In this document: piece by piece, positions 1-64,000 of the stretch | Layout: every line of letters starts with the position of its first letter | How positions within the stretch are numbered: the stretch's first letter is position 1 | Source: Minisyncoccota bacterium | GTDB taxonomy: Bacteria; Patescibacteriota; Minisyncoccia; Phycocordibacterales; UBA9973 | Assembly (NCBI GenBank): GCA_041664465.1 | Contig: JBAYKP010000002.1 | Span: 21,190 to 85,189 of the forward strand | DNA: 64,000 nucleotides | Direction of reading: 5' to 3' | Notes under the pieces: generated by a model | What the model was told of the DNA's origin: nothing | The model's input: only the letters and a program-made list of their open reading frames with translations | The model's database searches: none | Program-made: the position numbers and the translations under genes

Positions 1-33
1 GCTTGTAGAAATAATCGGCTAATTAATGACCAC

Positions 34-68
34 ATGTCTGACATAGGGGAATCCCCCATGTCAGACAT
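34..68 (+). promoter_or_regulatory. Intercistronic perfect hairpin (11-bp stem atgtctgacat/atgtcagacat enclosing gggg-aat-cccc) between a presumed upstream gene stop (taa 20-22) and the rplD start
   Basis: Reverse-complement arms read directly from the sequence. The ATG at 34 lies inside the stem. Confidence 0.4.
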
Positions 69-81
69 GTGGACAAACTTT

Positions 82-750
82 ATGGAAACACAAATATACA
101 ACCAAAAAGGTAAGTCTGTTGGTAAGTTTGAACTCCCAGAATCAATCTTTGGTGTGCCTTGGAATGGTGACTTAGTTCACCAAGTAGTGACTGCCATGCA
201 AGCTAATGCTCGCACACCAGTCGCTCATACCAAGGACAGATCTGAAGTTCGTGGAGGAGGTAGAAAGCCTTGGAAGCAGAAAGGTACAGGGCGCGCCAGA
301 CATGGATCATCTCGTTCCCCAATCTGGGTAGGTGGAGGAGTGGCTCACGGACCTAGAAATGAAAAGAGTTATGAACAAAAGATAAACAAAAAGATGAAAG
401 CCAAAGCTCTCTTTACAGTTCTCTCTGAGAAATTCCGAAAAGGGCAAATTATCTTCCTCGAAGAATTAAATCTTAAGAATATCAAAACGAAAGATGCTGT
501 CGCTGTAATAAAAGATTTAAGTTCTTTGAAAGGATTTGAAAAGATGATTGGTGGCAAAAAGCCAAATACATTTATTTCAGTTCCTGCAAAGGGAGATATA
601 GTTAAGAAGAGTTTTGCAAATATACAAACCGTCGAAGTCGATGAAGTTCGCAATATGAATCCAGTAGATTTGCTTGCTTATCGTTATATTATTATCTCAC
701 AGCCTACAGAGAGTATTGCTTTCTTAGGTGGTAAGATAGAAAAAAAGTAA
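82..750 (+). CDS. rplD: 50S ribosomal protein L4
   Basis: Translation carries L4 hallmarks (KPWKQKGTGRARHGS..., GGGVAHGP). An internal ATG at 82 is preferred over the ORF-track start at 34, which lies in the hairpin. Confidence 0.88.
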   Translation: METQIYNQKGKSVGKFELPESIFGVPWNGDLVHQVVTAMQANARTPVAHTKDRSEVRGGGRKPWKQKGTGRARHGSSRSPIWVGGGVAHGPRNEKSYEQKINKKMKAKALFTVLSEKFRKGQIIFLEELNLKNIKTKDAVAVIKDLSSLKGFEKMIGGKKPNTFISVPAKGDIVKKSFANIQTVEVDEVRNMNPVDLLAYRYIIISQPTESIAFLGGKIEKK

Positions 751-751
751 T

Positions 752-1084
752 ATGACTACAACAAAAACAAAAAAGAATAAAGAAGAAGTAGTAGATGACA
801 CAAAGAAATTAAAAACTCATCCTCTAATCAAAGGAGTTCGTGTAACTGAGAAGGCTGCACTTGCAGCTGAGAAGGGAGCATACACTTTCAATGTAGAAGA
901 TAATGCAAACAAGAATGAAATAAAAAAAGCTATTAAATTAATTTATGGAGTAAACCCAGAACGCGTAGCCATAATTCAGATTAAAGAGAAGAAAGTTGTT
1001 CGTCGTGGAAAGATTGGCACAAAAAAGGGAGGCAAGAAAGCGGTCGTATTTTTAAAAAAGGGTGATAAAATAACTATTGCATAA
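752..1084 (+). CDS. rplW: 50S ribosomal protein L23
   Basis: 110 aa, with L23-like motifs and the conserved position after L4. Confidence 0.88.
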   Translation: MTTTKTKKNKEEVVDDTKKLKTHPLIKGVRVTEKAALAAEKGAYTFNVEDNANKNEIKKAIKLIYGVNPERVAIIQIKEKKVVRRGKIGTKKGGKKAVVFLKKGDKITIA

Positions 1085-1937
1085 TATGAAAAAATACAAA
1101 CCAACAACGCCTTCAAAAAGGCACCAAACCACAGTTACTTACAGAAATATTCTAACCAAGAGTGAGCCACTTAAATCTTTAACTCATGGTTTCAAGAGAT
1201 CTGTCGGACGCAACAATCAGGGACGTATTACTGTTCGCCACAAAGGTGGAGGACACAAGAGACTTTATCGTGAAGTGGACTTTATGTACAACAAGCATGA
1301 TATTCCTGCCAAGATAGCTTCTATTGAATATGATCCAAATCGTAATGCATTTATAGGCTTGGCCGTTTATGCAGATGGCGAGAAGCGTTATGTCGTTCTT
1401 CCAAAGTCAGTAAAGGTTGGAGACAAATTTATGGTAAGTGAAAAGGCACCATTAACTGTCGGAAACCGCTTACCACTTAAATATATTCCAGTTGGTACTT
1501 TTGTTTACTGCGTTGAAATCAAGGCAGGGAACGGAGGAAAATTAGCACGTAGTGCAGGAGTGTTCGGACAAGTAGTAGCAAACGACCTAGGATATACAAA
1601 CATCAAAATGCCATCAACAGAAGTCCGCAAAGTTTCTGAGAATGCTTGGGCAAGTATTGGCGAAGTTTCAAACTCTGAATACATACTTCAAAATATAGGT
1701 AAAGCAGGACGTTCTCGCTGGCTCGGAATTCGCCCTACAGTTCGTGGAACTGCTATGAACCCAGTAGACCATCCACACGGTGGAGGGGAAGGACGCCAAG
1801 GACGTGGTCTCCGCAGAGCAAAAACTATGTGGGGTAAGCCATCAGGAAAAGGCCAGAAGACTCGTACTCCAAAGAAATATTCAAATATGTGGGTTGTTTC
1901 AAGAAGAAAAGTTGGAAAGGCAAAGAGTTCAAAATAG
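1077..1937 (+). CDS. rplB: 50S ribosomal protein L2
   Basis: 286 aa. Motifs VRHKGGGHKRLYR and PHGGGEGRQGRG are characteristic of L2. Confidence 0.95.
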   Translation: MHNMKKYKPTTPSKRHQTTVTYRNILTKSEPLKSLTHGFKRSVGRNNQGRITVRHKGGGHKRLYREVDFMYNKHDIPAKIASIEYDPNRNAFIGLAVYADGEKRYVVLPKSVKVGDKFMVSEKAPLTVGNRLPLKYIPVGTFVYCVEIKAGNGGKLARSAGVFGQVVANDLGYTNIKMPSTEVRKVSENAWASIGEVSNSEYILQNIGKAGRSRWLGIRPTVRGTAMNPVDHPHGGGEGRQGRGLRRAKTMWGKPSGKGQKTRTPKKYSNMWVVSRRKVGKAKSSK

Positions 1938-2150
1938 AGACCCCTCAGTCCTACGGACAGCTCCTTACAGGAGCAGTACACCTTTCACATTTTGATTACA
2001 AAACGTTCAAGGTCTTGCGTTTGGGTCCCCTCCCAAACTCACCCCTTAGCAGGGGAGCAAAAACACACCCTAGAGTTAGGGTGTGTTTTGAATTTTCCTC
2101 CCCTGTGAAGGGGAGGTGGCTCTTAGCCGGAGGGGTGTTATAATAAGAAA
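1938..2150. other. GC-rich cluster of short hairpins in an AT-rich genome (ctcct-tac-aggag; acacaccc-tagagtta-gggtgtgt followed by a T-run at 2063-2096; cctcccc-tgtgaa-ggggagg at 2097-2116). Possible terminator or structured RNA after rplB.
   Basis: Inverted repeats read directly. The ORF-track ORFs here (1688-1981, 1780-1995, 1889-2143, 2116-2310) look spurious. Confidence 0.35.
2136..2144 (+). promoter_or_regulatory. Extended -10 (tgttataat) 6 nt upstream of the dgkA ATG; candidate leaderless promoter
   Basis: TGnTATAAT match with short spacing to the ATG at 2151 and no SD. Confidence 0.4.
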
Positions 2151-2528
2151 ATGGAAAAAATTAATGAAAAGAAAAGATTTTCAATTGTGGCGAGGGCGAA
2201 AAGTTTCACTCATGCAATTCGGGGGATTGGGGTATTGGTCAAAAGTACTCACAACTTTTGGATTCATATACTTGCAGCTATCATGGTTACTATTTTGGGT
2301 TATGTTTTAAAAATTTCTAATACAGAATGGATATTACTCGTATTTGCTATTGGTTTCGTAATGGTGACTGAGGCTATCAATACTGCGATAGAGATAGATA
2401 TAGACCTCACAAGTCCTACATACCATCCTTATGCTCGCGATACCAAGGATGTCGCTGCGGGTGCAGTTCTTATATCTGCCATTGTAGCAGTGATTGTAGG
2501 ATTGATAATATTTTTACCAAAAATATAA
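2151..2528 (+). CDS. dgkA: Diacylglycerol kinase / undecaprenol kinase (DgkA family)
   Basis: 125 aa with 3 TM segments. The EAINTAIE ... AAGAVLISAIVAVI block matches the prokaryotic DAGK signature. Confidence 0.8.
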   Translation: MEKINEKKRFSIVARAKSFTHAIRGIGVLVKSTHNFWIHILAAIMVTILGYVLKISNTEWILLVFAIGFVMVTEAINTAIEIDIDLTSPTYHPYARDTKDVAAGAVLISAIVAVIVGLIIFLPKI

Positions 2529-2530
2529 AT

Positions 2531-3337
2531 TTACCTATATTTATTTATTTCATCACGGAGTTTTCTCGCTTCTTCTTTAGGATTATCACTCCATATAATT
2601 GCTCGGGCGGAATTTATTATTAGACCAAGTCCTTCTTTATTCACTCCTTTGGTTATAATATTTTTTACTTCTCCTCCTTGAGCGCCAATACCTGGGACTA
2701 AGAATGTCATATCTTTTGCAATTGCGCGAGCTTCTATGAGATCATCTGGATTGGTGCCTCCCATCACAATCATTAAATTATTATTTGTATTCCATTCATT
2801 GCTAATTTTTTTAACAATGTATTTCCAAAGAGTTTCTTTATTTTCTAAAACGCAATCTTGGAATTCTCCTGCTCCAATGTTTGAAGTTCTAGCAAGAATT
2901 ATGGAGCATTTATCTTTTCTTTCTAGAAAAGGTTTTAAGGCCTCACTTCCTAGATATGGGTTCACTGTCACGGCATCAAATAGAAGCCAATCAAAGATAG
3001 AAGTGGCATAACCATTATTTGTATTTCCTATATCGGCTCTTTTAGCATCAAGAATAGTGAAAGCATCCCCATATTTTGAATTGATATAGTCCACTGTTTT
3101 TTTAAGGGCTTCCATTCCCTCTGTCCCGCGAGCTTCATAGAAAGCTACGTTAGGTTTGAAAGCCGCTGCATATTCATAAGTATTATCAATAATATATTTA
3201 TTGAATTGGAATTGTGCTTCGCTCCCTCCGAGGCTTTTGTATTTCTCAGGCAATTTATCAAAGTCAGCATCAAGGCCAACACATACGAGTGAATTTATTT
3301 TTCTAGCTCTTTCATTATATTTTTCTATAGGATTCAT
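2531..3337 (-). CDS. pyrF: Orotidine 5'-phosphate decarboxylase (type 2)
   Basis: The DAKRADIGNT motif (DxKxxDIxxT) and GLDADF. 268 aa. Confidence 0.82.
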   Translation of the reverse strand: MNPIEKYNERARKINSLVCVGLDADFDKLPEKYKSLGGSEAQFQFNKYIIDNTYEYAAAFKPNVAFYEARGTEGMEALKKTVDYINSKYGDAFTILDAKRADIGNTNNGYATSIFDWLLFDAVTVNPYLGSEALKPFLERKDKCSIILARTSNIGAGEFQDCVLENKETLWKYIVKKISNEWNTNNNLMIVMGGTNPDDLIEARAIAKDMTFLVPGIGAQGGEVKNIITKGVNKEGLGLIINSARAIIWSDNPKEEARKLRDEINKYR

Positions 3338-3364
3338 CCCGTGTGAAATTTATCTATTAATTAT

Positions 3365-4003
3365 TTATTGAAAACCATATTTCTTAGCCCAATTATGTGG
3401 ATTCCCATACCATTTTTTTACCATTACGCCGTCCATTTCTCCAATTACTCCCGAAGAAATTGCTTCACCAAAAATAATAGGGAAAGATGTCGTAGGATAA
3501 AGCTTCACCTTGGCTTTTTTGAAAGCCTCTTTTGCTTCATTAAAATCATAGCTTACAATTACTAAGCAGTCATTTACTATGCCTCCTTCATTGCGGATAG
3601 ATTCAATCCCTGCCAAGCTACTTCCACCAGTAGAAATCAAGTCCTCAATAAGTAAGACTTTTTTACCAGAAACATTACCTCCTTCAATCATACTTTTTGT
3701 CCCGTGCTCTTTGGCCTTTTTCCTGACGAAGATAGAAGGTTTATCCAACAAGAATCCCAAGGCTGCGCTGTGAGGTATACCACCTGATTCAACACCTGCG
3801 ATAATATCAAAATCAATTTTATTTTTCTCTATAATTTCTTTAAAACCATTTAGAACTATTTTCCATTCTTTGGGATGGAATGGAAGCTTCCTATTATCTA
3901 CATAGACTGGCGACTTGATGCCTGACTTGAAAGTTATCGGATTATCAATAGTAAAGCCGACAGCTTTTATTTTTATGAGGGCTTGAGCAATTTCTTTCTC
4001 CAT
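3365..4003 (-). CDS. pyrE: Orotate phosphoribosyltransferase
   Basis: PRPP-binding motif VLLIEDLISTGGS. 212 aa. Confidence 0.88.
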   Translation of the reverse strand: MEKEIAQALIKIKAVGFTIDNPITFKSGIKSPVYVDNRKLPFHPKEWKIVLNGFKEIIEKNKIDFDIIAGVESGGIPHSAALGFLLDKPSIFVRKKAKEHGTKSMIEGGNVSGKKVLLIEDLISTGGSSLAGIESIRNEGGIVNDCLVIVSYDFNEAKEAFKKAKVKLYPTTSFPIIFGEAISSGVIGEMDGVMVKKWYGNPHNWAKKYGFQ

Positions 4004-4012
4004 CAGTTCATA

Positions 4013-5077
4013 TTATAAGTTTTTAATCTCTTCTGCAAGGTAAGGGTTCCACATTGCACCAGTTGCCGACATCACGATATCGGCTCCAGCTTTGCGATAT
4101 TCTTTGAAATCTTCTTTCTTGGTGACTCCGCCCACTCCGATAATAGTGTATTTATAATGGAGTTCTTGGCGAATCTTTCTTAATCTTCTAACCATTTGAA
4201 GTCCTGCCCACTTGATAGAATATCCGCATACTCCACATCGTAGTCTATTCTCCCCGGGCAATGCTTGCTTGCCGTTTCGGTCTACTATACTAGATGCGAT
4301 TGTATTGATCGCTGAGATGCCATCTACAATTTTCCCAACTTGTTTTACAAAATCTTTCAAAAGAGTATTGTCTTCAAAATAGGCAATTTTTATAATAAGA
4401 GGTAATTTGCCGATTTCTTGTTTAATTGCACGGGCTACAGCCACACTACGATCCGTATCAAAGCATAGAAGATTAGTCGTTCCTTCATTGGGGCAACTTA
4501 GATTCACTTCAAAAACTTTTACGCCAGATTCTTTCAGAAGTTTAGCTGTTTTACGAAAATCATTTATGTAAGATTCTACATCACCATCTTCATTTTTAAT
4601 TCCTTGAAATGCTCCGACGACAATCTGTCCCTTCTTGGTATTTTTTATAACATTAGCGATGTCTTTTTGCCAAAACTTTGGATTTAAAGAAGGAACTCCG
4701 AATGAATTTGTTATAGAAAGTGGTTCGTGAAAATTATGATTAGCGATGAGTTTACCCTTTGCTTTTTCTAATGTTAGATCTCCCTTTATGTCGACTGATA
4801 GGATGTTGGGCCACTTATGGCAAGGGAATTCCTTACTACGGACGGTCTTGTAAGTTACAATATCGAAGCCTTTATTTAAAGCTCCTTTTACAAATTTCCC
4901 ATTGATGAGAGGGCCGGCTGGAATACCGAAAGGTGAATACACCTTGTGTCCGAAAAAGTTATATTGTGGTTCACTTTTTTGCTCTACTACTTTTTTATCA
5001 GCAAAATATCCAAACGGCCCATCTTTTAGATTTTCCTCATAAGTTTTTTCTGGATCGTAAAAAGGTTTTTGAAGCAT
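4013..5077 (-). CDS. pyrD: Dihydroorotate dehydrogenase-family flavoprotein
   Basis: NLSCPN motif, glycine-rich FMN-binding C-terminus (IGVGGV), and pyr gene neighbourhood. Confidence 0.72.
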   Translation of the reverse strand: MLQKPFYDPEKTYEENLKDGPFGYFADKKVVEQKSEPQYNFFGHKVYSPFGIPAGPLINGKFVKGALNKGFDIVTYKTVRSKEFPCHKWPNILSVDIKGDLTLEKAKGKLIANHNFHEPLSITNSFGVPSLNPKFWQKDIANVIKNTKKGQIVVGAFQGIKNEDGDVESYINDFRKTAKLLKESGVKVFEVNLSCPNEGTTNLLCFDTDRSVAVARAIKQEIGKLPLIIKIAYFEDNTLLKDFVKQVGKIVDGISAINTIASSIVDRNGKQALPGENRLRCGVCGYSIKWAGLQMVRRLRKIRQELHYKYTIIGVGGVTKKEDFKEYRKAGADIVMSATGAMWNPYLAEEIKNL

Positions 5078-5081
5078 AAAT

Positions 5082-6146
5082 TTATTTATTATTAATTATC
5101 ACACCATTTTCTAAAATTTTCTCTCCATTTATCACGACTGTTTGTGGTTTGCCGTAGAGAGTCATTCCTTCAAAGGGGGACCAGCCGCATTTACTTTCAT
5201 ATCCATTCTTTCCTGCGATATATGAAAGCTTTGGGTCAAGTTCTATATAAGTATCATTCTGATCTGGAATATTGAAAATCTTTTTAGGATTGGTATATAG
5301 AAATTTTATGACTTCCTCATTCGTGATACGTCCATCTTGCACAGCCTTATACATAAGCCCTAACGTCGTCTCAAGTCCGGGGACTCCAAAGGCGGGAGAT
5401 TTGCCGTCTGTCCCTATCTGTTTTTCTTCTTTGGTATGTGGAGCATGATCTGACTCTACTATATCAATAGTGCCATCTTTTAATCCTTCCCACAACGCTT
5501 CTATATCTTCACGATCTCCTAGCGGTGGTTTCATCATAGCGTAGCCCTTTAAATCTTCCAGAGCTTCCTTTGTAAAATATAAATGATGAGGAGTTACTCC
5601 GGCAGTTACTTCCTGCCCTCTTCTCTTTGCTTCTCTTACCATCTCTACTTCGCTTTTTTGTGAAATATGACATACGTGAAGTCTTCTCTTGTATTTGTCT
5701 CCTAGCGAAAGGACTCTCGCAAGTTGCTCTCCTTCAGCGTGGACGAGTATTGGCTTTGGAGAATTCCAATTAGAAAAAACATCTTCAAGTAATTTAGAAT
5801 CTTCAATTAGCATTTCACCTGTTGTATGGTTGCAATAAACTTTTAAGCCAAAGACATTTGGGGATTCTATCGCATAGATAAATTCTTCAATATTTTTTCC
5901 ATTAGTTCCGAAATGAAATCCAATATTACACAAAGCCTTTTCTTTTGATAAGTTAACTTTTTCTTCTAGTCTGATGCGGGATATCGTAGGGGTAGGGTTG
6001 TTCGGCATATCAACGATAAAAGTGAATCCTCCAGCGATAGCAGCTCGACTTCCGGTATAGAAATCTTCTTTATGGGTGCTCCCTGGTTCGCGTAGATGAA
6101 CGTGGATATCAATTAATCCCGGAATCTTTTGTAATGACATAGACAC
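5082..6146 (-). CDS. pyrC: Dihydroorotase
   Basis: N-terminal metal-binding motif DIHVHLREPG and an amidohydrolase-fold pattern. 354 aa. Confidence 0.82.
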   Translation of the reverse strand: MSMSLQKIPGLIDIHVHLREPGSTHKEDFYTGSRAAIAGGFTFIVDMPNNPTPTISRIRLEEKVNLSKEKALCNIGFHFGTNGKNIEEFIYAIESPNVFGLKVYCNHTTGEMLIEDSKLLEDVFSNWNSPKPILVHAEGEQLARVLSLGDKYKRRLHVCHISQKSEVEMVREAKRRGQEVTAGVTPHHLYFTKEALEDLKGYAMMKPPLGDREDIEALWEGLKDGTIDIVESDHAPHTKEEKQIGTDGKSPAFGVPGLETTLGLMYKAVQDGRITNEEVIKFLYTNPKKIFNIPDQNDTYIELDPKLSYIAGKNGYESKCGWSPFEGMTLYGKPQTVVINGEKILENGVIINNK

Positions 6147-6196
6147 ATATTACCATTTTTGCTAAAAAAGCAAAAAACCATGGGGATATAAGTGGG

Positions 6197-6225
6197 TTGA
6201 CTTTTATTTTAGATTTGATAGTATG
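6197..6225 (+). promoter_or_regulatory. Candidate sigma-70 promoter (ttgact - 16/17 nt - tagtat) restarting transcription of rpsS..rplE after the convergent pyr block
   Basis: Motif match only. Confidence 0.35.
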
Positions 6226-6273
6226 AATCAACAGCTCGTTTGAGCTTATTTATATTGCAAAACATTAAAACAA

Positions 6274-6618
6274 ATGACAAGATCACTAAAGAAAGGACCA
6301 TATGTAGATGAAAGGCTTTTGAAAAAGATTGCCGGAAAGAAACCACTTGAAACTGGCGTTATTAAGACTTGGTCTCGTGCCTGCGTCATCTCACCAGAGA
6401 TGGTTGGTTTCGTATTTGGAGTCCATAATGGTAAGGTTCATGTAGAAGTACTCGTCAGTGAAGATATGGTAGGTCACCGACTTGGTGAATTCTCTCTCAC
6501 TCGTAAGTTCGTCCGACACGGAGGTAAGATGCAGAAAGAACTTGAAGCAAAGAAGAAAGAATCAGAGATAACCGCAGCAAAGTCAGCTAAAGCCGCAACA
6601 GATACTAAGAAAAAATAA
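6274..6618 (+). CDS. rpsS: 30S ribosomal protein S19
   Basis: [12 protein letters not shown] ... HNGK motifs. Confidence 0.95.
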
Positions 6619-6628
6619 TTAATCTAAT

Positions 6629-7051
6629 ATGAAAGCATTTTTAAAAAATTACAGACAGTCTCCTCGCAAGGTTCGCCTTGTAGCAGACTTAATCAAAGGG
6701 AAAAGGGTTTCCGAGGCTTTTACGCAATTAGAGAACTTGCCTAAGAGAGCTTCTTTACCTGTAAAGAAGCTCTTGGCTTCAGCTGTCGCTAATGCCAAAA
6801 GTGCAGGAATAAATGAAGCTGATCTATACATAGCCAATGTCACAGTCAATGAAGGTATAGTTATGAAGCGTTCAATGCCTCGTGCACGTGGATCGGCTTC
6901 TCGAATCAACAAGAGAACTAGCCATATAATGCTTACTCTTATCGAGAAAAATGAAGCGAAAGTTAAAAAAGTTGTCAAAGAAGTTAAAGTAGAGAAGAAA
7001 GTGGCAGTTAAGAAGTCGAAAACAGTTAAAAAGCTAGAACCTAAAAACTAG
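6629..7051 (+). CDS. rplV: 50S ribosomal protein L22 (Lys-rich C-terminal extension)
   Basis: L22 motifs (SPRKVRLVADLIKGK). Confidence 0.9.
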   Translation: MKAFLKNYRQSPRKVRLVADLIKGKRVSEAFTQLENLPKRASLPVKKLLASAVANAKSAGINEADLYIANVTVNEGIVMKRSMPRARGSASRINKRTSHIMLTLIEKNEAKVKKVVKEVKVEKKVAVKKSKTVKKLEPKN

Positions 7052-7073
7052 AACCTATAACCTATTTAAATAT

Positions 7074-7757
7074 ATGTCAAAAGTTGTCCATCCATACGCA
7101 CATAGATTAGTAACCTTAAGAGATTGGAAGTCTCGCTGGTTTGCCGATAAGAAATACAAAGATTTGCTCAAGAGTGATGTTGTTATTCGTGAATTTCTTA
7201 TGAAGAAGTTGCGTGGTTTTTATATTTCTAGAATTGAAATAGACAGAAGTGCTAAGGCCACGAAAGTTATGGTTTTCACATCTCGCCCTGGTATGATCAT
7301 TGGCCGTTCTGGTGAAGGTGTCTCTAAACTTAAAGGAGAATTAACTGCTGTTATGAAGAAGCACAATGTCATCATCCCTGAAGATTTCAAATTTGATATA
7401 GTAGAAGTTACCAATCCAGATGCTGATGCTGCAATTGTAGCTTGTATGATTGCCGAAGGTCTTGAGAAGCGTCTTCCTTTCCGCCGTGTTATGAAGCAAA
7501 CAATTGAGAAAGTAATGACTGCCCGTGGAGTGAAAGGAGCTCGTATATATCTAGGAGGACGATTGGGAGGTGCCGAGATTGCTCGTAGTGAGCAGATCAA
7601 ACGTGGTTCTATTCCTCTTCAGACTTTCCGTGCTGATGTAGATTTCGCTCGCGAGAAAGCTCATATGAGTTATGGAGATATTGGTATTAAAGTTTGGATT
7701 TATCGTGGAGAAATTTTTAATAGTAATGAGAAAAACCCTCCAAAAGTGGGCCGATAA
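7074..7757 (+). CDS. rpsC: 30S ribosomal protein S3
   Basis: KH and S3-C domain motifs (IGRSGEGVSKLK). Confidence 0.95.
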   Translation: MSKVVHPYAHRLVTLRDWKSRWFADKKYKDLLKSDVVIREFLMKKLRGFYISRIEIDRSAKATKVMVFTSRPGMIIGRSGEGVSKLKGELTAVMKKHNVIIPEDFKFDIVEVTNPDADAAIVACMIAEGLEKRLPFRRVMKQTIEKVMTARGVKGARIYLGGRLGGAEIARSEQIKRGSIPLQTFRADVDFAREKAHMSYGDIGIKVWIYRGEIFNSNEKNPPKVGR

Positions 7758-7763
7758 AATTTT

Positions 7764-8180
7764 ATGTTAACACCGAAAAAAGTAAAATATAGAAAATGGC
7801 AAACAAGTAGAACTGATATGACGAAAGTCACTCCAGACACTCGTGGTATTACTGTGGCTTTTGGAGCTTATGGACTTAAGGCTATCTCAGGTGGACGTGT
7901 TCGTGCAAATCAGATAGAATCAGCTCGTAAAGCAGGGCACAGAGCTCTCGGTAAGACTGGACGTATGTGGACTCGCATATTCCCTGACAGACCTTTCACC
8001 GCAAAGCCTGCTGAAGTAGGAATGGGAAAAGGAAAAGGAGATCCACAAGGTTATTGTTTGGATGTTCGTCCAGGTAGAATACTTTTTGAAGTAGATGGAA
8101 TAGGCGAAGTTATGGCCAAAGAAGCTCTTCGCAAAGCAGGGACCAAATTACCAGTGAAAACTCGCATCGTAGCAAGATAA
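7764..8180 (+). CDS. rplP: 50S ribosomal protein L16
   Basis: [11 protein letters not shown] ... typical L16. Confidence 0.95.
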
Positions 8181-8184
8181 TAAT

Positions 8185-8427
8185 ATGGAAACAAAAATCA
8201 AAAAAACAAATAAAATTTTAAAAGGAGTCGTCGTTTCAGACAAGATGGACAAGACTGTTGTTGTGGAGGTGACTCGCTTTGTGGAGCACAAGAAATATGG
8301 CAAGAGAATTAAGAAGACCAAGAACTACAAAGCTCATGATGAAAATAATGTAAAGAAAGTAGGAGATATAGTCGAAATAGAAGAGACAAAGCCAATGTCT
8401 AAAGATAAGCATTTTAAAATAATCTAA
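8185..8427 (+). CDS. rpsQ: 30S ribosomal protein S17
   Basis: [16 protein letters not shown] ... [11 protein letters not shown]. Only 4 nt separate it from the rplP stop, so there is no room for rpmC. Confidence 0.9.
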
Positions 8428-8434
8428 AAAACAT

Positions 8435-8806
8435 ATGATTCAAGACGGAACAGTAGTAGTAATAACAGATAATGCCGGCGGTAAAGTCGGAAAGGTTTTC
8501 AAAGTACTTGGTTCTTCCAAGAAGCGTTATGCTGCAATAGGTGAGAAGGTTATGATCTCAGTTAAGATTGCTGATCCTCGTAAGGCCGTCAAGAAGAAAG
8601 ATGTCCACCAAGCTGTTGTTGTCCGTACTGTCAAAGCTTATAGACGTAAGGATGGCTCATATATTCGTTTCGATGATAATGCTGTCGTGATTCTTGAAAA
8701 GGATAAGCTTGATCCAAAGGGAGGTCGCGTATTTGGTCCTATTCCACGTGAGCTTGCTGAAAAGGGTTACCAGAAAATTATTTCATTAGCACAGGAAGTT
8801 ATTTAA
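8435..8806 (+). CDS. rplN: 50S ribosomal protein L14
   Basis: [16 protein letters not shown] ... typical L14. Confidence 0.95.
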
Positions 8807-8810
8807 ATAT

Positions 8811-9029
8811 ATGAAAATCAAAAAAGGAGACAATGTAATAGTTATCGCAGGCGCAAGTAAAGGCAAGAAAGGTAAAGTCTTAAAGGCAGTTCCATCTTTA
8901 AATAAAGTTGTAGTGGAGGGGGTCAATACTCGCAAGAAAGCTCACAAGTCAAAGAACAAAGGAGACCCAAGTCAGATATTAGAAATTTCTATGCCAGTTC
9001 ATGTATCTAATGTTAAGAAAATAGATTAA
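8811..9029 (+). CDS. rplX: 50S ribosomal protein L24 (short, 72 aa)
   Basis: KOW-like [21 protein letters not shown]. Confidence 0.85.
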
Positions 9030-9036
9030 AAATATT

Positions 9037-9576
9037 ATGGAAACAGTAAAACAAAAAGAGAAGAAAGCGTTTAAAGAACTTAAGGCCAAGTATGGTTACA
9101 AGAATGTTATGGCTGCACCTCACCTTGTAAAGGTAGTGGTAGCTTCAGGCACTGGCTCAGGTTTAAAGCGCAACAAAGATCACAACAAACTAGTCCTTGA
9201 AAGACTTGCCAAGATTACAGGTCAGAAGCCAGCTACCAAGAGTGCCAAGAAGTCCATTGCATCATTTAAGATTCGTCTTGGTGACCCAGTAGGAGTAATG
9301 GTAACTCTAAGAGGAGCTCGTATGTATGGATTCCTAGACAAGCTTATAAACGTAGCCATCCCTCGTACGAAGGACTTCCGTGGAATCGACCGCAAAATCG
9401 TGGACAATATCGGCAACCTTACTATGAGTATCAAAGAGCATACCATCTTTCCTGAAACAGGAGATGAAGAATTGAAAGACGTCTTTGGACTTGCCGTTAC
9501 TCTAGTCACCACAGCCAAGACCAAAGCCGAAGCCACAGAATTCTTTGAACTTATCGGTGTACCATTTAAGAAATAA
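9037..9576 (+). CDS. rplE: 50S ribosomal protein L5
   Basis: 179 aa with L5 motifs. Confidence 0.95.
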   Translation: METVKQKEKKAFKELKAKYGYKNVMAAPHLVKVVVASGTGSGLKRNKDHNKLVLERLAKITGQKPATKSAKKSIASFKIRLGDPVGVMVTLRGARMYGFLDKLINVAIPRTKDFRGIDRKIVDNIGNLTMSIKEHTIFPETGDEELKDVFGLAVTLVTTAKTKAEATEFFELIGVPFKK

Positions 9577-9592
9577 TTTAGATTACTTTAAA

Positions 9593-9617
9593 ATACCCCC
9601 AAACGGGGGTATTTTTG
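9593..9617 (+). terminator. Rho-independent terminator (taccccc-aaac-gggggta + T-run)
   Basis: Hairpin plus T-tract directly after rplE. Confidence 0.7.
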
Positions 9618-9677
9618 TAGATAAGCTTATATCATAATGGTTTACCGAAGCAAGGCTTCGGTGGGGTATAAATATTT

Positions 9678-9899
9678 TTATATTTCTTTCATTATATTTT
9701 TAATTTTTAGCGATTCGTACATCTTTTTACTGAAAACCTCTTTTAAGAAAGCTGTAGTTTTCTTCTTCCCTTTATACCAGATGAAACCTAAAATGATAAG
9801 GAATGTAGTACCTGGCACAGGAGTGAAATAAAACACTATACCCACTATTATAAATATGATTCCAAGTATTTTGTGTATTTTTATTGACCTTTCTTTCAT
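9678..9899 (-). CDS. Small 2-TM membrane protein, hypothetical
   Basis: Hydrophobic ORF. The overlapping plus-strand ORF 9637-9831 is less protein-like. Confidence 0.35.
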   Translation of the reverse strand: MKERSIKIHKILGIIFIIVGIVFYFTPVPGTTFLIILGFIWYKGKKKTTAFLKEVFSKKMYESLKIKNIMKEI

Positions 9900-9931
9900 A
9901 ATGATTTGATTATAACACTATTTATAGTAAC

Positions 9932-10624
9932 TTAGTCTATATTTGAAATCCAATTTTTAAAATTATCTATAAATATACCCTCTTTAAGCATTTCTAGTTG
10001 GTGTGGTAGATGGGTCCATGAGATATGAGTTTTAATATTTTGTTCTTTTAGTAGCTTTATAAGTTTTCTGCCATTTGAAACGGGAATCACAACATCATTT
10101 TTAGACAAGATTATGTTGAATTCAGTATTGTGACTTTTCCTTTTAAAATAATGATCGGGAGATATCTCAGCCCAAACTTTTTTAAGTTTAGAAAGAGTAG
10201 TTTTGTAATCTTGTATCATTTTATTTTTTAATTTCTGAGTACTTGCACCTTTCCAGAACGCTTCAGCCAAGTTATACCCTGGGACGATAAGCATAACTTT
10301 CTCCATTTTTATTTTATCTGAGACTATCATACAGAATAATCCTCCCAAACTTTGTCCATACATATAGAAATAGCGGGGCTTTTTATTTTTAAGACCACTC
10401 AAATCTTTTATTATTGTATTTATTAAATGCTCGAAATTGTCTTTTGTTTTAAGTGGATCAGGGCAAAGTATTTTGTCTGGATAGGCATACTGGATGTACC
10501 CATAATCCTTTGGTATAGATTTCCTCATAAGAAAATACAAAGATTCATATGAAGACCATCCATCCAATAATATTATGATTTTCTCTTGGTGTAGTCTGTC
10601 TTTTATCTTTGTAATTTTATACAT
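9932..10624 (-). CDS. Alpha/beta-fold hydrolase (esterase-like)
   Basis: GQSLGG nucleophile elbow (GxSxG). 230 aa. Confidence 0.55.
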   Translation of the reverse strand: MYKITKIKDRLHQEKIIILLDGWSSYESLYFLMRKSIPKDYGYIQYAYPDKILCPDPLKTKDNFEHLINTIIKDLSGLKNKKPRYFYMYGQSLGGLFCMIVSDKIKMEKVMLIVPGYNLAEAFWKGASTQKLKNKMIQDYKTTLSKLKKVWAEISPDHYFKRKSHNTEFNIILSKNDVVIPVSNGRKLIKLLKEQNIKTHISWTHLPHQLEMLKEGIFIDNFKNWISNID

Positions 10625-10783
10625 ATGTTTATTATATATATTCTTAGCTATTTCTACAAATAAAATTATATACTAGCCCTAAGCCACGCTTATGACTGGT
10701 ATTTTTTGTTGACAAATTTTCAAGGGGGGTGTATACCTCGGGTATAAGGCTCATTTCAATATATTTCATTTAATTTTTTTAAA

Positions 10784-11017
10784 ATGAAAACCAAAAAGTT
10801 TTTCTTTTATGTTTTTTTTGGAGCCCAACTAATCGGGCTCGGTGGTTTTTTGGGGAAAATCATTTACGATGGGGTGCAAAATTTTCAAAGTGCCTCAATC
10901 GGAGGTAATGTCTCCAAAGAAACCATTACAACTCTGGGCGTTCTGTTTTTTGTTGGCTTTGCAGGTTTTCTTGCAAGCAACAAGCTTGTAGACCAGTTGA
11001 ATAAACTGGAAAACTAA
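10784..11017 (+). CDS. Small membrane protein, hypothetical
   Basis: 77 aa with two hydrophobic segments. Confidence 0.35.
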   Translation: MKTKKFFFYVFFGAQLIGLGGFLGKIIYDGVQNFQSASIGGNVSKETITTLGVLFFVGFAGFLASNKLVDQLNKLEN

Positions 11018-11233
11018 AATAGGAAGCCTAAATGGGAAAAAGCGGGTGGATGAAATATTTCACCTGCTTTTTTAATTATAGGATGGATGGGTACAGAAAT
11101 TTGACATAAATACGTTCATTTGCTAGTATAAGGGAATTCGGTATTGAGCTGATCTGTGTTTCTCCTTAAGACATTTGTTGATGTTTTAAGAAATGACACA
11201 TGATATCGCCTTATCGGGTAAAGCATTTTATTT

Positions 11234-11419
11234 ATGGCAAAAACATCAGTAACAGCTAGACATTTAAAGAAGTCAAAGTTTAGTACACGAGAAACAAATC
11301 GTTGTTTTCGCTGTTCCCGCGGGCATGCATATATGCGAGACTTCGGTCTCTGTCGTATTTGCTTCCGTGAATTAGCAAACGAAGGGATGCTTCCGGGGGT
11401 CAGAAAATCAAGTTGGTAA
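11234..11419 (+). CDS. rpsZ: 30S ribosomal protein S14, zinc-binding type Z
   Basis: 61 aa with CxxC...CxxC (CFRCSRG ... CRIC). Confidence 0.9.
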
Positions 11420-11470
11420 TTTTAATAGCAATTAGGCCATAGGCCTTAGGCACCTAGCAAAAAGCTAAAT

Positions 11471-11497
11471 TCCTAGAGCCTAGAGCCTAAAGCCTAA
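11471..11497 (+). repeat. Tandem heptamer repeat (agcctag/agcctaa x4) immediately upstream of rpsH
   Basis: Read directly from sequence. Confidence 0.6.
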
Positions 11498-11505
11498 ACA
11501 AAACA

Positions 11506-11892
11506 ATGGATCAAATAGCAAACATGGTGAATATGATAAAGAATGCAGGTCGTGCTGGGCACGAGTCTGTTACTGTATCATTTTCTAAAATCAAACAGGC
11601 AATCGCTGAATGCTTACTTAAGGAAGGCTACATCTCATCTCTCAACAAGAAAATGCAGAAAGGTTTCCCTGTCCTTGAAATAGGTATACTTTATGTAGAC
11701 GGAGCTCCGAAAGTAGGAGGAGTAGAAAGAATATCTAAATCATCATGCCGTGTATATAAAGGAGTTAAAGATATCAGATATGCAAAAGGTAGCTCTATCA
11801 TCACAGTCTTTTCGACACCGAAAGGAGTTTTGACAGATAAAGAGGCACGCAAGCAAATGGTCGGAGGAGAAGTATTGTTTAAAATTTGGTAG
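11506..11892 (+). CDS. rpsH: 30S ribosomal protein S8
   Basis: 128 aa, typical S8. Confidence 0.95.
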   Translation: MDQIANMVNMIKNAGRAGHESVTVSFSKIKQAIAECLLKEGYISSLNKKMQKGFPVLEIGILYVDGAPKVGGVERISKSSCRVYKGVKDIRYAKGSSIITVFSTPKGVLTDKEARKQMVGGEVLFKIW

Positions 11893-11911
11893 GTAATCAC
11901 CCAAAAAATAT

Positions 11912-12448
11912 ATGTCACGTATTGGAAAACAAACAGTTATAATCCCCACAGGTACAGAAGTCAAACTTTCTGGTACGACTCTTACCGTGAAAGGACCGAA
12001 AGGGACTCTCACAAGAGATTTCCCTGGTCTAGTCACTATACATATCAATGGCAATGAAATTACTTTCACTCCCAATAAAATTGGAGACAAGACTATCAAT
12101 GCACTTTGGGGTACATATGCTTCACATGTGAAGAATATGGTCTTAGGTGTAAATGAAGGTTATACGAAAAAGCTCGTACTAGAAGGAGTCGGATTCAAGT
12201 CAGAAGTAGCTGGTAAAGTTCTCAATCTTGCTCTTGGTTTCTCACATCCTGTAAAGATTAATATTCCAGAAGGTCTTACTGTTACAGCCGAGAAGAATAA
12301 CATCACGATTAGTGGTATAGATAAAGAGCTTGTAGGCTCTTTCACCGCCGGAGTTCGTTCACAGAAAAAGCCAGAGCCTTATAAGGGTAAAGGTTTCCAT
12401 TACAATGATGAAGTTATTCGTCGTAAGCAAGGTAAGAAAGCGGCATAA
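11912..12448 (+). CDS. rplF: 50S ribosomal protein L6
   Basis: Two L6 repeats (KGPKGTL ...). Confidence 0.95.
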
Positions 12449-12453
12449 AATAT

Positions 12454-12795
12454 ATGAATAAAAAATTAGAAAAAAGAATAAGATTAAAGAAGAAGATTCG
12501 TACAAAGATTTTCGGTACTTCCGACACACCTCGTCTTTCTGTTTTCCGTTCCAACAATTACGTCTATGCTCAGATGATTGATGATGCTAAAAGTGTCACT
12601 ATCGCTTCCGCTTCTGATATGGATGTGAAGACAGGGACAAAGACAGAACGTGCTATCGCAGTAGGAGCAAACATTGCAAAAATTTCAAATACAAAAGGCA
12701 TAAAAGCTTGCGTCTTTGATCGTAATGGATTCAAATATACCGGTCGCGTGAAAGCTCTTGCGGACAGCGCACGTAAGGCAGGGCTTAAGTTTTAA
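12454..12795 (+). CDS. rplR: 50S ribosomal protein L18
   Basis: [18 protein letters not shown] motif. Confidence 0.9.
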
Positions 12796-12804
12796 TATAA
12801 ATAT

Positions 12805-13470
12805 ATGGATACAACAAAACCAAAACAACATACAACAAATAGTGGAAGCCCACGTGGAAATACAAGTGGAGGATATCGTGGCAACCCGAACAACAAACGT
12901 GAAGGGGGAGAACGTAAGCCTAGAACATTTTTCGAAAAGCCAAAACCAGAATTTGACCAGAAGATGGTTTCTATTCGTCGCGTGACTCGTGTGGTGGCTG
13001 GTGGACGTCGTATGACCTTCGCAGTTGCACTTGCTATCGGAGATAAAAAGGGCTCTATTGGTCTTGGTACTGGAAAGGGAGGAGATACAGCTATGGCTAT
13101 TGCGAAAGCTCTTCGCCAAGCTAAGAAGAATATGTTTAAGATTAAGACAACCAAAGATATGTCCATTACTCATGAGGTCTCATCCAAGTTCTCAAGTTCT
13201 AAGCTTACAATGATGCCAAACAGAGGTAAGGGATTAGTAGCAGGAAGTACCGTTCGTGATATGCTTATACTTGCAGGATTAAAGAATATCACTGCCAAGC
13301 TTCATTCAGGAAGTAAGAATAAATTAAACAATGCCAGAGTTGCTTATAAGACTTTGTATCAACTTAAAGCCTTAAATACTCTACCCAAAGTAGCCGCATT
13401 TATCGTGGAATCAGAAGCTGAGGTCAAAGAAGAAGTGGCTGGAAAAGTAATTATAGAGGAAGTTAAATAA
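12805..13470 (+). CDS. rpsE: 30S ribosomal protein S5 (N- and C-terminal extensions)
   Basis: VSIRRVTRVVAGGRRMTF ... S5 core. Followed directly by rplO, so no rpmD. Confidence 0.93.
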   Translation: MDTTKPKQHTTNSGSPRGNTSGGYRGNPNNKREGGERKPRTFFEKPKPEFDQKMVSIRRVTRVVAGGRRMTFAVALAIGDKKGSIGLGTGKGGDTAMAIAKALRQAKKNMFKIKTTKDMSITHEVSSKFSSSKLTMMPNRGKGLVAGSTVRDMLILAGLKNITAKLHSGSKNKLNNARVAYKTLYQLKALNTLPKVAAFIVESEAEVKEEVAGKVIIEEVK

Positions 13471-13478
13471 TAAATTAT

Positions 13479-13907
13479 ATGGAATTACACACATTAAAAA
13501 GAGAACATCCAAATAAGAAGAAAAGACTCGTCGGTCGTGGAGGTACACGTGGTAAGACTTCAGGCCGTGGAGGCAAGGGTCAGACTGCTCGTGCTGGTAA
13601 CAAGCGTCGCCCAGAAATGCGTGATATAATCAAGAAGATTCCGAAGCTTCGTGGTTACCGTTTTCACTCTGCATCTACCAAGCCCACTCCTGTAAATGTC
13701 GGAGCCTTGAATATATTCAAAGCAGGAGAAATCGTAAATCCAAAGTCACTTTTTGAAAAGAATTTGATTCGTAATGTCGGTGGCAAGCTTCCAGCTGTGA
13801 AGATTCTAGGTACAGGCGAGATAACTGTTAAGCTAACAGTATCAGGATGTGTATTATCTAAAACAGCAAAAGAGAAAATAGAGAAAGCCGGAGGAAGTAT
13901 AAAATAA
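13479..13907 (+). CDS. rplO: 50S ribosomal protein L15
   Basis: GRGGTRGKTSGRGGKGQ motif. Confidence 0.9.
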   Translation: MELHTLKREHPNKKKRLVGRGGTRGKTSGRGGKGQTARAGNKRRPEMRDIIKKIPKLRGYRFHSASTKPTPVNVGALNIFKAGEIVNPKSLFEKNLIRNVGGKLPAVKILGTGEITVKLTVSGCVLSKTAKEKIEKAGGSIK

Positions 13908-13908
13908 A

Positions 13909-15180
13909 ATGGAAACAGTTTTCAACAAACTAAGAATGATATTTACAGACAAGACTCTAAGGTCTCGTGTCTTATTTGTGCTCGGAGCATTTATTTTATT
14001 TAGACTTCTTTCTGCAATTCCAATTCCTGGTATTGATGCTACCAAGCTACAAATTTTCATAAACAATAATCAATTTCTCGGAGTCTTAAATATGTTTTCA
14101 GGTGGAGGACTTTCTACTCTTTCTATAATGATGCTTGGAGTAGGTCCGTACATTACTTCTTCTATCATAATGCAGTTGCTTACTATTATGTCTCCTCGCT
14201 TGAAAGCGATGTATCAAGAAGATGGAGAAGCTGGACGCAAGAAATTTACTCAGTTTAGTAGAATGATTACAGTTCCTCTTGCTATCGTTCAAGGATTTGC
14301 TCTTTTGTTTTTATTGAAAAAGCAAGGAATACTTGGAGATCTTTCAATGTTTAATATGTTTGCGAACCTTTCTGTCATAGTCGCTGGCTCTATGCTTATA
14401 ATGTGGATTGGTGAATTGATGTCTGAGTTTGGTATTGGGAATGGAATATCACTTATAATCTTCGCTGGTATCGTGGCTAGAATTCCACAAGAGATTACTC
14501 AATTCCTCTTTACTTTCAATATTGCTAATCTTCCACTTTATATATTATTCCTAGCTGTAGGGATCTTGATTGTTGCCGGAGTTGTAATTATGACTGAAGC
14601 CGAGAGGCCTATTCCTGTGACTTATGCCAAGCAAGTGCGTGGCGATCATATCGCGGGAGGGACTCAGACTTATCTACCACTTCGCGTGAATCAAGCTGGA
14701 GTCATACCTATCATCTTTGCACTTTCTATTTTGCTTTTCCCTCAGCTTATCGGCAATGCTTTGGCAGGAATGAGTAATCACATCCTTCTATCTATTTCAA
14801 GAGGCTTACTCTGGTTCGTTTCTAATACTTGGCTTTATTCATTGGCTTACTTTATTTTTGTATTCTTATTTACTTACTTCTATACAGCTGTTACCTTTGA
14901 TCCCAATCAAATTTCTGAAAATTTACAGAAGAATGGAGCTTTCGTGCCAGGGATTCGTCCAGGACCTGCCACTCGTGACTACATAGAGAAGATTCTCAAT
15001 CGCATTACAACGATCGGTGCAGTCTTCCTAGGATTCATTGCGGTGCTACCTCTCGTTATGAAAGCAATTACAGGTATTACGGCTTTCGCTATCGGAGGTA
15101 CAGCTCTCCTCATTGTCGTCTCTGTCGTTTTGGATTTGATTAAAAAGATTGAAGCGCAACTCTCTATGAGAGAGTATTAA
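13909..15180 (+). CDS. secY: Preprotein translocase subunit SecY
   Basis: 423 aa, 10 TM segments, SecY motifs. Confidence 0.95.
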   Translation: METVFNKLRMIFTDKTLRSRVLFVLGAFILFRLLSAIPIPGIDATKLQIFINNNQFLGVLNMFSGGGLSTLSIMMLGVGPYITSSIIMQLLTIMSPRLKAMYQEDGEAGRKKFTQFSRMITVPLAIVQGFALLFLLKKQGILGDLSMFNMFANLSVIVAGSMLIMWIGELMSEFGIGNGISLIIFAGIVARIPQEITQFLFTFNIANLPLYILFLAVGILIVAGVVIMTEAERPIPVTYAKQVRGDHIAGGTQTYLPLRVNQAGVIPIIFALSILLFPQLIGNALAGMSNHILLSISRGLLWFVSNTWLYSLAYFIFVFLFTYFYTAVTFDPNQISENLQKNGAFVPGIRPGPATRDYIEKILNRITTIGAVFLGFIAVLPLVMKAITGITAFAIGGTALLIVVSVVLDLIKKIEAQLSMREY

Positions 15181-15182
15181 AA

Positions 15183-15208
15183 AAGACCTATTATTTAGGT
15201 CTTTTTTA
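15183..15208 (+). terminator. Rho-independent terminator after secY
   Basis: aagaccta ... taggtctt hairpin followed by a T-run. Confidence 0.6.
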
Positions 15209-15239
15209 ATATATTAGAATTTTAGTATATAATAGAAAG

Positions 15240-15836
15240 ATGATAAACAAACCACAAACATTTATATTTTATGGGATAGCAGGTTCGGGTAAGGGTACCC
15301 AAGTAAAACTTTTACAAAATGTTTTGAAAGCCAAAGATGGTATGGATACGGTATATGGAGCACCCGGCAATGAATTTAGAAAACTTGTTGAAAGTGGCAA
15401 TCTTACAGGGTCTACTCTGAAAGATGCTATGGAAGCGGGTCTTCTTTTGCCAGATTTTTTACCTAATACTGTTTTTGCTGATATTTTAATTTCTGAATTA
15501 ACAACAGATAAACATTTAATTGCAGATGGTTTCCCTCGTACAGTGGTTCAATCTGAAAATTTTGAGGAGATGATGAAATTTTATAATCGTGAGAATATAA
15601 AAGTTATTTATATAGAACTTAGCAAAGAAGAAGCAATAAAGAGAATGAAGATTCGTGCTAGACCAGATGATACTGATGAAGGAATTGCAAAAAGATTTGA
15701 TGAATATGTAAAAAATATTATTCCTTCTATGAATTATTTCAAAGATAAAGAGAATTATAAAATGTATATGATAAATGGAGAACAATCCATAGAAGATGTC
15801 CATAAAGAAATTATTACTAAATTAAACTTAATCTAA
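15240..15836 (+). CDS. adk: Adenylate kinase (short form)
   Basis: P-loop GIAGSGKGTQ. 198 aa. Confidence 0.85.
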   Translation: MINKPQTFIFYGIAGSGKGTQVKLLQNVLKAKDGMDTVYGAPGNEFRKLVESGNLTGSTLKDAMEAGLLLPDFLPNTVFADILISELTTDKHLIADGFPRTVVQSENFEEMMKFYNRENIKVIYIELSKEEAIKRMKIRARPDDTDEGIAKRFDEYVKNIIPSMNYFKDKENYKMYMINGEQSIEDVHKEIITKLNLI

Positions 15837-15840
15837 TTCA

Positions 15841-16539
15841 ATGCCAGAAACAAAAACAGAGAAAGAAACAATCGTGATATCGCTTGGGGGGTCTATTGTA
15901 GTACCGGATTTACCGAATGGAGAATTTGTAAAAGCTTTCAAAGAAATAATTTTACATTTTGTAGAAAAGGGTAAAAAGTTTGTAATAATCGTAGGTGGAG
16001 GCAAGACTTGCAGACGTTATAATGAAGCCTTAAGTAATGCCACAGAAGTTATCAATGAAGATCTGGATTGGCTTGGTATATATACTACTCGCCTCAATGC
16101 AGAACTTGTCAGACTTTCTTTTGGTAAAAAGGCGGCGGATAGAATTCTGATAGATCCAAGTATAATAAAAGATTTCAATGACGACGTCGTTATTGGTGCT
16201 GGGTGGAAGCCTGGGAATTCTACAGATGCAGTTGGGATTATGATTGCGAAGGAACTTGGTACAAAAAAGGTAGTTAATATTTCAAATATTGATTATATTT
16301 ATGATAGTGATCCGAAAATAAATGAGGATGCCAAGAAGTTTGAGAATATTTCATGGGCAGAATATCGTTCTTTTATATCTTCCGTTTGGAAGCCAGGTAT
16401 GAACACTCCTTTTGACCCTATTGCTTCAGAGAAAGCAGAGGAGGGAGGCATAGAAGTTGCTTTCATGTCAGGGCACAATCTAGAAAGTCTTGAGAATTAT
16501 CTAAAAGGAGAGCATTTTGTAGGAACAATCATAAAGTAA
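15841..16539 (+). CDS. pyrH: Amino-acid-kinase-fold protein, likely archaeal-type UMP kinase
   Basis: ISLGGSIV ... IIVGGGK pattern and 232 aa length. Function assigned by family resemblance only. Confidence 0.5.
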   Translation: MPETKTEKETIVISLGGSIVVPDLPNGEFVKAFKEIILHFVEKGKKFVIIVGGGKTCRRYNEALSNATEVINEDLDWLGIYTTRLNAELVRLSFGKKAADRILIDPSIIKDFNDDVVIGAGWKPGNSTDAVGIMIAKELGTKKVVNISNIDYIYDSDPKINEDAKKFENISWAEYRSFISSVWKPGMNTPFDPIASEKAEEGGIEVAFMSGHNLESLENYLKGEHFVGTIIK

Positions 16540-16547
16540 TTAGGAAT

Positions 16548-16586
16548 CACTGCCCCCAAGCAAGGCTTGGGGGCAGTGTGTATTTT
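16548..16586 (+). terminator. Strong terminator hairpin (13-bp stem cactgcccccaag/cttgggggcagtg + T-run)
   Basis: Read directly. Confidence 0.75.
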
Positions 16587-16601
16587 AGAGCTGTATTCTA
16601 G

Positions 16602-16607
16602 TATAAT
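16602..16607 (+). promoter_or_regulatory. -10 box (tataat) 6 nt before the ATG of Cys-rich paralog 1; leaderless candidate
   Basis: Motif and spacing. Confidence 0.4.
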
Positions 16608-16613
16608 GAATTA

Positions 16614-18362
16614 ATGGAATCACAAACTAAAGTGTGTCAAAATTGTAAGCTTAATTTCACAATTGAGCCAGATGATTTTTCATTTTACGAAAAGATAAAA
16701 GTCCCTCCACCAACTTGGTGCCCTTATTGTAGGTTTATACGTAAAATGACATTTATTAACGAGCGTTCTCTTTATAAAAGAGTTTGTGATAATTGTAGTC
16801 AGTCTATGATATCTATGTATAGCCCTGATATACCACTTCCTGTTTGGTGCAATAAATGTCATATAAGTGATACTTGGGACGGAACTATATATAGTAGAGA
16901 TTATGATTTCTCTAGAAATTTTTTTGAACAATATAAAAAATTAAAATATGATGTTCCTCATAGGGCGCTTGATCAAAACGAGCGAAATGGCGAAGGGTGT
17001 GAGTATTCCAATCTATGTTACACCAGTAAAAACATATATTTATCTTTTAATATTATTGGTTCTGAAAATCTTAAGTATTCGGCACATGCTTTTAAGAATA
17101 ATAAAAATTGTTTAGATTCACTTATTTTTAAAAATAATGATAGGGGGTATGAGCTTGTTCAGGCTATTTCTAATTACAACTCATCTTTTTTAATTGAAAG
17201 TGACCAATGTGTAGATTCACATTTCCTTTATGATTGTTCTAATTGTGTTAATTGTTGTTTATCTTCAAATCTTCGAAATAAAAGTTATTTTTTTCAAAAT
17301 CAACAGTTATCGCGTGAAGAATATAAAAAGGCAGTTATGGCGCTTAGACTTGAGACATATTCTGGGCAATTAAATACTAAGAATATTTTTATGCAAATAG
17401 CAAAAGATGCAATTCATAAATACGCGCATATAAAGAATTCAGTAGATGTTATTGGAGATTTTATTGAAAATTCAAAAAATATTTACCATTGCTATGGTCT
17501 TGTAGATGCTATAAATACTAAATATGTATTTTTTGCAGTAAATACAATTGTAGATTCTCAAGATGTAATATTTGCAGGAAAAGTAGAGGAGTGCTATGAG
17601 TTTACTCTTGGTGGTAGGGGAGCTAGTCGTGTAATTTTATCTTTTAGTTGTTCTGGGGGGTGCAAGGATCTATTCTATTGTGATTCGTGTATGAGTTGTT
17701 CAGATTGTTTTGGCTGTGTAGGGTTAAAAAAGAAACAGTATTATATTTTTAATAAACAATATAAGAAGGAAGAGTATTTTGAAATGGTTAAGAAAATTAA
17801 ACAACACATGAATGATATGCCTTATATAGATAAGATTGGTAGAATATATAGCTTTGGGGAATGTTTCCCTACAGAACTTTCTCCTTTTGCTTACAATGAA
17901 ACTCTTGCTTTTAAAGAGAATTTTATCTCAAAAGAAGAAGTAATCTCTTTGGGATATAAATGGAAAGAAATGGAATCAAAGTTATATACTCCAACACTTA
18001 AAACAGATTCTGTGCCAGAGAGTATTAATGATGCTCTAGACACTATTTGTAATGAGATTATTGAGTGTCCCAATCAAGGCAAAGTAGATACACAATGCAC
18101 TTCAGCTTATAAAATATTACCAGATGAGTTAGCATTTTATAGACAAATGAATCTTCCAATACCTAGGTATTGTCCGAATTGTAGATATCACAATCGTTTA
18201 ATTTGGAAGAATCTTTTTCACTTTTACAAACGACAATGTATGTGTAATTCATCAAATCATAATCATAAAGGAAAATGTCAGAATGAATTTGAGACATTGT
18301 ATGCTCCCGACAGAGAAGAATTAATTTATTGTAAAGAATGTTATCAACAGGAAGTGTATTAA
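16614..18362 (+). CDS. Cysteine-rich paralog 1 (582 aa, about 37 Cys), unknown family. Has N- and C-terminal CPxCR zinc-ribbon-like modules and internal CxxCxxC clusters.
   Basis: Shares an N-terminal CQNCKxxFTIEPDDFSFYEKIKVPPPTWCPxCR block, a central KHMNDMPYIDKxGRIYxxGExFPxELSPFAYNET block and a C-terminal CQNEFETxYAPDRxExxYCxxCYQ block with the ORFs at 18401 and 29308. Confidence 0.7.
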   Translation: MESQTKVCQNCKLNFTIEPDDFSFYEKIKVPPPTWCPYCRFIRKMTFINERSLYKRVCDNCSQSMISMYSPDIPLPVWCNKCHISDTWDGTIYSRDYDFSRNFFEQYKKLKYDVPHRALDQNERNGEGCEYSNLCYTSKNIYLSFNIIGSENLKYSAHAFKNNKNCLDSLIFKNNDRGYELVQAISNYNSSFLIESDQCVDSHFLYDCSNCVNCCLSSNLRNKSYFFQNQQLSREEYKKAVMALRLETYSGQLNTKNIFMQIAKDAIHKYAHIKNSVDVIGDFIENSKNIYHCYGLVDAINTKYVFFAVNTIVDSQDVIFAGKVEECYEFTLGGRGASRVILSFSCSGGCKDLFYCDSCMSCSDCFGCVGLKKKQYYIFNKQYKKEEYFEMVKKIKQHMNDMPYIDKIGRIYSFGECFPTELSPFAYNETLAFKENFISKEEVISLGYKWKEMESKLYTPTLKTDSVPESINDALDTICNEIIECPNQGKVDTQCTSAYKILPDELAFYRQMNLPIPRYCPNCRYHNRLIWKNLFHFYKRQCMCNSSNHNHKGKCQNEFETLYAPDREELIYCKECYQQEVY

Positions 18363-18367
18363 TAGTC

Positions 18368-18390
18368 AGATAGGGGTTAAACCCCTATCT
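18368..18390 (+). terminator. Hairpin agataggggtt-aa-acccctatct (same 23-nt core recurs at 47713-47735); weak or no T-tract
   Basis: Read directly. Confidence 0.4.
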
Positions 18391-18400
18391 AGAGAATAGT

Positions 18401-20170
18401 ATGGATTATAAACCAGAAAATAGAATATGTCAGAATTGTAAGAAAGACTTCACTATTGAGCCAGACGATTTTTCATTTTATGAGAAGATGAAAGTCCCTC
18501 CGCCAACTTGGTGTCCTGAATGTCGTTTTCAAAGAAGGTGTCTTTTCCGTAACGAAAGAAAACTTTTCCGAAATATAGATGGAGTTACTGGTAAGCCAAT
18601 ATTTTCACTTTTTCCATTGGAGGCACATTTTCCAATTTATGAAGATAGTTATTGGGCAAGTGATAATTGGGACCCATTTTCTTATGGGATGGACTTTGAT
18701 AGGTCACGACCATTTTTAGCCCAACTCTTAGAGTTGAATTCAAAGGTACCACGTCCTCGCTCTGATGCTATAAATATGGTAAGAAGTGAATATTCTGCAA
18801 ATGCTGCAGACTTAAAAGATTGTTATTTGATTTTTAATTCAAGCTATACAGAAGATTCAGCATATGGAAATGCCAATGATTATTGCAAAAATTGCTTTGA
18901 TAATTCTCATATTCAAAATTCAGAGAAATGTTATGAATCATTTTGGCTTACTAAATGTTATGATACACATTTTTCTTCACAATGCGAGGATTGTGTTTCA
19001 GTTTGGTTTAGTAAAAATTGTCGTGGATGTACGGATTGTTTTGGCTGTGTAAACTTAACAAATAAATCTCATTGCTTTTTCAATCAATCTTTATCAAAAG
19101 AAGAATACAAAGAAAAGATAAAATCACTTGATTTTTCAAAATGGTCAAATCTCGAAAGAATAAAAAAACAAGTTGGAAAAATATGGTTGAATTTTCCTGT
19201 TAGATATCTTCAAGGTATTAAAAATTATTTATCTGATGGCGAATATGTTGCTTATTCAAAAAATGTTCGTCATAGCTACTTAGTTCGAGGGGGAGAAAAT
19301 CTTGCCTATGTGCAATATGTTCAAGTTCCATCATTAAAAGATTCTATGGATGTTATTGTGGGTGGTTGTAATAGTGAGTTAGTATATGAATCTTCAGCTT
19401 GTGGTTGGGATTCTTCACAAATTCGTTTTAGTATTGAGTGTTGGGACGGGGGAATGGATTTTGAATACAGTATGTTTTGTGGAAAGAAAGCCAGTCATAC
19501 ATTTGGTAGTATTAGTATTTGTAGTGGGGAATATGTTATTTTAAATAAAAGATATTCCAAAGAAGAATTTTATAAACTTAGAGATGAAATACGTAAGCAT
19601 ATGGATGAAATGCCATATATAGATAAAAATGGACGTATTTATAAATATGGCGAATTTCTTCCACCTGAGTTTTCCCCTTTTGCATACAACGATACGATAA
19701 CTCCGGAACATTTTCCTTTATCAAAAGAAGAAATAATCTCCTATGGTGCCAATTGGTATGAGATACCAAAAGTTGATTATGAAACAACAATGAAAGCCAA
19801 AGATATACAGGATGATATAAATGATGTATCGGAAGGTATTTTAAAAGAGATTATTTCTTGTGATAAATGTAATCGTGCTTATAGAATAATTCCTTCCGAA
19901 TTACAATTTTTAAAACAAAACCATATTCCAGTTCCTCGTAGTTGTGTGAATTGTCGTCATGATTTACGTATTTCACAAAGAAATAAAAGTAAACTGTATA
20001 AAAGAAAATGTAATTGTAATGGGAACAATTCAACAAATAATAAATATAAAAATGAAATCAGACATTCCCATGACACCGAAGCTTGCCAAAACGAATTTGA
20101 AACATCTTACTCCCCAGATAGACCAGAGATAGTGTATTGCGAAAAGTGCTATCAGCAAGAAATTTATTGA
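18401..20170 (+). CDS. Cysteine-rich paralog 2 (589 aa), same unknown family
   Basis: Conserved N-terminal, central and C-terminal blocks with 16614 and 29308. Confidence 0.7.
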   Translation: MDYKPENRICQNCKKDFTIEPDDFSFYEKMKVPPPTWCPECRFQRRCLFRNERKLFRNIDGVTGKPIFSLFPLEAHFPIYEDSYWASDNWDPFSYGMDFDRSRPFLAQLLELNSKVPRPRSDAINMVRSEYSANAADLKDCYLIFNSSYTEDSAYGNANDYCKNCFDNSHIQNSEKCYESFWLTKCYDTHFSSQCEDCVSVWFSKNCRGCTDCFGCVNLTNKSHCFFNQSLSKEEYKEKIKSLDFSKWSNLERIKKQVGKIWLNFPVRYLQGIKNYLSDGEYVAYSKNVRHSYLVRGGENLAYVQYVQVPSLKDSMDVIVGGCNSELVYESSACGWDSSQIRFSIECWDGGMDFEYSMFCGKKASHTFGSISICSGEYVILNKRYSKEEFYKLRDEIRKHMDEMPYIDKNGRIYKYGEFLPPEFSPFAYNDTITPEHFPLSKEEIISYGANWYEIPKVDYETTMKAKDIQDDINDVSEGILKEIISCDKCNRAYRIIPSELQFLKQNHIPVPRSCVNCRHDLRISQRNKSKLYKRKCNCNGNNSTNNKYKNEIRHSHDTEACQNEFETSYSPDRPEIVYCEKCYQQEIY

Positions 20171-20259
20171 TTGTTTGATTATATTGAGGTTTTGGGCTAG
20201 TATTGAAATATATGGCACCCCGAAGGAAAGATTACTTCCTACGGGGCAAGGTTATAAAT

Positions 20260-21024
20260 ATGAATATCATTATAAAGACAAAAGAACAAATAGAGATTAT
20301 ACGAGAAGGGGGGAAGATTTTGGCGGAGGTATTGAAGAAGGTGGCTAAAAAAGTATCTCCGGGGATTTCGACATACGAACTTGATAAATATGCGTACGAT
20401 TTGATAAAAGAGAAGAGTGGAATCCCAGCATTTTTGAATTACAGGCCAGAAGGTGCACCGAAAGCTTTTCCTGCTTCTATATGTATATCAGTGAATAATG
20501 AAGTTGTTCATGGTATTCCTAGTAAGAATAAAATTTTGAAAGAAGGAGATATTGTCTCTCTTGATTTAGGACTCAAATACAAAGGGCTCTTCACTGACCA
20601 TGCTGTGACTGTGCCCGTGGGGAAGATTTCAAAGAAGGACCAGGATTTGCTCGATAAGACGAAGAAAGCCCTAGAAATAGGCATTTGGGCAGCTCGTGGA
20701 GGGGCTACAGTGGGTGACGTTGGTCACGCCATAGAATCATTTGTGAATAGGAAATATGGCATAGTTCGCGAGCTTTCAGGGCATGGTGTAGGGGTGAAAA
20801 TTCACGAAGATCCATATGTGCCGAACTATGGTAAAGCTGGTAAAGGGCAGAAATTAATTCCAGGAATGATTATAGCCATTGAGCCAATGCTAAATATTGG
20901 AAAGGACAATATAACTGTTGCCAATGATGATTGGACTATTAAAACAGCCGATGGCTCTCATTCTGCTCATTTTGAGCATACGATTCTCATTACCGAAGGT
21001 GACGCGGAAATATTAACTAAGTAA
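20260..21024 (+). CDS. map: Methionine aminopeptidase type I
   Basis: Metal-ligand pattern (D..D..H..E..E) and typical MAP-I sequence. The ORF-track start at 20203 adds 19 non-conserved residues. Confidence 0.88.
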   Translation: MNIIIKTKEQIEIIREGGKILAEVLKKVAKKVSPGISTYELDKYAYDLIKEKSGIPAFLNYRPEGAPKAFPASICISVNNEVVHGIPSKNKILKEGDIVSLDLGLKYKGLFTDHAVTVPVGKISKKDQDLLDKTKKALEIGIWAARGGATVGDVGHAIESFVNRKYGIVRELSGHGVGVKIHEDPYVPNYGKAGKGQKLIPGMIIAIEPMLNIGKDNITVANDDWTIKTADGSHSAHFEHTILITEGDAEILTK

Positions 21025-21146
21025 AAACACTCCATAAAAACATTCTCAGACTCACCACACAATAAAATTCTGCTGAATTTTTTGCTCGCACTCGGCCCGT
21101 CGGCCTGCGTGAGGGTTCGCTTGAGAACATTTTTTATTTCGTGTTT
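21023..21146 (+). repeat. Palindromic repeat element copy A (about 124 bp, starts inside the map stop codon)
   Basis: About 97% identical to 61522-61644. The core matches 31957-32040 and 48461-48542. Terminal arms aaaaacattctcagactcacc / ggttcgcttgagaacattttt are inverted repeats. Confidence 0.8.
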
Positions 21147-21180
21147 AATTAGCCCATATAGATTTTTTAGAATAGTCTCT

Positions 21181-21260
21181 GAGAAGGGGCCGGCGCAGGC
21201 TGTCGAGCCGAGCAATGAGCAAATTTCTAGCAAGAAATTATGTGATTCACCAGAATCACC
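21181..21260 (-). repeat. Diverged inverted copy A' of the same repeat core (head-to-head with copy A)
   Basis: The reverse complement contains tgctcggctcgacagcctg, identical to the copy C core, and a homologous cacataatttcttgctagaaattt segment. Confidence 0.6.
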
Positions 21261-21337
21261 TAAGGGCAGAAATATTCAGGAGAGCTATTCAAAAAATCTA
21301 GATACCAACATTTATAGATCATTTTTTCTTTTTCTTG

Positions 21338-21346
21338 TGGTATAAT
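21338..21346 (+). promoter_or_regulatory. Extended -10 (tggtataat) 6 nt upstream of the ATG at 21353
   Basis: Motif and spacing. Confidence 0.45.
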
Positions 21347-21352
21347 AAAACT

Positions 21353-24085
21353 ATGGAAGGATTAAATCTAAACAATGCTCCTAAATTTAAAACCCCAGAA
21401 GAAGAGTTGGTATTTTTGCGTGCTCACTTGGCTGAACATGAGAAGAAACTCAATGAAAAAGGGCAAGAAGTAAACAAAGAAGATATTGCTCACAATTTAA
21501 TCTCTGAATATAGAAAGCTTGAGCCGACAGATGTAATGCATAAAAGTGCCGTGATAAATAAAAATGAAGCTGAAGGCTTAGTCTTGCGATTAAAGCCTGA
21601 GAATCACGACAGTAAAATGGAAGAGCTTCTCGGTATTCTCTTGGATAAAGGTATTTCCAATACTCTTTCCATTGTGGCGAAGATGAATAATCCTCACCTA
21701 GATGATGACTTTCACCGTTTCCTTGTCCAGTATTTATACAGTACTCATAAAGTGCCGGGGCTTAAAGAAGGCACTCCTCTTTTCAAATCTCTTGATATGA
21801 AACTTTTCGAAATTACTCTGCCTGATGTCAGCGAAGATGATAAAGACAAGAAAGGTTTGAAAGAATTACTCTCTGCCATGGAGCAATTCTATGCTGGTAT
21901 GCATTCAGTCGGAGAAGGAAGAGAGAATTATAATAGAAATCATTTTACTTTAGAGATTGCCCTCGCTGAAGGGACGGACAGCTTCATCTTTTATGTCGCA
22001 GTACCTACTCACAAGGCAGAATTATTTGAAAAGCAATTACTTGGAGTTCATTTAAATGCGAAAATTACAGAAGTTCCTGATGATTATAATATTTTCTCTC
22101 CCAATGCATTTATCAGTGCCTCTTATGCAACCTTGGCTCATCACGAAGTCTATCCGATAAAGCTCTATGATACGATTGATCATGATCCACTCAATATAAT
22201 TCTAAATGTTTTCACTAAATTAAAAAAGCATGGAGAAGGTGCTTCTATTCAGTTCACTATTTGTCCGGAAGATGAAGATATTATCAGGAAGTTTCATATT
22301 ATCCATTCGGATGTGAAAAGTGGTATGTCTGTACGTACCGCTTCGAGTATGACTCGCCAAGTGACCAAGGAATTGAAAAATATAGCCAGCGAATTATTCT
22401 TCGGAGCTTCTAAAAAGAAAGAAGAGAAGCAAGTGAATGATAAAGCTGTGGAATATATTGGAGAGAAGTTGAAGAGTACCATAATGGCTACCAATATTCG
22501 TATCATCGCTTCAGCTGAATCGCAATTACGCTCAGAGCAAATATTATCTGAAATAGAATCTTCTTTCAATCAATTCACCGAAGCCGATCGCAATGGGTTT
22601 AACTTTAATCATCCTAAGGGGGGCTCACTTATGAATCTCATTCACGATTTTTCTTATAGAACATTTTCAGATGATTATTCTATGCCACTTAATCTTAAGG
22701 AGCTTGCTACTATTTTCCACTTTCCGAATAGCATTGTATCTTCACAGCTCAAGCAGGCTAAGGCCGGCTTTGCCCCAGCCCCACTTGAAATGGGCAATGA
22801 AGGAATTCTACTTGGTATCAATAGTTTCAGGGGCAAAGATACAGAGGTACGAATGAGTCGCGAAGACAGACTCCGTCATATGTATGTCATTGGTCAGACG
22901 GGTACAGGTAAGACGACAATATTGAAAAATATGATTGCCCAAGATATCAAGAATGGCGATGGCTGTTGCTTTATCGATCCACACGGTAGTGATATCCAGG
23001 ATATACTTTCTTATGTGCCCAAAGAAAGAATTGACGATGTCATTTACTTTGACCCTGCTTATACTGCTCGTCCGATGGGGCTTAATATGCTCGAGTATGA
23101 TCCGAAATATCCCGAGCAGAAGACTTTCGTCGTGAACGAATTGATGAGTATTTTCAATAAACTTTTTACGAAAGAATCTATGGGCCCTATGTTTGAGCAA
23201 TATTTTAAGAATAGTGCCTTCCTGGCAATGGATGATCCGAACAATCATGCCACTCTTCTAGACATCACTCGCATCTTAGGCAATAAAGAGTATAGAGATT
23301 CACTTTGTGAAAAATGTAAGAATCCTATTATCAAAGAATTTTGGGTTAATGCTGAGAAAACAACAGGGGACCAATCCATCGCCAACTTTGTACCATATAT
23401 TTCATCCAAATTTGATAACTTTATTTCCAACGATATAATGCGCCCTGTTGTTCTCCAAGAAAAATCTTCATTTAACTTCCGTGAAATAATGGACAATAAA
23501 AAGATTCTTCTGATAAACCTTTCAAAGGGAAGACTTGGAGATATCAATGCTAATCTCATTGGGCTTCTACTTGTGGGGAAGATTCAGATGGCAGCACTTT
23601 CTCGTGTAGATATGTATGGGCAAAAGATGAATGACTTCTATCTTTATATTGATGAATTCCAGAATGTGACGACTGATTCTATTGCCTCTATTCTTTCTGA
23701 GGCACGTAAGTATCGCTTGTCCTTAACTGTTGCTCACCAATATATTTCTCAGCTAGAAGAAAAAATAAAGGATGCTGTCTTCGGCAACGTCGGCTCGATG
23801 GCTGTCTATCGTATCAGCTCTGAAGATGCAGTCGCCGTAGAACCGAAATTCAAACCAACTTTCACCGCAGCGGATATTATGAAGCTTGATAATTTCAATT
23901 CATATGTGAGTATGCTTATAGGTGGAGTACCGACGAAGCCTTTCAGTATGACTTCCCATTGGAGTCTCACTCCCAAAGGCAACACTGAGATAGTAGATAA
24001 AATAAAAGAATTATCATATCTCAAATACGGCCGTCTCCGCGAAGAGGTAGAAGAGGAAATAATGAATAAATACAGAAAAGAATAA
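21353..24085 (+). CDS. VirB4/VirD4-superfamily (type IV secretion-type) P-loop ATPase with a roughly 480 aa N-terminal domain of unknown function
   Basis: Walker A GQTGTGKTT followed by IDPHGS, Walker B LYIDEF and a C-terminal AHQYISQL motif, all typical of TraC/VirB4/TraG-like ATPases. No N-terminal TM segment. The ORF-track TTG start at 21335 is replaced by the ATG at 21353. Confidence 0.55.
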   Translation: MEGLNLNNAPKFKTPEEELVFLRAHLAEHEKKLNEKGQEVNKEDIAHNLISEYRKLEPTDVMHKSAVINKNEAEGLVLRLKPENHDSKMEELLGILLDKGISNTLSIVAKMNNPHLDDDFHRFLVQYLYSTHKVPGLKEGTPLFKSLDMKLFEITLPDVSEDDKDKKGLKELLSAMEQFYAGMHSVGEGRENYNRNHFTLEIALAEGTDSFIFYVAVPTHKAELFEKQLLGVHLNAKITEVPDDYNIFSPNAFISASYATLAHHEVYPIKLYDTIDHDPLNIILNVFTKLKKHGEGASIQFTICPEDEDIIRKFHIIHSDVKSGMSVRTASSMTRQVTKELKNIASELFFGASKKKEEKQVNDKAVEYIGEKLKSTIMATNIRIIASAESQLRSEQILSEIESSFNQFTEADRNGFNFNHPKGGSLMNLIHDFSYRTFSDDYSMPLNLKELATIFHFPNSIVSSQLKQAKAGFAPAPLEMGNEGILLGINSFRGKDTEVRMSREDRLRHMYVIGQTGTGKTTILKNMIAQDIKNGDGCCFIDPHGSDIQDILSYVPKERIDDVIYFDPAYTARPMGLNMLEYDPKYPEQKTFVVNELMSIFNKLFTKESMGPMFEQYFKNSAFLAMDDPNNHATLLDITRILGNKEYRDSLCEKCKNPIIKEFWVNAEKTTGDQSIANFVPYISSKFDNFISNDIMRPVVLQEKSSFNFREIMDNKKILLINLSKGRLGDINANLIGLLLVGKIQMAALSRVDMYGQKMNDFYLYIDEFQNVTTDSIASILSEARKYRLSLTVAHQYISQLEEKIKDAVFGNVGSMAVYRISSEDAVAVEPKFKPTFTAADIMKLDNFNSYVSMLIGGVPTKPFSMTSHWSLTPKGNTEIVDKIKELSYLKYGRLREEVEEEIMNKYRKE

Positions 24086-24155
24086 AATTTTGCATTTGTT
24101 TTATTAGATTAAATCTGCTATTATGCTAGTAATTTATTAGATTATTTTTTTATAT

Positions 24156-24740
24156 ATGAAACATCCAAAAGAAGAAAGAACATACGTGATGATTAAGCCT
24201 GATGGGGTCAGAAAGGGTTTAATTGGAGAGGTTATTAAGCGTTTTGAGCAACGTGATTTGAAAATTGTGGCTCTTGAAATGTCTCAACCATTATACGACC
24301 AAATGGATAATCACTATCCTAAAAAAGAAGAATGGGTTACTCGTTTGGGAGAAAAAACTAAAAATACATACGAAAAATATGGATATGATTTATTTGCAGA
24401 TTTTGGGACAGATGATACTTCAAAGATTGGACCAGAAGTTCGCAAATGGGTTATTGATTTTATGATGAGTGCTCCCGTTGTGAAGATGATTGTTCAAGGG
24501 ATACACGCTGTTGACGTAGTTCGTAAAATTGCCGGTGATACAATGCCTTACAAAGCCGATATGGGTACGCTTCGTGGAGATTTCTCAATAGACTCTCCTG
24601 CACTTGCAAACAAAGAAAAAAGAGCAGTTATGAATATAGTTCATTGTTCTGAGACACCAGAAGAAGCCGAGCACGAGATAAAGCACTGGTTTGGGGATTC
24701 TGTGATTTATAATTATAAACGTTTTGGAGTAGACGAATAG
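24156..24740 (+). CDS. ndk: Nucleoside diphosphate kinase (long form with about 50 aa insertion)
   Basis: TYVMIKPDGV ... RGDF ... NIVHCSE, with an active-site His. Confidence 0.8.
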   Translation: MKHPKEERTYVMIKPDGVRKGLIGEVIKRFEQRDLKIVALEMSQPLYDQMDNHYPKKEEWVTRLGEKTKNTYEKYGYDLFADFGTDDTSKIGPEVRKWVIDFMMSAPVVKMIVQGIHAVDVVRKIAGDTMPYKADMGTLRGDFSIDSPALANKEKRAVMNIVHCSETPEEAEHEIKHWFGDSVIYNYKRFGVDE

Positions 24741-24747
24741 TTTCCTA

Positions 24748-24775
24748 ATAAAATCCCTTAAAAAGGGATTTTATG
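24748..24775 (+). terminator. Terminator (aaatccctt-aaaa-agggattt + T-run)
   Basis: Read directly. Confidence 0.6.
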
Positions 24776-24794
24776 TTATATTGAAAACATCAGT

Positions 24795-25445
24795 ATGAAA
24801 AATATTATAGATATATACAAAGAATATAAAATAATGCCGAATTTAGCGGTACATCAGTTTCGAGTAGCGGCTGTGGCTTGGCAAATTTGCGAATCTTTCA
24901 ACATAGATGTAGATAAGGATAGTATTGTCAAAGCCTGTCTTCTTCATGATATGGGTAATATCATTAAGTTTAATTTAATTCAGACACAAGCACTTTTTGG
25001 ATTATCCGATTTAGAAATACAAGATGCAATTATAGTACAAAATGAATTTATTCAAAAATATGGTAAGAGCGAACATGAAGCCACTGTGCTTATAGGCAGA
25101 GAGCTTGGTGTTTCTTCATATGTTTTAGAACTTATAGATTGTGTTGATTCATCTAACTTGGAAATTTTAGCAATGAAAGATGATTTTAATAAGAAAATTT
25201 GTATGTATGCAGATGGCAGGGTGACTCCACACGGAGTAGTCTCTATAAATGAGAGAAGTAGAGAAGCCAAAGAAAGATATCAGAATCATCCTAATAAATT
25301 TGATGAAGAAAGTAGATTACATTTCAACAAAAATTTAGGCAGAATGGAGCAGCAGATCTTTTCTCATTCAAAAATTAAACCCGAAGACATAAATGATGAA
25401 TCTATAAAAAATTATTTAGAAAAATTGCAAAATTATTCAATTTAG
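24795..25445 (+). CDS. HD-domain phosphohydrolase
   Basis: H ... LLHDMGN metal-binding motifs. Confidence 0.55.
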   Translation: MKNIIDIYKEYKIMPNLAVHQFRVAAVAWQICESFNIDVDKDSIVKACLLHDMGNIIKFNLIQTQALFGLSDLEIQDAIIVQNEFIQKYGKSEHEATVLIGRELGVSSYVLELIDCVDSSNLEILAMKDDFNKKICMYADGRVTPHGVVSINERSREAKERYQNHPNKFDEESRLHFNKNLGRMEQQIFSHSKIKPEDINDESIKNYLEKLQNYSI

Positions 25446-25726
25446 ATTAAGTATCTTTATTGAAATACTGTCAAAAGTGTGTTTTATTGGGAAAGTTGCT
25501 TGCTTTGGCCTCACTAACGCGTATACTTTAAGTAGGGTTATTTGAATTGTGTTACCTAGAACAATTTTTTAGGGGATTAAATAGTTTTGATATAGTGCTG
25601 TATACGTATTATGTTAACAAATCTCTATCATCCTTAATCCCACTTAGCGTTATGCTATGGTAATATACTTCGGATAGTCCTAATAAGAGATTCTTTCATA
25701 CTTTTGAAAGGATTTTTTGTTTTGAA

Positions 25727-25817
25727 TTCCTCCCCTCCTTACTAAGGAGGGGAATGAGGGGAGGTTCTTAATTAATTTACCTCTCCCCAGCCCTCCCCTT
25801 AGTAAGGGGAGGGGGAA
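25727..25817. other. GC-rich nested hairpins (cctcccctcc-ttactaa-ggagggg ...; ccctcccc-ttagtaa-ggggaggg) in an AT-rich spacer
   Basis: Read directly. Similar CCTCCCC/GGGGAGG hairpins occur at 2097-2116. Confidence 0.35.
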
Positions 25818-25859
25818 AATTCCATTTTAGTTTTTTATTATGTTATAATAAAAATATAT

Positions 25860-27230
25860 ATGGAGAATGATACGAAACTGAAAGTTACATTTTGTTCTGG
25901 CGCTGGGACTGTTACAGGTGCCAACTTTTTAATAGAGGGTAATGGCAAGAAATTCTTAGTAGATTGCGGGCTTATCCAAGGAGAAAAAGTGGCAGATGAT
26001 ATCAACTGGGAGAAATTTCCTTATGAAGCATCTTCCATAGATATTCTATTTATCACTCACGGGCATATAGATCATATTGGCAGAATCCCGAAGCTTATCG
26101 CTGAAGGTTTCAATGGCAAGATTATATCTACCATTCCCACGAAAGAGATTACAGAAGTAATGCTTGCGGACACAGCGCATTTACTTTCTCGTGATACGGA
26201 TCACAATTTGGCAGAGATTTATTCAGAAGAGAATATTAATAAAGCAATCGGTCTATGGGAGACTCTTGAATATGGGCAGAAGCTCAATGTGGATCACGGC
26301 TTTCAATTTTCTTATAAAGATTCAGGCCACATATTAGGGTCTGGGATGCTTGAGATTATCTATAATAACAAGAAAATTATTTTCACTGGTGACTTGGGGA
26401 ATTCACCTTCACCACTTCTTCGTGATACAGAGAAGATAGCCAATGTGGATTATCTTTTTATGGAATCTTGCTATGGAGATAGGAATCATGAAGATCGTGA
26501 TACAAGGAAAAATAAATTACAAGAAATTATTAAAGAAAATTATGAAAGAAAGGGTACTCTTATTATCCCGACTTTTTCTTTGGAACGTACACAAGAATTA
26601 CTTTATGAGATAGATACTTTGATTGAGAATAAATTAATTCCACAGATGCCCATATTCCTTGACTCACCACTCGCCATAAAGCTCACGGCCATTTATCGCA
26701 AATATGAGAAATATTTCAATCCGACAGCTTTGAAAATTATAAAAGGTGGAGATGACATTTTTAATTTCCTTGGACTTAGGATGACGAATGAGACCGAAGA
26801 ATCGAAAGCAATATTAAATGTCCCAGATCCCAAGATTATTATGGCAGGTAGCGGGATGAGTAATGGAGGCAGAATCCTTCATCATGAGAAGAATTATCTT
26901 CCACATGCCAATAATACTATTCTACTTATTGGATATCAGTCCGTGGGGACATTGGGTCGCTCTATAGAGAATGGAGTGAAAGATGTCCGTATTATGGGAG
27001 AGGATATACATATTAAAGCTCATTTAGAAATGATAAGTGGCTATTCTGGGCATAAAGATTCCGACCATCTTGTGGAATTCGTAGAAGAGACTGCCAATAC
27101 GGTCAAAAAGGTATTTTTACTTATGGGAGAACCCAAGGCTTCAATGTTCTTGGCTCAGAAGCTAACAGATAATTTAGGTATAGATGCTTATACACCAACA
27201 AGTGGGGAATCTGTCGAAATAGAGTGCTAA
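25860..27230 (+). CDS. Metallo-beta-lactamase / beta-CASP family ribonuclease (RNase J-like)
   Basis: HGHIDHIG (HxHxDH) motif, 456 aa, beta-CASP-like C-terminus. Confidence 0.6.
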   Translation: MENDTKLKVTFCSGAGTVTGANFLIEGNGKKFLVDCGLIQGEKVADDINWEKFPYEASSIDILFITHGHIDHIGRIPKLIAEGFNGKIISTIPTKEITEVMLADTAHLLSRDTDHNLAEIYSEENINKAIGLWETLEYGQKLNVDHGFQFSYKDSGHILGSGMLEIIYNNKKIIFTGDLGNSPSPLLRDTEKIANVDYLFMESCYGDRNHEDRDTRKNKLQEIIKENYERKGTLIIPTFSLERTQELLYEIDTLIENKLIPQMPIFLDSPLAIKLTAIYRKYEKYFNPTALKIIKGGDDIFNFLGLRMTNETEESKAILNVPDPKIIMAGSGMSNGGRILHHEKNYLPHANNTILLIGYQSVGTLGRSIENGVKDVRIMGEDIHIKAHLEMISGYSGHKDSDHLVEFVEETANTVKKVFLLMGEPKASMFLAQKLTDNLGIDAYTPTSGESVEIEC

Positions 27231-27234
27231 ATAA

Positions 27235-27262
27235 AAAACCTTCACAATTGTGAAGGTTTTTT
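27235..27262. terminator. Bidirectional terminator (aaccttcacaa-ttgtgaaggtt flanked by A and T runs) between convergent genes
   Basis: Read directly. Confidence 0.7.
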
Positions 27263-27264
27263 AT

Positions 27265-27606
27265 TTATATGCTTTTTACGATTCTTGCGAATGTCTCAGG
27301 ATTATTTTGGGCGATATCTGATAGAATTTTGCGGTCTATATCAATCTTCTTTTTCTTAAGACCATCTATGAATCTACTGTATGATAATTCAAATGGTCTA
27401 ATAGCAGCATTGATACGTGTAGTCCAAAGGCTTCTTGCATCTGCCTTCTTATCCTTTCTGTGAGCGAATGAATATGCTCCTGCATGGCGTAATGCATCTT
27501 TAGCTTGGGCTTTCTTTGTACTACGACCAAAACGGAATCCTTTAGCTTGGGCTAGGATATTCTTTCTGTGTTTATTCTTTATTGTTCCTCTTTTAACTCT
27601 TGTCAT
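27265..27606 (-). CDS. rplT: 50S ribosomal protein L20
   Basis: MTRVKRGTIKNKHRKNIL ... typical L20. Confidence 0.95.
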   Translation of the reverse strand: MTRVKRGTIKNKHRKNILAQAKGFRFGRSTKKAQAKDALRHAGAYSFAHRKDKKADARSLWTTRINAAIRPFELSYSRFIDGLKKKKIDIDRKILSDIAQNNPETFARIVKSI

Positions 27607-27650
27607 ATATGTTTGTCCATAGGTCGGACCTATGGTCGATAATTTATAAT

Positions 27651-27842
27651 TTATGCGTTTGCTAAATAAGTTCGTCTATTTTTATTTGAAATTTTGAAAT
27701 TATTTGTTTTCTTACCAGCTAATTGCTTTGTACGTGATTGCTTGGCATTGAAGTGGTTGAATCCTGGTGCACGAGATAAGATTTTACCATTCTTTGTAAC
27801 CTTTAAACGCTTTGTTAATGATTTGTTTGTTTTTATACTCAT
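27651..27842 (-). CDS. rpmI: 50S ribosomal protein L35
   Basis: 63 aa, basic, typical L35. Confidence 0.88.
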   Translation of the reverse strand: MSIKTNKSLTKRLKVTKNGKILSRAPGFNHFNAKQSRTKQLAGKKTNNFKISNKNRRTYLANA

Positions 27843-27847
27843 AAAAT

Positions 27848-28354
27848 TTACTTTTCTTTTTCTATTGTAATAGTTGGACCTTTGGGACCTTTTCTATAAT
27901 CTTCTGCTACTTTATAATTCTCAGTTATAAGGTGAAGTATTCGGTCGAGTCTTTCTCTCAAGAATGCATCGGCCATATATTTAGAACGTCCCGAAAGGAA
28001 AAGCTCTATCTTAATACGGTGACCTTCTTTGAGCCACTCTGAAGCTTTTCTGGCTTTCAAAGCGAGGTCATTCTCTCCAGTACCAATCTTTATTTGCACA
28101 GATTTGGTTTCTGTAGTTTTAGCTCCTGCTTTCGCCTTCTTCAACTTCTTATTTTGCTCATATTGATACTTACCAAAATTTGCTATTTTAACTATTGGGG
28201 GATTTGCATTGGGAGTGATTTCAATCAAATCAAAGCCTTGTTGATTGGCCATTGCGAATGCATCTTTAAAACTTAAAATACCAAGGTTTACACCTTCGTT
28301 TGAGATTACGCGAACCTCAGATGCTCGTATTTGATTGTTTATTCTTTCTCTCAA
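27848..28354 (-). CDS. infC: Translation initiation factor IF-3
   Basis: IF3 N- and C-domain motifs, and infC-rpmI-rplT order. Confidence 0.9.
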   Translation of the reverse strand: MRERINNQIRASEVRVISNEGVNLGILSFKDAFAMANQQGFDLIEITPNANPPIVKIANFGKYQYEQNKKLKKAKAGAKTTETKSVQIKIGTGENDLALKARKASEWLKEGHRIKIELFLSGRSKYMADAFLRERLDRILHLITENYKVAEDYRKGPKGPTITIEKEK

Positions 28355-28430
28355 TTTGTTTGCCGATAGAAATAAATAGATTACCTACCTAAATAGAATA
28401 CTAGCATATTTGTGTTATTATGGCAATACG

Positions 28431-29231
28431 ATGGATAACGTTATAAAAGTATATAAAAAGGTAGGTGAGACGCCTCTAGATTGCATTCAAAATCTCAAAA
28501 AAGATAGGCCAGAACTGGGCCTTTTACCTATGACTTATGCAGGACGGCTTGATCCGTTAGCAGAAGGGGTGCTTTTACTCCTTGTAGGTGAGGAATGTAA
28601 GAAGAAAGATGAATATCTTAATCTACACAAAGAGTATGAGGTAGAAGTTCTCTTTGGTTTCGCGACGGATACATATGATGTATTGGGAAAAGTCACTCCG
28701 TCGGAAATACTATTTAAAAGGTCCAGGGACCTGGGGGACGGGAGCCGGTGCCAGACCATTTCAAATCGCTCATCCTTTGACTTCGTTTTGCCTCTAAAGA
28801 AGATCCTTCCAAATTTTATTGGCAAGATAAAACAATCATATCCACCGTATTCTTCTCGTCCAGTAAATGGCAAGCCGTTGTTTATGTGGGCGAGGGAAGG
28901 GAAGCTAGGTGAGATAGAGATACCTACGCACAATGTGCAAATAGATAATATAGAAATAATGGGGCAAGATTTTATAAAAGGAAATGAACTTTTGGAAAAT
29001 ATTAAAGATAAAATTTCAAAAGTGAAAGGTGATTTTAGACAAGAAGAAATATTAAAAACTTGGGAGAAAGAATTGAAAGACAAAAAAGAAGAAAAATATC
29101 CTATAATTAAATTAAGAATTTCTTGTGGCAGTGGGGCCTATATGCGAAGTATTGCCAATGACATAGGGGAGAAGCTAAGCATCCCCGCTCTTGCCCTCAA
29201 AATAGTCCGCACAAAAGTAGGAGATTACTAA
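28431..29231 (+). CDS. truB: tRNA pseudouridine synthase (TruB family) with an internal GC-rich insertion
   Basis: YAGRLDPLAEGVLLLLVGE motif. The ATG at 28431 is preferred. Confidence 0.65.
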   Translation: MDNVIKVYKKVGETPLDCIQNLKKDRPELGLLPMTYAGRLDPLAEGVLLLLVGEECKKKDEYLNLHKEYEVEVLFGFATDTYDVLGKVTPSEILFKRSRDLGDGSRCQTISNRSSFDFVLPLKKILPNFIGKIKQSYPPYSSRPVNGKPLFMWAREGKLGEIEIPTHNVQIDNIEIMGQDFIKGNELLENIKDKISKVKGDFRQEEILKTWEKELKDKKEEKYPIIKLRISCGSGAYMRSIANDIGEKLSIPALALKIVRTKVGDY

Positions 29232-29234
29232 ATT

Positions 29235-29279
29235 CCCCAGAACTTACGCTATAGCGTAAGTTCTGGGGAATTTGTTTTT
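29235..29279 (+). terminator. Terminator (15-bp stem ccccagaacttacgc-tata-gcgtaagttctgggg + T-run)
   Basis: Read directly. Confidence 0.8.
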
Positions 29280-29293
29280 AGGGGTATTTAATA

Positions 29294-29299
29294 TATAAT
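29294..29299 (+). promoter_or_regulatory. -10 box (tataat) 8 nt before the ATG of paralog 3
   Basis: Motif and spacing. Confidence 0.35.
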
Positions 29300-29307
29300 T
29301 TAATCAT

Positions 29308-31029
29308 ATGAAAAGTGAGACGAAAAACTGCCAGAATTGCAAAAAAGACTTTACTATTGAGCCAGATGATTTTTCTTTTTATGAGAAAATAAAAGTCCCT
29401 CCGCCAACCTTTTGCTCGGAATGTAGAATGATACGAAGGATGATTTGGAGAAATGAGAGGTCTTTTTATCATCGTAATTGTGATTTGTGTGGAGAAAAGA
29501 TAATTTCAGTTTTTGATGATAAAAATTTGAAAATTTATTGCCAGAATTGTTGGCTTAGTGATAAATGGGAATCTTTGGAATATGGAGTAAATTATGATTT
29601 CTCCGCATCATTTTTTTCTCAGTATTCAGGTTTATATAAAAATATACCACTAATAAATTTAAATGGGCATATTTCAAATAAAAACTCACCGTATGTAAAT
29701 TATATTGTTCAGGCTAATAATTGCTATTTTTGTTTTGGTGGAGGATATATAGAAAATGTTATGTTTTCTAATGTTGGGGTAAGAATAAAAGATTCAATGG
29801 AAATATTTTTCTCAATGGATTGTGAATTTTGTTATGAAATATTAAATTGTCAGAAATGTTATCGTATTTATTATGGAAATAATTTGAAAGACTGCATGGA
29901 TAGTTATTTTTTGCAGGACTGCGTGAATTGTAAGGACTGTATCATGTCCTGTAATTTAAGGAATAAATCTTATTGTTTTAAAAATCAACAATTAACTAAA
30001 GAAAAGTTTTTGGTCAAAAAAGAAGAATTTTTAAATAAACTACAGAAAAATATTTATTCTCTTAAAAATGAATTTAAGGAAGTATTGATTAAAAGTCCTA
30101 AAAAATTTGCCAATATTTTGAAATCAGAATTTTCTACAGGTGATAATATCTCTGAAAGTTCACGAGTGGTAAATAGTTTTAATATTTCTAAGAGTGAAAA
30201 TTGTAAAAATTCACAAGATATAGTTGGAGTTGCTCGTGATATCTACGATACAACAAGTGCTGGGTTAGGACTGGAAAATATGTATGAATCAATGTCTGTA
30301 AGTATGAATATTTTGAATTCATTTTTTTCTTTATCAATAAGAAATGATTCTTTTAATATAAATTATTCTTTTGGGTTAACTTCATGTTCCAACTGCTTCG
30401 CCTGCATCGGTCTCCGCTCCAAACAATACTGCATCCTCAACCGCCAATACACCAAAGAAGAATACGAGAGCCTTGTCCCCAAAATCATAAAGCATATGAA
30501 CGACATGCCCTATATAGATAGTAAAGGTAGAATCTACAAATACGGTGAATTCTTCCCAAGTGAACTCTCACCCTTTGCCTACAACGAAACCATAGCCCAA
30601 GAATACTTCCCATTAACAAAGGATGAAGCTCTACAACAAGGCTACAAATGGAAAGACAAGGAAGAACGTAACTACAGTATAGATATACATACAGAAAACA
30701 TCCCAGATTCCATTAAAGACATACCTGATACAGATATCCTAAACAAAGTCATAGAATGTAACCATAAAGGAACCTGTAATCAACAATGTACAGAAGCCTA
30801 TAAGATTATACCCGAAGAACTATCCTTCTACAGACGTATGAATTTACCTCTACCTCGTCTCTGTCCTAACTGTAGACACTATGAACGTCTTTCTCAACGA
30901 AACCCTATGAAATTATGGCATAGAGCCTGTATGAAGCCTGGATGTACCAATGAATTTGAGACATCTTATGCTCCAGAGAGACCGGAGATTGTTTATTGTG
31001 AGAAGTGTTATCAGGGGGAGGTGTATTAA
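29308..31029 (+). CDS. Cysteine-rich paralog 3 (573 aa), same unknown family as 16614 and 18401
   Basis: Same N-terminal, central and C-terminal conserved blocks. Confidence 0.7.
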   Translation: MKSETKNCQNCKKDFTIEPDDFSFYEKIKVPPPTFCSECRMIRRMIWRNERSFYHRNCDLCGEKIISVFDDKNLKIYCQNCWLSDKWESLEYGVNYDFSASFFSQYSGLYKNIPLINLNGHISNKNSPYVNYIVQANNCYFCFGGGYIENVMFSNVGVRIKDSMEIFFSMDCEFCYEILNCQKCYRIYYGNNLKDCMDSYFLQDCVNCKDCIMSCNLRNKSYCFKNQQLTKEKFLVKKEEFLNKLQKNIYSLKNEFKEVLIKSPKKFANILKSEFSTGDNISESSRVVNSFNISKSENCKNSQDIVGVARDIYDTTSAGLGLENMYESMSVSMNILNSFFSLSIRNDSFNINYSFGLTSCSNCFACIGLRSKQYCILNRQYTKEEYESLVPKIIKHMNDMPYIDSKGRIYKYGEFFPSELSPFAYNETIAQEYFPLTKDEALQQGYKWKDKEERNYSIDIHTENIPDSIKDIPDTDILNKVIECNHKGTCNQQCTEAYKIIPEELSFYRRMNLPLPRLCPNCRHYERLSQRNPMKLWHRACMKPGCTNEFETSYAPERPEIVYCEKCYQGEVY

Positions 31030-32489
31030 AATATTACTTTCTTTGCTTCCTCAAATAATTCATCTATTCTTTCTTGAGTTTTTGCTTCACCGAAGAGTTT
31101 AATTATTGGTTCTGTATTTGAAGGACGAAGGTGGAGCCAAGAACTATCCGGTAAGTCTAGGCGTAGGCCATCTTGTTCATCATATGTAGCATCTTTAAAA
31201 TGCTCTTTCAATTTAATGTACATTTGTTTTAGGTCAGAGCCCAATGGCCATTTATCTTTCTTTATTATATATTTTGGCAATTCTTCCATCAGTTCACTTA
31301 TAGTTTTATTTCTCTCTGCCATAAGTTCAAGGATTAAAGCAAGTCCCGTAAAACTATCACGGACTGTATTTATAATAGGGTAGATTATTCCACCATTTCC
31401 TTCACCTCCAACTATTGCATTATGAGCTAGTATTCCTTCTACGACGAATCCTTCGCCAATTTTAGTTCGGAATGTTTCACTTCCATATTTTTTAGCTACA
31501 TCAGCTCCTCTTTGTGAAGTAGAAAGATTAAGCACTATAGGCTTACCTGGATGTTTTGATATCACATTTTCTATTACCAATGCTATAGAATTTTCTTCTG
31601 ACTCCACAATTCCTTTATCACTTACCAATACCAGCCTATCAGCATCAGGATCATGGACGAAGCCTACATCTACTTTTTTTTCAACAACTAATTTTTCTAT
31701 ATCGCCTAGATTCTCACGAAGAGGCTCTGGTCTGTGCCCGAATTTACCATTAGGGATATTGTTTAAGGGATATACTTCTACTCCTAGTTGTTCAAATAAA
31801 TAAGGATCCATCACACAAGCTGAAGCATTGATCATATCAACAGCTACTTTGAATTTCTTAGCACGGATTACTTCTACATTTATATTTTCTAATATTTTAT
31901 CAGCATGTTCTTTGAGAAAGTTTGGTGTAATGTTAGATGGATTTTCGCTCGACTCATTATTCCCGTCAGCACGCGATAAAATTCTACTGAATTTTTCGCT
32001 AGTGCTCGGCTCGACAGCCTGTGCAATGCTTCCTGGAACAATGAGTTCTCGCTCAAATCCATCCCGTTCGAATTTCTTAATTTCTTCTTCATAATATTTA
32101 TTTATCCTTTCTACTTCTTCATTTACAGTGAAAAGAGCTTTATCATTTACAAATTTGAGGCCGTTATATTCTATTGGGTTATGACTTGCGGTAATTATTA
32201 TAGCTCCATCATATCCGTGTTTACGAACAGAGAATAGAACTGTCGGCGTTGGAAGTATATCTCCATATACTGCTTCTACTCCCAGATTTTTTAATTCATT
32301 TAGAATTATTTCTCTTATCTCAGGTCCAGACTCACGACCATCTCTGCCAATTAAAATAGTAGGATGTTCCTTTTTTTCTTTTAAAAATGAAACGAAAGCA
32401 CGCGTATATAAAATAACCACCTCTTTACTAAGTGATTCACCCCAGATACCTCTATATCCAGAGACATTAATTCTTTGTTTAAATTCCAT
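31026..32489 (-). CDS. Phosphohexomutase (phosphoglucosamine mutase / phosphomannomutase family) carrying an in-frame repeat-element insertion
   Basis: GAIIITASHNP (active Ser), DPDADR, GGEGNGG and RPSNTEP motifs. The inserted peptide GSIAQAVEPSTSEKFSRILSRADGN is encoded by the repeat at 31951-32047. The ATG at 32489 is preferred over 32546. Confidence 0.8.
   Translation of the reverse strand: MEFKQRINVSGYRGIWGESLSKEVVILYTRAFVSFLKEKKEHPTILIGRDGRESGPEIREIILNELKNLGVEAVYGDILPTPTVLFSVRKHGYDGAIIITASHNPIEYNGLKFVNDKALFTVNEEVERINKYYEEEIKKFERDGFERELIVPGSIAQAVEPSTSEKFSRILSRADGNNESSENPSNITPNFLKEHADKILENINVEVIRAKKFKVAVDMINASACVMDPYLFEQLGVEVYPLNNIPNGKFGHRPEPLRENLGDIEKLVVEKKVDVGFVHDPDADRLVLVSDKGIVESEENSIALVIENVISKHPGKPIVLNLSTSQRGADVAKKYGSETFRTKIGEGFVVEGILAHNAIVGGEGNGGIIYPIINTVRDSFTGLALILELMAERNKTISELMEELPKYIIKKDKWPLGSDLKQMYIKLKEHFKDATYDEQDGLRLDLPDSSWLHLRPSNTEPIIKLFGEAKTQERIDELFEEAKKVIF
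31951..32047 (+). repeat. Palindromic repeat element copy C, in-frame inside the phosphohexomutase gene
   Basis: The core attcccgtcagcacgcgataaaattct..ctgaatttttcgctagt..ctcgg...gcttcctggaaca is shared with 48461-48542. Flanked by inverted gactcatt / aatgagt. Confidence 0.8.
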
Positions 32490-32526
32490 TCCTTTATAAT
32501 ACCAGTTTTTGAGGAATGAGGGAATA

Positions 32527-32952
32527 TTATTGAAAACTAATTTCAAATGGATACATTCCCATACCGCAGGAGCCGTTTAGGGTGCCGGCTGGTTGTGTAC
32601 TGAGGTCTATATCTGTACTTCCTGATTGTGGGAGACTTTTAAAGATATTCATAGAAGGAATTCTGACAGAAGAAGAGCAATCAAAAGTTCCATTTGTGTT
32701 AAATCTTAAAATTGTAGGAATTCCTGCCTTTGCAATACTTTTCCTTGGTTGGTAACCACCTTTAGCATTTATCTCTATAATTTGTTTACCATCTACTACC
32801 GAAACATTCTTTATAGAAGTTTCTTGTGTTGTTCCAGTACTATTATTACTAGAATCATTTGATTGATTACTTGTTTTTCCACTCGTAAGAACAATAGCAA
32901 ATATAATTAATGCCGCTGATACTACTATTGAGATGATTGTGTTTTTTGTCAT
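32527..32952 (-). CDS. Cupredoxin-like domain membrane-anchored protein
   Basis: C-terminal GSCGMGMYPFEI resembles the cupredoxin-like Y-x-C-x3-H/x-x2-M motif. Paralog of 44140-44499. Confidence 0.45.
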   Translation of the reverse strand: MTKNTIISIVVSAALIIFAIVLTSGKTSNQSNDSSNNSTGTTQETSIKNVSVVDGKQIIEINAKGGYQPRKSIAKAGIPTILRFNTNGTFDCSSSVRIPSMNIFKSLPQSGSTDIDLSTQPAGTLNGSCGMGMYPFEISFQ

Positions 32953-32953
32953 T

Positions 32954-34015
32954 TTAAAAATTAAATATTGGCTTTATTAATCCGATTACGACCAAACTAT
33001 TCAATACATTCATTATAGCAAAAAGTATGACGATAAGCCCAGCTGACTTGAAGAAGATGCCAGAGTTTTTATTATTCTTTATACTAAAAGAACTGAAGCT
33101 TATCAAAGCAAGTACAGGAAGAGTCCCTAAAGCAAAAGCAAACATTGTAAGAGCTCCATTCATGAAACTTCCAGTAGAAAGAGTGTATATCTGCATTGAT
33201 TGAGTAAATCCACATGGAAGAAAGAATGTAGCTATGCCAACTAAAATTGGAGTGAGAGAGTGGTTTAATTTGGAAATATTGAAAGCTCTTTTTGATATAA
33301 ACTTTGGCATGCTTAATTGCAGTTTTTTAGTAGAGTGGAATACATCAAGCAAGTTTATACCCATGATAAGCATAACTATGCCTATAAATATTCCTAAGCC
33401 AAACGCTGCTCCAGTATTTAAAGTGAATACACTTCCAAGAGCACCGATAACTCCACCTAATATAAAAAATGAGACGAGCCTACCGAGATGGAAAAGTATT
33501 TGAGGCTTCACCTTATCGCCTTCTTGGGCGAAAGTTGCCGACATTGAGAGGACAAGTCCTCCGACGACGGCCATACAAGTAGAGAGGGAAGCGATAATCC
33601 CGACCACAAAAGCAGTCCCATAAGTAATTTTTGATGTATTTATTAGATTTACCAGTCCAATCTTTTGCAAGATTATAAATAAAGCAATAAATAATAAAGC
33701 CACAGGTATCGCGATTTTAAAATCTGACCAATTTTTGTCTCTTTTTTGTTTTTCAAGTGAGAGAGTATATCCGTGAGGTTTTAAAACAGTTGTTAATTCT
33801 TCTGCTATCTGTTCTATTGTCTTATCTCCGAAATCCCCCTCTATTTCTACGGAAGTATTCTTGAGGCTTGATCTCACGTGTGTTATATAAGGTAATTCCT
33901 TTAATTCACTTTCAGTTAAGAGTACACAAGAATTGCAGTGCATACCATTTACATGAAATTTATATTTTGTTGTTTGATTTTGATTGTTCATATAGTTAGA
34001 TATACAATTTACCAT
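32954..34015 (-). CDS. HMA (heavy-metal-associated) domain fused to a CcdA/DsbD-like polytopic membrane domain
   Basis: N-terminal GMHCNSC motif. TM Cys motifs STC and LPCGFT resemble the CcdA SPC/TPC pattern. Confidence 0.55.
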   Translation of the reverse strand: MVNCISNYMNNQNQTTKYKFHVNGMHCNSCVLLTESELKELPYITHVRSSLKNTSVEIEGDFGDKTIEQIAEELTTVLKPHGYTLSLEKQKRDKNWSDFKIAIPVALLFIALFIILQKIGLVNLINTSKITYGTAFVVGIIASLSTCMAVVGGLVLSMSATFAQEGDKVKPQILFHLGRLVSFFILGGVIGALGSVFTLNTGAAFGLGIFIGIVMLIMGINLLDVFHSTKKLQLSMPKFISKRAFNISKLNHSLTPILVGIATFFLPCGFTQSMQIYTLSTGSFMNGALTMFAFALGTLPVLALISFSSFSIKNNKNSGIFFKSAGLIVILFAIMNVLNSLVVIGLIKPIFNF

Positions 34016-34061
34016 AAAAAAATACCTTTTACAATTAAGTATTTATCTACATAAAATATTA

Positions 34062-34086
34062 TATACCCCCTAGGGGTATATGTCAA
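34062..34086 (-). promoter_or_regulatory. CsoR-type operator palindrome (tatacccc-cta-ggggtata) lying between ttgaca (-35) and an AT-rich -10 on the minus strand
   Basis: Near-identical palindromes at 34782-34806 and 44792-44818. Resembles the published Bacillus CsoR operator (TACCC...GGGGTA). Confidence 0.6.
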
Positions 34087-34088
34087 TA

Positions 34089-34472
34089 TTATTTTACATT
34101 ATTAATAATGTTTTGAATAATTTGGTCAATTTCTTTTGGCCTCTCACCTAAATCTGCTTGTGGGAAGAATTGTGACAGAATAATTGGTCGCATACCAGAA
34201 ATAAAAGTTTGTCCGTCTTTGTTATAAACATTTATTTTGCACGGCAAGCAGAGTCCGATTTTAATGTCTTTTTCTAAAAATTCATTAGCAAACTTGGCAC
34301 TACAAAATTCAATAATTTTAAATGATTCTCGTTCAAATCCTTTTTCGCCTAAAGTTTTTTGTACGTCATGAATATACAAAACACGCATGAGAGCTTTGGC
34401 GATTTCATCCTCCACACTTTTGACTACGTCATCAAAAGTTTTAGTTGTAGTTACTGTATAATCAAATTCCAT
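34089..34472 (-). CDS. DUF302-family protein
   Basis: Conserved GLCLPCKINVY segment typical of DUF302. Confidence 0.55.
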   Translation of the reverse strand: MEFDYTVTTTKTFDDVVKSVEDEIAKALMRVLYIHDVQKTLGEKGFERESFKIIEFCSAKFANEFLEKDIKIGLCLPCKINVYNKDGQTFISGMRPIILSQFFPQADLGERPKEIDQIIQNIINNVK

Positions 34473-34497
34473 AAATTTTTATATATTAAACTAATAA

Positions 34498-34722
34498 TTA
34501 AGCACTTAAATCCTTTTTCTTTTCTTCAAATTCTTTTTTATCTATTTCACCTTTAGCGTATCTTTCTTCTAAGGTATGAAGAGATTTCTTGCTATCCATT
34601 ACATTTGTTTTATTGTTGCTGATAAGCCAAATAATAAAATAAATAATTGCTCCCCAAAACAAAATCATCATAATTCCACCTCCAAACCAACCACCCCATC
34701 CATTATATATTCCATACATCAT
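34498..34722 (-). CDS. SHOCT-domain small membrane protein
   Basis: Gly-rich TM N-terminus plus C-terminal [22 protein letters not shown] (SHOCT-like). Confidence 0.5.
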
Positions 34723-34781
34723 ATAATTTACTTTTGTTTATTTTTATAATAAATACAGTCCGACAAACTTATATAATATTA

Positions 34782-34806
34782 TATACCCCTAGGGGGTATG
34801 TGTCAA
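34782..34806 (-). promoter_or_regulatory. CsoR-type operator palindrome (tatacccc-ta-gggggtat) + ttgaca -35 upstream of the SHOCT/DUF302 pair
   Basis: As for 34062. Confidence 0.6.
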
Positions 34807-34869
34807 CGATATCAATAAACAAGAAAACTACTTCATATGAAGTAGTTTTCTTGTTTATGAATCTCTCTA

Positions 34870-35568
34870 TTATAATTTTTCTATTTTTTGTATAAGCATA
34901 TCATTTGCTATGGCCATATTGGGGTCATCAAATACATATCTGACTATTCCTTCTTTATCTATAACTATATAGGTATGCCCTGGAAGAGAACCTCTATGCA
35001 TTGAAGAAGCAGTAGTTAAGAGACCTAATTGTTTAGATGTGTTTGCATTGATATCAAACATCGTCATTGTTTTTGCGAGTTCTGGCATTTGGTCTATTGC
35101 TTTCTGCCAATCTTTGGCAGGGTCAACTACGACAGAAATAGCTTGAGTTTTATCGTTATTGAATCTCGCATCACTTCCAAAGGCTGACATTTGATTCCAG
35201 CAAGCTGGATAGCACATAAGTCCTTCATTGAAGAACAAGACTATATTTTTACCTTTTAAATCAGCAGGTGTATATATTTTTCCATCTTTATCAGATAATG
35301 AGATTGCAGGCATAGTTTTCCCCACAAGAGAATTTAATAATGTATTGTCCGTCGCTATCGATGCACCACCATGATCGTGTGGATTAGGAGTTGTGTTACT
35401 ATTGTTAACACTAGTTTGAGGATTAGTTTTTGGTCCTTGGGAAGGGTTTTTTATTAGGAAGTATCCTAAAAATAATATTACAATTGAAAGTATTACAATT
35501 GAAAATACAAGTGGTTTATTATTTTGATTATTCATGTTTTTTGTTTTTATTTTGATTAATGAACACAT
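34870..35568 (-). CDS. Membrane-anchored thioredoxin-fold thiol:disulfide oxidoreductase (TlpA/redoxin-like)
   Basis: Active-site-like CYPAC within IVLFFNEGLMCYPACWNQ. Confidence 0.55.
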   Translation of the reverse strand: MCSLIKIKTKNMNNQNNKPLVFSIVILSIVILFLGYFLIKNPSQGPKTNPQTSVNNSNTTPNPHDHGGASIATDNTLLNSLVGKTMPAISLSDKDGKIYTPADLKGKNIVLFFNEGLMCYPACWNQMSAFGSDARFNNDKTQAISVVVDPAKDWQKAIDQMPELAKTMTMFDINANTSKQLGLLTTASSMHRGSLPGHTYIVIDKEGIVRYVFDDPNMAIANDMLIQKIEKL

Positions 35569-36388
35569 ACGATATGAGTATTATTATTCCGACGAATAAT
35601 AATGCCCATATGTATTCAGGGATTACTTTTATAAATCCACTGATAGATTTTAAGAATTTAGCATTGTATAAATTCATATCTAATTGATAATCTGAGTGAA
35701 CAAACAATTTATCTTTAAAAGCTAAATATGTAATATAGCTTCCCATTAAGAAAAATATAAGTCCAGAGATTAATTCAGAAACAGAAATTTTCCAGCTGAA
35801 ACTACCAATTCTCATACCAATACTTCTCTTAGCATTAGTAAACTTTTCTGCTAGGTTTACTTTATCCAAGAAGGCTGCAATGATGAATAACGGCAAGGTC
35901 ATCCCTAGGACATATGCGAGTGTATATAAGACACCCCAGACTATTGTACCGCTTGTTAGTGATAGAGTTAGAACTCCTGCTAAAACTGGAGCACAACAAG
36001 TAGTTGCAATCGCTGAGAAAATACCGAGAACATAGATAGAAGAGACGTGCCTTCTCATTCCATCTCGAAGAGAAACTGGTCGAGCAAACTTTTTACCCAA
36101 AAGCATTATTATTCCTAATATTATTAAGAATATTCCACCTACAGTAAAGATTACATTATGATATTTACTGAAAAGTTGTGCTAAGGCAGAGAATCCTAAA
36201 CCGATTGGAACAAAGACAGTTGCTACTCCTAGGAAAAATATAAAAGTCATAAAAAAGATTTTATATTTTTCTCTAAAGATATTTCCCAAATAAGAGGGGA
36301 GTAGAACTGTAATGCAACAGGGAGCAAAGAGTGCTGCGACTCCAGCCACAAAGGCTGCTACTAACGATATTCCGACTAATGATTCCAT
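35528..36388 (-). CDS. CcdA/DsbD-like polytopic membrane protein with paired Cys motifs
   Basis: FAPCCITVLLP and ATTCCAPVLAGV in TM segments. Confidence 0.5.
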   Translation of the reverse strand: MESLVGISLVAAFVAGVAALFAPCCITVLLPSYLGNIFREKYKIFFMTFIFFLGVATVFVPIGLGFSALAQLFSKYHNVIFTVGGIFLIILGIIMLLGKKFARPVSLRDGMRRHVSSIYVLGIFSAIATTCCAPVLAGVLTLSLTSGTIVWGVLYTLAYVLGMTLPLFIIAAFLDKVNLAEKFTNAKRSIGMRIGSFSWKISVSELISGLIFFLMGSYITYLAFKDKLFVHSDYQLDMNLYNAKFLKSISGFIKVIPEYIWALLFVGIIILISYVFINQNKNKKHE

Positions 36389-37026
36389 ATATTTTTTTCT
36401 TTAAAATTAGGAATAAATGCAGGGACTTTTTCTTTGTATTTTATATATTCTTCACCAAATTCTTTTTCCATCTCCCTTTCTTCTTTATAAGAAAGACGTG
36501 TATACATAAAAACTAAAATAGGGAACATTGCTAATGTTAGTATTGTTGGCCATTGCAAAAGAAATCCAACCATTATCATTATAAAACCAACATACTGAGG
36601 ATGTCGGGTATATTTGTATATTCCATTTACAGCGAGAGTATGCTCTTTTTGTGCTTTATATAAAACTTGCCAAGCCTTGGCTATAATTATAAAACCAATA
36701 ATAATAAATACACTACTTAAAGTATGTATTATATTAAAATGCGGATCTCCTTTTAATCCCAATAGAGTTTCCCATAAATGTCCATTATTATGGCTAAGCC
36801 AATCTACATTAGGAAAATATTTTATTAATGTTCCAGAGAAAAAATAAATAGTTAGAGGGAATCCGTACATTTCTGTGAAAAGAGCTACTATGAAAGCAGA
36901 AAACGCTCCAAATGATCGCCAGTCTCTTTTTGTTTTAGGATGAGTAAAACTAAAAGCAAAGACAATAAATATTGTTGTTTCTAATAATACTAATCCCCAT
37001 AATCCATAACCTGATGTTGTTGTCAT
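36376..37026 (-). CDS. Isoprenylcysteine carboxyl methyltransferase-family (ICMT/PEMT-like) membrane methyltransferase
   Basis: RHPQYVG motif. 216 aa, polytopic. Confidence 0.6.
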   Translation of the reverse strand: MTTTSGYGLWGLVLLETTIFIVFAFSFTHPKTKRDWRSFGAFSAFIVALFTEMYGFPLTIYFFSGTLIKYFPNVDWLSHNNGHLWETLLGLKGDPHFNIIHTLSSVFIIIGFIIIAKAWQVLYKAQKEHTLAVNGIYKYTRHPQYVGFIMIMVGFLLQWPTILTLAMFPILVFMYTRLSYKEEREMEKEFGEEYIKYKEKVPAFIPNFKEKNIWNH

Positions 37027-37041
37027 AATGTTTTTATATTA

Positions 37042-37518
37042 TTAATTAAGTTGCCAAATAAAACTCCTTACGGTCTCTTTAATTCCAGAAATTTTTAATT
37101 CAATAGATTTAGGATTAGGATTTATCGCCTCAAACACTAAAACCCCTTCTCTATGGTGTCCACCGGCTTCTGCCCCTTCCCAACGTAATGGTGTATAAAC
37201 TTTTCCTTGATTATCTACTAAAACAGTATTTTTTATTAAATCTTGATCAAGCTCGATTTCGTGATTATTCATTACTATCTCAAATCTCCATTCTTTTGAT
37301 TGTGAAGAGACATCTACTGGGGTGATAGTGACAGTCACAGCCAATTGTTCGTCGGTTTTAGATTCCAATGTTATCTTTGGGGAATTATTTGTATTTACGA
37401 AGGAGTCATTTTTTAAGACTGGATGATTTATTTTTTTATTATCAAAAACAACAAACATCAAGATTCCTGTAATTATAAATAATATTATTAGAATTATAGT
37501 TAGTTTTTTAGATTTCAT
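37042..37518 (-). CDS. Membrane-anchored hypothetical protein
   Basis: N-terminal TM segment. No recognised domain. Confidence 0.4.
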   Translation of the reverse strand: MKSKKLTIILIILFIITGILMFVVFDNKKINHPVLKNDSFVNTNNSPKITLESKTDEQLAVTVTITPVDVSSQSKEWRFEIVMNNHEIELDQDLIKNTVLVDNQGKVYTPLRWEGAEAGGHHREGVLVFEAINPNPKSIELKISGIKETVRSFIWQLN

Positions 37519-37964
37519 ATGTTTGTTTTTTTAATTTTAATTATTTTATTACTTATAAATATAATACCGAATATATTAAATAGAATTCCTACCCAAAAGA
37601 TTTCAGTTTGATATTTTGTGATGAACATAAGGGAACCCGAGATGCCGAGAATCGGTATTATATTGGTCAAGTAATGAGCACAACACGAAACCATTGCTAA
37701 AGTAGAAGTCGTACCTGTCACAGCCACAGCCTTGCCATCTATAGTAATATGTTTATTCTTAACAAGTTCTTTTAGATAAGAATATAATCCTATCTGAATT
37801 CCAAAACCTACCGTTAAGCTGACAATAAAATACCAATAACTTGCAAACTGCTTTTCTGCAAAAACCCAACCTGACACAAACGTTAATACTGCAAAATAAA
37901 CTCCAAGCAAAATTATGCTTGCAAGTGTTCCATATAGAATTGATTTTTTAATACTACGAGCCAT
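37515..37964 (-). CDS. Polytopic membrane hypothetical protein (contains CC pair)
   Basis: Hydrophobicity. VSCCAHY segment. Confidence 0.4.
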   Translation of the reverse strand: MARSIKKSILYGTLASIILLGVYFAVLTFVSGWVFAEKQFASYWYFIVSLTVGFGIQIGLYSYLKELVKNKHITIDGKAVAVTGTTSTLAMVSCCAHYLTNIIPILGISGSLMFITKYQTEIFWVGILFNIFGIIFISNKIIKIKKTNI

Positions 37965-37998
37965 ACTTATTTAATGACAACTATTACTTGAATTATTT

Positions 37999-38256
37999 TT
38001 AACTTTTTTCTTTATCTCCCTCTCTTCCTTTTAATACCTCAGTTTCTTCACTGGAATTTTTATGAGATTTTCTCATCATAAATAGATGAAATATAACCAT
38101 TACTCCTATCCCAATAAAAATAATCCATTTTGAATTTCCAGAATTACCAGCACTACTTCCTACTCCAAAAATTAAAAGAAGAACAATAGGTAGGGCACAG
38201 CAAATCATCATCATCCACATCATTCCTTTTCCATTTTTATCGTCGTGATTATGCAT
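37999..38256 (-). CDS. Small Met/His/Cys-rich membrane protein (possible metal-binding)
   Basis: MHNHDD ... MMWMMMICC composition. Confidence 0.4.
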   Translation of the reverse strand: MHNHDDKNGKGMMWMMMICCALPIVLLLIFGVGSSAGNSGNSKWIIFIGIGVMVIFHLFMMRKSHKNSSEETEVLKGREGDKEKS

Positions 38257-38294
38257 ATTATTTTTTTTATTTAATTTTTAATTTTCAACCTCTT

Positions 38295-38462
38295 TTAATG
38301 ACAACAACTTCCAGAATGTTCTGGTTTCGATGCTTCCTGTTTTTTATATTCTTCTTTGCAATTTTCTGAACAAAACTTTTTACTAGATTCTTCAGGATAG
38401 ACTTTTTCTTTTTGTAATTCCATTTTACAAACGGGGCATTTTTCTTTAAATAGATTGAACAT
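38295..38462 (-). CDS. Small TRASH/YHS-like zinc-ribbon metal-binding protein ending in SCCH
   Basis: CPVC-x18-CSENC spacing close to the TRASH pattern C-x2-C-x19-22-C-x3-C. The ORF-track N-terminal extension to 38582 overlaps the neighbouring gene and is rejected. Confidence 0.4.
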   Translation of the reverse strand: MFNLFKEKCPVCKMELQKEKVYPEESSKKFCSENCKEEYKKQEASKPEHSGSCCH

Positions 38463-38515
38463 AAAATTTAATAAATTATTTTTTAATATCGACCAATCAT
38501 TAATTATATAAGACT

Positions 38516-39547
38516 TTATACCCCGCACCCTTGTTGTTTTTGTTGTTGCGGAGCTTGAGCAGGTGCTCCTCCGACATCGCATCCACCTCCTTTTTGTTGC
38601 GTACTTTCAGGCTGTGTAACTTGTGTTTTTATATTTGCAAATCCTTGGCTACTTGAATAATCTGCCCCAAGTATTTCTTGTGCATTTATATTTTTCCATT
38701 CTACCCCCTTACTCTTCATGTAAGTTGCTATTGTTACATATGTATCAGGGAACCAGTATGAATTGACAGTTAAGGCTGTGCTCCACATCTCTTGTTCACT
38801 TGCACCTTGTGAAGCCATTAATTCTAATAGTCCAAGCATTGCCATTCCGTGGTTGCAATCAGGAAAATGAACTGAGTTTCCACAGCAAGGTCTATATATA
38901 CCACGAGATACTTTGTCTACAAGAGCTTGTTGCTCTGGTGTTAAGTTAAAGAATACGTGTTTACTGTAGTGATCCATTGCTCCACCTTTGGCAATAGTCC
39001 AACCTCCAGTTGAAGCAAAGTTTCCTGCTCCACCATATTTAGGATCCATCATTTCTCCTTTCTCTAATATTTCATTCTTATTAGCCAAGCCAAGTGCCCA
39101 GAATAGATTGAGTAAATATCCCGAATTTTCATTGGTTATTTTTATTTTACCGTTACCTATTCCTTCAAGTAATCTTTTATCTTCATCTGTTAATTGACCT
39201 CTATCTTTATAGAGAGCTTTGAATTTGTCTGCATCGATTGCTCCAGATTCAGTCAACTTTACTCCAAGGTCTCCCCATTTAACATTTAGTGTTACTCCTT
39301 TAGCAGGAATTACTTTTTGTTCTAGGGCGGATACTTGGACTTCTTCTTTGGTTGATGAAGGGGTGCCTTTATTTGTTGCATAGACTAAAGATCCCCCGAT
39401 AATAATGGCCGCTAATAATATACTCCCAGGTAGTATATAATTTTTTTCTTTTTTATCAGAAATTATTTCTTCTTTTGGAAGTTCTTCTAATATTATTATT
39501 TCTTCTTCTTTCAATTCTTCAACTTCATTATTTTCTTCGTTTTTCAT
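38516..39547 (-). CDS. Membrane-anchored hypothetical protein with a Cys/His cluster (RPCCGNSVHFPDCNHGMAM)
   Basis: TM anchor after an acidic N-terminus. No family recognised. Confidence 0.4.
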   Translation of the reverse strand: MKNEENNEVEELKEEEIIILEELPKEEIISDKKEKNYILPGSILLAAIIIGGSLVYATNKGTPSSTKEEVQVSALEQKVIPAKGVTLNVKWGDLGVKLTESGAIDADKFKALYKDRGQLTDEDKRLLEGIGNGKIKITNENSGYLLNLFWALGLANKNEILEKGEMMDPKYGGAGNFASTGGWTIAKGGAMDHYSKHVFFNLTPEQQALVDKVSRGIYRPCCGNSVHFPDCNHGMAMLGLLELMASQGASEQEMWSTALTVNSYWFPDTYVTIATYMKSKGVEWKNINAQEILGADYSSSQGFANIKTQVTQPESTQQKGGGCDVGGAPAQAPQQQKQQGCGV

Positions 39548-39549
39548 AA

Positions 39550-40044
39550 TTATTCATTACAGCAATTAGCGAGTTTACTAATGATATCTTCTAGGTTTGA
39601 ACTCGTTTTTGCGGTATCTTTTATTAATTGACCATCTATTAATTTTAACTTTAGAGCCCAAAAGATTGAATATACTTTATAAGCTCTTTCAAACATCTTC
39701 TTTGCTTCATCTTTTTTATTTTCAGATTGAAACTTATTTCCGACCTCTATAAGCCTCATTGTGGAGGAAAGTAAATGTTTTGATATGCACCATGTTTCCC
39801 CTTCGTGATTTGGCATTAATTCTTTCAGTAATTCTTTTCTTAAGCTTCTTATTTCTTCTGCTGTGTCAAAATATTCATCTTTTTTAATTTTTACCCCTGT
39901 GAAGAAGAAGTGTTCTTCTAGACTGATTAAATTCATAACTGCTAAACTTAAATCCTCCGTGGTAGAAAGATCTACCCCTGCTTTATCTTTAAGCGATTCT
40001 ATTTTCTCAAGGAATTCATTTAGTGTTGGTATTGTTTTTTCCAT
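39550..40044 (-). CDS. Hypothetical cytoplasmic protein
   Basis: ORF with protein-like composition in an operon context. Confidence 0.35.
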   Translation of the reverse strand: MEKTIPTLNEFLEKIESLKDKAGVDLSTTEDLSLAVMNLISLEEHFFFTGVKIKKDEYFDTAEEIRSLRKELLKELMPNHEGETWCISKHLLSSTMRLIEVGNKFQSENKKDEAKKMFERAYKVYSIFWALKLKLIDGQLIKDTAKTSSNLEDIISKLANCCNE

Positions 40045-40048
40045 AAAT

Positions 40049-40828
40049 TTATATAAAGAAGATTAAGATACCGATAATAATCATTGCGAGACCAGCCCAG
40101 AATTTAAACCCTTTCATATTTGTCTTTTTCCATTCCGAAACCTTATCCACCATAGTTCTATTAGCTGTTACAAAGAGAACGGCAACTAAAGGCACAATAA
40201 GAATTAGATTGTAAAGCATTAAATAGCTTGAACCCATTAAGTATGTTACTTGATCTTTTAGAAGCCCTATGACCATCAAGTACGGGCCACCCATACAAGG
40301 GAACTGGCATATACCTACTAAGAGCCCAAGACCGAATGCTGCAGGAAATGAAGCCTTTTCCATTAGGCGACCCATAGCCGTATGAGAGATAGACGGAATT
40401 TTAAACTTGATAGGAAACTTCGGAAACAACTGACTTAAAATATTTATTAATCCAAATATAATAAGTAGTGATGCTCCAAGTTTACCCATGAAGTGGGGAG
40501 TGTTGAAGAGGTGTAGGACTTTTAGAATCCCTAAGCCAATCAGTAAATAAGCGACAAAGATTCCGGCGATATATGTGCCACCTATTTGAAGAATTTTCTT
40601 TCTAGTTAATTGCATCCCAAATAGGAAAGCGATTGTAATTAGAAGAATTGAGAACGAGCAAGGGTGCACACTATCAAGCAATGCCGCGACTAATACAAGT
40701 GGTAGAAGCCAAGTACCACTATTGCTTAAATTCCATATGAATGCAGCCGTACCCGTGCTCTGTTTCAAGAACACTATTCCTAAAATAGCGATGATTAAAA
40801 CAATTGATATTATTATTATTTTTTTCAT
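40049..40828 (-). CDS. CcdA/DsbD-family thiol:disulfide transporter
   Basis: SVHPCSF and QFPCMGGPY motifs (CcdA-like xPC ... xPCxGP). Confidence 0.6.
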   Translation of the reverse strand: MKKIIIISIVLIIAILGIVFLKQSTGTAAFIWNLSNSGTWLLPLVLVAALLDSVHPCSFSILLITIAFLFGMQLTRKKILQIGGTYIAGIFVAYLLIGLGILKVLHLFNTPHFMGKLGASLLIIFGLINILSQLFPKFPIKFKIPSISHTAMGRLMEKASFPAAFGLGLLVGICQFPCMGGPYLMVIGLLKDQVTYLMGSSYLMLYNLILIVPLVAVLFVTANRTMVDKVSEWKKTNMKGFKFWAGLAMIIIGILIFFI

Positions 40829-40834
40829 AAGTAT

Positions 40835-41359
40835 TTAAGGTGTTACTGTTGCTTTAATTTCAATACTAATATCTTTACCATTTTCATCAACCAGTGTGAT
40901 AAACCTATCTATAAATCCTACACCAGCGGGGCCATGAGCATTAGGATCATAAACAACTTCTAGATTGCTAGTACCCCTTGCTTTTATAGTTTCATTGGCA
41001 GGAGGGAGATATCCATGACCTGACATTCCAAATGGTCCTTTTTTAGTACCATCAGGGCTAATAATGAATGCATTAGTACACATACAAGAAGTAGAGACAG
41101 AAGAAAGAAGAATATCTTTATCTGTAGGGTTTGTAATGGTGAAATTTTTAGTTACATTTCCATCTTTCATAGAAATCGTACCAAAATTATAAACACTTTC
41201 TGATGTCGTTAGAGCACTTTGTTCCCCTGTACTTTGTACTGGAGCTTTTTGATTTTTACTACCCCACCATATAAGGCCTATGATGGCTAAAATAATAAGG
41301 AGGGTAATTGTAATAGTTTTTTTCATTTTATTTAAGTTTAATTTAATTAATAAAAACAC
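40835..41359 (-). CDS. DUF1573-like secreted or membrane-anchored protein
   Basis: STSCMCT resembles the DUF1573 SCGCT signature. N-terminal TM anchor. Confidence 0.4.
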   Translation of the reverse strand: MFLLIKLNLNKMKKTITITLLIILAIIGLIWWGSKNQKAPVQSTGEQSALTTSESVYNFGTISMKDGNVTKNFTITNPTDKDILLSSVSTSCMCTNAFIISPDGTKKGPFGMSGHGYLPPANETIKARGTSNLEVVYDPNAHGPAGVGFIDRFITLVDENGKDISIEIKATVTP

Positions 41360-41425
41360 AAGAAAAAAGCCTTGCGGTTTTTATTTATCAAAAATGACCA
41401 AACTGAAATTGATAAACCCGCAAAA

Positions 41426-41869
41426 CTATATATTTGCTAGTTTGTATTTTTTTGTATTAAGAATTCCACTAGAGAAAATTTCTCCTAGATAATTGAAAAG
41501 ATTTATTTGTGGATGTTCTTTTATATAAAGTTTAAATTTAAGATAAATTTGCCGAGAATATAGAGATAAATAATTTCTTGCAAAAACAAATATTACAAAT
41601 AGTAATACAAATGATACAAGGGAGCTTGTTGTGTTAAGAATATTTTGGGGCATTAAAGTGAACATTTCGTTCCAAACAGTGACATGCTCAGAGAAGTTCA
41701 TAGCACACCCATTATTTTCACTACCCAAAAGACAACTATTTTTAGCTCCTTCAAATTTCATTCCATTCATATGATAAACAAGCCCCAAAGTACTAATCCA
41801 CAATAAAGAAACTATGCTTATTATAAGCATTATTTTCCCGAATTTTTTATTGTTTAATGTGGAATTCAT
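41426..41869 (-). CDS. Hypothetical membrane protein
   Basis: Hydrophobic segments only. Confidence 0.35.
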   Translation of the reverse strand: MNSTLNNKKFGKIMLIISIVSLLWISTLGLVYHMNGMKFEGAKNSCLLGSENNGCAMNFSEHVTVWNEMFTLMPQNILNTTSSLVSFVLLFVIFVFARNYLSLYSRQIYLKFKLYIKEHPQINLFNYLGEIFSSGILNTKKYKLANI

Positions 41870-41900
41870 ATATATTACTATATTAACACAATTTTTATTG

Positions 41901-44135
41901 TTAAACTATATTTTTTTTCTTAAGCCAAAGTGAATTTCCGACGACGGAAATAGAACTCGTTGCCATCGCTACTGATGCGAAAATAGGATTGAGGAGGATG
42001 TGGAAAAGAGGGTAGAGAGCTCCCATAGCTACGGGGATTAATATAACATTATATCCGAATGCCCAGAAAAGATTTTGGCGGATAGTTCGCATAGTTTTCT
42101 TGGATAAGACAATCGCTGCCGCAACGGACCTCAAATCTTTATTGATAAGAGTAATATCAGCGGCTTCTATCGCTACATCAGTTCCACTCCCCATTGCAAT
42201 CCCTACGTCAGCAGCAGCGAGAGCAGGGGCGTCATTGATACCATCTCCTACCATTGCTACAACTTTACCTTCTGCTTGTATTTTTCGTACCTCTTTTTCT
42301 TTTTGATCAGGGAGAACTTCTGCAAGGATTCTAGCAATGCCTAACTTTTGACCTATTGCATTGGCAGTTCTTTGATTATCTCCTGTGATCATTACAGTCT
42401 CAATGCCAAGCTTTTGCAATGCTATTAATCCTTCACGAGCACTTTCTTTTATGATATCAGCAACAGCAATGAATCCAATAAGTTTATTTTCTCGCCCTAT
42501 CATCATCACAGTCTTACCATTGTTTTCCATTTCGGTTATTCCACTAAGAGCACTACTTATATCAATGCCTTCTTTGTCCATCAATCTCTTATTACCGAAA
42601 ACAATTCTTTTACCATCTATAAAGCCTTCAACTCCGTGTCCAGGAATTGCTTGGAATTTTTCTACTTTTATTAGTATGAGTTTTTCTTCTTCTGCTTTTT
42701 TTACAATTGCTTCTGCAAGAGAATGCTCGGAACCTTTCTCTATAGAACCCGCAAGTTTTAATAGCTCGTCACTAGATATTGTTTTATCTATTGAAACAAT
42801 GTCTGTAACTTCTGGTTCTCCTTTTGTGAGAGTTCCTGTCTTATCAAAAATAATTGTATTGATTTTATGAGCTATTTCTAGACTCTCAGCATCTTTTATA
42901 AGGATACCGTGCTCTGCACCTTTACCTGTACCTACCATAATTGCCGTCGGAGTAGCGAGGCCCATAGCGCAAGGACAAGCAATTATAAGAACAGCAACAG
43001 TGTTTAATATTGCAAATAATAAAGTAGGTGCAGGCCCAAATATATACCAGATTGCGAAAGTAAGTATAGCAAGCATTATTACAACTGGTACGAAATATGA
43101 AGATACTAAATCAGCCAAGCGCTGGATAGGTGCTTTACTTCCTTGGGCTTCTTGAACCAGTTTTATGATCTGAGCGAGCATTGTCTCGCCTCCTATTTTT
43201 GTAGCTTTGAAAGTGAAAGTGCCGGTTTTGTTCATTGTTGCGCCTACGACTACGTCGCCTTTTGTCTTATCTGTGGGGATACTTTCCCCCGTAATCATAG
43301 ATTCATCGATAGAAGATTCTCCTTCTATAATAATTCCATCTACAGGAATTTTCTCGCCTGGTCTTACTCGTATAATATCTCCAATGATTACTTCACTTAT
43401 AGGTAAGTCTATCTCTTTCCCGTCGCGCATTACACGAGCAGTCTTGGCTTGAAGTCCGATAAGCTTTTTAATAGCTTCCGAAGTTCCAGCTTTAGCCTTT
43501 GCTTCAAAATAGCGCCCTAATAATATAAGACCAATGATAATTACTGTCGTATCAAAATAAGGCATTGGCTCAATGCCTATCTTTTGTACAAGATGAGGGA
43601 ACAAAATTACAAAAACAGAATACGCATATGCGACAGTTGTACCTATGACTACGAGTGTATCCATGTTTGCAGTCCTGTGCTTGATAGCTGAGAGAGCAGC
43701 ACGGTAGAAAGTAAAGCCAGCCCAGAATTGTACGGGAGTAGCGAGGATGAATTGAACCCAGAAATTTCTCAAAATCATAGGTGAAGTTTCCATAAGTCCT
43801 GGGAAAGCTCCCCATAAAATCAAAGCTCCTAGACCAAGACTTATTATAACTTTAGTGCGTAAACTACGAAGATCTTTTAATTTTTCTTTTTGTTCCTCAT
43901 CTTCTGTTTTTACTTCTTCGTCTAAAAGGGCAATGTATCCGACGTTAGAAATAGCACTAGATAGCTTTTCATCTGTTACTTTACTTGGATCGTATGTTAC
44001 TGTCGCTTTCTCTGTCGCTAAGTTTACTATGGCACTAGAAATACCATCTACTTTTTTAAGTGAGCCTTCTATTATTGCCACGCATGAAGCGCAATGTATT
44101 CCTTTTATTGCAAATGTTTTTTTATTTTGTTCCAT
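41901..44135 (-). CDS. copA: Copper-translocating P1B-type ATPase
   Basis: N-terminal HMA GIHCASC, TM CPC motif ([10 protein letters not shown]), DKTGTLT phosphorylation site and [10 protein letters not shown]. Confidence 0.92.
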
Positions 44136-44139
44136 ATAA

Positions 44140-44499
44140 TTATTTTACTATTATTTTCCCGTGATACATGCCCATACCACAAGTGTATGTAAATTCACCA
44201 CTCTTAACAGGGGATAGGTCTATCTCGACTTTCTGATTAAGTGGTAGTTGTTTGCGAATTTTAAAATCTCCTAGAACTATTTCTTCTAGACATGCAGTTG
44301 GATCCTTGCGAATAAAAGTAAGCTTGGTTGTTTTGCCTTTTGGTATTGATATAACTTCTGGGGTATATCCACCATCCACAATGATATCTACAGAGCCTGA
44401 GACTTCTACTTCCTTATCTTTCTTACCAAGAAAAAACCAATAGGTGAAACCTATTCCCAAAATACTTATTACTATAACCATTATTTGATCTATATTCAT
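44140..44499 (-). CDS. Cupredoxin-like domain protein
   Basis: [16 protein letters not shown] matches the cupredoxin-like Y-x-C-x3-H-x2-M-x-G-K-I-V signature. Sits immediately upstream of copA. Confidence 0.55.
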
Positions 44500-44517
44500 A
44501 TATTTTTATTAAATTAA

Positions 44518-44781
44518 TTATTTTCTCTTAAGCCCATAAACTTTTAATATTTCCTCCGTGGCCTTTTTGGTTTGCCCTTTTTGTATTTGGTGTACTAGAC
44601 AGGTACCTAGGTGACCTTCCATTAGGGCATCTTCCACTCCTGAGAGAGCTTGCTTCACGGCGGAGGTCTGGGTGATGATATCAATGCAGTAAATTCCTTT
44701 CTCGACCATCTCTTGTAAGCCTCGTACTTGCCCTTCAATAATTTTCAAACGCTTTATTAGTTTTTGATTATTTGTATTCAT
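44518..44781 (-). CDS. csoR: CsoR/RcnR-family metal-sensing transcriptional repressor
   Basis: RLKIIEGQVRGLQEMVE...C.D ... H...C pattern. 87 aa from the ATG at 44781. The 179-aa ORF-track version has a non-conserved extension overlapping smpB. Confidence 0.8.
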   Translation of the reverse strand: MNTNNQKLIKRLKIIEGQVRGLQEMVEKGIYCIDIITQTSAVKQALSGVEDALMEGHLGTCLVHQIQKGQTKKATEEILKVYGLKRK

Positions 44782-44791
44782 ATAAAACATC

Positions 44792-44818
44792 TTATACCCT
44801 AGGGGGGTATAAGTCAAG
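44792..44818 (-). promoter_or_regulatory. CsoR-type operator palindrome (ttataccc-ta-ggggggtataa) + ttgac on the gene strand, 11 nt upstream of the csoR ATG
   Basis: Same palindrome as at 34062 and 34782. Sits in the -35/-10 spacer position. Confidence 0.65.
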
Positions 44819-44880
44819 AGGGAGGGTAGGAAGATGGTGAGTAAAGGAAATTCAAATATTTTGTGGTAATATATGAGTAT

Positions 44881-45327
44881 ATGGCAACATATATAGACAA
44901 CAGAAAAGCACACTTTAACTATGCAGTGGAGGAAACTTTCGAAGCCGGGATAGAACTCCAAGGTTTTGAAGTGAAATCTATCAAGAATGGACATGGAACT
45001 ATCAATTCTAGTTTCGTCATAGTGCGAGGTGGTGAAGCATACATCGTAGGTATGCATATTCCTCCGTACCAGCCTAACAATACAGACCCTGGCTATGATC
45101 CAGACAGGACGAGACGCCTTCTTTTGTCTAAAAAGGAGATAAAGAAGCTAGCAGATAAAGACAGTACCAAAGGATTGACTCTCATCCCCCTCTCGTTGTA
45201 TAGTAAGGGTCGCTACATAAAAGTATCTATTGCGGTAGCTCGTGGAAAGAGAGTTTTCGACAAAAGAGAAACTATCAAGAAACGAGAAACGGATAGAGAA
45301 ATAAGTAGAGAGTATAAAGTTCGTTGA
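44881..45327 (+). CDS. smpB: SsrA-binding protein
   Basis: HFNYAVEETFEAGIELQGFEVKS ... typical SmpB. Confidence 0.9.
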   Translation: MATYIDNRKAHFNYAVEETFEAGIELQGFEVKSIKNGHGTINSSFVIVRGGEAYIVGMHIPPYQPNNTDPGYDPDRTRRLLLSKKEIKKLADKDSTKGLTLIPLSLYSKGRYIKVSIAVARGKRVFDKRETIKKRETDREISREYKVR

Positions 45328-45331
45328 AAAT

Positions 45332-45729
45332 GGGGATGATCGGCTTCGACAAGAGGACTCATCTTATATATGCATGTAAAGTACTCAGGAATCTTTTAAA
45401 ACTTCTTGGAAAAGACTAAGTGCAAACAAAGTCGCCAAAGCGGTAGTTTCACCTTACACTTTTGTGTTTGGTAACTCACCTGCTTTCGCCCTCGCCTAAT
45501 TTAGGTCTGGACGATGTCTGCTCTCTCTACATCCGATACAGAGGTTGGGCATAATTTATCGGGTTACGATTTTACAACAGCTTGATGTAAAGTCCGACAA
45601 TTTAAAGCTCGTTATTTATCTTTCTTGTGTGCTCTCTAGGATAAATGGTTAAAACAAAATGAACATACTAAACATGTAGATTTCTATAAGATCTCCCTTT
45701 GCACGCGGGTTCGATTCCCGCCATCTCCA
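45332..45729 (+). ncRNA. ssrA: tmRNA (SsrA)
   Basis: 5' ggggatgatcggcttcgacaagagg and a 3' tRNA-like domain gcgggttcgattcccgccatctcc pairing with the 5' end. The internal tag ORF ends ...GNSPAFALA-taa. Lies directly after smpB. Confidence 0.8.
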
Positions 45730-45742
45730 CACTCAAATAAAA

Positions 45743-45770
45743 AACACTCTAAATAAATGAGTGTTTTTTA
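45743..45770 (+). terminator. Terminator after ssrA (aacactc-taaataaat-gagtgtt + T-run)
   Basis: Read directly. Confidence 0.65.
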
Positions 45771-45814
45771 TTTACCTTTATTTTTATCCATTCTGCGTGT
45801 ATAATGCACTAACT

Positions 45815-47701
45815 ATGAAGCCCAACACAACAAACAAGCCAAATCAACCCAAAATACCCAATATTATGAATCAGATAATTATTGCAGTATTTATTTTTAT
45901 TAGTATTACCCTTATCTATACCCTTGTCGCCAAGAAGCCAGAAGATGTCAGAAAGATGGCGATTTCTGATGTGGCTAAAAGTGTCCAAGATGGCACAGTG
46001 GAGAAGATTGTAGTTTCTGGGGGAGATGTCAATATTGCTTTCAAAGACAAGACTAATGGCGTAGCAAAGAAAGAATTAGAAAGTTCACTGTCTACCACTT
46101 TATATAATTACGGAGTGACTCCGGCACAATTGTCTGGAACTCCGATTGAGATTAAAACTGAGTCAGGTTTCTGGTATACCATTTTGAATTTATTGCCATT
46201 TTTATTGCCAGTCTTTTTAATTGTATTTTTTATTTGGATGCTTACTCGCCAAGTCAAAGGGCAGGGAATGCAAGCTTTCACTTTCGGACAATCCAAAGCC
46301 CGTATTACCGATCCAGATGACAAGAATAATAAAGTGACGTTCAAGGATGTCGCCGGTGCAAAAGAAGCGAAAGAAGAATTGAAAGAAATTGTAGACTTCT
46401 TGAAAAATCCTAAAAAGTTTTTAGATATTGGAGCAAGAATTCCTAAGGGAGTGCTTCTGACTGGGGCACCTGGAACAGGCAAGACTTTGCTTGCCAGAGC
46501 TGTCGCTGGAGAAGCGGCGGTGCCATTCTTTCATCTTTCAGGAAGTGAATTCGTAGAAATGTTCGTAGGTGTCGGAGCTTCTCGCGTGCGTGACTTATTC
46601 AAAATGGCGAAAAAGGCTGCCCCTTCAATAGTCTTTATCGATGAGATAGATGCTGTGGGGCGTGTGCGTGGTACAGGAGTGGGAGGGGGCAATGATGAAC
46701 GCGAACAAACTCTAAATCAAATACTTGTGGAGATGGACGGCTTTGAACCAAATGAAAAAGTGATAGTCATGGCTGCTACCAATAGAGGTGACGTGCTTGA
46801 CCCCGCACTCCTCCGTCCAGGAAGATTCGATAGACGAGTTCTTCTTGATCTACCAGATAGGAAAGATCGTGAAGAGATTTTGAAAATTCACTCGATTAAA
46901 AAACCTTTTGCTGAAGATGTGAATCTCAAAGTTATCGCTGAGCGTACGCCTGGATTCTCTGGTGCTGATTTATTCTCTATTATGAATGAAGGAGCAATAT
47001 TGGCAGCGAGAGAAGACAGGAAGAAGATTGCCCAATTTGACCTTGTTCGTTCTATTGAGAAAGTAATGATGGGTCCGGAGAGGAAGAGTCATTTGCTTTC
47101 CAAGAAAGAAAAAGAAATTACCGCTTACCACGAAGCAGGCCATGCTCTCATAGCATCAATGCTCCCTTATGCCGACCCAGTTCACAAAGTCTCTATTGTT
47201 TCTCGTGGAAGTGCTGGAGGATATACTTTGAAATTACCACTTGAAGAGAGAAGAATGCAAAGCAAAAAAGAATTCCTCGATGACATAGCTATGTCCTTGG
47301 GTGGTTATGTTGCAGAAGAAATGGTCTTTGGAGATATTACTACTGGACCGTCGAACGATTTACAAGTAGCGACAAGCTTGGCTCGTGCAATGGTCACACG
47401 CTTTGGAATGAGTACAGAGATAGGTCCGATAGCTCTTGAAAGTGATGGTGGGAGAACAATGTTCGGTAGAGGTGTGAACGACCAAGAATACTCTGAACGT
47501 GTCAGTGCTCTTATAGATAGTGAGGTTTCTAAAATAATGAATAATGCTTTTGCTGTCGCTCGCGATGTCCTGACAGATAAAAGAAAAGTATTAGATGCAA
47601 TAGCGCATAAACTTATAGAAGTAGAAACCCTAGAGCAAGCTGAATACAATGAACTCATAACAGCGAATGGAATAATACCTAAAAAGAAAATTAGTGAATA
47701 G
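45815..47701 (+). CDS. ftsH: ATP-dependent zinc metalloprotease FtsH
   Basis: AAA Walker [12 protein letters not shown], and zinc-binding HEAGHAL. The ATG at 45815 is preferred over the GTG at 45761, which overlaps the ssrA terminator. Confidence 0.92.
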
Positions 47702-47706
47702 TAAAA

Positions 47707-47742
47707 CTGCCCAGATAGGGGTTAAACCCCTATCTGGGCAGT
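47707..47742 (+). terminator. Long hairpin ctgcccagataggggtt-aa-acccctatctgggcag after ftsH
   Basis: Read directly. Core identical to the hairpin at 18368-18390. Confidence 0.5.
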
Positions 47743-47785
47743 TGCTTATTAGACACTTTTTCGGTAATATATGAGTGTTGGATAT

Positions 47786-47858
47786 CCGCACTTAGCTCAG
47801 TTGGTAGAGCAATCCGCTTATACCGGATCGGTCCTAGGTTCAAGTCCTAGAGTGCGGA
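47786..47858 (+). tRNA. tRNA, anticodon TAT by manual fold (tRNA-Ile UAU)
   Basis: Manual cloverleaf: acceptor ccgcact/agtgcgg, D arm agctcagttggtagagc, anticodon stem atccg/cggat with loop cttatac, T arm ctagg-ttcaagt-cctag, discriminator A. No encoded CCA. Confidence 0.65.
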
Positions 47859-47863
47859 CAATT

Positions 47864-50167
47864 TTATTCAAAATGCAATTTTAGGTTTTTGTCGGTGAGA
47901 GTTTTCGAGAGGAGAGGGGAGGATTTGAGATATACATCAGAAGTGATCATTTTGATGGCTTCGGTACGGGCGGCTTCCACCATTTTTATATTCTTTATAG
48001 CTTCCATTCCGAGGTCGGTGATGCCCCATTGTTTATCGCCAGAGAGAAGTCCTGCTCCGCGGAGTGTTAGATCAAGCTCTGCCAATTCAAATCCATTAGC
48101 TGCTTTGGTTAAGGCTTTTAATCTGTCTATTGTTTTGTCACTCTTAGCATCGGCAAACAAATAACAATATGACTGGTATGTGGAGCGGATAACTCGTCCA
48201 CGAAGCTGATGAAGCTGTGCGAGGCCAAATCTCTCTGCTCCTTCTATTATGATGACTGTGGCATTAGGGACGTTTACCCCTACTTCTATTACAGAAGTAG
48301 AAACGAGAATATCTATTTTCTTTTCAGCGAAATCTTTCATCACTTTCTCTTTCTTCTCTTTGCTCATTTTACTGTGCATGATATCTATATTGTAATTTGG
48401 GAAGATATCTTTTTTCAGTCTTTTTGCTTCTGAGGTAACGGCTCGTAGGTCGGACAGAGTATTCCCGTCAGCACGCGATAAAATTCTGCTGAATTTTTCG
48501 CTAGTACTCGGCCCGTCGGCCTCCGTAATGCTTCCTGGAACACTCTGTCCGACCTCCTCGCCTTTCCCTAAAACACTTTCTCCGAGCTCCTCTCCGATTT
48601 TCGGACAAATTACATAAAGCTGTCTACCAGCTTCTAATTCCTTTTTAATTTTCTCATAAGAACTTTCTCTTTTATTCTCTGGCACAATTTCTGTAATGAC
48701 TTGTTTACGTCCCGCGGGCATCTCATCAATGATGCTTAAGTCCAAGTCTCCGTATATAGTGAGAGCGAGAGTACGGGGAATGGGAGTAGCAGTCATAGAG
48801 AGGTAGTGCGGTGCGTGGCCGTGCTTCTTCACTAGTTTCATTCTTTGATTCGTGCCAAAGCGGTGCTGTTCATCTATTATGACTAATCCTAAATCTTTGA
48901 ATTCTACAGATTTTGATATGAGTGCATGAGTGCCTATCACTATCGGTATCTCACCATTTTTAATCCATTTCAAAAGTTGATTTTTAGATATAGTGGTCCA
49001 AGTTTTCACTTGTGTACCTTTCTCCCACGGAGCCGATTTACTTGGGAATTTACGGCATCCAGAGCCTGTCATAAGAGCGATAGAGATACCAGTGTGTTCA
49101 AAATACTGGATAAAATTCTCATAAAGTTGCGTTGCAAGTACTTCCGTCGGAGCCATATAAGCTACCTGTAAATTTCCATATTCTCCATACTGAGAAGTTC
49201 CGGTTGTGTTCTTGATTACAGCATAAGCGACAGTTGCTGCCACGAAAGTTTTCCCACTTCCTACGTCTCCTTCAATAAGACGAGACATTGGCTTATCTTT
49301 TATAAAGTCTTCTAGTATCGTATCTATCGCACTTGTTTGGGCCTTGGTCGGAGTAAAAGGGAAACGTCCAACGAAGTCAGTAATATCTTTGTGTGGAATT
49401 TTAAGTTTGTATGAAAAGTTTTCTTGATATTTCTTTTTTTCTTGTTGGCGAGAAAGTTGAATGAAAAACACTTCCTCAAAGGCAAATCTTTTGCGTGCTA
49501 TTTCGGCATGCTCTTTCTTAGCTGGCATGTGGACCCAGATCAAAGCTGTGTGTAAAGCGGGTAATTTGTAAGTATTTAATATTTCACTTGGGATATAATC
49601 TACTATATCTTTCACACAACCTTGCTTCAATATCTTCTGTATAGCATGATAGAACCATTTAGAAGTGATGCCACGACTTTCTCGATAAACAGGGAAGCCG
49701 AATTGCGTTTCCACTCCTTTATTACTCCAAAGTGAATCGTGAATATCTATCGGCAGGATATCTTCTTTATTTATTTCTGGATTTGTGAGAGTAGGGCCGT
49801 AAGTTTTACTATTTGTAACTTTTCCTGTCACTCGCACAGTTGAGCCTTCTTTAAGCATCTTTGCAAGGTATGGCTGATGGAACCAGATGATATTGATAGA
49901 GCCAGTCAAATCAGAAAGTACAGCCTGCCCCATTGGGATTTTACTTTTGAATCCCTTTTTAGTTTTAAGTCCTGTGAGTTTCCCTAAGATGGTGATGTTC
50001 TCACCTTCTGTTAGAGTATTGATATTTCTAACTTCACTTATATCACTATAACGAGAGGGGAAATGATAAAGTAGGTCTCTCAAAGTTTTGAGTCCAAGCA
50101 CTGATAACGCCTTTTTCTGATTTACATCAAGGCGAAAATGATTTTCAATTTTATCGGTTAGATTCAT
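47864..50167 (-). CDS. recG: ATP-dependent DNA helicase RecG carrying an in-frame repeat-element insertion
   Basis: GDVGSGKT, DEQHRFG, and wedge and helicase motifs. The inserted peptide VPGSITEADGPSTSEKFSRILSRADGN is encoded at 48447-48555. Confidence 0.9.
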   Translation of the reverse strand: MNLTDKIENHFRLDVNQKKALSVLGLKTLRDLLYHFPSRYSDISEVRNINTLTEGENITILGKLTGLKTKKGFKSKIPMGQAVLSDLTGSINIIWFHQPYLAKMLKEGSTVRVTGKVTNSKTYGPTLTNPEINKEDILPIDIHDSLWSNKGVETQFGFPVYRESRGITSKWFYHAIQKILKQGCVKDIVDYIPSEILNTYKLPALHTALIWVHMPAKKEHAEIARKRFAFEEVFFIQLSRQQEKKKYQENFSYKLKIPHKDITDFVGRFPFTPTKAQTSAIDTILEDFIKDKPMSRLIEGDVGSGKTFVAATVAYAVIKNTTGTSQYGEYGNLQVAYMAPTEVLATQLYENFIQYFEHTGISIALMTGSGCRKFPSKSAPWEKGTQVKTWTTISKNQLLKWIKNGEIPIVIGTHALISKSVEFKDLGLVIIDEQHRFGTNQRMKLVKKHGHAPHYLSMTATPIPRTLALTIYGDLDLSIIDEMPAGRKQVITEIVPENKRESSYEKIKKELEAGRQLYVICPKIGEELGESVLGKGEEVGQSVPGSITEADGPSTSEKFSRILSRADGNTLSDLRAVTSEAKRLKKDIFPNYNIDIMHSKMSKEKKEKVMKDFAEKKIDILVSTSVIEVGVNVPNATVIIIEGAERFGLAQLHQLRGRVIRSTYQSYCYLFADAKSDKTIDRLKALTKAANGFELAELDLTLRGAGLLSGDKQWGITDLGMEAIKNIKMVEAARTEAIKMITSDVYLKSSPLLSKTLTDKNLKLHFE
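48447..48555 (+). repeat. Palindromic repeat element copy D, in-frame inside recG, flanked by a perfect 14-bp inverted repeat (aggtcggacagagt / actctgtccgacct)
   Basis: The core at 48461-48542 matches copy C and the cores of copies A and B. Confidence 0.85.
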
Positions 50168-50184
50168 TGTATAATAGACTTTAT

Positions 50185-50565
50185 TTACTTTTTGGGAGTG
50201 GTATTTAATGAATTTATCTTACCGACATCCATTTTCCCGATTTTCTCTTGGTCCATTTTGAATAATCTGACCCCCACATAAATGACGATAGCGATTACAA
50301 TAAAATCTATTCCATTATTTATGAAAACACCATAATGAATTGTCGCTTTATTCAAATGAACAACTTTTGAATTCAAATCATCAACTCCACCTAGTAACCC
50401 ATTTAAAACAGGATTGATAATATCAACGACAAGAGATGAGACAAATTTAGAGATAGCTCCCCCCAGTATGAAACCTATCGCTAAAGTAATTATTCCTTGA
50501 TTCTCCAAGAAATCTTTAAACCCCGCGAATCCTCTAATCTTTTTTAAATTTTGTAATCTTTTCAT
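50185..50565 (-). CDS. mscL: Large-conductance mechanosensitive channel
   Basis: FKDFLENQGIITLAIGFILGGA ... typical MscL. 126 aa. Confidence 0.85.
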   Translation of the reverse strand: MKRLQNLKKIRGFAGFKDFLENQGIITLAIGFILGGAISKFVSSLVVDIINPVLNGLLGGVDDLNSKVVHLNKATIHYGVFINNGIDFIVIAIVIYVGVRLFKMDQEKIGKMDVGKINSLNTTPKK

Positions 50566-50596
50566 AATATTAGTATAGCAAAAAATTACAATTTTG

Positions 50597-50683
50597 CGGA
50601 GCCGGCTGGATTCGAACCAGCGGGGGAATTTACTCCCCGCCTCTTTAGCAAAGAGGTAGATTAAACCACTCTCCCACGGCTCC
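50597..50683 (-). tRNA. tRNA-Ser (anticodon GCT), class II with long variable arm
   Basis: Reverse complement folds as ggagccg ... cctct-ttgctaa-agagg ... long variable arm ... gctgg-ttcgaat-ccagc ... cggctcc-g. Confidence 0.75.
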
Positions 50684-50774
50684 CTAAATACATTTATACC
50701 TTATCATATTTAACATTATTACTCAAAAATTTGGATTTTATATTTCAAGATAAATATGCTAATATGAGAAAACT

Positions 50775-50864
50775 GGATGAGTGGCCGAGAGGCTTAAGGC
50801 AGCGGTTTACTAAACCGCCGTTCTGTAAAAAGAACCGTGAGTTCGAATCTCACCTCATCCGCCA
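50775..50864 (+). tRNA. Class II (long-variable-arm) tRNA with encoded CCA and an atypical anticodon loop (ttactaa; canonical reading gives anticodon ACT)
   Basis: Acceptor ggatgag/ctcatcc, discriminator G, CCA encoded, T arm gtgag-ttcgaat-ctcac, anticodon stem gcggt/accgc. Identity unresolved. Confidence 0.5.
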
Positions 50865-50896
50865 AGGTTTTCGCGAAGCAAAAAGCTTGGCGGATG
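50857..50896 (+). other. Perfect 11-bp hairpin (catccgccaag ... cttggcggatg) overlapping the tRNA 3' end and CCA
   Basis: Read directly. Confidence 0.5.
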
Positions 50897-51001
50897 GGAG
50901 CAAAGTATCTGCATACTTTGCGTGTGAGATGAGAAGACCTTGAATAAATTTTTTGAAATTTAATAATTTAAAAAAATATGAAAGGTGTACAGAATCTGTA
51001 A

Positions 51002-51063
51002 GATTCGAAAAGCGTATTCGCGGTCTCACCTCATCCGCAAAAGTTTTAAAAATTTGGTATAAT
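51002..51063 (+). promoter_or_regulatory. Degenerate copy of the tRNA 3' half (agattcgaa ... ggtctcacctcatccgc) followed by the ccgcaaaagtttt motif and extended -10 tggtataat; promoter of the aldo-keto reductase
   Basis: Sequence comparison with 50840-50864 and with 58619-58652. Confidence 0.4.
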
Positions 51064-51069
51064 CAATTT

Positions 51070-52062
51070 ATGAAATTAAAAGAAACAAACCTTATCTTAA
51101 ATACAGGGGCATCAATGCCCATATTAGGGCTTGGAACATGGAAGTCTCTGCCAAACAAAGTTAAAGAAGCAGTTCTTCATGCTCTTTCAGAATGTGATTA
51201 TCATCATATAGATTGTGCGGCGGTGTATCGTAATGAAAAAGAAATCGGGGAAGCTTTTAAAGAAGTATTTGAAAATAATACAATAAAAAGAGAAGATATT
51301 TTTATTACAAGTAAGCTTTGGAATTCTGAACATAAAAAAGAATATGTAAGAAAAGCATGTGAAGCTACATTGTCTAATTTGAATCTTGAATATTTAGATT
51401 TATATCTTATGCATTGGGGCATTGCTATCCCTCATAAGGAGAATTTAGAAGCCGGATGGACTGTAGAGCTAGGTGATGATGGAGTGATGATAACAGATAA
51501 AGTTTCTATAAGAGAAACGTGGGAAGCCATAGAAGAATTGGTAGAATTGGGACTTGTAAAAGCCATAGGTGTTGCAAACTTTACTACTATGATGCTTATT
51601 GATTTACTTTCTTATGCTAAGATTAAACCCGCAGTGAATCAAATTGAATTACATCCATATTTACAGCAAACAGAATTATTAGAATTTTGTAAGCGTAATG
51701 ATATAATTGTGACAGCTTATTCTCCACTTGGTTCTCCTGGTAACAGGAGTGGTGTAGTTATCAACGGTCATCCTTCTCCAGATAATAAAGATAAGGTATT
51801 ACCTTCCATTTTAGAAGACGATACTATACTTGCGATAGCTTCTTCTCACAATAAAACTCCTGCTCAGATATTAATCCGATGGGGAATACAAAGAGGAACA
51901 ATTGTTATTCCCAAGAGTGTCACCCCTGAGAGAATAAAAGAAAACATAGATGTTTTTGATTTTGGATTATCTGCAGAAGAAATGAATAAAATCGCAGAAT
52001 TAAACAAAAATCTTCGCTTTGTAAATCCACAATCTTTTTGGAAGATACCTTATTTTAAATAA
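51070..52062 (+). CDS. Aldo-keto reductase
   Basis: ILGLGTWKS ... AKR catalytic-tetrad context. The ATG at 51070, 6 nt after the -10, is preferred over the ORF-track start at 50953, which runs through the tRNA-derived sequence. Confidence 0.78.
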   Translation: MKLKETNLILNTGASMPILGLGTWKSLPNKVKEAVLHALSECDYHHIDCAAVYRNEKEIGEAFKEVFENNTIKREDIFITSKLWNSEHKKEYVRKACEATLSNLNLEYLDLYLMHWGIAIPHKENLEAGWTVELGDDGVMITDKVSIRETWEAIEELVELGLVKAIGVANFTTMMLIDLLSYAKIKPAVNQIELHPYLQQTELLEFCKRNDIIVTAYSPLGSPGNRSGVVINGHPSPDNKDKVLPSILEDDTILAIASSHNKTPAQILIRWGIQRGTIVIPKSVTPERIKENIDVFDFGLSAEEMNKIAELNKNLRFVNPQSFWKIPYFK

Positions 52063-52066
52063 ATTT

Positions 52067-52666
52067 ATGAGAAAAATTGGACAAGGGTGGCAATACACAA
52101 CGTATGATTTAGAAAATGGAAGAGTTTTAAAGAAATTTCATTCTTGGATAAAAGCATATTTTGTAATACTAAGAGATATCTTTCCTTTTGATAATGATTC
52201 GTTATTTGAAATTCCAAGTTTTATTAAAGATGTAAAAGGAAAGGCGGATGAATCATTTGAAGTATTGAAAAGAGTTAATATCCCACAAGAATGGATGGCA
52301 AATCCAAGATTTATAAATAAGTATGATTTTGAGCAAGATAAGGTAAAACCACTGCATGAAGTATTCGAAAATTTAGATGCCATTGAAATTAAAAAAATTA
52401 TAGATAAATTTATTGAATTTAATTTAAAATTATTGAACCTTGGTGTTATAGATAAAGGTTTTAATATTACAAAAAATTATGGAATAAATAATGATGGAGA
52501 AATCGTGCTTATTGATATAGGAGAACTCTTTGATGACAAAGAATTAATAAATAAACAACTCAAAGATCGTGGATGGACCCATAGTTATGTAGGAGGATGT
52601 ATAAAAAACAAAGAAGCTCGAGAATATTTTATTAATGAGATGGATAGAAATTTTAGTTTGAATTAA
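52067..52666 (+). CDS. Hypothetical protein (possible small kinase-like fold)
   Basis: No firm motif. Confidence 0.35.
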   Translation: MRKIGQGWQYTTYDLENGRVLKKFHSWIKAYFVILRDIFPFDNDSLFEIPSFIKDVKGKADESFEVLKRVNIPQEWMANPRFINKYDFEQDKVKPLHEVFENLDAIEIKKIIDKFIEFNLKLLNLGVIDKGFNITKNYGINNDGEIVLIDIGELFDDKELINKQLKDRGWTHSYVGGCIKNKEAREYFINEMDRNFSLN

Positions 52667-52669
52667 TCT

Positions 52670-53899
52670 ATGAATAAAAGAAACATATTTCTATGGGCAC
52701 TATATGATTTTGCTAACTCAATCGTAATGATTGTTTTTATGCTATATTTTTCTCAATGGCTTGTAATAGATAAGGGGGTATCAGACTTTTGGTATAACGC
52801 TTCATTTATTTTTTCAACAATATTATTGATTTTAACTGGACCAGTTGTTTCAGTATTAGCTGATAAAAAAGGAAGGTGCTTCTCATTCTTTTATAAAAAT
52901 ACAGTTATTTTATATATATTATATATATTACTGACTTTTATTATTCTCTTTTTCCCCGAACAAAGGATTTTAGCTATCGTTTTATTCATTTTAGGGAATT
53001 TTGCTTATCAATCATCATTTATTTTTTATAATTCTTTTTTAAATGAGATTTCTCAACCAGAAAAAAGAGGTTTTACTTCAGGTATAGGGAATGCTGCTAA
53101 TTGGCTTGGGCAAATTGCTGGTTTATTATTAGTACTTCCATTTGTAAGTGGTAGTCTATATTTATTTGGAGAAACGGGTAGGGCACAAGTTTTCTTACCG
53201 GCCGTAGTATTTTTTATTATTTTATCTCTTCCCATGCTTCTTTTTTACAAGAAACAAAAAATTATAGAACAAACATCAGTTAGTTTCTCTCACATAAAAG
53301 AAGAATATAAAAATGTATTTGTACAAGCTAAAGCATTATTTATAATTCCAGGCGTCTCAATGTTTTTATTAGCTTATTTTTTCTTTAATGATGCAGTTCT
53401 AACTCTTTCAAATAACTTCCCAATTGTTGTTGATAAGGTATTTAACGCTCCTGATATTCAAAAGACATTTTTGCTTATTCTTATTTTAGTAACTTCTGTA
53501 ATTGGTTCGCTTATATGTGGGTCTTTGGGGGATCATTTTGGCTTAAAACGTGTCTTACTTTGGATTTTATTTGGGTGGATAATAATTATTCCTCTTATGG
53601 GAATTAGCCCAAATATTACAATATTAGGAATTCTTGTAACTTTTATGGGTATTTTATTTGGTGGAGTATGGGCTGTTTCTAGAGCATTGCTTTCAAAACT
53701 TATCCCTCTAGATAAATTAAATTATGGTTTTAGTTTTTACACTATTTCAGAACGTTTTGCGTCATTTTTAGGTCCACTTACTTGGTCGGGGATAGTTGTC
53801 TTCACTTCAAAAACAAACGGCTTAAACTACCGTTTTGCAATAATTTCAATGACAATATTTATTATTGTTGGGTTTTTATTTATGAGAAAAGTAAAATGA
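52670..53899 (+). CDS. MFS transporter, Atg22/UMF1-like family
   Basis: WALYDFANS N-terminal signature and 12 predicted TM segments. Confidence 0.65.
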   Translation: MNKRNIFLWALYDFANSIVMIVFMLYFSQWLVIDKGVSDFWYNASFIFSTILLILTGPVVSVLADKKGRCFSFFYKNTVILYILYILLTFIILFFPEQRILAIVLFILGNFAYQSSFIFYNSFLNEISQPEKRGFTSGIGNAANWLGQIAGLLLVLPFVSGSLYLFGETGRAQVFLPAVVFFIILSLPMLLFYKKQKIIEQTSVSFSHIKEEYKNVFVQAKALFIIPGVSMFLLAYFFFNDAVLTLSNNFPIVVDKVFNAPDIQKTFLLILILVTSVIGSLICGSLGDHFGLKRVLLWILFGWIIIIPLMGISPNITILGILVTFMGILFGGVWAVSRALLSKLIPLDKLNYGFSFYTISERFASFLGPLTWSGIVVFTSKTNGLNYRFAIISMTIFIIVGFLFMRKVK

Positions 53900-53940
53900 G
53901 TTACAAGAATTATTCTCTTGAATCATGATATAATAAAACT

Positions 53941-54552
53941 ATGAATCTAAAAGAAAAAATTGACCCAAAATATACAGTCTTGCTTGTAATAGATATACAA
54001 AATGATTTCGCATCTCCAAATGGCTTGCGTGCTAAAAAAGGAGGAGATCTTTCTCTTGTAGAACCTCTTATCGAAAAGTTGTCAAAAATAATTGATATAA
54101 CTAAGAAGGCAGGCGTTCTCACTCTATACACTCAACAAATATATGACCGCTCAAAATTGAATGATTTACAAAAAGAACAATATGATCTTGATGGACGATT
54201 TGTAATGGCAGATATAAATACTGATGGATATAAATTTTACAAAATAAACCCTCCATCTAATTTAGTTTTCCCAAAATATAACTATAATGCTTTTTCAAAC
54301 CCTGATTTACTAAAAACTCTACAAGATCATAATATTAAGACCTTAGTTATTACTGGTATGGATACTTTTTATTGTGTAGAAACTGCAATTCGTAATGGAT
54401 TTGATTTAGGATATAAAATTGTTGTTCCAGAAGATTTAGTTGCTTGTAATGCTAAACACATAGGTTTACATAACAGAACGCTTGAATTAGTAAAAAAGAG
54501 TTATGGAGTTCTTACAAGTTCTTTAGAGTTAGGACAAATTTGGGATAGATAG
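53941..54552 (+). CDS. Isochorismatase-family cysteine hydrolase
   Basis: LLVIDIQNDF, K, and catalytic Cys in ITGMDTFYCVETA. Confidence 0.72.
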   Translation: MNLKEKIDPKYTVLLVIDIQNDFASPNGLRAKKGGDLSLVEPLIEKLSKIIDITKKAGVLTLYTQQIYDRSKLNDLQKEQYDLDGRFVMADINTDGYKFYKINPPSNLVFPKYNYNAFSNPDLLKTLQDHNIKTLVITGMDTFYCVETAIRNGFDLGYKIVVPEDLVACNAKHIGLHNRTLELVKKSYGVLTSSLELGQIWDR

Positions 54553-54605
54553 AAAAGTTGTTATATTTTGAGTTGTTTTGATATAGTTTTAATTATAAAA
54601 ATAAA

Positions 54606-54640
54606 AAGAGAGCAGATATGTTCTGCTCCCTTTTTTAAGT
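54606..54640. terminator. Bidirectional terminator (gagagcaga-tatg-ttctgctc + flanking A and T runs) between convergent genes
   Basis: Read directly. Confidence 0.6.
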
Positions 54641-56479
54641 TAAAGATCTTGCGGATCTATTTATAGGATTTTCCAGAATTGCTGGTATTTGCCAAATTCT
54701 GGAATTTAAATTACTAGTACCAAGTATAATCTTACTTTTTAAATTACGATTTGCCATTCTTACAAATGGCTCTACTTCAATACTGTAAGGCATAGCTCGC
54801 CTCGGGTCTTTTTTAACAATGGCAGAATAAACTTGTAAGACATAATTACCAAGTCCTTCATCTAAAGTCATTTTTAATATTAACTCTAGTGAATCAATAG
54901 AAAGTGGTTTCTTATTATCATACATATTCAACAATCTTGTAATTTCATTATTTTTATACAATGTAATAGCAAAATCATTTGTTTTATCTGACTCCTCATT
55001 TACCCTAGGGATGGAAGACCTAAGACGATAGCATTTACTAATTATTTCTTTTAGTTCCATGCGTGTCTCAGGATTTTGCTCGGCGTGATTTTTGTAGATG
55101 TTGATTATTTGCAAAATTAGATTTGCGTCCATTCTTGTCATAAACTTAGCCCTTCCCCTGATTATTTCAAATAAACTTATCGATTGATTTAAAGTAAATT
55201 TGGTATTCAGAAAATTCAATCTGTTCATTACTAAATTCATACCCTCATCAGACTTTAGAAGTATACAAGTTTTAATAATGTATAAGATGGAAGAACAATG
55301 CATGATTTTTGATACGCTAAACTTAAATAAATCCAAAGCTTCACCATCAAACTTTCTAGTATATGCATTTAATAGTGTAGACAGGATGTTGTGATTAAAT
55401 GGCTGAATGGTATACAACTTTTTTATTTCACTGATGTCTTTAAAAGTTATATTCGGATCTAATTCTTTCTTATCACAAAAAGTAATACCATCGTTTATAA
55501 TCCTTTCTCTTTCCTCGGGAGTTTTTGTTACTAATTCAAGCGGTATTAATTGACCCGTCAATTCAGACAATCGATCTAAAAATACCACGCTGTTACTTTT
55601 TTGAAAAATATTCCAAAGAATAAGACTTTCTGTAGCGACATCATGCTGACTTTTTGCATATAAGCAAATAGGAATCAAAGATTGAATACCTCTTGCAAAA
55701 AGTTCTCTTCGTTTCTGATAGTTTTTCCCCGGAATGTGTAATTTCTCATAGTTCTTTTTAATAAACTCGAGTGGAAAATCTGGCCATGAGAACTTTTCAA
55801 ACGTAGAAAGACTAAAAGATTTTTTGCTGAGTTTTAATTCTGGAATTACTTCAAATATTATACTAGTGATATCATTATCTTTAAGATAAGAATGATACCA
55901 ATATAATGAAATGAGTATTATTTCAGATTTTATTTCAGCTAACTTATTTGCAATTAATCTTAAACTTGATTCTTGAATATTGCCCTTATTCAAGTCACTT
56001 ATGATTCTAAATGATTTAAAAAATAATTCATCCACGTTATGTACTTTCGTGTAGAAATTAAATAATTCATCAATAAGCTTATTTTTCTCCAAGTTATTAG
56101 CTTGATATAAAAATAAAGCTGTAACAGTTTGTACTCCAAGAGGTCGAATAACAAGTAGCATTATTACATTCTTATAAAGTGATAAATAATCTTGATTTTT
56201 TAGAAAATCACTTATAAATTCATTGCTCTTATTCCATCTGGTTTTCATTGCTTCTTCATAATTTAAATTAACATTTGTAATTCCACTTATAATTTCAGCA
56301 ATTTCATCAGACCAATCATCAGCATCTAAACTTGCCACTGCAAGTAATAAAGCCTTTGAATTCTCTTCTTGTTCTAAGTACTTTTTTATTTGGTTAATAA
56401 CTAGGGGAACCTCCATGTCGTGGAGATTTAAGTCGAGAAACTTCTCAACTTGTTCAGTAAAATTGGTAGCTTTTTTCAT
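54635..56479 (-). CDS. Large hypothetical protein (614 aa), no recognised domain
   Basis: Long intact ORF with protein-like composition. Confidence 0.4.
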   Translation of the reverse strand: MKKATNFTEQVEKFLDLNLHDMEVPLVINQIKKYLEQEENSKALLLAVASLDADDWSDEIAEIISGITNVNLNYEEAMKTRWNKSNEFISDFLKNQDYLSLYKNVIMLLVIRPLGVQTVTALFLYQANNLEKNKLIDELFNFYTKVHNVDELFFKSFRIISDLNKGNIQESSLRLIANKLAEIKSEIILISLYWYHSYLKDNDITSIIFEVIPELKLSKKSFSLSTFEKFSWPDFPLEFIKKNYEKLHIPGKNYQKRRELFARGIQSLIPICLYAKSQHDVATESLILWNIFQKSNSVVFLDRLSELTGQLIPLELVTKTPEERERIINDGITFCDKKELDPNITFKDISEIKKLYTIQPFNHNILSTLLNAYTRKFDGEALDLFKFSVSKIMHCSSILYIIKTCILLKSDEGMNLVMNRLNFLNTKFTLNQSISLFEIIRGRAKFMTRMDANLILQIINIYKNHAEQNPETRMELKEIISKCYRLRSSIPRVNEESDKTNDFAITLYKNNEITRLLNMYDNKKPLSIDSLELILKMTLDEGLGNYVLQVYSAIVKKDPRRAMPYSIEVEPFVRMANRNLKSKIILGTSNLNSRIWQIPAILENPINRSARSLT

Positions 56480-56582
56480 AATTTATTTTTTTGTAAGTGA
56501 ACAAAATGTTTTCAATACAATAACATAATTATCCCTATTAGTCAAAATCTGATTATTTTTGAAAATTTGATATAATCTAATT

Positions 56583-57167
56583 GTGATAGAAATTGAAAAA
56601 ATAAAACAAAAATTCGGAGAAAATTTTGAAACAGACGAACAAACTTTTGTAATGGGTATTCATAAAGATTTTGCTAATAAAATTGCCAAAAGATTTTCTA
56701 GGTGTAAAAAAGTTTTGGATTCATGTGCTGGAGCTGGATTTATGTCTATTGTTTTAGCTCAATATGTGGAAGAAGTGATTGCTGTAGATATTGATTCATC
56801 ACATTTAGAGATGGCAAAACACAATGCTTTGATTGCTGGAGTACAAGATAAAATACGTTTTATTCACGGAGATATATTAAATAAAAAGATTTTAGACCAA
56901 ATTGAAAATATTGATGGAGCATTTTTAGATCCAGATTGGTCAATAGAACAGAATAAACGAATTCATGTAACCTCTTTAAAATCTATGATTCCTCAAGCGG
57001 ATTTACTTTTCAAAGAAATATCATTAAAAACAAATAATATAGCTCTTCGTTTGCCAAAGGAATTAAACTTGTCTGAATTAGCTGATTTACCAAAACATGA
57101 AGTAGAAGAAGAAATTATGGAGAATAAGTTGAAATTCTATTCAATATATTTTGGGAATTTAATATAA
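56583..57167 (+). CDS. Class I SAM-dependent methyltransferase, Tgs1/RNA-guanine-N2-methyltransferase-like
   Basis: Motif I VLDSCAGAGF, acidic VIAVDID, and FLDPDWS (a DPPW-like motif). Confidence 0.5.
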   Translation: MIEIEKIKQKFGENFETDEQTFVMGIHKDFANKIAKRFSRCKKVLDSCAGAGFMSIVLAQYVEEVIAVDIDSSHLEMAKHNALIAGVQDKIRFIHGDILNKKILDQIENIDGAFLDPDWSIEQNKRIHVTSLKSMIPQADLLFKEISLKTNNIALRLPKELNLSELADLPKHEVEEEIMENKLKFYSIYFGNLI

Positions 57168-57174
57168 TAAATTT

Positions 57175-58578
57175 ATGGAAATAAAATTTTATGAAAATAA
57201 TTTATATACAGGATTAGATTTAGAAAACGATAATACGGGTAGTTCAATAGAAGCTACCGCTATTTTAGAAGGATTTAAAAAACAAAATAAAAGACACATT
57301 ACTATTTTATATTACCCAGCAGATAAAATCTTTGAAAACATTCCTAATAATTCACCTGTTGAAGTAAAAGAAAAGATAATTAAAGAAATTAATGAGCTTT
57401 TAAAAAGTTTTGAATGGAAATTTAAACCAACAGAAATTTATAAAATAGAAAAACAAGGATATTTTAGGGATTCTTCTATTTTGGAACATAGAGAATCCTA
57501 TATTAATTTAGTGGAAATGCCAGATATTGAAATTTTTTATAAAAAGCTTAATTTATTACTTAAATCTAATTTGCCTGTTCAGTTTACTCATATAACCTTA
57601 TTTACAAAAGGTGAAAGAAAGGATGCTAGCTTTTATGGTATACCAATTCCATATGTTGAAGAATTTAATAATCTTAATCCTAGAAAAATTTCTAAATTAG
57701 AATCGAATGAAAGGTTTAAGGAAATTAAAAAAATTCTTATTGGTAGTTTAAAAGAATCATATCAAACTCACGAACAATTGGCTGAAAAAGGAGAAAAATA
57801 TACACACACGATAAATAGTTCAGGAGATAGAACTTTGGTTATAGATTATGAAATTGAAGAAACAATTATTAATTTCTTTAAAAAATTAAATTTTCCAATA
57901 AAAATAATATCAGAAGAACATGGTGAAGTTAATAATATTAATAGAAATCCTAAGTATCTGGGAGTGCTTGATGGATTAGATGGATCAAGAGTATATAAAA
58001 CAGAAAGAGGTATAGGTAGGTATGGAACTATGTTCGGAATATTTGATACTTTAAATCCAAAATATAATGATTATCTTGCTAGTGGAATTATGGAACACTC
58101 AACTAATAAATTATACTTTTCTATTAAAAATAATGGTTCTTTTGTAATTGAGAAAGATAAAGAACCTGTTCAAATAAAAAGTTCAGGTCAAACAAAATTA
58201 AGTAAATCAAATAAAATTTGGATAGATGAAGAATTAATGAAGGAACCTTTTAATAACAAAGATTTAGAAAAGACAAGAGATATTTTAAAATCACATGGAT
58301 TTGAAATTAATATATCTAAAGGATCCTCGGCAATAGATTATGTTGATTTGGCCATTGGAGAAAAAGACATAGTTTTAGAATGTACCAGAAAAAATAATCT
58401 TGAAATAGCAGTAGCTTATGGGTTGGTTAAAGAATCTGGTGGTGTTATAGTTGATTTGAATGGAGATGATTTAGGAGATAAGAAATATAAAGAATTCGGA
58501 CAAAAAGATCATGTTATGGTTATAACAGCCTCAACCCCCGAACTAGTATCTGAAATGATTAATTTGCTAAAAAAATAA
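57175..58578 (+). CDS. Hypothetical protein with a C-terminal inositol-monophosphatase/FBPase-fold domain
   Basis: GVLDGLDGS (DPxDGT-like) and AVAYGLVKESGGVIVDLNG (WDxAAG..EAGG..TD.-like). Confidence 0.4.
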   Translation: MEIKFYENNLYTGLDLENDNTGSSIEATAILEGFKKQNKRHITILYYPADKIFENIPNNSPVEVKEKIIKEINELLKSFEWKFKPTEIYKIEKQGYFRDSSILEHRESYINLVEMPDIEIFYKKLNLLLKSNLPVQFTHITLFTKGERKDASFYGIPIPYVEEFNNLNPRKISKLESNERFKEIKKILIGSLKESYQTHEQLAEKGEKYTHTINSSGDRTLVIDYEIEETIINFFKKLNFPIKIISEEHGEVNNINRNPKYLGVLDGLDGSRVYKTERGIGRYGTMFGIFDTLNPKYNDYLASGIMEHSTNKLYFSIKNNGSFVIEKDKEPVQIKSSGQTKLSKSNKIWIDEELMKEPFNNKDLEKTRDILKSHGFEINISKGSSAIDYVDLAIGEKDIVLECTRKNNLEIAVAYGLVKESGGVIVDLNGDDLGDKKYKEFGQKDHVMVITASTPELVSEMINLLKK

Positions 58579-58618
58579 AGTTAATTTCTTCATCAAAAAG
58601 GTTTCAACAGCATACCAA

Positions 58619-58652
58619 ACCACCCGCAAAAGTTTTAAATATTTGCTATAAT
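58619..58652 (+). promoter_or_regulatory. Promoter: ccgcaaaagtttt motif + extended -10 tgctataat, 6 nt upstream of the HAD hydrolase ATG
   Basis: Near-identical to 51035-51063. Confidence 0.45.
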
Positions 58653-58658
58653 ATAACC

Positions 58659-59258
58659 ATGATAAAAGTTCTAATTTTTGATGCTGATGGGGTCCTTATA
58701 AATGGGGATATTTTTAGTAAAAGATTTTCAAAAGAATACAATATTGATATAAATAAAATAAATCCATTCTTTGATGGGCCATTTAAAGATTGCCTCGTAG
58801 GCCAGGCTGATTTGAAGGAAGTTATAGCTCCATATCTAGAAGAATGGGGCTGGAAAGACGGAGTTGATAACTTTCTAGAATACTGGTTTACCTCTGAACA
58901 TTCAATAGACCAAGAACTTATAAATTACGTACAAGAGCATAGAAAAAATGGCATTAAATGCGTAATGGCCACCAATCAAGAAAAATATAGAGCCGAATAT
59001 ATTTTCAATAAGATTGGTTTTGTAAATAGTTTTGATAAGATGTATGTTTCCGCCCATTTAGGGCACAATAAAACGAATAAAGAATTTTTTGAGAAGTTAG
59101 TGAATGATTTAGGTAGTATTGAGAAAGACGAAATTCTTTTTTGGGATGATGATATAAAGAATATAAATACTGCAAAAGAATTTGGAATAAATGCTGAATT
59201 ATATACTACTTTTGAAAATTTTAAACAAAAAATGAAAGATTATTCATTTAATAAATAA
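58659..59258 (+). CDS. HAD-superfamily hydrolase
   Basis: Motif I LIFDADGVL; motif IV-like FWDDD. Confidence 0.68.
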   Translation: MIKVLIFDADGVLINGDIFSKRFSKEYNIDINKINPFFDGPFKDCLVGQADLKEVIAPYLEEWGWKDGVDNFLEYWFTSEHSIDQELINYVQEHRKNGIKCVMATNQEKYRAEYIFNKIGFVNSFDKMYVSAHLGHNKTNKEFFEKLVNDLGSIEKDEILFWDDDIKNINTAKEFGINAELYTTFENFKQKMKDYSFNK

Positions 59259-59268
59259 AATTATAAAC

Positions 59269-59300
59269 AATCGTGAGGCAAGACCTCACGATTTCTCACG
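59269..59300 (+). terminator. Terminator (aatcgtgagg-caag-acctcacgatt ...)
   Basis: Read directly. Confidence 0.55.
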
Positions 59301-59357
59301 GTTGCTGGTTTTTTTATAAATTAGCTTTTTTGTGCTAAAATAGCCTTATAACATTAA

Positions 59358-60626
<1,269 letters not shown>

Positions 60627-60639
60627 TATAATATAAAGT

Positions 60640-60816
60640 ATGGAAACAATACAAAATTTTTTACAAGTTATATGGGCTTCAATTCTTTTATTAGGGTGGG
60701 TGAAAGTTATTATTATTGTAGTTGCTATCGCTTTCCTGTCTAAATATCAGTACATATTAGGAATGCTCGCAGCCTTACTCTTCGTCGCATTTCTTGCACA
60801 TTGGATAGCATTTTAA
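60640..60816 (+). CDS. Small hydrophobic protein (58 aa), hypothetical
   Basis: Not in the ORF track (under 60 aa). Extended -10 tgatataat 7 nt upstream. Two TM-like segments. Confidence 0.3.
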   Translation: METIQNFLQVIWASILLLGWVKVIIIVVAIAFLSKYQYILGMLAALLFVAFLAHWIAF

Positions 60817-60831
60817 TTAAAAATTAAATAT

Positions 60832-60978
60832 ATGAAACCTCAGTTCAATACAACTTGGTTGTGGATAGCTGTTATCATCATTGGTAATATTTTCATTTTC
60901 TATTTTGTATCTCAAAAATTGGAAAGTTTTGTTTTAACCAATACAGCCAAGAAGATGATCGCTGAAGGTTTATTGTAA
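60832..60978 (+). CDS. Small hydrophobic protein (48 aa), hypothetical
   Basis: Not in the ORF track. One TM-like segment. Confidence 0.25.
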   Translation: MKPQFNTTWLWIAVIIIGNIFIFYFVSQKLESFVLTNTAKKMIAEGLL

Positions 60979-60983
60979 AAATA

Positions 60984-61523
60984 ATGAAAAAAGATAAGTT
61001 AACAATAGGGCAAATTATTAAAAGAGATATCTGGCGACATTTATATCGTGTTTTTCCTTGGGTCCAAAAGCATTTCTTAAAGTGGCACCTAGTCTGGCAT
61101 GAGAAAGGACGTCAGCCTTATCATATCGGGTGGCTTGCCCCAGGGAAGACATTAGAAGAACTTGAAAAGCACTTGCATACTGAATGGGGCTTCGGGAACC
61201 ATTTCGTGGCATGGCATGATAGAGGTCAAGTTCTTTCTTGGCGTAAGCTTGAAGATTTTGATAATCAGTATCATATAAGAGTTTTCAAAGATGGGGAGAT
61301 ACGAGGGCATCATGAATTCACTCCTGAAAGTAAACCATTTGATCATTTCGTAGAAATAAATGAAGAATCTCGCATGGATCAATTTAAAAAGTTTCTCGGA
61401 GATTATATCGTCCAAAGGAAATATATTTCACATTTGAAAGTAGACAAGAAAACTGCTCCAGATTCAGAAATAACTATAGACAATAGACTTGATAAAAATG
61501 GAAGAATCAAACATAAAATTTAA
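60984..61523 (+). CDS. Hypothetical protein (His/Trp-rich), no recognised domain
   Basis: Intact 179-aa ORF. Confidence 0.4.
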   Translation: MKKDKLTIGQIIKRDIWRHLYRVFPWVQKHFLKWHLVWHEKGRQPYHIGWLAPGKTLEELEKHLHTEWGFGNHFVAWHDRGQVLSWRKLEDFDNQYHIRVFKDGEIRGHHEFTPESKPFDHFVEINEESRMDQFKKFLGDYIVQRKYISHLKVDKKTAPDSEITIDNRLDKNGRIKHKI

Positions 61524-61644
61524 AAACACTCCATAAAAAAATTCTCGGACTCACCACACAATAAAATTCTGCTGAATTTTTTGCTCACACTCGGCCCGTC
61601 GGCCTGCGTGAGGGTTCGCTCGAGAACATTTTTATTTTGTGTTT
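61522..61644 (+). repeat. Palindromic repeat element copy B, wedged between the stop codons of two convergent genes
   Basis: About 97% identical to 21023-21146. Confidence 0.8.
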
Positions 61645-62841
61645 TTATATTTTAGATTCAGGATAAATTATATCCCAGAGAGCACCGGCGACGTTGTGGG
61701 GTTTCCCTACGAGAGGGAAATGGTGAAGGTCTATAAACGGGGCGGAGTTACATTCTATGACTCCACTTCTTGGCTGGTCACGCCATGAGATGGAGACATC
61801 ATCCATTATAAAGTCTACTCCGATGAGAGGATCATTTAGAACTTTTCCAATTTTCTCAAGCATTTCTTTATTATCAGGATGGACTACATCTGTCATATCT
61901 GTGATACCACCTCCCACAGCACGGCTCGTCTTCTGGCCGAGAGTGATTATTTCTTTATCTTTCGGAATTGTATCTGCAGTCTTACCCCAGTGTGTAAGTT
62001 CTTTTATGGCTTCTTCATCTAAAGAAAGTTGGTGGAAAATTGGTCCAGCACGTAGTGGATTTTTATTTTCTATTTCAATTAAATCTTTTACATTGTGTAC
62101 TCCATCGCCTATCACGTAAGCAGGCTCACGACGAAGCACTGCGATAAGCTTGCCTCCTATTACTGTTCCTCTGAATACATATCCAGAAAGTTCTTCTTCT
62201 ATCATAACGTAAGGGGAAAGTTGGTGGGCCTTGTGGAAAGCTACCATAAACTCTTTTTCATTTTCAATATGAGTTGTCGTGTGCCTGCTTCTTGATCCTA
62301 TATTGGGCTTGGTGATGACTGGTTTACTTAAAGAATTAAATATTTTAAGAGCTTCTTTATTGCTACTCGTTATTCCACCCTTAGCTACGGGGATGCCCTC
62401 TTTCTCAAAATGCTTTTTCATTTCATTCTTATTATCCATCCATTCCAATCCTTTCGGATCATAATTCTTTGTACGAGGAAGAACATCAAAGAATCTCATT
62501 TCACCTTTATATCTTGAAATGAAAAGATCTTGACCAATTCCAAACAAATGAAATTCTTTCATATCTATGCCTCGCTTCATTGCTTCTTCCCAGAGGACTT
62601 TGGCTCTGCCACTATCCTTTTCATTCGGAGCGGTTGTGACATTCCCTAAATGCAATAGGCATAAAATTTTCACTATGATTGGACCTAGCCATTCCAGACT
62701 ATCTTCTGGAATTAATTTCGCCATCCAGTTCGTCCAAGGTTCTATAAGATTTCCTAAGAGTACAGATATATAAGCGACCCGGTGATTCACTTGCGCCCCT
62801 CCACAATCCACACAATAATTTTTCTTTTTTTGTTCTGACAT
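61645..62841 (-). CDS. ATP-grasp family ligase (cyanophycin-synthetase / RimK-like fold)
   Basis: ATP-grasp-like glycine-rich and EEELSGYVFRGTVIGGK segments. N-terminal CVDCGG. Confidence 0.5.
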   Translation of the reverse strand: MSEQKKKNYCVDCGGAQVNHRVAYISVLLGNLIEPWTNWMAKLIPEDSLEWLGPIIVKILCLLHLGNVTTAPNEKDSGRAKVLWEEAMKRGIDMKEFHLFGIGQDLFISRYKGEMRFFDVLPRTKNYDPKGLEWMDNKNEMKKHFEKEGIPVAKGGITSSNKEALKIFNSLSKPVITKPNIGSRSRHTTTHIENEKEFMVAFHKAHQLSPYVMIEEELSGYVFRGTVIGGKLIAVLRREPAYVIGDGVHNVKDLIEIENKNPLRAGPIFHQLSLDEEAIKELTHWGKTADTIPKDKEIITLGQKTSRAVGGGITDMTDVVHPDNKEMLEKIGKVLNDPLIGVDFIMDDVSISWRDQPRSGVIECNSAPFIDLHHFPLVGKPHNVAGALWDIIYPESKI

Positions 62842-62877
62842 AAAAATATAATAACATATTTATTTTTAATATTAAAA

Positions 62878-62965
62878 ACTCTTCCGTCCTTCGGACACTT
62901 TCCCTTCGCAGGGAAGGAAGAATTCCTCGCCCCCTGCGAAGGGGGAGATGCCGGAGGCAGAGGGG
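62878..62965 (-). other. GC-rich hairpin cluster (including a 6-bp stem ccccct capped by GCGA, agggg) between the comFC stop and the ATP-grasp start; candidate terminator or 5' leader structure
   Basis: Read directly. The ORF-track ORF 62699-62986 here is rejected. Confidence 0.35.
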
Positions 62966-62969
62966 GTGT

Positions 62970-63644
62970 TTAGTGTGCCACGGCAAATCCCAAGACTTTC
63001 TTGGCGCCGGCTTTTCTAAGAATTTTCATTATTTCTGTGATTGTGCCACCCGTCGTCGTGACGTCATCTATTATGATTATTGTTTTCCCACGTACAAGTT
63101 CTTTATTTTTAATTTCAAATGCACCTTTTATATTTTGCAAACGTTTATTCCTATTTGTTAATCTGGCTTGGGGAATTGTATTTAATTTCTTAAACACAAT
63201 ATTACTTTTAATTTGAAATATATTTCTCTCTGCCATTTTGCAAAAGTTTCTCGCAATGATTTCCGATTGATTATACCCTCTTAATTTTCTTTTATTACGA
63301 GATACTGGCACAGGTATAATGAGAATAGGAGAACCGAGAGAGAACATTTGTAAAAGATTTATTTCTTCTAAAAATGATTCATAAAGCAGTTCACCTAGTT
63401 TCTTCCCTAGGTGAGGGTGATGATAATATTTTAATTTCCAGATGGCCTTTTTCACCACCGGGTCTCTATAATCATAGACTGCCATAATATTCTCCTCTGT
63501 TGGTCGTTCGGCTAGCTGTAGCCTATCTACGCAGTTAGGGCATAATATTTCGTCTTTTATATTGCATCCTATACATCTAGAAGGGAACAATATTTCCAAA
63601 AATAAAGCCATCCATCCCCTTATGATAAATTTGGTCTTTTTCAC
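62970..63644 (-). CDS. comFC: ComF/GntX-family phosphoribosyltransferase-domain protein (competence)
   Basis: N-terminal CxxC...CxxC zinc finger (CIGCN...CPNC) and PRT motif IIIDDVTTTGGT. Confidence 0.75.
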   Translation of the reverse strand: MKKTKFIIRGWMALFLEILFPSRCIGCNIKDEILCPNCVDRLQLAERPTEENIMAVYDYRDPVVKKAIWKLKYYHHPHLGKKLGELLYESFLEEINLLQMFSLGSPILIIPVPVSRNKRKLRGYNQSEIIARNFCKMAERNIFQIKSNIVFKKLNTIPQARLTNRNKRLQNIKGAFEIKNKELVRGKTIIIIDDVTTTGGTITEIMKILRKAGAKKVLGFAVAH

Positions 63645-63687
63645 TTCTTAATTTTACTATATATGTGTTATACTAGGAAGTATAAAT

Positions 63688-64000
63688 ATGGATAATTCAT
63701 TTCAGAATATAATATCATCTGGGGTAGCTAGCTTATCTCAAATTTTTTCTTCGGATAAGTCCACAAAAAGTGTCTTAGGTATAGATATAGGATCTTCCGC
63801 TATCAAAGTTGTTCAATTAAAGAAGAAAGGGGGTAAAGCTGTATTAGAAACTTACGGAGCCATTGCTCTTGGACCTTATGGTAATACCGACATTGGTGCC
63901 ATTACCAATTTGCAGACAGATGACGTCGTTAAAGCATTGCTTGATGTGATCAAAGAATCCAACGTCACAGTTCGCTCGGGTGTTATCGCTATCCCGTCTT
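63688..64000 (+). CDS. pilM: Type IV pilus assembly ATPase-fold protein PilM (5' partial; runs off the window)
   Basis: LGIDIGSSAIKVVQL actin-like N-terminus, typical of PilM. Confidence 0.65.
   Translation, partial: MDNSFQNIISSGVASLSQIFSSDKSTKSVLGIDIGSSAIKVVQLKKKGGKAVLETYGAIALGPYGNTDIGAITNLQTDDVVKALLDVIKESNVTVRSGVIAIPS

Follow-up and report, generated by a model that had tools for sequence, protein, structure and literature searches.

A split S10 ribosomal protein operon in Paceibacteria with dgkA and a pyrCDEF operon between rplB and rpsS

The canonical bacterial S10 operon has the order rpsJ-rplC-rplD-rplW-rplB-rpsS-rplV-rpsC-rplP-rpmC-rpsQ, in which rplB and rpsS are neighbours. The genes of de novo pyrimidine synthesis are also clustered in operons, and in Bacillus subtilis they follow the order pyrR-pyrP-pyrB-pyrC-pyrAA-pyrAB-pyrK-pyrD-pyrF-pyrE. 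At the locus described here, contained in a 64-kb stretch of DNA (the window), S10 gene content and order are kept on both sides of a break, but rplB and rpsS are separated by 4.3 kb, with a terminator after rplB and a dedicated promoter and leader ahead of rpsS (Table 1). The interruption proposed in the first-pass annotation is real, since gene calls place dgkA on the plus strand and then a pyrC-pyrD-pyrE-pyrF operon on the opposite strand within this gap. The pyrF gene converges on dgkA with 2 nt between the stop codons, and pyrC diverges from rpsS across 127 bp when counted from the GTG at 6146 or 133 bp from the preferred ATG at 6140, which is probably the true start and gives a protein of 352 aa, as in relatives. 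The nearest relatives of rplB and PyrD are labelled Paceibacterota, Kaiserbacteria, Zambryskiibacteriota or Nomurabacteria, which identifies the source organism, by homology, as a CPR bacterium of the class Paceibacteria with a tiny genome, as had been suspected. Its rplB is 96% identical to that of lineage L082, 93% to that of L084 and 83% to that of L001.

Table 1. Coordinates of the genes and predicted signals in the window.
Feature	Position	Strand	Evidence
rplD	34-750	+	
rplW	752-1084	+	
rplB (L2), final gene of the upstream S10 half	1077-1937	+	PF00181, PF03947
GC-rich structured spacer, 213 nt	1938-2150	+	folding
Intrinsic-terminator-like hairpin, 13-bp stem, T-run	2060-2089	+	13-bp stem
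dgkA -10 box TATAAT	2139-2144	+	read from sequence
dgkA	2151-2528	+	PF01219, E 1.2e-33
pyrF	2531-3337	-	TIGR02127, 230.1 bits (cutoff 110.6)
pyrE, orotate phosphoribosyltransferase	3365-4003	-	TIGR00336, 126.2 (cutoff 106.8)
pyrD-like	4013-5077	-	PF01180, 77 bits
pyrC	5082-6146 (GTG start) or 5082-6140 (ATG)	-	TIGR00857, 281.1 (cutoff 279.05)
Putative pyrCDEF extended -10 (TGGTAATAT)	6147-6155	-	read from sequence
Sigma-70-type promoter TTGACT-16 nt-TG-n-TAGTAT	6197-6224	+	promoter scan
5'-proximal leader hairpin AGCTC-GTTT-GAGCT, then T-rich tract	6233-6246	+	
rpsS (S19), opening gene of the downstream S10 half	6274-6618	+	PF00203, E 1.7e-32
adk, adenylate kinase	15240-15836	+	PF00406
pyrH, archaeal-type UMP kinase	15841-16539	+	TIGR02076, 176.3 (cutoff 158.05)
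ndk, nucleoside-diphosphate kinase, 194 aa	24156-24740	+	PF00334, E 1e-34

The break extends over the clade. Variable cargo of 0.2-10 kb (165 to 10,477 bp) lies between the two genes in 15 of 15 loci with an rplB at least 63% identical, and in none of the 64 other bacteria sampled, all of which have a gap of at most 159 bp, three other CPR lineages (L019, L049, L062) included. The cargo comprises dgkA only in L001, MazEF-like ORFs in L004 and a 1007-aa protein with a RAYT-like gene in L011. In the explanation that we consider, as a whole, to be quite probable, which covers the split architecture, its cargo and an intragenomic origin of the pyr genes, the S10 operon of this Paceibacteria lineage would be permanently divided at rplB/rpsS into two transcription units. 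The first would stop at an intrinsic terminator immediately 3' of rplB and the second would start from its own conserved sigma-70-type promoter, with an mRNA that opens with a short stem-loop, while the space between them would tolerate cargo that differs from genome to genome.

The GC-rich hairpin and terminator zone noted earlier behind rplB was borne out. The spacer folds with a minimum free energy of -98.1 kcal/mol (z = -7.7; none of 200 shuffles was equally stable) and contains the 13-bp terminator hairpin, which is predicted by consensus to end the rplB transcription unit. A homologous A-run/hairpin/T-run is found directly 3' of rplB in relatives, and under strict criteria 8 of 13 lineages have a terminator there, where shuffles would give 0.93. 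About 150 nt of the spacer are species-specific, being wrapped around this ancestral terminator and missing from L082, L084 and L001 in the alignment; the spacer has no second copy within the 64-kb window and matched no Rfam family. The following gene encodes a 125-aa member of the prokaryotic diacylglycerol/undecaprenol kinase family and stands after rplB in L001, L082 and L084 too. Its TATAAT box ends exactly 6 nt 5' of the ATG, a sequence and spacing kept in these three lineages, and because no Shine-Dalgarno sequence is present ahead of the ATG, the dgkA mRNA may be leaderless.

On the other side of the gap, the promoter scan recovered the restart promoter (ttgact...tagtat) that had been proposed for rpsS, and 13 of 14 related loci have the pattern TTGAC-N16-19-TAnn[AT]T ahead of rpsS; in L084, promoter and leader are positioned downstream of pyrB. 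By its consensus, this element is predicted to restart transcription of rpsS-rplV-rpsC-rplP and the following genes. The leader hairpin begins about 8 nt past the -10 box. Relatives have a hairpin with different stem sequences at the equivalent position, which is terminator-like in 9 of 13 lineages (shuffles: mean 0.59, maximum 3, 300 rounds). In this species the hairpin reaches only a weak -6.3 kcal/mol and the 65-nt leader has z = -0.6, and RNAalifold on a MAFFT alignment of the leaders returned no consensus structure. On the opposite strand, TGGTAATAT ends 6 nt 5' of the ATG at 6140, with the same sequence in L082 and L083, and is a putative promoter element of the pyrCDEF operon, back-to-back with the rpsS promoter. 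The transcription start sites and a co-regulation with the ribosomal genes are inferred.

The four pyr products cover the steps from carbamoyl-aspartate through dihydroorotate, orotate and OMP to UMP, PyrF being a type-2 OMP decarboxylase. The best PDB match of PyrC is the dihydroorotase (DHOase) domain of human CAD (PDB 4C6C family; 272 bits, 41% identity over 337 aligned residues), to which it aligns in one ungapped-like stretch. The two share a short N-terminal extension, HxH, the carboxylated-lysine position (GLK), AHAE, CH and DHAPH, in agreement with the DHOase subtype features described in PMC9771888, and all catalytic residues of PyrC are present and well conserved. Unlike the CAD domain, PyrC is a free-standing 352-aa bacterial protein with no CPSase/ATCase fusion and without the long C-terminal linker. 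Bacterial NCBIfam models score PyrC similarly (PRK07575, 275 bits), so the match to CAD may owe something to the set of structures solved so far.

PyrD (354 aa) carries an N-terminal extension of about 40 aa and a cysteine in NLSCPN, and appears to belong to a divergent dihydroorotate dehydrogenase (DHODH) subfamily with a predicted cysteine base. It scores far under the cutoff of every NCBIfam pyrD model (class 1A, 47.6 against 301). Its AF2 model has a pLDDT of 95.1 and the top Foldseek matches are DHODHs (TM 0.61-0.81, 19-22% identity). The subfamily comprises about 410 clusters at 50% identity, and C195, P196, N197, K230 and N258 are invariant across 53 members. With the fumarate-dependent class 1A enzymes (Lactococcus lactis PyrDa, Trypanosoma cruzi DHOD) it shares the SCPN catalytic cysteine and has no adjacent PyrK partner gene, and among the listed Foldseek matches class 1A chains superpose best (target-normalised TM 0.80-0.81, rmsd ~3 Å); it differs from them in its extension, its separate subfamily and its low identity. 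The PyrD family profile scores dihydropyrimidine dehydrogenase (DPD) at 81.5 bits, nearly the 91.2 of DHODH B, and the PyrC-like protein also matches, with scores under the cutoffs, models for hydantoinase and dihydropyrimidinase, so that the pair could be read as a dihydropyrimidine-dehydrogenase-like and a dihydropyrimidinase-like enzyme of reductive pyrimidine degradation. We judge this highly implausible, given that in all contexts seen pyrC and pyrD are packed tightly into a single operon together with pyrE and pyrF, and that they adjoin carAB-pyrB in L084, L092 and L099, that PyrC scores above the cutoff of the dihydroorotase model TIGR00857 and resembles the CAD enzyme, and that PyrD has DHODHs as top structural matches and carries SCPN with an invariant Asn. 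The DHODH motif is SCPN, whereas that of DPD is SCPH.

The order in L082/L083 is rplB-dgkA-TPR-[pyrFEDC]-rpsS and in L084/L085/L088 it is rplB-dgkA-ORF-[pyrFEDC]-carA-carB-pyrB-rpsS, the dgkA/pyrF junction holding a 1.5-kb TPR gene in L082 and a 221-aa ORF in L084. The source is evidently metagenomic and repeats and hairpins flank the region, as might be expected of a chimeric assembly or a binning artefact, but the same junctions occur in six independent assemblies (L081, L082, L083, L084, L085, L088) from different samples and several pipelines (JGI, ENA, Logan, NCBI), and the window differs from L082 by a clean 1.5-kb indel with conserved flanks. An artefact, which has a negligible probability, was rejected on these shared junctions.

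The arrangement is shared with L082 and L084 and inherited in a genus-level group, but it would be a derived state: the L001 gap lacks the pyr genes and three slightly more distant lineages (L086, L115 and the P0012 contig) keep them in an island, RmuC-guaB-purA-pyrCDEF-guaA ... AI-2E-HI0933-dnaX-pyrB-carB. The same four genes stand there in the same order (75-84% protein identity), with carA-carB-pyrB-dnaX beside the island. In the window lineage, by contrast, the pyr block lies in the rplB/rpsS gap, away from guaB, purA and guaA, and carAB-pyrB would have stayed at the Dus/dnaX site. The island in three lineages argues for relocation of pyrCDEF within the genome of this lineage, which is likely, over foreign acquisition; parsimony over few lineages suggests the direction, from the island next to carAB-pyrB-dnaX into the gap. 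In one sister species, carAB-pyrB would later have moved into the same gap, and the Dus/dnaX site of the L084 species is without carAB-pyrB and has a Y1/RAYT-like transposase gene (L110, metagenome of L088).

Recent horizontal acquisition of the block, with or without dgkA, from a non-CPR donor, as the first-pass annotation had entertained, would fit the interruption of an otherwise universal gene pair, the lack of the block in the closest outgroup L001 and the RAYT-like Y1 transposases at related junctions. It was not borne out and is very improbable: among the 120 clusters closest to PyrD (67-94% identity) and those closest to PyrB, all that carry names belong to Paceibacteria or Patescibacteria (62-94% for both proteins), the GC content of the block (0.33-0.42) shows no anomaly against the window mean of 0.353, the relatives fall in the same order of identity (L082 > L084 > L086) for the pyr proteins as for the ribosomal proteins, and sister lineages have the four genes, in unchanged order, in another chromosomal setting.

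As the first-pass annotation stated, carA, carB, pyrB and a PyrK-like gene are missing from the 64-kb window (tblastn; Pfam on all large ORFs). Most likely the genome does have carAB-pyrB, but at a second locus with the order Dus-carA-carB-pyrB. Run SRR6484324, which yields the exact PyrC, PyrD and PyrE of the window (L081), also contains the PyrB P0125 (L108), present too on a 42-kb contig, L107, with the order topA-dprA-serS-POTRA-Dus-carA-carB-pyrB. L107 and L105, the matching locus from the sample of L082, share 89.7% DNA identity. Between the window and L082, identity is 89.8-90.0% in the blocks for pyr-to-rplN and for rplB, and 84-93% when every aligned block is counted, so the divergence of L107 is as expected for this species. 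From this match and the co-occurrence in one sample we infer that L107/L108 and the window belong to the same genome, where the first steps would be encoded at the second locus and the de novo UMP pathway is probably complete.

Retention of only the last four steps, with carAB-pyrB lost and carbamoyl-aspartate, dihydroorotate or orotate salvaged from a host, would suit the content of the window, the ~130 bp found between pyrC and rpsS where L084 has carAB-pyrB, and at least one close relative, L112 (DnaX 91% identical), in which Dus directly adjoins dnaX without carAB-pyrB. We regard it as unlikely in view of a carA-carB-pyrB locus at the expected divergence in the run that holds the exact pyr genes of the window, the same two-locus layout within a single metagenome in the sister species L082, and the conserved PyrC with its full catalytic set, which speaks for carbamoyl-aspartate being produced by the cell itself. 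De novo pyrimidine synthesis in so reduced a genome is only moderately noteworthy, contrary to the stronger expectation voiced before, because de novo IMP synthesis was already reported in Paceibacteria (PMC9166423) and complete carAB-pyrBCDEF clusters, such as those of L092 and L099, are a common feature of the class. Overall, this is a gene-order variant that is well resolved and moderately interesting. Like the B. subtilis operon, the window has clustered pyrimidine genes, but no pyrR, pyrP or pyrK is seen, the order is pyrC-D-E-F, the pathway appears split over two loci and the putative promoter is back-to-back with that of ribosomal protein genes.

The UMP kinase, Adk and Ndk are encoded further down the ribosomal cluster, where gene calls uphold the earlier placement of a UMP kinase after adk and of ndk further on. 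The pyrH gene is directly 3' of adk, and the bacterial UMP kinase model TIGR02075 gives its product a score of just 43. The Ndk domain is split by an insertion, PF00334 being matched in two stretches.

The locus is a clade-specific, signal-flanked break in the S10 operon that carries known biosynthetic genes, and it is of moderate interest for CPR biology and operon evolution. ORF listing together with Pfam and NCBIfam scans confirmed the block that the first-pass annotation had placed between rplB and rpsS. The two genes are 4,336 bp apart, so that the S10 operon is not contiguous here, and the order rplD-rplW-rplB ... rpsS-rplV-rpsC-rplP-rpsQ is kept (ORFs, Pfam, tblastn). The minus-strand pyr genes are tightly packed, with spacers of 4, 9 and 27 nt, and pyrF converges with dgkA, leaving 2 nt between their stop codons. 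The real start of pyrC is probably the ATG at 6140, because the PyrC proteins of relatives have 352 aa. The dgkA product matches the prokaryotic diacylglycerol kinase family over the full-length domain, and its predicted substrate is DAG or undecaprenol. The adk, UMP kinase and ndk genes that the first-pass annotation had noted further down the cluster were all confirmed. Independent assemblies ruled out an assembly artefact.

Features of the window, with the evidence or description for each
Feature	Position	Strand	Evidence or description
rplD, rplW, rplB	34-1937	+	ORF listing, Pfam, NCBIfam
rplB-dgkA spacer	1938-2150		213 nt, GC-rich
Terminator-like hairpin after rplB	2060-2089		13 pairs
dgkA TATAAT box	2139-2144
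dgkA	2151-2528	+	PF01219, E 1e-33, 115.4 bits, profile positions 2-102 of 102
pyrF, type-2 OMP decarboxylase	2531-3337	-	TIGR02127, 230.1 bits vs cutoff 110.6
pyrE, orotate phosphoribosyltransferase	3365-4003	-	TIGR00336, 126.2 vs cutoff 106.8
pyrD-like	4013-5077	-	PF01180, 77 bits
pyrC	5082-6146	-	TIGR00857, 281.1 vs cutoff 279.05
Putative pyrCDEF extended -10	6155-6147	-	TGGTAATAT
rpsS promoter	6197-6224		TTGACT-16-TAGTAT with TG extension (promoter scan)
rpsS leader hairpin	6233-6246		-6.3 kcal/mol
rpsS	6274-6618	+	PF00203
Second ribosomal-cluster break	9577-11233		1.66 kb, GC 0.29-0.32
Hydrolase-like ORF	9932-10624	-	230 aa
rpsN	11234-11419		Zn-type, 61 aa
adk	15240-15836
UMP kinase (pyrH)	15841-16539		directly 3' of adk; TIGR02076 above cutoff
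Three paralogous proteins	16614-18362, 18401-20170, 29308-31029		573-589 aa
Palindromic repeat, four copies	21022-21139, 61521-61638, 31951-32040, 48433-48569		GC-rich
Coupling protein	21335-24085		VirD4/TraG-like, 916 aa
ndk	24156-24740		194 aa
RNase J homologue	25860-27230
First metal cluster	32527-34472
Second metal cluster	41901-45057
tRNA-Ile (anticodon TAT)	47786-47859		ARAGORN
tRNA-Ser (anticodon GCT)	50596-50683		strand opposite to tRNA-Ser (ACT)
tRNA-Ser (anticodon ACT)	50775-50864		ARAGORN

The conditional suggestion of a CPR-like organism was upheld by its relatives. Among species-representative genomes, the best rplB matches are MAGs of Paceibacterota, Kaiserbacteria, Zambryskiibacteriota, Minisyncoccia and Patescibacteria (63-83% identity), ordinary bacteria do not exceed about 56%, and the named PyrD homologues belong to Paceibacterota, Nomurabacteria or Pacebacteria.

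For each fetched locus with both genes, we determined how far the rpsS start lies from the rplB stop codon. This distance ranges from 165 to 10,477 bp in 15 of 15 loci whose rplB is at least 63% identical to that of the window (14 distinct lineages and one duplicate), and it is at most 159 bp in all 64 remaining loci, among them other CPR lineages, for example MAGs of Yanofskybacteria, Buchananbacteria and Kerfeldbacteria. A divided S10 operon is shared by the clade and is not a one-off insertion. The cargo of the gap varies, from dgkA only in the nearest outgroup (L001) to MazE/MazF-like ORFs in the related locus L004, a 1007-aa protein with an IS200/RAYT-like gene in another (L011) and assorted small ORFs in further genomes, and three variable slots can be distinguished (rplB|dgkA, dgkA|pyrF and pyrC|rpsS). 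The most conserved operon of bacteria is constitutively split in one clade, where the gap is a landing site for variable cargo.

The synteny comparison called for by the first-pass annotation gave a divided answer: close relatives share the layout, and the outgroup gap holds no pyr block. In the sister species (L082/L083; ribosomal proteins 95-100% and pyr proteins 90-95% identical to the window) the order is rplB-dgkA-TPR gene-[pyrF pyrE pyrD pyrC]-rpsS, and L082 differs from the window at the dgkA|pyrF junction by a clean 1.5-kb indel. Another close species (L084/L085/L088; rplB 93%, PyrD 86%) reads rplB-dgkA-221-aa ORF-[pyrFEDC]-carA-carB-pyrB-rpsS, so that L084 holds the whole de novo pathway inside the gap, and the outgroup (rplB 83%) reads rplB-dgkA-rpsS. 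PyrD proteins 77-79% identical to that of the window occur in three further lineages (L086/L087/L089, the P0012 contig and L115), with the common layout RmuC-guaB-purA-pyrC-pyrD-pyrE-pyrF-guaA, followed by a few genes and then an AI-2E transporter, an HI0933-like gene, dnaX, pyrB and carB. A carA-carB-pyrB-dnaX-HI0933-AI-2E segment is kept, 3' of Dus, in L105, a contig that shares both its metagenome and its Logan run with L082. Just 3' of this segment L105, taken as the sister species, carries purL-purQ-purF-purN-purD (14413-20918), so that this group probably has de novo purine synthesis too.

The simplest reading of these layouts is an intragenomic relocation of the pyr genes in two steps. 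In the first, in an ancestor shared by the window, L082 and L084, pyrCDEF would have left the nucleotide island and landed beside dgkA in the gap; in the second, confined to the L084 lineage, carAB-pyrB would have moved into that gap as well. Direct support for the second step comes from L110, a contig from the same metagenome as L088, in which the Dus|dnaX site is vacated: it lacks carAB-pyrB and holds instead a Y1/RAYT-like transposase gene and two small ORFs. In L112, a further relative (DnaX 91% identical), Dus and dnaX directly adjoin and no pur or gua genes lie nearby, so that carAB-pyrB and the pur genes are both missing from the corresponding sites; nucleotide-synthesis genes are therefore gained, lost or moved among close relatives. 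Horizontal acquisition of the block, the alternative to be tested, found no backing. The GC content of the pyr block (0.33-0.42) is like the window mean (0.353), those of the 120 closest PyrD clusters (67-94% identical) and of the closest PyrB clusters that carry a name are all Paceibacteria/Patescibacteria, and ranking the relatives by their pyr proteins gives the order found with ribosomal proteins. Complete carAB-pyrB-C-D-E-F clusters with the same PyrD type also occur in more distant Paceibacteria-like contigs (L092, L099). The sequence comparisons thus speak for relocation within the genome, without a foreign origin, as the simplest reading. Within one genus, the pyr genes would have entered the gap in two steps, which offers a natural series for the relocation and clustering of pathway genes.

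Transposase neighbours give hints of how the relocation may have come about. IS200/RAYT-like Y1 genes lie at three rearrangement junctions, namely L107 (10976-11062), L110 (6233-6946) and L011 (14055-14747). The gene starting directly after pyrB at the end of L107, the presumed carAB-pyrB locus of the window's species, shares 93% identity with the L110 transposase over its first 29 residues, and a homologue of the latter sits in the rplB|rpsS gap of L011. No RAYT-like gene was found within the window.

The edges of the gap carry conserved signals. The terminator zone proposed after rplB was recovered as a hairpin in the window and as the same signal in relatives, most of which have an A-run, a GC hairpin and a T-run straight after the rplB stop. 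Under strict criteria, 8 of 13 independent lineages have a terminator-like hairpin (dinucleotide shuffles: mean 0.93, maximum 4). At the other edge, the promoter thought to restart rpsS was matched by the promoter scan, and the motif TTGAC-N16-19-TAnn[AT]T is kept upstream of rpsS in 13 of 14 loci. An alignment places the same promoter and leader downstream of pyrB in L084, and therefore rpsS would have its own start regardless of the upstream cargo. In the rpsS leader, four to eight nucleotides past the -10 box, a short hairpin starts, with a T-rich tract behind it. The position of the hairpin is constant across lineages in spite of variation in its stem (AGCTC/GAGCT, TTGCCG/CGGCAA, TGAGCC/GGCTCA, AACGCC/GGCGTT, CCCGC/GCGGG). 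RNAalifold on a MAFFT alignment of ten rpsS leaders predicted no pairs, because the loops differ in length (3, 4 or 5 nt) and MAFFT sets the hairpins in different registers; the hairpins were therefore counted per lineage against shuffles, and 9 of 13 lineages have a terminator-like one (shuffle mean 0.59, maximum 3). The window's own copy is weak. This hairpin could be an early attenuator, or a 5'-terminal stabiliser against 5'-end-dependent decay, with an RNase J homologue encoded in the window (25860-27230).

The TATAAT box of dgkA ends exactly 6 nt before the ATG, a spacing conserved in four genomes, and there is no Shine-Dalgarno sequence, which suggests that the dgkA mRNA is leaderless. 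For the putative extended -10 of pyrCDEF, too, the distance to the ATG at 6140 is exactly 6 nt, again with no Shine-Dalgarno sequence, which suggests a leaderless pyrC mRNA. In the arrangement we propose, transcription of the first ribosomal unit would end after rplB, dgkA would be transcribed from its own TATAAT box, pyrCDEF would be read leftward from TGGTAATAT, and rpsS with its downstream genes rightward from a promoter about 40 bp away from that of pyrCDEF. No terminator was found between the convergent dgkA and pyrF, and therefore both transcripts may overlap. It is a speculation that such close divergent promoters make pyrimidine and ribosomal-protein synthesis answer the same signals, tying UMP supply to ribosome production.

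The spacer between rplB and dgkA encloses the ancestral rplB terminator and is predicted to be highly structured (MFE -98.1 kcal/mol, z = -7.7), its ends pairing together. About 150 extra nt at rplB|dgkA are present in the window alone and absent from its three closest relatives, and no further copies of the spacer were found within the window. Rfam searches of the whole window at the gathering threshold, and of 1850-6400 with E relaxed to 1, yielded no meaningful hit in the spacer or the rpsS leader; the only matches to E = 1 were two in the spacer (E 0.26 and 0.79), far below gathering, and none in the leader. The 213-nt element may be an insertion confined to this species, or else a small structured RNA.

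Among the enzymes of the block, PyrD is the most likely to hide something new. It scores far below the cutoff of all NCBIfam pyrD models (best 71.7 vs 269), including those of class 1A (NF002702, 47.6 bits vs 301) and class 2 (TIGR01036, 55.5 vs 200). A single-sequence PDB search gave only 45 bits, and a profile of the 53-member PyrD family reached 91 bits to the C-terminal half of the L. lactis DHODB PyrD and 81.5 bits to dihydropyrimidine dehydrogenase. A degradative reading, with DPD and dihydropyrimidinase, was ruled out on operon context and motifs. The AF2 model (pLDDT 95.1) superposes on dihydroorotate dehydrogenases (DHODHs) of classes 2 and 1A with TM 0.61-0.81 at 19-22% identity, and identity to any solved DHODH is at most 22%. 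Residues C195, P196, N197, K230 and N258 are invariant in the 53 family members, and K77, N124 and N192 are at least 90% conserved. The protein thus shares with the class 1A enzyme of L. lactis the catalytic base, an invariant cysteine in SCPN, and conserved Lys and Asn residues that align with what we take, after L. lactis DHODA, to be the residues that bind flavin and orotate in class 1 enzymes, but its sequence falls outside that class. It differs from class 2 in having a cysteine instead of a serine base, and from class 1B in that the usual adjacent PyrK (FAD/2Fe-2S subunit) is absent, no PyrK-like domain being found in the window or beside pyrD in at least 8 contexts. On Pfam, fold, active-site residues and operon context, we conclude that PyrD is a predicted dihydroorotate dehydrogenase of class-1 chemistry lying outside every curated class.

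The PyrD-like protein has about 355 aa, a cysteine base and an N-terminal extension that is conserved, and no gene for a PyrK partner was seen. An exhaustive search found about 410 clusters at 50% identity with E up to 1e-30, and most of the best matches align near full length, N-terminal extension included. We offer only tentatively, as a rather unlikely possibility, that the protein stands for a fourth, uncharacterised DHODH class typical of Paceibacteria, the distant representatives being almost all without taxon names. PyrD may depend on an electron acceptor outside the known set; if so, this would explain how CPR cells that ferment and lack both quinones and a respiratory chain manage the single redox step in pyrimidine synthesis. 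No member of this DHODH subfamily has been solved or characterised, and it merits biochemical study.

PyrC is short (352 aa), lacks the first 50 or so positions of TIGR00857 pyrC_multi, which correspond to the N-terminal beta-sandwich part, and passes that model marginally. Among solved structures its best match is the human CAD dihydroorotase domain, with 337 residues aligned in a single stretch at 41% identity (272 bits); bacterial type I dihydroorotases score about 180 bits, split over two stretches. PyrC retains the His and Asp residues that bind metal and the position of the carboxylated lysine, the Lys of GLKVY aligning with the KCX position of CAD. Under published subtype definitions (PMC9771888) PyrC may be of the CAD type, for which a short N-terminal extension, the carboxylated-lysine position and best similarity to the CAD domain were considered. 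Scores against bacterial NCBIfam models without solved structures are similar (PRK07575, 275 bits), and so we claim no special evolutionary link to CAD. A free-standing dihydroorotase this close to the human domain is also worth biochemical study. The UMP kinase is of the archaeal type (TIGR02076, 176 vs cutoff 158; bacterial pyrH model, 43).

Of a KEGG M00051-type UMP pathway, the window holds pyrC, pyrD, pyrE and pyrF. As anticipated, carA, carB, pyrB and a PyrK-like gene were not found in the 64 kb, by tblastn with the relatives' proteins and Pfam on all large ORFs; CarA, CarB, PyrB, GuaA, GuaB, PurA, the L082 TPR protein and the L084 221-aa protein gave chance tblastn matches only. The suggested check of the rest of the genome was answered in part: carB and pyrB occur in the same sequencing run as the window's exact pyr genes, on another contig. 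The window's exact PyrC, PyrD and PyrE are on a Logan contig of run SRR6484324 (L081), which also yielded a carB-pyrB contig (L108), and the PyrB of the latter recurs on L107, a 42-kb ENA contig reading topA-dprA-serS-POTRA-Dus-carA-carB-pyrB. L107 and L105 share 89.7% DNA identity, and the window and L082 89.8-90.0% in the pyr-to-rplN and rplB blocks, with a range of 84-93% when every aligned block is counted. Judging by co-occurrence and matching divergence and not by physical linkage, we consider it likely that the window's species is the source of L107 and has a complete pathway.

CPR bacteria are generally described as unable to make nucleotides (PMC4742961, PMC12455944), but there is a report of Paceibacteria that make IMP from PRPP (PMC9166423). 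De novo pyrimidine synthesis is, then, noteworthy as the first-pass annotation held, but not unprecedented. A literature search joining CPR, pyrimidine and dihydroorotate found no paper. The lineage appears to encode the whole UMP pathway, which adds to the evidence that some Paceibacteria are independent of a host for nucleotides.

Several other features of the window were recorded. A second break in the ribosomal cluster consists of low-GC DNA between rplE and rpsN, with a minus-strand hydrolase-like ORF and small membrane ORFs, where L082 has only about 170 bp. Two of the three paralogous proteins, which have a Cys-rich C-terminus and no Pfam or NCBIfam match, lie in tandem between pyrH and map, within the ribosomal/secY/adk/map cluster. 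The NDK domain of ndk is matched in two stretches with an insertion of about 45 residues between them. The ATPase region of the type IV coupling protein matches TrwB, T4SS-DNA_transf and TraG-D_C, and its long N-terminal region has no match. Two copies of the palindromic repeat lie between genes and share 95% identity; the remaining two are within ORFs that they leave unbroken, in a phosphoglucomutase gene (between Pfam domains I and II) and in recG (between DEAD and Helicase_C), and resemble the in-frame kind of Rickettsia palindromic elements. The ACT anticodon of one tRNA-Ser is unusual. The first metal cluster encodes a CopA-type P-type ATPase, a cupredoxin-like protein and a CsoR-type repressor, the second an HMA-DsbD-like membrane protein, a second cupredoxin and a DUF302 protein, and the palindromic motif TATACCCCTAGGGGTATA occurs three times near them (34051, 34771 and 44782).

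Follow-up and report, generated by a model that had tools for sequence, protein, structure and literature searches.

Old cysteine-rich paralogs of Paceibacteria with predicted zinc modules at both ends of a duplicated beta-solenoid

What are two large cysteine-rich proteins doing inside the secY-adk-map segment of a Paceibacteria-type genome? Few groundwater bacteria are as abundant, or as little understood, as the Paceibacteria (Parcubacteria), ultra-small members of the CPR with genomes below 1 Mb from which most biosynthesis has been shed. The question arose from an initial annotation of a 64,000-nucleotide stretch of DNA (the window), and our ORF calls in the window gave exactly the same coordinates and lengths for both genes. 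The gene order is secY, adk, an archaeal-type pyrH, ORF1, ORF2 and map; infC, rplT and truB are also present in the window. Nevertheless, what had been described as only a tandem pair is part of a larger set, since a third copy, 43% identical to ORF1 and 40% to ORF2, was found at 29308-31029. The genes under discussion are:

16614-18362, plus strand: ORF1, family member 1, 582 aa with 36 Cys, 853 bits against the family profile
18401-20170, plus strand: ORF2, family member 2, 589 aa with 31 Cys, 950 bits against the family profile
20260-21024, plus strand: map, methionine aminopeptidase
21335-24085, plus strand: VirD4/TraG/HerA-like P-loop ATPase, 916 aa, soluble, with an N-terminal extension
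29308-31029, plus strand: third family member, 573 aa with 34 Cys, 673 bits against the family profile

The start of map is probably ATG 20260 rather than TTG 20203, because the ortholog in the close relative L091 is 255 aa long. The VirD4-like ATPase located just 3' of map had been left out of the initial annotation; we grade it as the more informative neighbour.

ORF1 and ORF2 are 39% identical over their full length (BLASTP, E 1e-130), with Cys contents of 6.2% and 5.3% respectively, in agreement with their description as adjacent paralogs having about 6% Cys. The three conserved blocks listed for them (N-terminal, central and C-terminal), a second FY...P.P..CP.CR module close to the C-terminus and the Cys-cluster strings YCDSCMSCSDCFGC and DCSNCVNCC were all found in the sequences. 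Homologs numbered at least 4,784 and at least 3,801, and the family forms at least 5,048 clusters at 50% identity, all members found belonging to Patescibacteria of Paceibacteria type; with thousands of homologs under purifying selection, both genes are genuine, far beyond chance.

In many genomes the copies stand in arrays of as many as 8-10, a single array holding up to ~15 kb of family genes; the number of old paralogs ranges from 3 to at least 10 per genome, and a locus has 1 to at least 10 copies. Compared with its own neighbour, a protein of another genome is the closer relative of a member in 96% of cases, which shows that the paralogs are old; by these sequence relationships the copies are ancient and conserved and did not arise by recent duplication, ORF2 being the more widely conserved ortholog type. 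We estimate, from typical Paceibacteria genome sizes, that a ~15-kb array amounts to ~1-2% of a genome. That such tiny genomes have maintained so many (3 to at least 10) old and conserved ~580-residue copies implies that the function is central to Paceibacteria biology.

The same data bear on whether the family could be cargo of a mobile element, phage or defence island, or else a spurious or decaying family inserted by chance in the ribosomal operon. GC content at 17-20 kb (0.29-0.33) is below that of the ribosomal genes (0.38-0.40), the genes have their own promoters and terminators, and the adjoining ATPase resembles conjugation proteins; however, many segments of the window are equally low in GC, no relative was found in IMG/VR viral contigs or in phage and plasmid records, integrase and repeats were not found, full-length intact orthologs of 57-87% identity exist across several candidate phyla, and synteny is kept in relatives. 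An anti-phage defence role was rejected as well, the three window copies matching 0 PADLOC-DB families at E values up to 0.1. We consider an origin of this kind effectively refuted. As for the position between adk and map, pointed out as unusual, it recurs in the closest relatives (L091 and L028) and is shifted in Giovannonibacteria (L004), but it is not a trait of the family, whose genes are found elsewhere in dcw clusters, after uvrC, after pgk, or between dnaK and dnaJ.

The signals around the genes are as follows:

16548-16578, plus strand: GC-rich hairpin of 14 bp followed by a U-rich tract, -31.4 kcal/mol, z -5.1
16602-16607, plus strand: perfect TATAAT -10 box, 6 nt 5' of the ORF1 ATG
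18366-18393, plus strand: ORF1-ORF2 intergenic hairpin without a U tract, -16.2 kcal/mol, z -4.5
29232-29271, plus strand: 18-bp hairpin followed by UUUGUUUUU, -31.3 kcal/mol, z -7.25
29294-29299, plus strand: perfect TATAAT, 8 nt 5' of the third-copy ATG

The first hairpin, lying between pyrH and ORF1, is terminator-like (0 of 200 shuffles were as good), and so is the one 5' of the third copy. A terminator hairpin and a -10 box had been assigned to each gene of the pair: hairpins do precede both, although only that at 16548-16578 has a U-rich tract, and while the -10 box of ORF1 is perfect, that of ORF2 is just a 4/6 match (AATAGT) abutting its ATG. No Shine-Dalgarno was found ahead of the ORF1 ATG, which together with a perfect TATAAT only 6 nt away implies that the ORF1 transcript is leaderless or near-leaderless. 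By these signals the three window copies are separate transcription units rather than operon partners of the VirD4-like ATPase.

No entry of Pfam, NCBIfam, PHROGs, PADLOC, PDB sequences or the fold library spans the whole protein, and no paper on the family was found in the literature; the view that it belongs to no known family holds after a whole-protein match to a characterised one was sought and not found. Partial resemblances are instead seen at the ends, where both the N- and C-terminal modules cover nearly the whole zf_Tbcl model (PF13451) with the pattern C..C...F.I...D..FY...P.P..C..CR. The N-terminal modules of 6 members reached 15.4-23.8 bits over model positions 4-44 of 48 (gathering score 24), and 12 of 60 members matched the model, with a best E of 3.5e-4, making this resemblance consistent but sub-threshold. 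The zf_Tbcl pattern is nonetheless complete, with two CxxC pairs ~24 residues apart and then Arg, and is strongly conserved (C10/C13/C38/C41 97-99%, R42 98%, R519 100%); moreover, the N- and C-terminal modules are homologous to each other (hhalign probability 99.4%, E 3e-21). PF23477 (zf_Tbcl_2) scored 12-17 bits (gathering 27) at the second ribbon of ORF1 and at the C-termini of ORF1 and ORF2, and TIGR04272 (CxxC-x17-CxxC) gave 11.3 bits against a cutoff of 36 at ORF1 residues 51-83, with identical spacing. Both zf_Tbcl and zf_Tbcl_2 are 'probable treble clef' domains of undefined function, and they account for less than 30% of the family protein, the solenoid and the acidic domain lying outside them.

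AlphaFold models (ORF2, pLDDT 89.1 and pTM 0.87; ORF1, pLDDT 84.6 and pTM 0.85) combined with profile comparisons predict a pseudo-symmetric layout, in which a zf_Tbcl-like treble clef and a CxxC-x17-CxxC ribbon are followed by a duplicated beta-solenoid, an acidic domain and the same pair of zinc modules once more. For ORF1 the parts are:

16614-16763, plus strand: residues 1-50, basic zf_Tbcl-like treble-clef zinc module with C8/C11/C36/C39, PF13451 15.4 bits
16764-16883, plus strand: residues 51-90, zf_Tbcl_2-like CxxC-x17-CxxC ribbon with C58/C61/C79/C82, hhalign 96.9% to the finger of the VirD4-like ATPase
16971-17759, plus strand: residues 120-382, duplicated beta-solenoid (half A, helical hairpin, half B)
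17817-18059, plus strand: residues 402-482, acidic domain with the motif MPYIDK.GR.Y.YGEFFP.E.SPFAYN
18060-18359, plus strand: residues 483-582, second, very basic treble-clef module and terminal Cys4 ribbon

The first of these modules matches PF13451 over model positions 4-44 of 48 without reaching the 24-bit cutoff. Three of the Cys4 sites are near-universal in the family and the fourth, a ribbon, is optional: the ribbon at residues 51-90 is preserved in ORF1 but has degenerated in ORF2, where its four Cys are missing. The narrow solenoid has a strand period of 6 residues and Cys spacings of 3, 9 or 12, from which coils of ~12 residues follow, with Cys or small residues at every third position; each half closes with a Cys-rich coil and an L(R/K)NK.Y.I.N..YSKEEY cap. 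Zinc ribbons or a beta-helix had been named as possible structures for the Cys clusters, and in the models both are right, the termini being treble-clef and ribbon modules and the middle a beta-solenoid. Neither TM segment nor signal peptide was found in the family proteins.

Foldseek returned no significant structural match. Short-coil beta-solenoids, namely the ryegrass ice-binding protein (3ult), the Tenebrio antifreeze protein (1ezg), left-handed beta-helix acyltransferases, gamma-carbonic anhydrases, YadA/UspA1 adhesin heads and phi29 gp12, were also compared; no more than ~100 of the 589 residues could be aligned, with an identity of 3-14%, and unlike the known short-coil solenoids that of the family is duplicated and has zinc modules on either side. 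Membership of the hexapeptide-repeat acyltransferases or gamma-carbonic anhydrases was rejected (no Pfam Hexapep match, no 18-residue coils, no significant whole-domain structural match), the family protein showing no trace of a trimeric acyltransferase active site, and so were secreted antifreeze or ice-binding proteins, given the lack of a secretion signal and a solenoid that is not the whole protein. DnaJ-type CxxCxGxG chaperones could be discarded too, since the family motif is CxxCxxCFGC and gave no DnaJ_CXXCXGXG match, while the neighbouring true DnaJ does match.

The Cys-rich coils raise the possibility of chemistry. A CxxCxxCxxC coil terminates solenoid half A. Combined with C370 and C379, it could make up a site of redox or Fe-S type, the proteins then performing chemistry instead of binding; the copies would be metalloenzymes or redox proteins that bind Fe-S or a catalytic metal and differ in substrate by paralog. 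Conservation is 79-96% for C207/C210/C213/C216, 93% for C370 and 87% for C379, D167, D317 and Q108 are invariant, AF2 confidence has its minimum (59-77) precisely within the Cys-rich coils, as a cofactor-dependent fold predicts, and CutA1, a protein of divalent-ion tolerance, is encoded between ATPase and array in 11 loci. Against this, ORF2 is without most Cys of the second-half cluster, a 3-residue Cys ladder is typical of a narrow solenoid core, no Fe-S or enzyme family matched (LdpA, 14.9 bits against a cutoff of 450), and the polar residues that never vary fall at corresponding places of both repeats, suggesting structural caps. We deem an enzymatic or redox role unlikely. Cys, Gly, Pro, Asn caps and aromatics make up the residues conserved at 95% or more, which contain no catalytic set, and because no catalytic constellation is seen, binding is favoured over catalysis.

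What might be bound is suggested by the way conservation is distributed. The ratio of paralog to ortholog identity is 0.83-0.87 for the N module and the C ribbon versus 0.56 for both solenoid halves, a pattern of zinc ends that are constant between paralogs and solenoid faces that are paralog-specific. From such conservation patterns and gene order we tentatively propose that the three copies may be a set of intracellular multi-zinc adaptors or scaffolds, possibly acting with the VirD4-like ATPase. The zinc modules have net charges of +3 and +7 while the remainder of the protein is acidic. Through these conserved basic ends all copies would bind a shared partner, the candidates being the neighbouring orphan VirD4-like ATPase with its ribbon of the same type, a nucleic acid, or both. 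Each paralog's solenoid face would bind a ligand of its own, since the faces are conserved within each ortholog group and different between paralogs.

Somewhat more doubtful is a role as housekeeping nucleic-acid-binding factors, such as chaperones or assembly factors for RNA, ribosomes or tRNA, that work independently of the ATPase, with a different RNA or DNA substrate for each paralog. Basic treble-clef and ribbon modules are typical of such proteins, the paralogs are old, non-redundant and conserved, the family is absent from most ATPase loci, and copies sit beside translation genes, here the ribosomal operon, secY, adk, map, infC, rplT and truB and elsewhere L21, L27, S20, gltX and cysS. 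However, the protein is acidic in its bulk (overall pI ~6.3), only generic zinc fingers match, with no similarity to known RNA- or DNA-binding domains, and the neighbourhoods are heterogeneous, the genes being separate transcription units.

Regarding the ATPase as partner of the proposed adaptors, that of the window belongs to an ATPase family that recurrently flanks the arrays. A VirD4-like ATPase is present in 32 of 85 family loci (38%), at most 600 bp from a family gene in 22 of the 85, and conversely just 10 of the 80 ATPase-centred metagenome loci (~13%) include a family gene, which is adjacent in 9 of the 10, counts to be read as coming from phylogenetically non-independent loci in streamlined co-directional genomes, where gene order is weak evidence. 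With the family in so few ATPase loci, the ATPase must work without it in the majority of CPR, and synteny particular to some lineages may account for the link. These ATPases come in a short form and a long form with a zf_Tbcl_2 finger, a bona fide PF23477 finger being present in 7/7 long-type proteins tested (48-54 bits), equally often where the family is not nearby. Compared by hhalign, the fingers are homologous to the N-terminal ribbon of the family (96.9%, E 1.6e-10) but match its C-terminal ribbon much less (only 55%, E 1.2e-4).

A cassette of secD-secF-HTH-DUF8128(TM)-ATPase is conserved, and the N-terminus of the L091 ATPase ortholog carries a precomputed DUF8128 label. One could imagine the Cys-rich paralogs as clients or adaptors of a CPR-specific translocation or assembly machine, made of orphan VirD4-like ATPases and a DUF8128 membrane protein beside secDF, with each paralog either reaching the cell surface or host interface by export or selecting its own cargo; we hold this improbable, though if true it would give Paceibacteria an ATP-driven pathway of translocation or assembly that has so far gone unrecognised. 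Equally improbable is a reading in which the paralogs are cargo exported through the ATPase and its DUF8128 partner to become Cys-ladder beta-solenoid surface proteins or adhesins of an episymbiont. The family genes adjoin T4CP-like ATPases, the cassette speaks for an export context, the solenoid has a likeness to secreted beta-helical adhesins and Cys-ladder antifreeze proteins, and patescibacterial T4CPs are orphan, with exaptation suspected (PMC12102498); yet four Cys4 zinc modules without a signal peptide point to the cytosol, the paralogs evolve slowly, unlike surface or effector arrays, most ATPase loci have no such cargo genes, and the window ATPase is itself soluble.

The ATPase 3' of map and those flanking arrays elsewhere correspond to the orphan VirD4-like group of Quinonero-Coronel et al. 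2025 (PMC12102498), who counted 5,713 orphan VirD4-like T4CP genes in 2,918 Patescibacteria genomes, only 148 of them near virB4, and suggested exaptation. The Cys-rich family, which is itself no ATPase, the zf_Tbcl_2 finger of the ATPase and the DUF8128 partner are not described there. The family offers a new handle on thousands of orphan ATPases. It is also a high-confidence structural target whose metal content and partners are testable. Its novelty is at the level of the protein family and its architecture; the treble clefs, ribbons and beta-solenoid of which it is built belong to fold classes already known.

Ancient paralog sets of equal architecture can be adaptor families or subunits of hetero-oligomers, CCT being an example. 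The comparison is pure analogy, as there is no homology, copy number varies and oligomerisation is not indicated; but like CCT-type sets these are old, equally long and co-linear paralogs, kept in very small genomes, whose docking parts have been retained while their surfaces diverged.

The initial annotation had described a tandem pair of cysteine-rich paralogs of 582 and 589 amino acids, with about 6% Cys. Their coordinates and lengths were matched exactly in the ORF list, all of the quoted motifs were found in ORF1 and ORF2, the measured Cys contents were close to that figure, and the two proteins could be aligned over their whole length at 39% identity (E 1e-130), as claimed for paralogs. 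Although the two copies are indeed adjacent, the family is larger than a pair, since a family-profile search revealed a third copy in the window. The features are:

16548-16578, hairpin upstream of ORF1, -31.4 kcal/mol, z -5.1, followed by a U-rich tract
16614-18362, plus strand, ORF1, 582 aa, 36 Cys (6.2%)
18366-18393, hairpin between ORF1 and ORF2, -16.2 kcal/mol, z -4.5
18401-20170, plus strand, ORF2, 589 aa, 31 Cys (5.3%)
29232-29271, terminator-like hairpin upstream of the third copy, -31.3 kcal/mol, z -7.3
29294-29299, TATAAT of the third copy, 8 nt upstream of the ATG
29308-31029, plus strand, third family copy, 573 aa, 34 Cys, 40-43% identity to ORF1 and ORF2

Both genes of the pair had been credited with a -10 box immediately upstream and a hairpin in front; stable hairpins precede both, but while a perfect TATAAT lies 6 nt before the ATG of ORF1, only a weak -10 match was found for ORF2. 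Throughout the window, at least 12 genes display a perfect TATAAT 6-10 nt before their start codons (among them those at 2151, 3365(-), 9678(-), 9932(-), 15240, 16614, 25860, 29308, 53941, 56583, 57175 and 58659), strong hairpins lie immediately upstream of TATAAT promoters, and Shine-Dalgarno-like motifs were detected at 1 of 74 gene starts. The proximity of TATAAT to the start codons, together with the near absence of Shine-Dalgarno motifs, suggests that this organism may use leaderless or near-leaderless mRNAs and Shine-Dalgarno-independent initiation.

The pair is preceded by rplF, rplR, rpsE, rplO, secY, adk and a UMP kinase gene (15841-16539, plus strand), and followed by the methionine aminopeptidase gene map. 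The UMP kinase is of archaeal type, scoring 176 bits with TIGR02076 (pyrH_arch, cutoff 158) and only 43 bits with the bacterial model TIGR02075. The mechanically called map ORF starts at TTG 20203; the true start is likely ATG 20260 (MNIIIKTKEQ...), which has TATAAAT and an imperfect hairpin (20218-20246) in front of it. In L091, the closest relative, the map ortholog has 255 aa.

The proteins had been left without a known family, and our searches agree: scans of the whole proteins against Pfam, NCBIfam, PHROGs and PADLOC returned only sub-threshold zinc-finger matches, and PDB sequence searches using a single sequence, a 60-sequence profile and an N-module profile gave no match. Neither did Foldseek, run with the whole-chain ORF2 model against PDB and BFVD (E up to 1e-3), and a full-text literature search found no paper on the family, PF13451 or PF23477. 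Homologs are nonetheless abundant: ORF1 has at least 4,784 matches and ORF2 at least 3,801, every one labelled hypothetical protein and coming from groups that include Candidatus Paceibacterota and Nomura-, Jorgensen-, Lipton-, Sung-, Giovannoni- and Staskawiczbacteria. When 1.84 billion representatives were searched with a profile, 5,048 clusters lay within E 1e-3 and 2,165 within 1e-30. GTDB species representatives contribute at least 553 relatives, whose titles name Patescibacteria in every case but one, a MAG labelled as Gammaproteobacteria. A contig (L066, CAYJLM010000079.1) whose MAG is recorded as 'uncultured Gammaproteobacteria bacterium' carries two tandem members, and many other loci, coming from co-assembly projects, go under the generic name 'uncultured Candidatus Saccharibacteria'; for the Gammaproteobacteria occurrence, an error of binning or labelling is a likelier explanation than a genuine presence outside Patescibacteria.

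In other genomes, the family-profile search of the collected loci showed as many as 8-10 full-length copies arrayed within 20 kb. The best identity between copies of the same locus has a median of 44% and a maximum of 61%, which rules out recent tandem amplification; the top match from a different genome reaches 61% in the median and is closer than any same-locus copy in 96% of cases, thus the copies of a locus are old. No relative was found in viral contigs, phage records or plasmid records, an absence that rules out the mobile-element idea, and the reading of the family as mobile or spurious genes is essentially excluded. We assign it to no known family; it is an ancient, lineage-restricted family that has expanded, has not been described before and shows a new domain architecture.

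The location between adk/UMP kinase and map had been considered unusual. This placement is real and recurs, the order secY-adk-pyrH-family-map being common to the window, L091 (with three copies) and L028; but it is not family-wide. The order is secY-family-adk-map in Giovannonibacteria, and other members lie in the ftsW/murG gap, after uvrC, after tpi-pgk and in the dnaK/dnaJ gap, ruling out the secY-adk-map position as a defining trait; it is a lineage-level arrangement. As evidence for functional partners, DnaK, DnaJ, CysS, AI-2E and L21 are treated as weak, since in related lineages they all sit in a single stretch of conserved synteny. The third copy in the window is located downstream of a truB-like gene and adjoins infC and rplT. 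Between 21025 and 29300, the usual continuation after map (infA-rpmJ-rpsM-rpsK-rpsD-rpoA-rplQ) is absent and a VirD4-like ATPase gene is found instead, followed by a likely nucleoside-diphosphate kinase (judged from its N-terminal sequence), by genes with L091 counterparts that bear HD-domain and beta-CASP/metallo-beta-lactamase labels, and by rplT and infC on the opposite strand. Farther on, at about 32950-44140 (minus strand), N-terminal sequences inspected by eye point to a run of genes for small membrane proteins, together with two proteins that begin with a CxxC of the heavy-metal-associated type (MxCxSC) and a probable P-type ATPase of 744 aa, a region that looks like a metal-handling island.

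The architecture was established from AlphaFold2 models on family alignments (ORF2, pLDDT 89.1 and pTM 0.87; ORF1, pLDDT 84.6 and pTM 0.85), a 205-member alignment and profile-profile comparisons. In ORF2 numbering, it comprises:

1-55, basic treble-clef zinc module, C10/C13/C38/C41 97-99% conserved
56-90, CxxC-x17-CxxC ribbon, in about half of the members
119-262, beta-solenoid half A
263-402, beta-solenoid half B
403-482, acidic domain, GEFFP.E.SPFAYN motif, net charge about -6
483-533, second treble clef, very basic, net charge +7
534-589, terminal ribbon, C537/C562/C580/C583 98-99% conserved

Residues 1-55 cover nearly the whole zf_Tbcl model with 15-24 bits, below its cutoff of 24, and the second treble clef is homologous to the first (hhalign 99.4% probability, E 3e-21). 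The CxxC-x17-CxxC ribbon, intact in ORF1 (C58/C61/C79/C82, ORF1 numbering) and lost in ORF2, is connected to the solenoid by a helical linker. The two solenoid halves are homologous to each other (hhalign 99.9% probability, E 2e-37), and either one ends in a Cys-rich coil, a cap (L(R/K)NK.Y.I.N..YSKEEY) and a helix. Cys frequency in half A follows a strict 3-residue periodicity; the strands come every 6 residues, pointing to coils of about 12 residues. The zinc modules would be expected to bind metal.

Region-wise comparison showed that identity among orthologs in both solenoid halves is 0.60-0.63, on par with the rest of the protein, while between same-locus paralogs no other part diverges as far as the halves do (0.33-0.35). 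Three regions, the N-terminal treble clef, helix 381-402 and the C-terminal ribbon, are conserved among orthologs and paralogs alike. Constant ends with a paralog-variable solenoid are what one would expect if the docking modules are fixed and the recognition surfaces differ from paralog to paralog. In half A, C207/C210/C213/C216 are conserved at 79-96%. Residues conserved at 95% or more comprise Cys, Gly, Pro, Asn caps, aromatics and CxxC-Arg, among which no obvious catalytic set seems to be present. A metallo- or redox enzyme with the CxxCxxCxxC coil as its site is an unlikely alternative. The conservation pattern and the basic charge of the zinc ends, with no catalytic signature apparent, favour an adaptor or scaffold role. 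The paralogs would then form a set of intracellular adaptors or scaffolds whose common partner may be nucleic acid and/or a finger-bearing ATPase, a functional proposal that we put forward only tentatively.

The most recurrent neighbour of the family is a soluble VirD4/TraG/HerA-like ATPase (48 genes in 32 of 85 loci), located within 600 bp of a family gene in 22 of the 85. The protein encoded downstream of map (21335-24085, plus strand, 916 aa) is one of them, and the N-terminal half of its L091 ortholog is labelled DUF8128. The seven long-form ATPases tested, each given by its locus, were:

L016:2854-4983
L013:2514-4814
L051:678-3176
L085:6779-9031
L035:1041-3098
L092:579-2777
L083:14560-16440

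All seven carry a bona fide PF23477 zf_Tbcl_2 finger (48-54 bits; CS.CGK.T.VPF.P..GRPVYCK.C) directly after the ATPase core, homologous to the N-terminal ribbon of the family (hhalign 96.9% probability, E 1.6e-10). A long low-complexity Pro/Lys/Glu tail follows, with a conserved end peptide (...EVPEDVLRKILE or ...PGE.VKF) that might serve for docking. In a 2025 survey, 2,918 Patescibacteria genomes were reported to hold 5,713 VirD4-like genes, only 148 of them near virB4, and its authors raised exaptation of these proteins as a possibility (PMC12102498). Family members might also be exported solenoid cargo of the ATPase module; given that a TM segment or signal peptide is absent in 216 of 217 full-length members, we find this quite improbable.

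As a reciprocal control, metagenome contigs were scanned with the ATPase alignment, yielding 80 ATPase-centred loci. A family gene was present in only 10 of them (within 500 bp of the ATPase in 9), and the ATPase finger occurs with or without the family nearby; thus the ATPase does not need the family, which weakens the idea of obligate coupling. If there is any functional link, the family would be a lineage-specific accessory of the ATPase module. That its members are instead RNA- or DNA-binding housekeeping factors acting independently of the ATPase is a rival reading, compatible with their basic zinc ends, which we rate almost as likely as the tentative adaptor proposal. The usual ATPase cassette, shared by CPR genomes, is secD-secF-[Sigma70_r4 + HARE-HTH protein]-[TM protein, DUF8128-type]-(small TM protein)-ATPase, seen in L013, L017, L037, L041 and 43 of the 80 ATPase-centred loci (L094-L173). 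Its TM protein (~450 aa, N-terminally membrane-anchored, no Pfam match) resembles by eye the DUF8128-labelled N-terminal half of long ATPases; in the window, N-terminal domain and ATPase are fused in one 916-aa protein. In 11 loci (L013, L037, L041, L051, L053, L059, L069, L070, L074, L083 and L085) a homolog of the divalent-ion-tolerance protein CutA1 (PF03091) is encoded in the gap that separates the short VirD4-like ATPase from the first gene of the family, a suggestive placement in view of the high zinc load predicted for the family.

The many copies in minimal genomes and the possible tie to orphan VirD4-like ATPases make this family of high interest for CPR biology, tempered by how tentative its functional reading is. 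Compared with known systems, its ends resemble zf_Tbcl and zf_Tbcl_2, below curated cutoffs, both domains being themselves uncharacterised, and profile-profile comparison links bona fide zf_Tbcl_2 to the N-terminal ribbon only. The core is similar to short-coil beta-solenoids at the level of fold class only, and differs from LbH enzymes and antifreeze proteins, whose defining features it does not share.

Follow-up and report, generated by a model that had tools for sequence, protein, structure and literature searches.

Several families of small palindromic repeats are known in bacteria. REPs, 20–40 nt long, have a GTAG head that is conserved and an associated RAYT gene; like ERIC, Correia and SPRITE elements, they can act as cis-acting RNA structures on transcripts. 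Rickettsia palindromic elements (RPEs) are palindromes of ~100–150 bp that occupy intergenic sites and also sit in frame within conserved genes, and no transposase is known for them (PMC10969869). Bacterial MITEs can be co-transcribed and processed by RNases, and a 2024 review of prokaryotic MITEs leaves the Patescibacteria phyla unmentioned (PMC10969869).

We analysed a 64,000-nt stretch of Patescibacteria DNA, hereafter the window, in which two inverted copies of a repeat separate map, the gene for methionine aminopeptidase, from its downstream neighbour. The repeat is a Y-shaped element of ~100–150 nt, in which a long outer stem and two inner hairpins meet in a three-way junction. One inner hairpin (P2) is A/T-rich with a YUGCUR loop, and the other (P3) is G/C-rich with a CGUC-type loop. 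The outer stem varies in sequence from copy to copy; its arms, typically 20–40 bp with a median aligned length of 28 nt, are complementary. Intergenic copies contain stop codons in all frames. We consider it probable that positions 21023–21303 hold two independent insertions of a non-coding, non-autonomous mobile palindrome of this Y form, specific to Patescibacteria (CPR) and resembling MITEs, REPs and RPEs. The literature that we searched, with incomplete coverage that leaves novelty unproven, yielded no prior description of such elements in CPR.

The element resembles RPEs in its size, its palindromy, its reduced and host-dependent genome and the addition of a peptide at a tolerated surface or linker position. 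As with RPEs, copies are inserted in frame into conserved ORFs that have insert-free orthologues, here RecG and phosphoglucomutase. Unlike RPEs, it resides in Patescibacteria and combines a three-way junction and two conserved inner hairpins with a hypervariable, co-evolving outer stem; host and architecture, rather than a comparison of consensus sequences, set it apart from RPE-1 to RPE-10. Furthermore, only a minority of copies (~5% of the family) lie within genes, and the family spans a superphylum. With REPs, BIMEs and REPINs it has in common a folded, extragenic single-strand palindrome, frequent placement at gene 3' ends, inverted neighbours, non-autonomy and, here, a strand-specific signal. 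It differs from REPs in being 100–150 nt long and Y-shaped, with a consensus that has no GTAG head, and from REPINs in that the two copies at this locus, A and B, are not alike (65%, different subtypes) and pair predominantly within themselves.

Like MITEs of the Correia/NEMIS, ERIC and BOX/RUP/SPRITE kinds, the element is small (below ~500 bp), multi-copy and ORF-less with inverted ends, clusters and nests in permissive intergenic sites, and can invert. Its size and lack of coding capacity, its terminal inverted repeats and its dispersed copies (five in 64 kb) all agree with a MITE. In contrast to classical MITEs, which conserve their terminal repeats, its centre is conserved and its arms are variable but complementary. 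The 38 window ORFs that we scanned, all core genes or unknowns, include no transposase of any kind, be it a RAYT/Y1 transposase, as in REP/RAYT systems, or that of a related autonomous IS. Nor is there a clear target-site duplication. A TA...TA duplication is possible at copy E, ambiguous in its A/T-rich palindromic ends, and the other copies do not fit; none that is unambiguous was seen, in A/T-rich flanks that neither show nor exclude a TA duplication. Classical MITE membership is unproven, given the ambiguity over target-site duplication and the lack of an autonomous partner among those 38 ORFs. Distinctive of the element are its conserved three-way-junction core, its hypervariable co-evolving arms, its superphylum range and long-term pairing inside coding sequence.

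The repeat pair between map and a TraD/VirD4-like gene

The map ORF spans 20203..21024 on the plus strand (Pfam Peptidase_M24, E 3e-47) and ends with TAA at 21022–21024. Alignments with its homologues begin at ~codon 18–20, and the true start therefore probably lies downstream of 20203. Copy A (21023..21146, plus strand, which is the model orientation) is of an 'intergenic' subtype with ends AAAACAC...GTGTTT. It is a 124-nt imperfect palindrome that starts, as the preliminary description of this DNA had reported, within the map stop codon, with the palindrome proper running from 21025, immediately 3' of TAA. A long, interrupted outer stem pairs 21025–21049 with 21121–21146 and is accompanied by the A/T-rich hairpin P2 at 21060–21084 (AAAATTC-TGCT-GAATTTT) and the G/C-rich hairpin P3 at 21085–21113 (GGCC-CGTC-GGCC core).

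Copy B is inverted and diverged, a 148-nt palindrome of the 'AATAGCT' subtype at 21156..21303 on the minus strand. Its core (21164–21261) matches the covariance model described below, and its outer arms pair 21159–21180 with 21279–21300. Hairpins equivalent to P3 and P2 lie at 21198–21209 and 21222–21239, the latter with the stem AATTTCT/AGAAATT, a compensated variant, and an additional small hairpin lies at 21242–21259. The inverted repeat pair noticed earlier is thus confirmed as real, but the limits then given for copy B, 21181–21260, cover its core only. With the outer arms included, the gap between the palindromes is 9 nt (21147..21155) rather than ~35 bp.

The downstream gene (21353..24085, plus strand) encodes a 910-aa TraD/VirD4-like (HerA/FtsK-type) ATPase with the Pfam domains TrwB_AAD_bind, T4SS-DNA_transf and TraG-D_C. 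Among NCBIfam models, those for TraD/VirD4-like proteins match below their cut-offs. It had been taken for a VirB4-like gene; its best matches are TraD/VirD4 coupling ATPases, and VirB4 gives only a faint match (E 0.006). The extended −10 box TGGTATAAT sits at 21338..21346, 6 nt 5' of the ATG at 21353, precisely where it had been placed, and constitutes a leaderless-type promoter. TATAAT-N5-8-ATG occurs 17 times in the window, in 11 cases where an ORF of 80 or more residues begins, and leaderless starts look common in this DNA.

The two copies had been suggested to form a cruciform or an RNA hairpin of more than 200 nt. RNA folding of 21015–21300 does predict pairing of A with B in the MFE structure (−82.2 kcal/mol, z −3.9), and the A and B cores contain a 19-nt complementary segment (84%). 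Copy A alone, however, folds at −33.9 kcal/mol (z −4.0, with no shuffle equally stable) and copy B alone at −46.0 kcal/mol, for a total of −79.9 kcal/mol. Across the RNA ensemble, 68 base pairs are expected within copies (29 in A and 39 in B) against 16 between them. With DNA parameters, pairing between the copies is essentially zero and within-copy pairing is exclusive. Since each copy is a self-contained palindrome and the self-folds nearly equal the energy of the joint structure, the A:B hairpin is not supported as the main structure. These models leave a 200-nt A:B hairpin as a possible minor RNA conformer, and a cruciform of ~200 nt is not predicted at the pair.

The same calculations bear on whether the head-to-head pair could be a functional or replicative unit, a REPIN- or BIME-like doublet acting as one long hairpin (RNA or single-stranded DNA) or as a cruciform. 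Such a unit would agree with the MFE structure and with the recurrence of adjacent inverted pairs, of which we found eight, the window pair included, against ~3 direct pairs; this excess is not significant. Among the seven inverted pairs in other genomes, four fold mainly within copies and three mainly between them, with between-copy pairing dominating the RNA ensemble in the loci L026, L032 and L138. Single elements are nevertheless the rule at loci with family copies and pairs the exception, within-copy pairing prevails in the window, and A and B differ in subtype. Copy B, moreover, is common to two relatives that lack A (see below). Taken together, we regard a doublet acting as a unit as highly improbable, and two separate insertions as the better account.

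A structured repeat family in Patescibacteria

A covariance model of 98 positions and 28 base pairs, built on 54 copies, was used to search the window with all filters off. The model finds exactly five copies in the 64 kb, and the next match scores 13.8 bits. Copies A (21039–21138, 82 bits, E 6e-17), C (31953–32052, 75 bits), D (48455–48554, 76 bits) and E (61538–61637, 82 bits) match on the plus strand and copy B (21164–21261, 41 bits, E 3e-7) on the minus strand. Together, the repeats account for ~1% of window DNA. Repeat finding yields 95% identity over 118 nt between A (21023–21146) and E (61521–61638), set in unrelated flanks, and also relates A to 31951–32040 and 48453–48542. Copy E (61521..61647, plus strand), the near-twin of A, takes up the entire interval that separates two convergent genes, whose stop codons both lie within the ends of the copy, TAAAAACAC...GTGTTTTTA. 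Copies C and D are of a common 'coding' subtype and lie within two unrelated genes. Searches with Rfam 15 matched only tmRNA and tRNAs in the whole window at gathering thresholds, and only one chance snoRNA in 20950–21400 at E values up to 10.

Beyond the window, exact matches to the 21-nt motif of the P2 hairpin lie in at least 119 contig stretches of a one-genome-per-species collection, nearly all of them from Patescibacteria of many classes; a 21-mer search of this kind pre-selects the consensus P2 and so overstates P2 conservation. The hosts are MAGs of Nomurabacteria, Paceibacterota, Saccharibacteria and WWE3, as well as of Wildermuth-, Doudna-, Yanofsky-, Lloyd-, Vogel- and Zambryskibacteria. 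With the covariance model we recovered more than 120 copies across many Patescibacteria lineages, including extra copies inside the 8-kb loci around motif matches, and the few motif matches in other phyla fail the model. Viral contigs scanned for the 21-mer gave only two weak, AT-rich partial matches (25–32 bits) that are probably not real copies, and phages therefore do not seem to be carriers of the family.

The Y structure is supported by the pattern of substitutions. Outer stems around the motif often pair near-perfectly over 20–40 bp and differ at almost every locus. The three-helix model accounts for pairing in 85–87.5% of cells; with slid partners the figure is at most 53%. The hand-specified structure gives 85% paired cells, against at most 52% when slid, and a covariation score of 0.41 against 0.13 for shuffles. 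The alignment fitted to the model, with 122 copies, has 87.5% paired cells and double-sided changes at 28 of 28 pairs; this alignment leans to the model, but its slid controls are far lower. None of 500 shuffles of the 122-copy alignment matched the observed value on any of five measures.

The P2 and P3 loops and the junctions are conserved across many CPR classes, and the stems covary. Such a core might be something the host needs, either a small RNA gene or a site bound by a nucleoid protein or by one of replication or recombination, with dispersal being secondary. The long retention of the fold within RecG and the strand asymmetry of wobble pairs, both described below, would also agree with this. 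Nonetheless, orthologous sites are polymorphic for presence and absence of the element, copies take either orientation with no conserved promoter or terminator around them, no Rfam family matches, and chimeric, nested and partly deleted copies exist. A host-needed core with secondary dispersal is thus distinctly unlikely in our estimation, and a mobile palindrome accords better with these features.

We also considered whether each genome might hold a single P2 stem, through a sequence-specific trans factor or gene conversion between copies, and rejected this. The two copies on one contig, L206, have different P2 stems, as does copy B of the window relative to A, C, D and E. Given the L206 copies, stems are not homogenised within a genome.

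Gain and loss of elements at the map/traD-like junction

We compared the junction among relatives of map in 80 metagenomic loci (52–91% identity). Where a locus extends far enough downstream, the next gene after map is nearly always the same one, encoding 911 aa (N-terminus MEGxNLNNAPKFK), the exceptions being L146 and L147. The junction is empty in L121, L124, L128, L134 and L136, where the spacer measures 7–9 nt and the map stop and the −10 box TGATATAAT overlap. It holds one family element in L120, L125, L133, L139, L142, L144, L149 and L160 (spacer 141–172 nt) and two, in plus then minus orientation, in L137 and L138 (spacer 325–373 nt). Unrelated palindromes occupy the junction in L122, L157, L129, L131, L198, L151 and L127, a long hairpin lies between the −10 box and the ATG in L143, L145 and L148, and L158 carries a B-type segment in the opposite orientation.

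Several of these variants can be related to the window pair. L142 has the copy A subtype at the copy A position. L137 and L138 have copy B and not copy A: their second element has the same flanks as copy B in the window (agcccRtatagatttttt ... aaaaaatctagataccaacattt), and these common flanks identify it as the orthologue of B. The range of states among relatives, from an empty junction to one or two elements or unrelated palindromes, suggests that the junction is a permissive insertion hot spot and that the pair represents two independent insertions. On this evidence, the pair seems to have come about by chance, through two insertions, and not to be a unit by design. Copy B would be the older insertion, arriving first at the junction, and copy A would have inserted separately, as a younger member of a subfamily to which the near-identical copy E, 40 kb away, also belongs.

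Despite these gains and losses, the promoter of the downstream gene is preserved. TGnTATAAT is kept 6–8 nt 5' of the ATG in almost all junction variants (~30 loci), empty sites included, which, together with the 11 window genes that begin in a similar manner, supports the leaderless promoter proposed at the outset.

The pair would lengthen the 3' region of map by two stable hairpins, with possible incidental effects on read-through, mRNA stability or cleavage by RNase III. A more demanding interpretation is that the element serves the host as a cis-acting RNA, its hairpins stopping or attenuating read-through into the traD-like gene or protecting the 3' end of map mRNA. Effects of this sort are documented for other bacterial MITEs (PMC10969869), the folds here are very stable, copy A starts at the map stop, copy E adjoins two stop codons, and the downstream gene has its own −10 box in all relatives. 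The median distance of family copies from gene 3' ends is also the shorter one, 25 nt against 78 nt from 5' ends (p 0.016, with crude ORF calls). Such 3'-end proximity is, however, what purifying selection against promoter disruption would produce.

Termination in particular had been proposed for the element, and a stable hairpin directly 3' of a stop codon does recall an intrinsic terminator. Scanning 20900–21500, however, we found no G+C-rich stem with a T-run on the plus strand, which is the transcribed one, and the element is far larger than a terminator, Y-shaped and present in divergent intergenic regions and within genes. Intergenic copies, again with crude ORF calls, number 33 in the same and 27 in the opposite orientation in tandem regions, 18 in divergent regions and 10 in convergent regions, roughly in proportion to the 61, 23 and 13 kb of tandem, divergent and convergent intergenic sequence. 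Because copy numbers follow intergenic length in both orientations, this distribution argues against a dedicated terminator or 3'-UTR function. Both orientations relative to the flanking genes are equally frequent, and divergent regions, which offer promoters only, are not depleted. Furthermore, relatives with an 8-nt junction and no element do well, and copies reside in the coding sequences of RecG and phosphoglucomutase, where termination would be harmful. A host-serving RNA is therefore an unlikely explanation of the pair, and we retain independent insertion of a mobile element as the preferred one. The preliminary description is in this way partly supported: its inverted copies and leaderless promoter were right, and its single long hairpin, cruciform and terminator are not the best reading.

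In-frame copies, strand asymmetry and implications

Two copies in the window lie inside genes. Copy C (31936..32063, plus strand) sits in frame within a phosphoglucomutase/phosphomannomutase gene on the minus strand (31026–32546), between domains I and II, and adds ~53 residues (...VPGSIAQAVEPSTSEKFSRILSRADGN...) to the protein. Copy D (48433..48569, plus strand) sits in frame within the RecG gene, also on the minus strand (47864–50167), between the two helicase lobes. In both, the coding sense is antisense to the model orientation, and the copies encode ...VPGSI..PSTSEKFSRILSRADGN.... The phosphoglucomutase relative L207 is without the entire ~53-residue insert. We also considered whether the outer arms might be inverted duplications of the host target; this is unsupported for phosphoglucomutase, since L207 is without the whole palindrome.

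RecG offers a larger comparison. Its best relatives belong to Nomurabacteria/Paceibacterota, and the 120 closest divide into empty forms of 722–733 aa (...VICPKIADGDDEEEKIKLDVKSVT...) and filled forms of 752–791 aa, some of the latter with nested additional insertions. In the DNA of five filled orthologues, the Y fold is kept in each (−47 to −68 kcal/mol). The six orthologous copies, that of the window included, have six different, fully paired P2 stems: AAAATTC/GAATTTT, AAAACCT/AGGTTTT, AAATCTC/GAGATTT, AAAATCC/GGATTTT, ATTTTTC/GAAAAAT and AAATCTTC/GAAGATTT. Their outer stems, 20–30 bp long, are species-specific yet complementary. Through these compensatory changes the encoded residues change in concert (for example, F..RI to P..KV). 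In L205, an 'empty' RecG allele surrounded by filled relatives, all that is left is a short palindrome, GAGGTCGG|CGACCTC; because of the position of L205 among those relatives, this remnant looks like the footprint of a central deletion.

The folds are also asymmetric between strands. The minus strand, that is, the reverse of the model, folds more stably in 112 of 127 copies. Among outer-arm oppositions on the model strand, A.C outnumbers G.T by 133 to 64 (p 1e-6, a statistic inflated by the non-independence of related copies), which means that the other strand tolerates wobble pairs. By analogy with REP/RAYT and IS200/IS605, this asymmetry points to a strand-specific single-stranded state, either RNA or single-stranded DNA. 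Orientation relative to GC skew shows a weak trend (66:39, Wilcoxon p 0.07) from which we draw no conclusion.

These features suggest how the element might spread and persist. Its movement may involve a strand-specific, single-stranded intermediate whose fold is recognised, in the manner of REPs and REPINs with RAYT or of IS200/IS605-type elements. Its pairing could be kept by selection on the fold or by hairpin-templated correction. Conservation of the inner hairpins across a superphylum and covariation inside genes exceed what would be expected of decaying selfish DNA, and a host function could be involved. It is conceivable, and we advance it tentatively, that this is a structure-constrained, superphylum-wide element whose single-strand Y fold is actively maintained by compensatory changes, even at the price of altered residues in RecG. 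Were this the case, Patescibacteria would be expected to possess either strand-specific machinery, for instance an enzyme of the HUH type or another that recognises hairpins, or a host process in which the hairpins are used. The element would then also repeatedly supply minimal genomes with new peptide segments in their essential proteins.

Patescibacteria genomes are among the smallest and most streamlined in bacteria, and the window nevertheless devotes ~1% of its DNA to one family of hairpin repeats. For annotation the copies are a pitfall, giving rise to spurious ORFs, split genes and 'extra domains' and inviting confusion with terminators or small RNAs. With its empty and filled sites, the family is a ready marker of genome dynamics in uncultivated lineages. 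Alongside Rickettsia, it offers a second and independent instance of selfish palindromes in frame within essential genes, here RecG and phosphoglucomutase. It further amounts to a natural experiment on how base-pairing within coding sequence is conserved across large evolutionary distances. Recognition of the Y fold by a dedicated enzyme, if it occurs, would make the family a new mobile-DNA system.

Nested, chimeric and variant elements

Elements of the Y-shaped palindromic family, built from an outer stem and the inner hairpins P2 and P3, can themselves serve as insertion sites. Four RecG relatives (P0016, P0052, P0074 and P0098) carry secondary insertions within elements that were already inserted, and these extend the proteins to 788-828 aa. 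The small module CTGCCCTTAGGTGATTYTGGTRAATCA lies within copy B of the window (21242-21276) and within the first element of the related locus L137, and is absent from the L138 orthologue of copy B. A 2.3-kb ORF in L098 ends in a chimeric element (3950-4050, minus strand). Its left arm is of the 'AATAGCT' subtype, the type of copy B; next comes the P2 hairpin, and after it an A-type left arm in reverse complement. Recombination between copies in opposite orientation, with the crossover in the almost palindromic P2 hairpin, would be expected to yield this order.

The same P2 hairpin (GGTCACRC-ATAAAATTCTGCTGAATTTTT-GCGCGACC) recurs in a second architecture, exemplified by L022, L031, L041, L052, L055, L071 and L096. 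Beyond P2, it continues with more hairpins, CCGNCTC-GGCNCC..., and then GCACAAARTNT...ACTTTGTGC. Scoring just 40-50 bits with the covariance model of the Y element, this architecture may represent a longer sister family.

Genes bordering or carrying the elements

The phosphoglucomutase (PGM) gene that holds copy C in frame in the window is called as two overlapping ORFs in the relative L207 (13616-14921), the frame shifting by +1 at ...KYYDHS*/MTIPNF.... This break coincides exactly with the position of copy C in the window, and it reflects either a sequencing error that shifted the frame or a scar left when an element was lost. Convergent with the window PGM gene is one of three paralogous proteins of ~580 aa (29308-31029, plus strand); the other two (16614-18362 and 18401-20170, both plus strand) form a tandem pair immediately upstream of map. 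None of the three has any match in Pfam or NCBIfam. All end in a conserved C-terminal motif, C...NEFET.Y.P.R.E..YC..CYQ.E.Y, which resembles a zinc ribbon.

At copy E, the terminal arm of the element contains the stop codon of a neighbouring gene (61645-62841, minus strand). Its 398-aa product has a CxxC segment at the N-terminus, and its only match is to the ATP-grasp portion of cyanophycin synthetase and GshAB, at an E-value of 4e-61 yet far below the family cut-off.

Other repeats and tRNA predictions

A 36-nt repeat with the palindrome TATACCCC(C)TAGGGGGTATA at its centre occurs three times (34051-34086, 34771-34806 and 44782-44817), adjoining genes for HMA-domain, DsbD-like and P-type ATPase proteins (32954-34015, 41901-44135). 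It resembles an operator and may be recognised by a metal-responsive CsoR-type repressor. Separately, ARAGORN predicted two plus-strand tRNAs with unusual anticodon calls: tRNA-Ser(ACT) at 50775-50864, adjoining a divergent tRNA-Ser(GCT), and tRNA-Ile(TAT) at 47786-47859.

Leaders and probable leaderless starts

Palindromes unrelated to the Y family (for example, gtaagcttcgcaggattattaaaattatttcc...ggaaataattttaacaatcctgcttcgc) fill the spacer between map and the traD-like gene in the relatives L122, L157, L129, L131, L198, L151 and L127. At three further loci (L143, L145 and L148), a hairpin of ~150 nt (cccgttagaagccgcggtcac...gaccgcgacctgcttctaacggg) lies between the extended -10 box and the ATG, so that an otherwise leaderless gene gains a structured leader.

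The window holds two copies (51032-51063 and 58621-58652) of a 32-nt repeat that resembles a promoter and has TGGTATAAT/TGCTATAAT at its end. TATAAT stands 5-8 nt before the ATG in 11 genes of the window, including those starting at 2151, 15240, 16614, 29308, 51070, 53941, 57175 and 58659, and at 4003 and 10624 on the minus strand. Leaderless transcription therefore appears, from promoter spacing, to be common in this genome.
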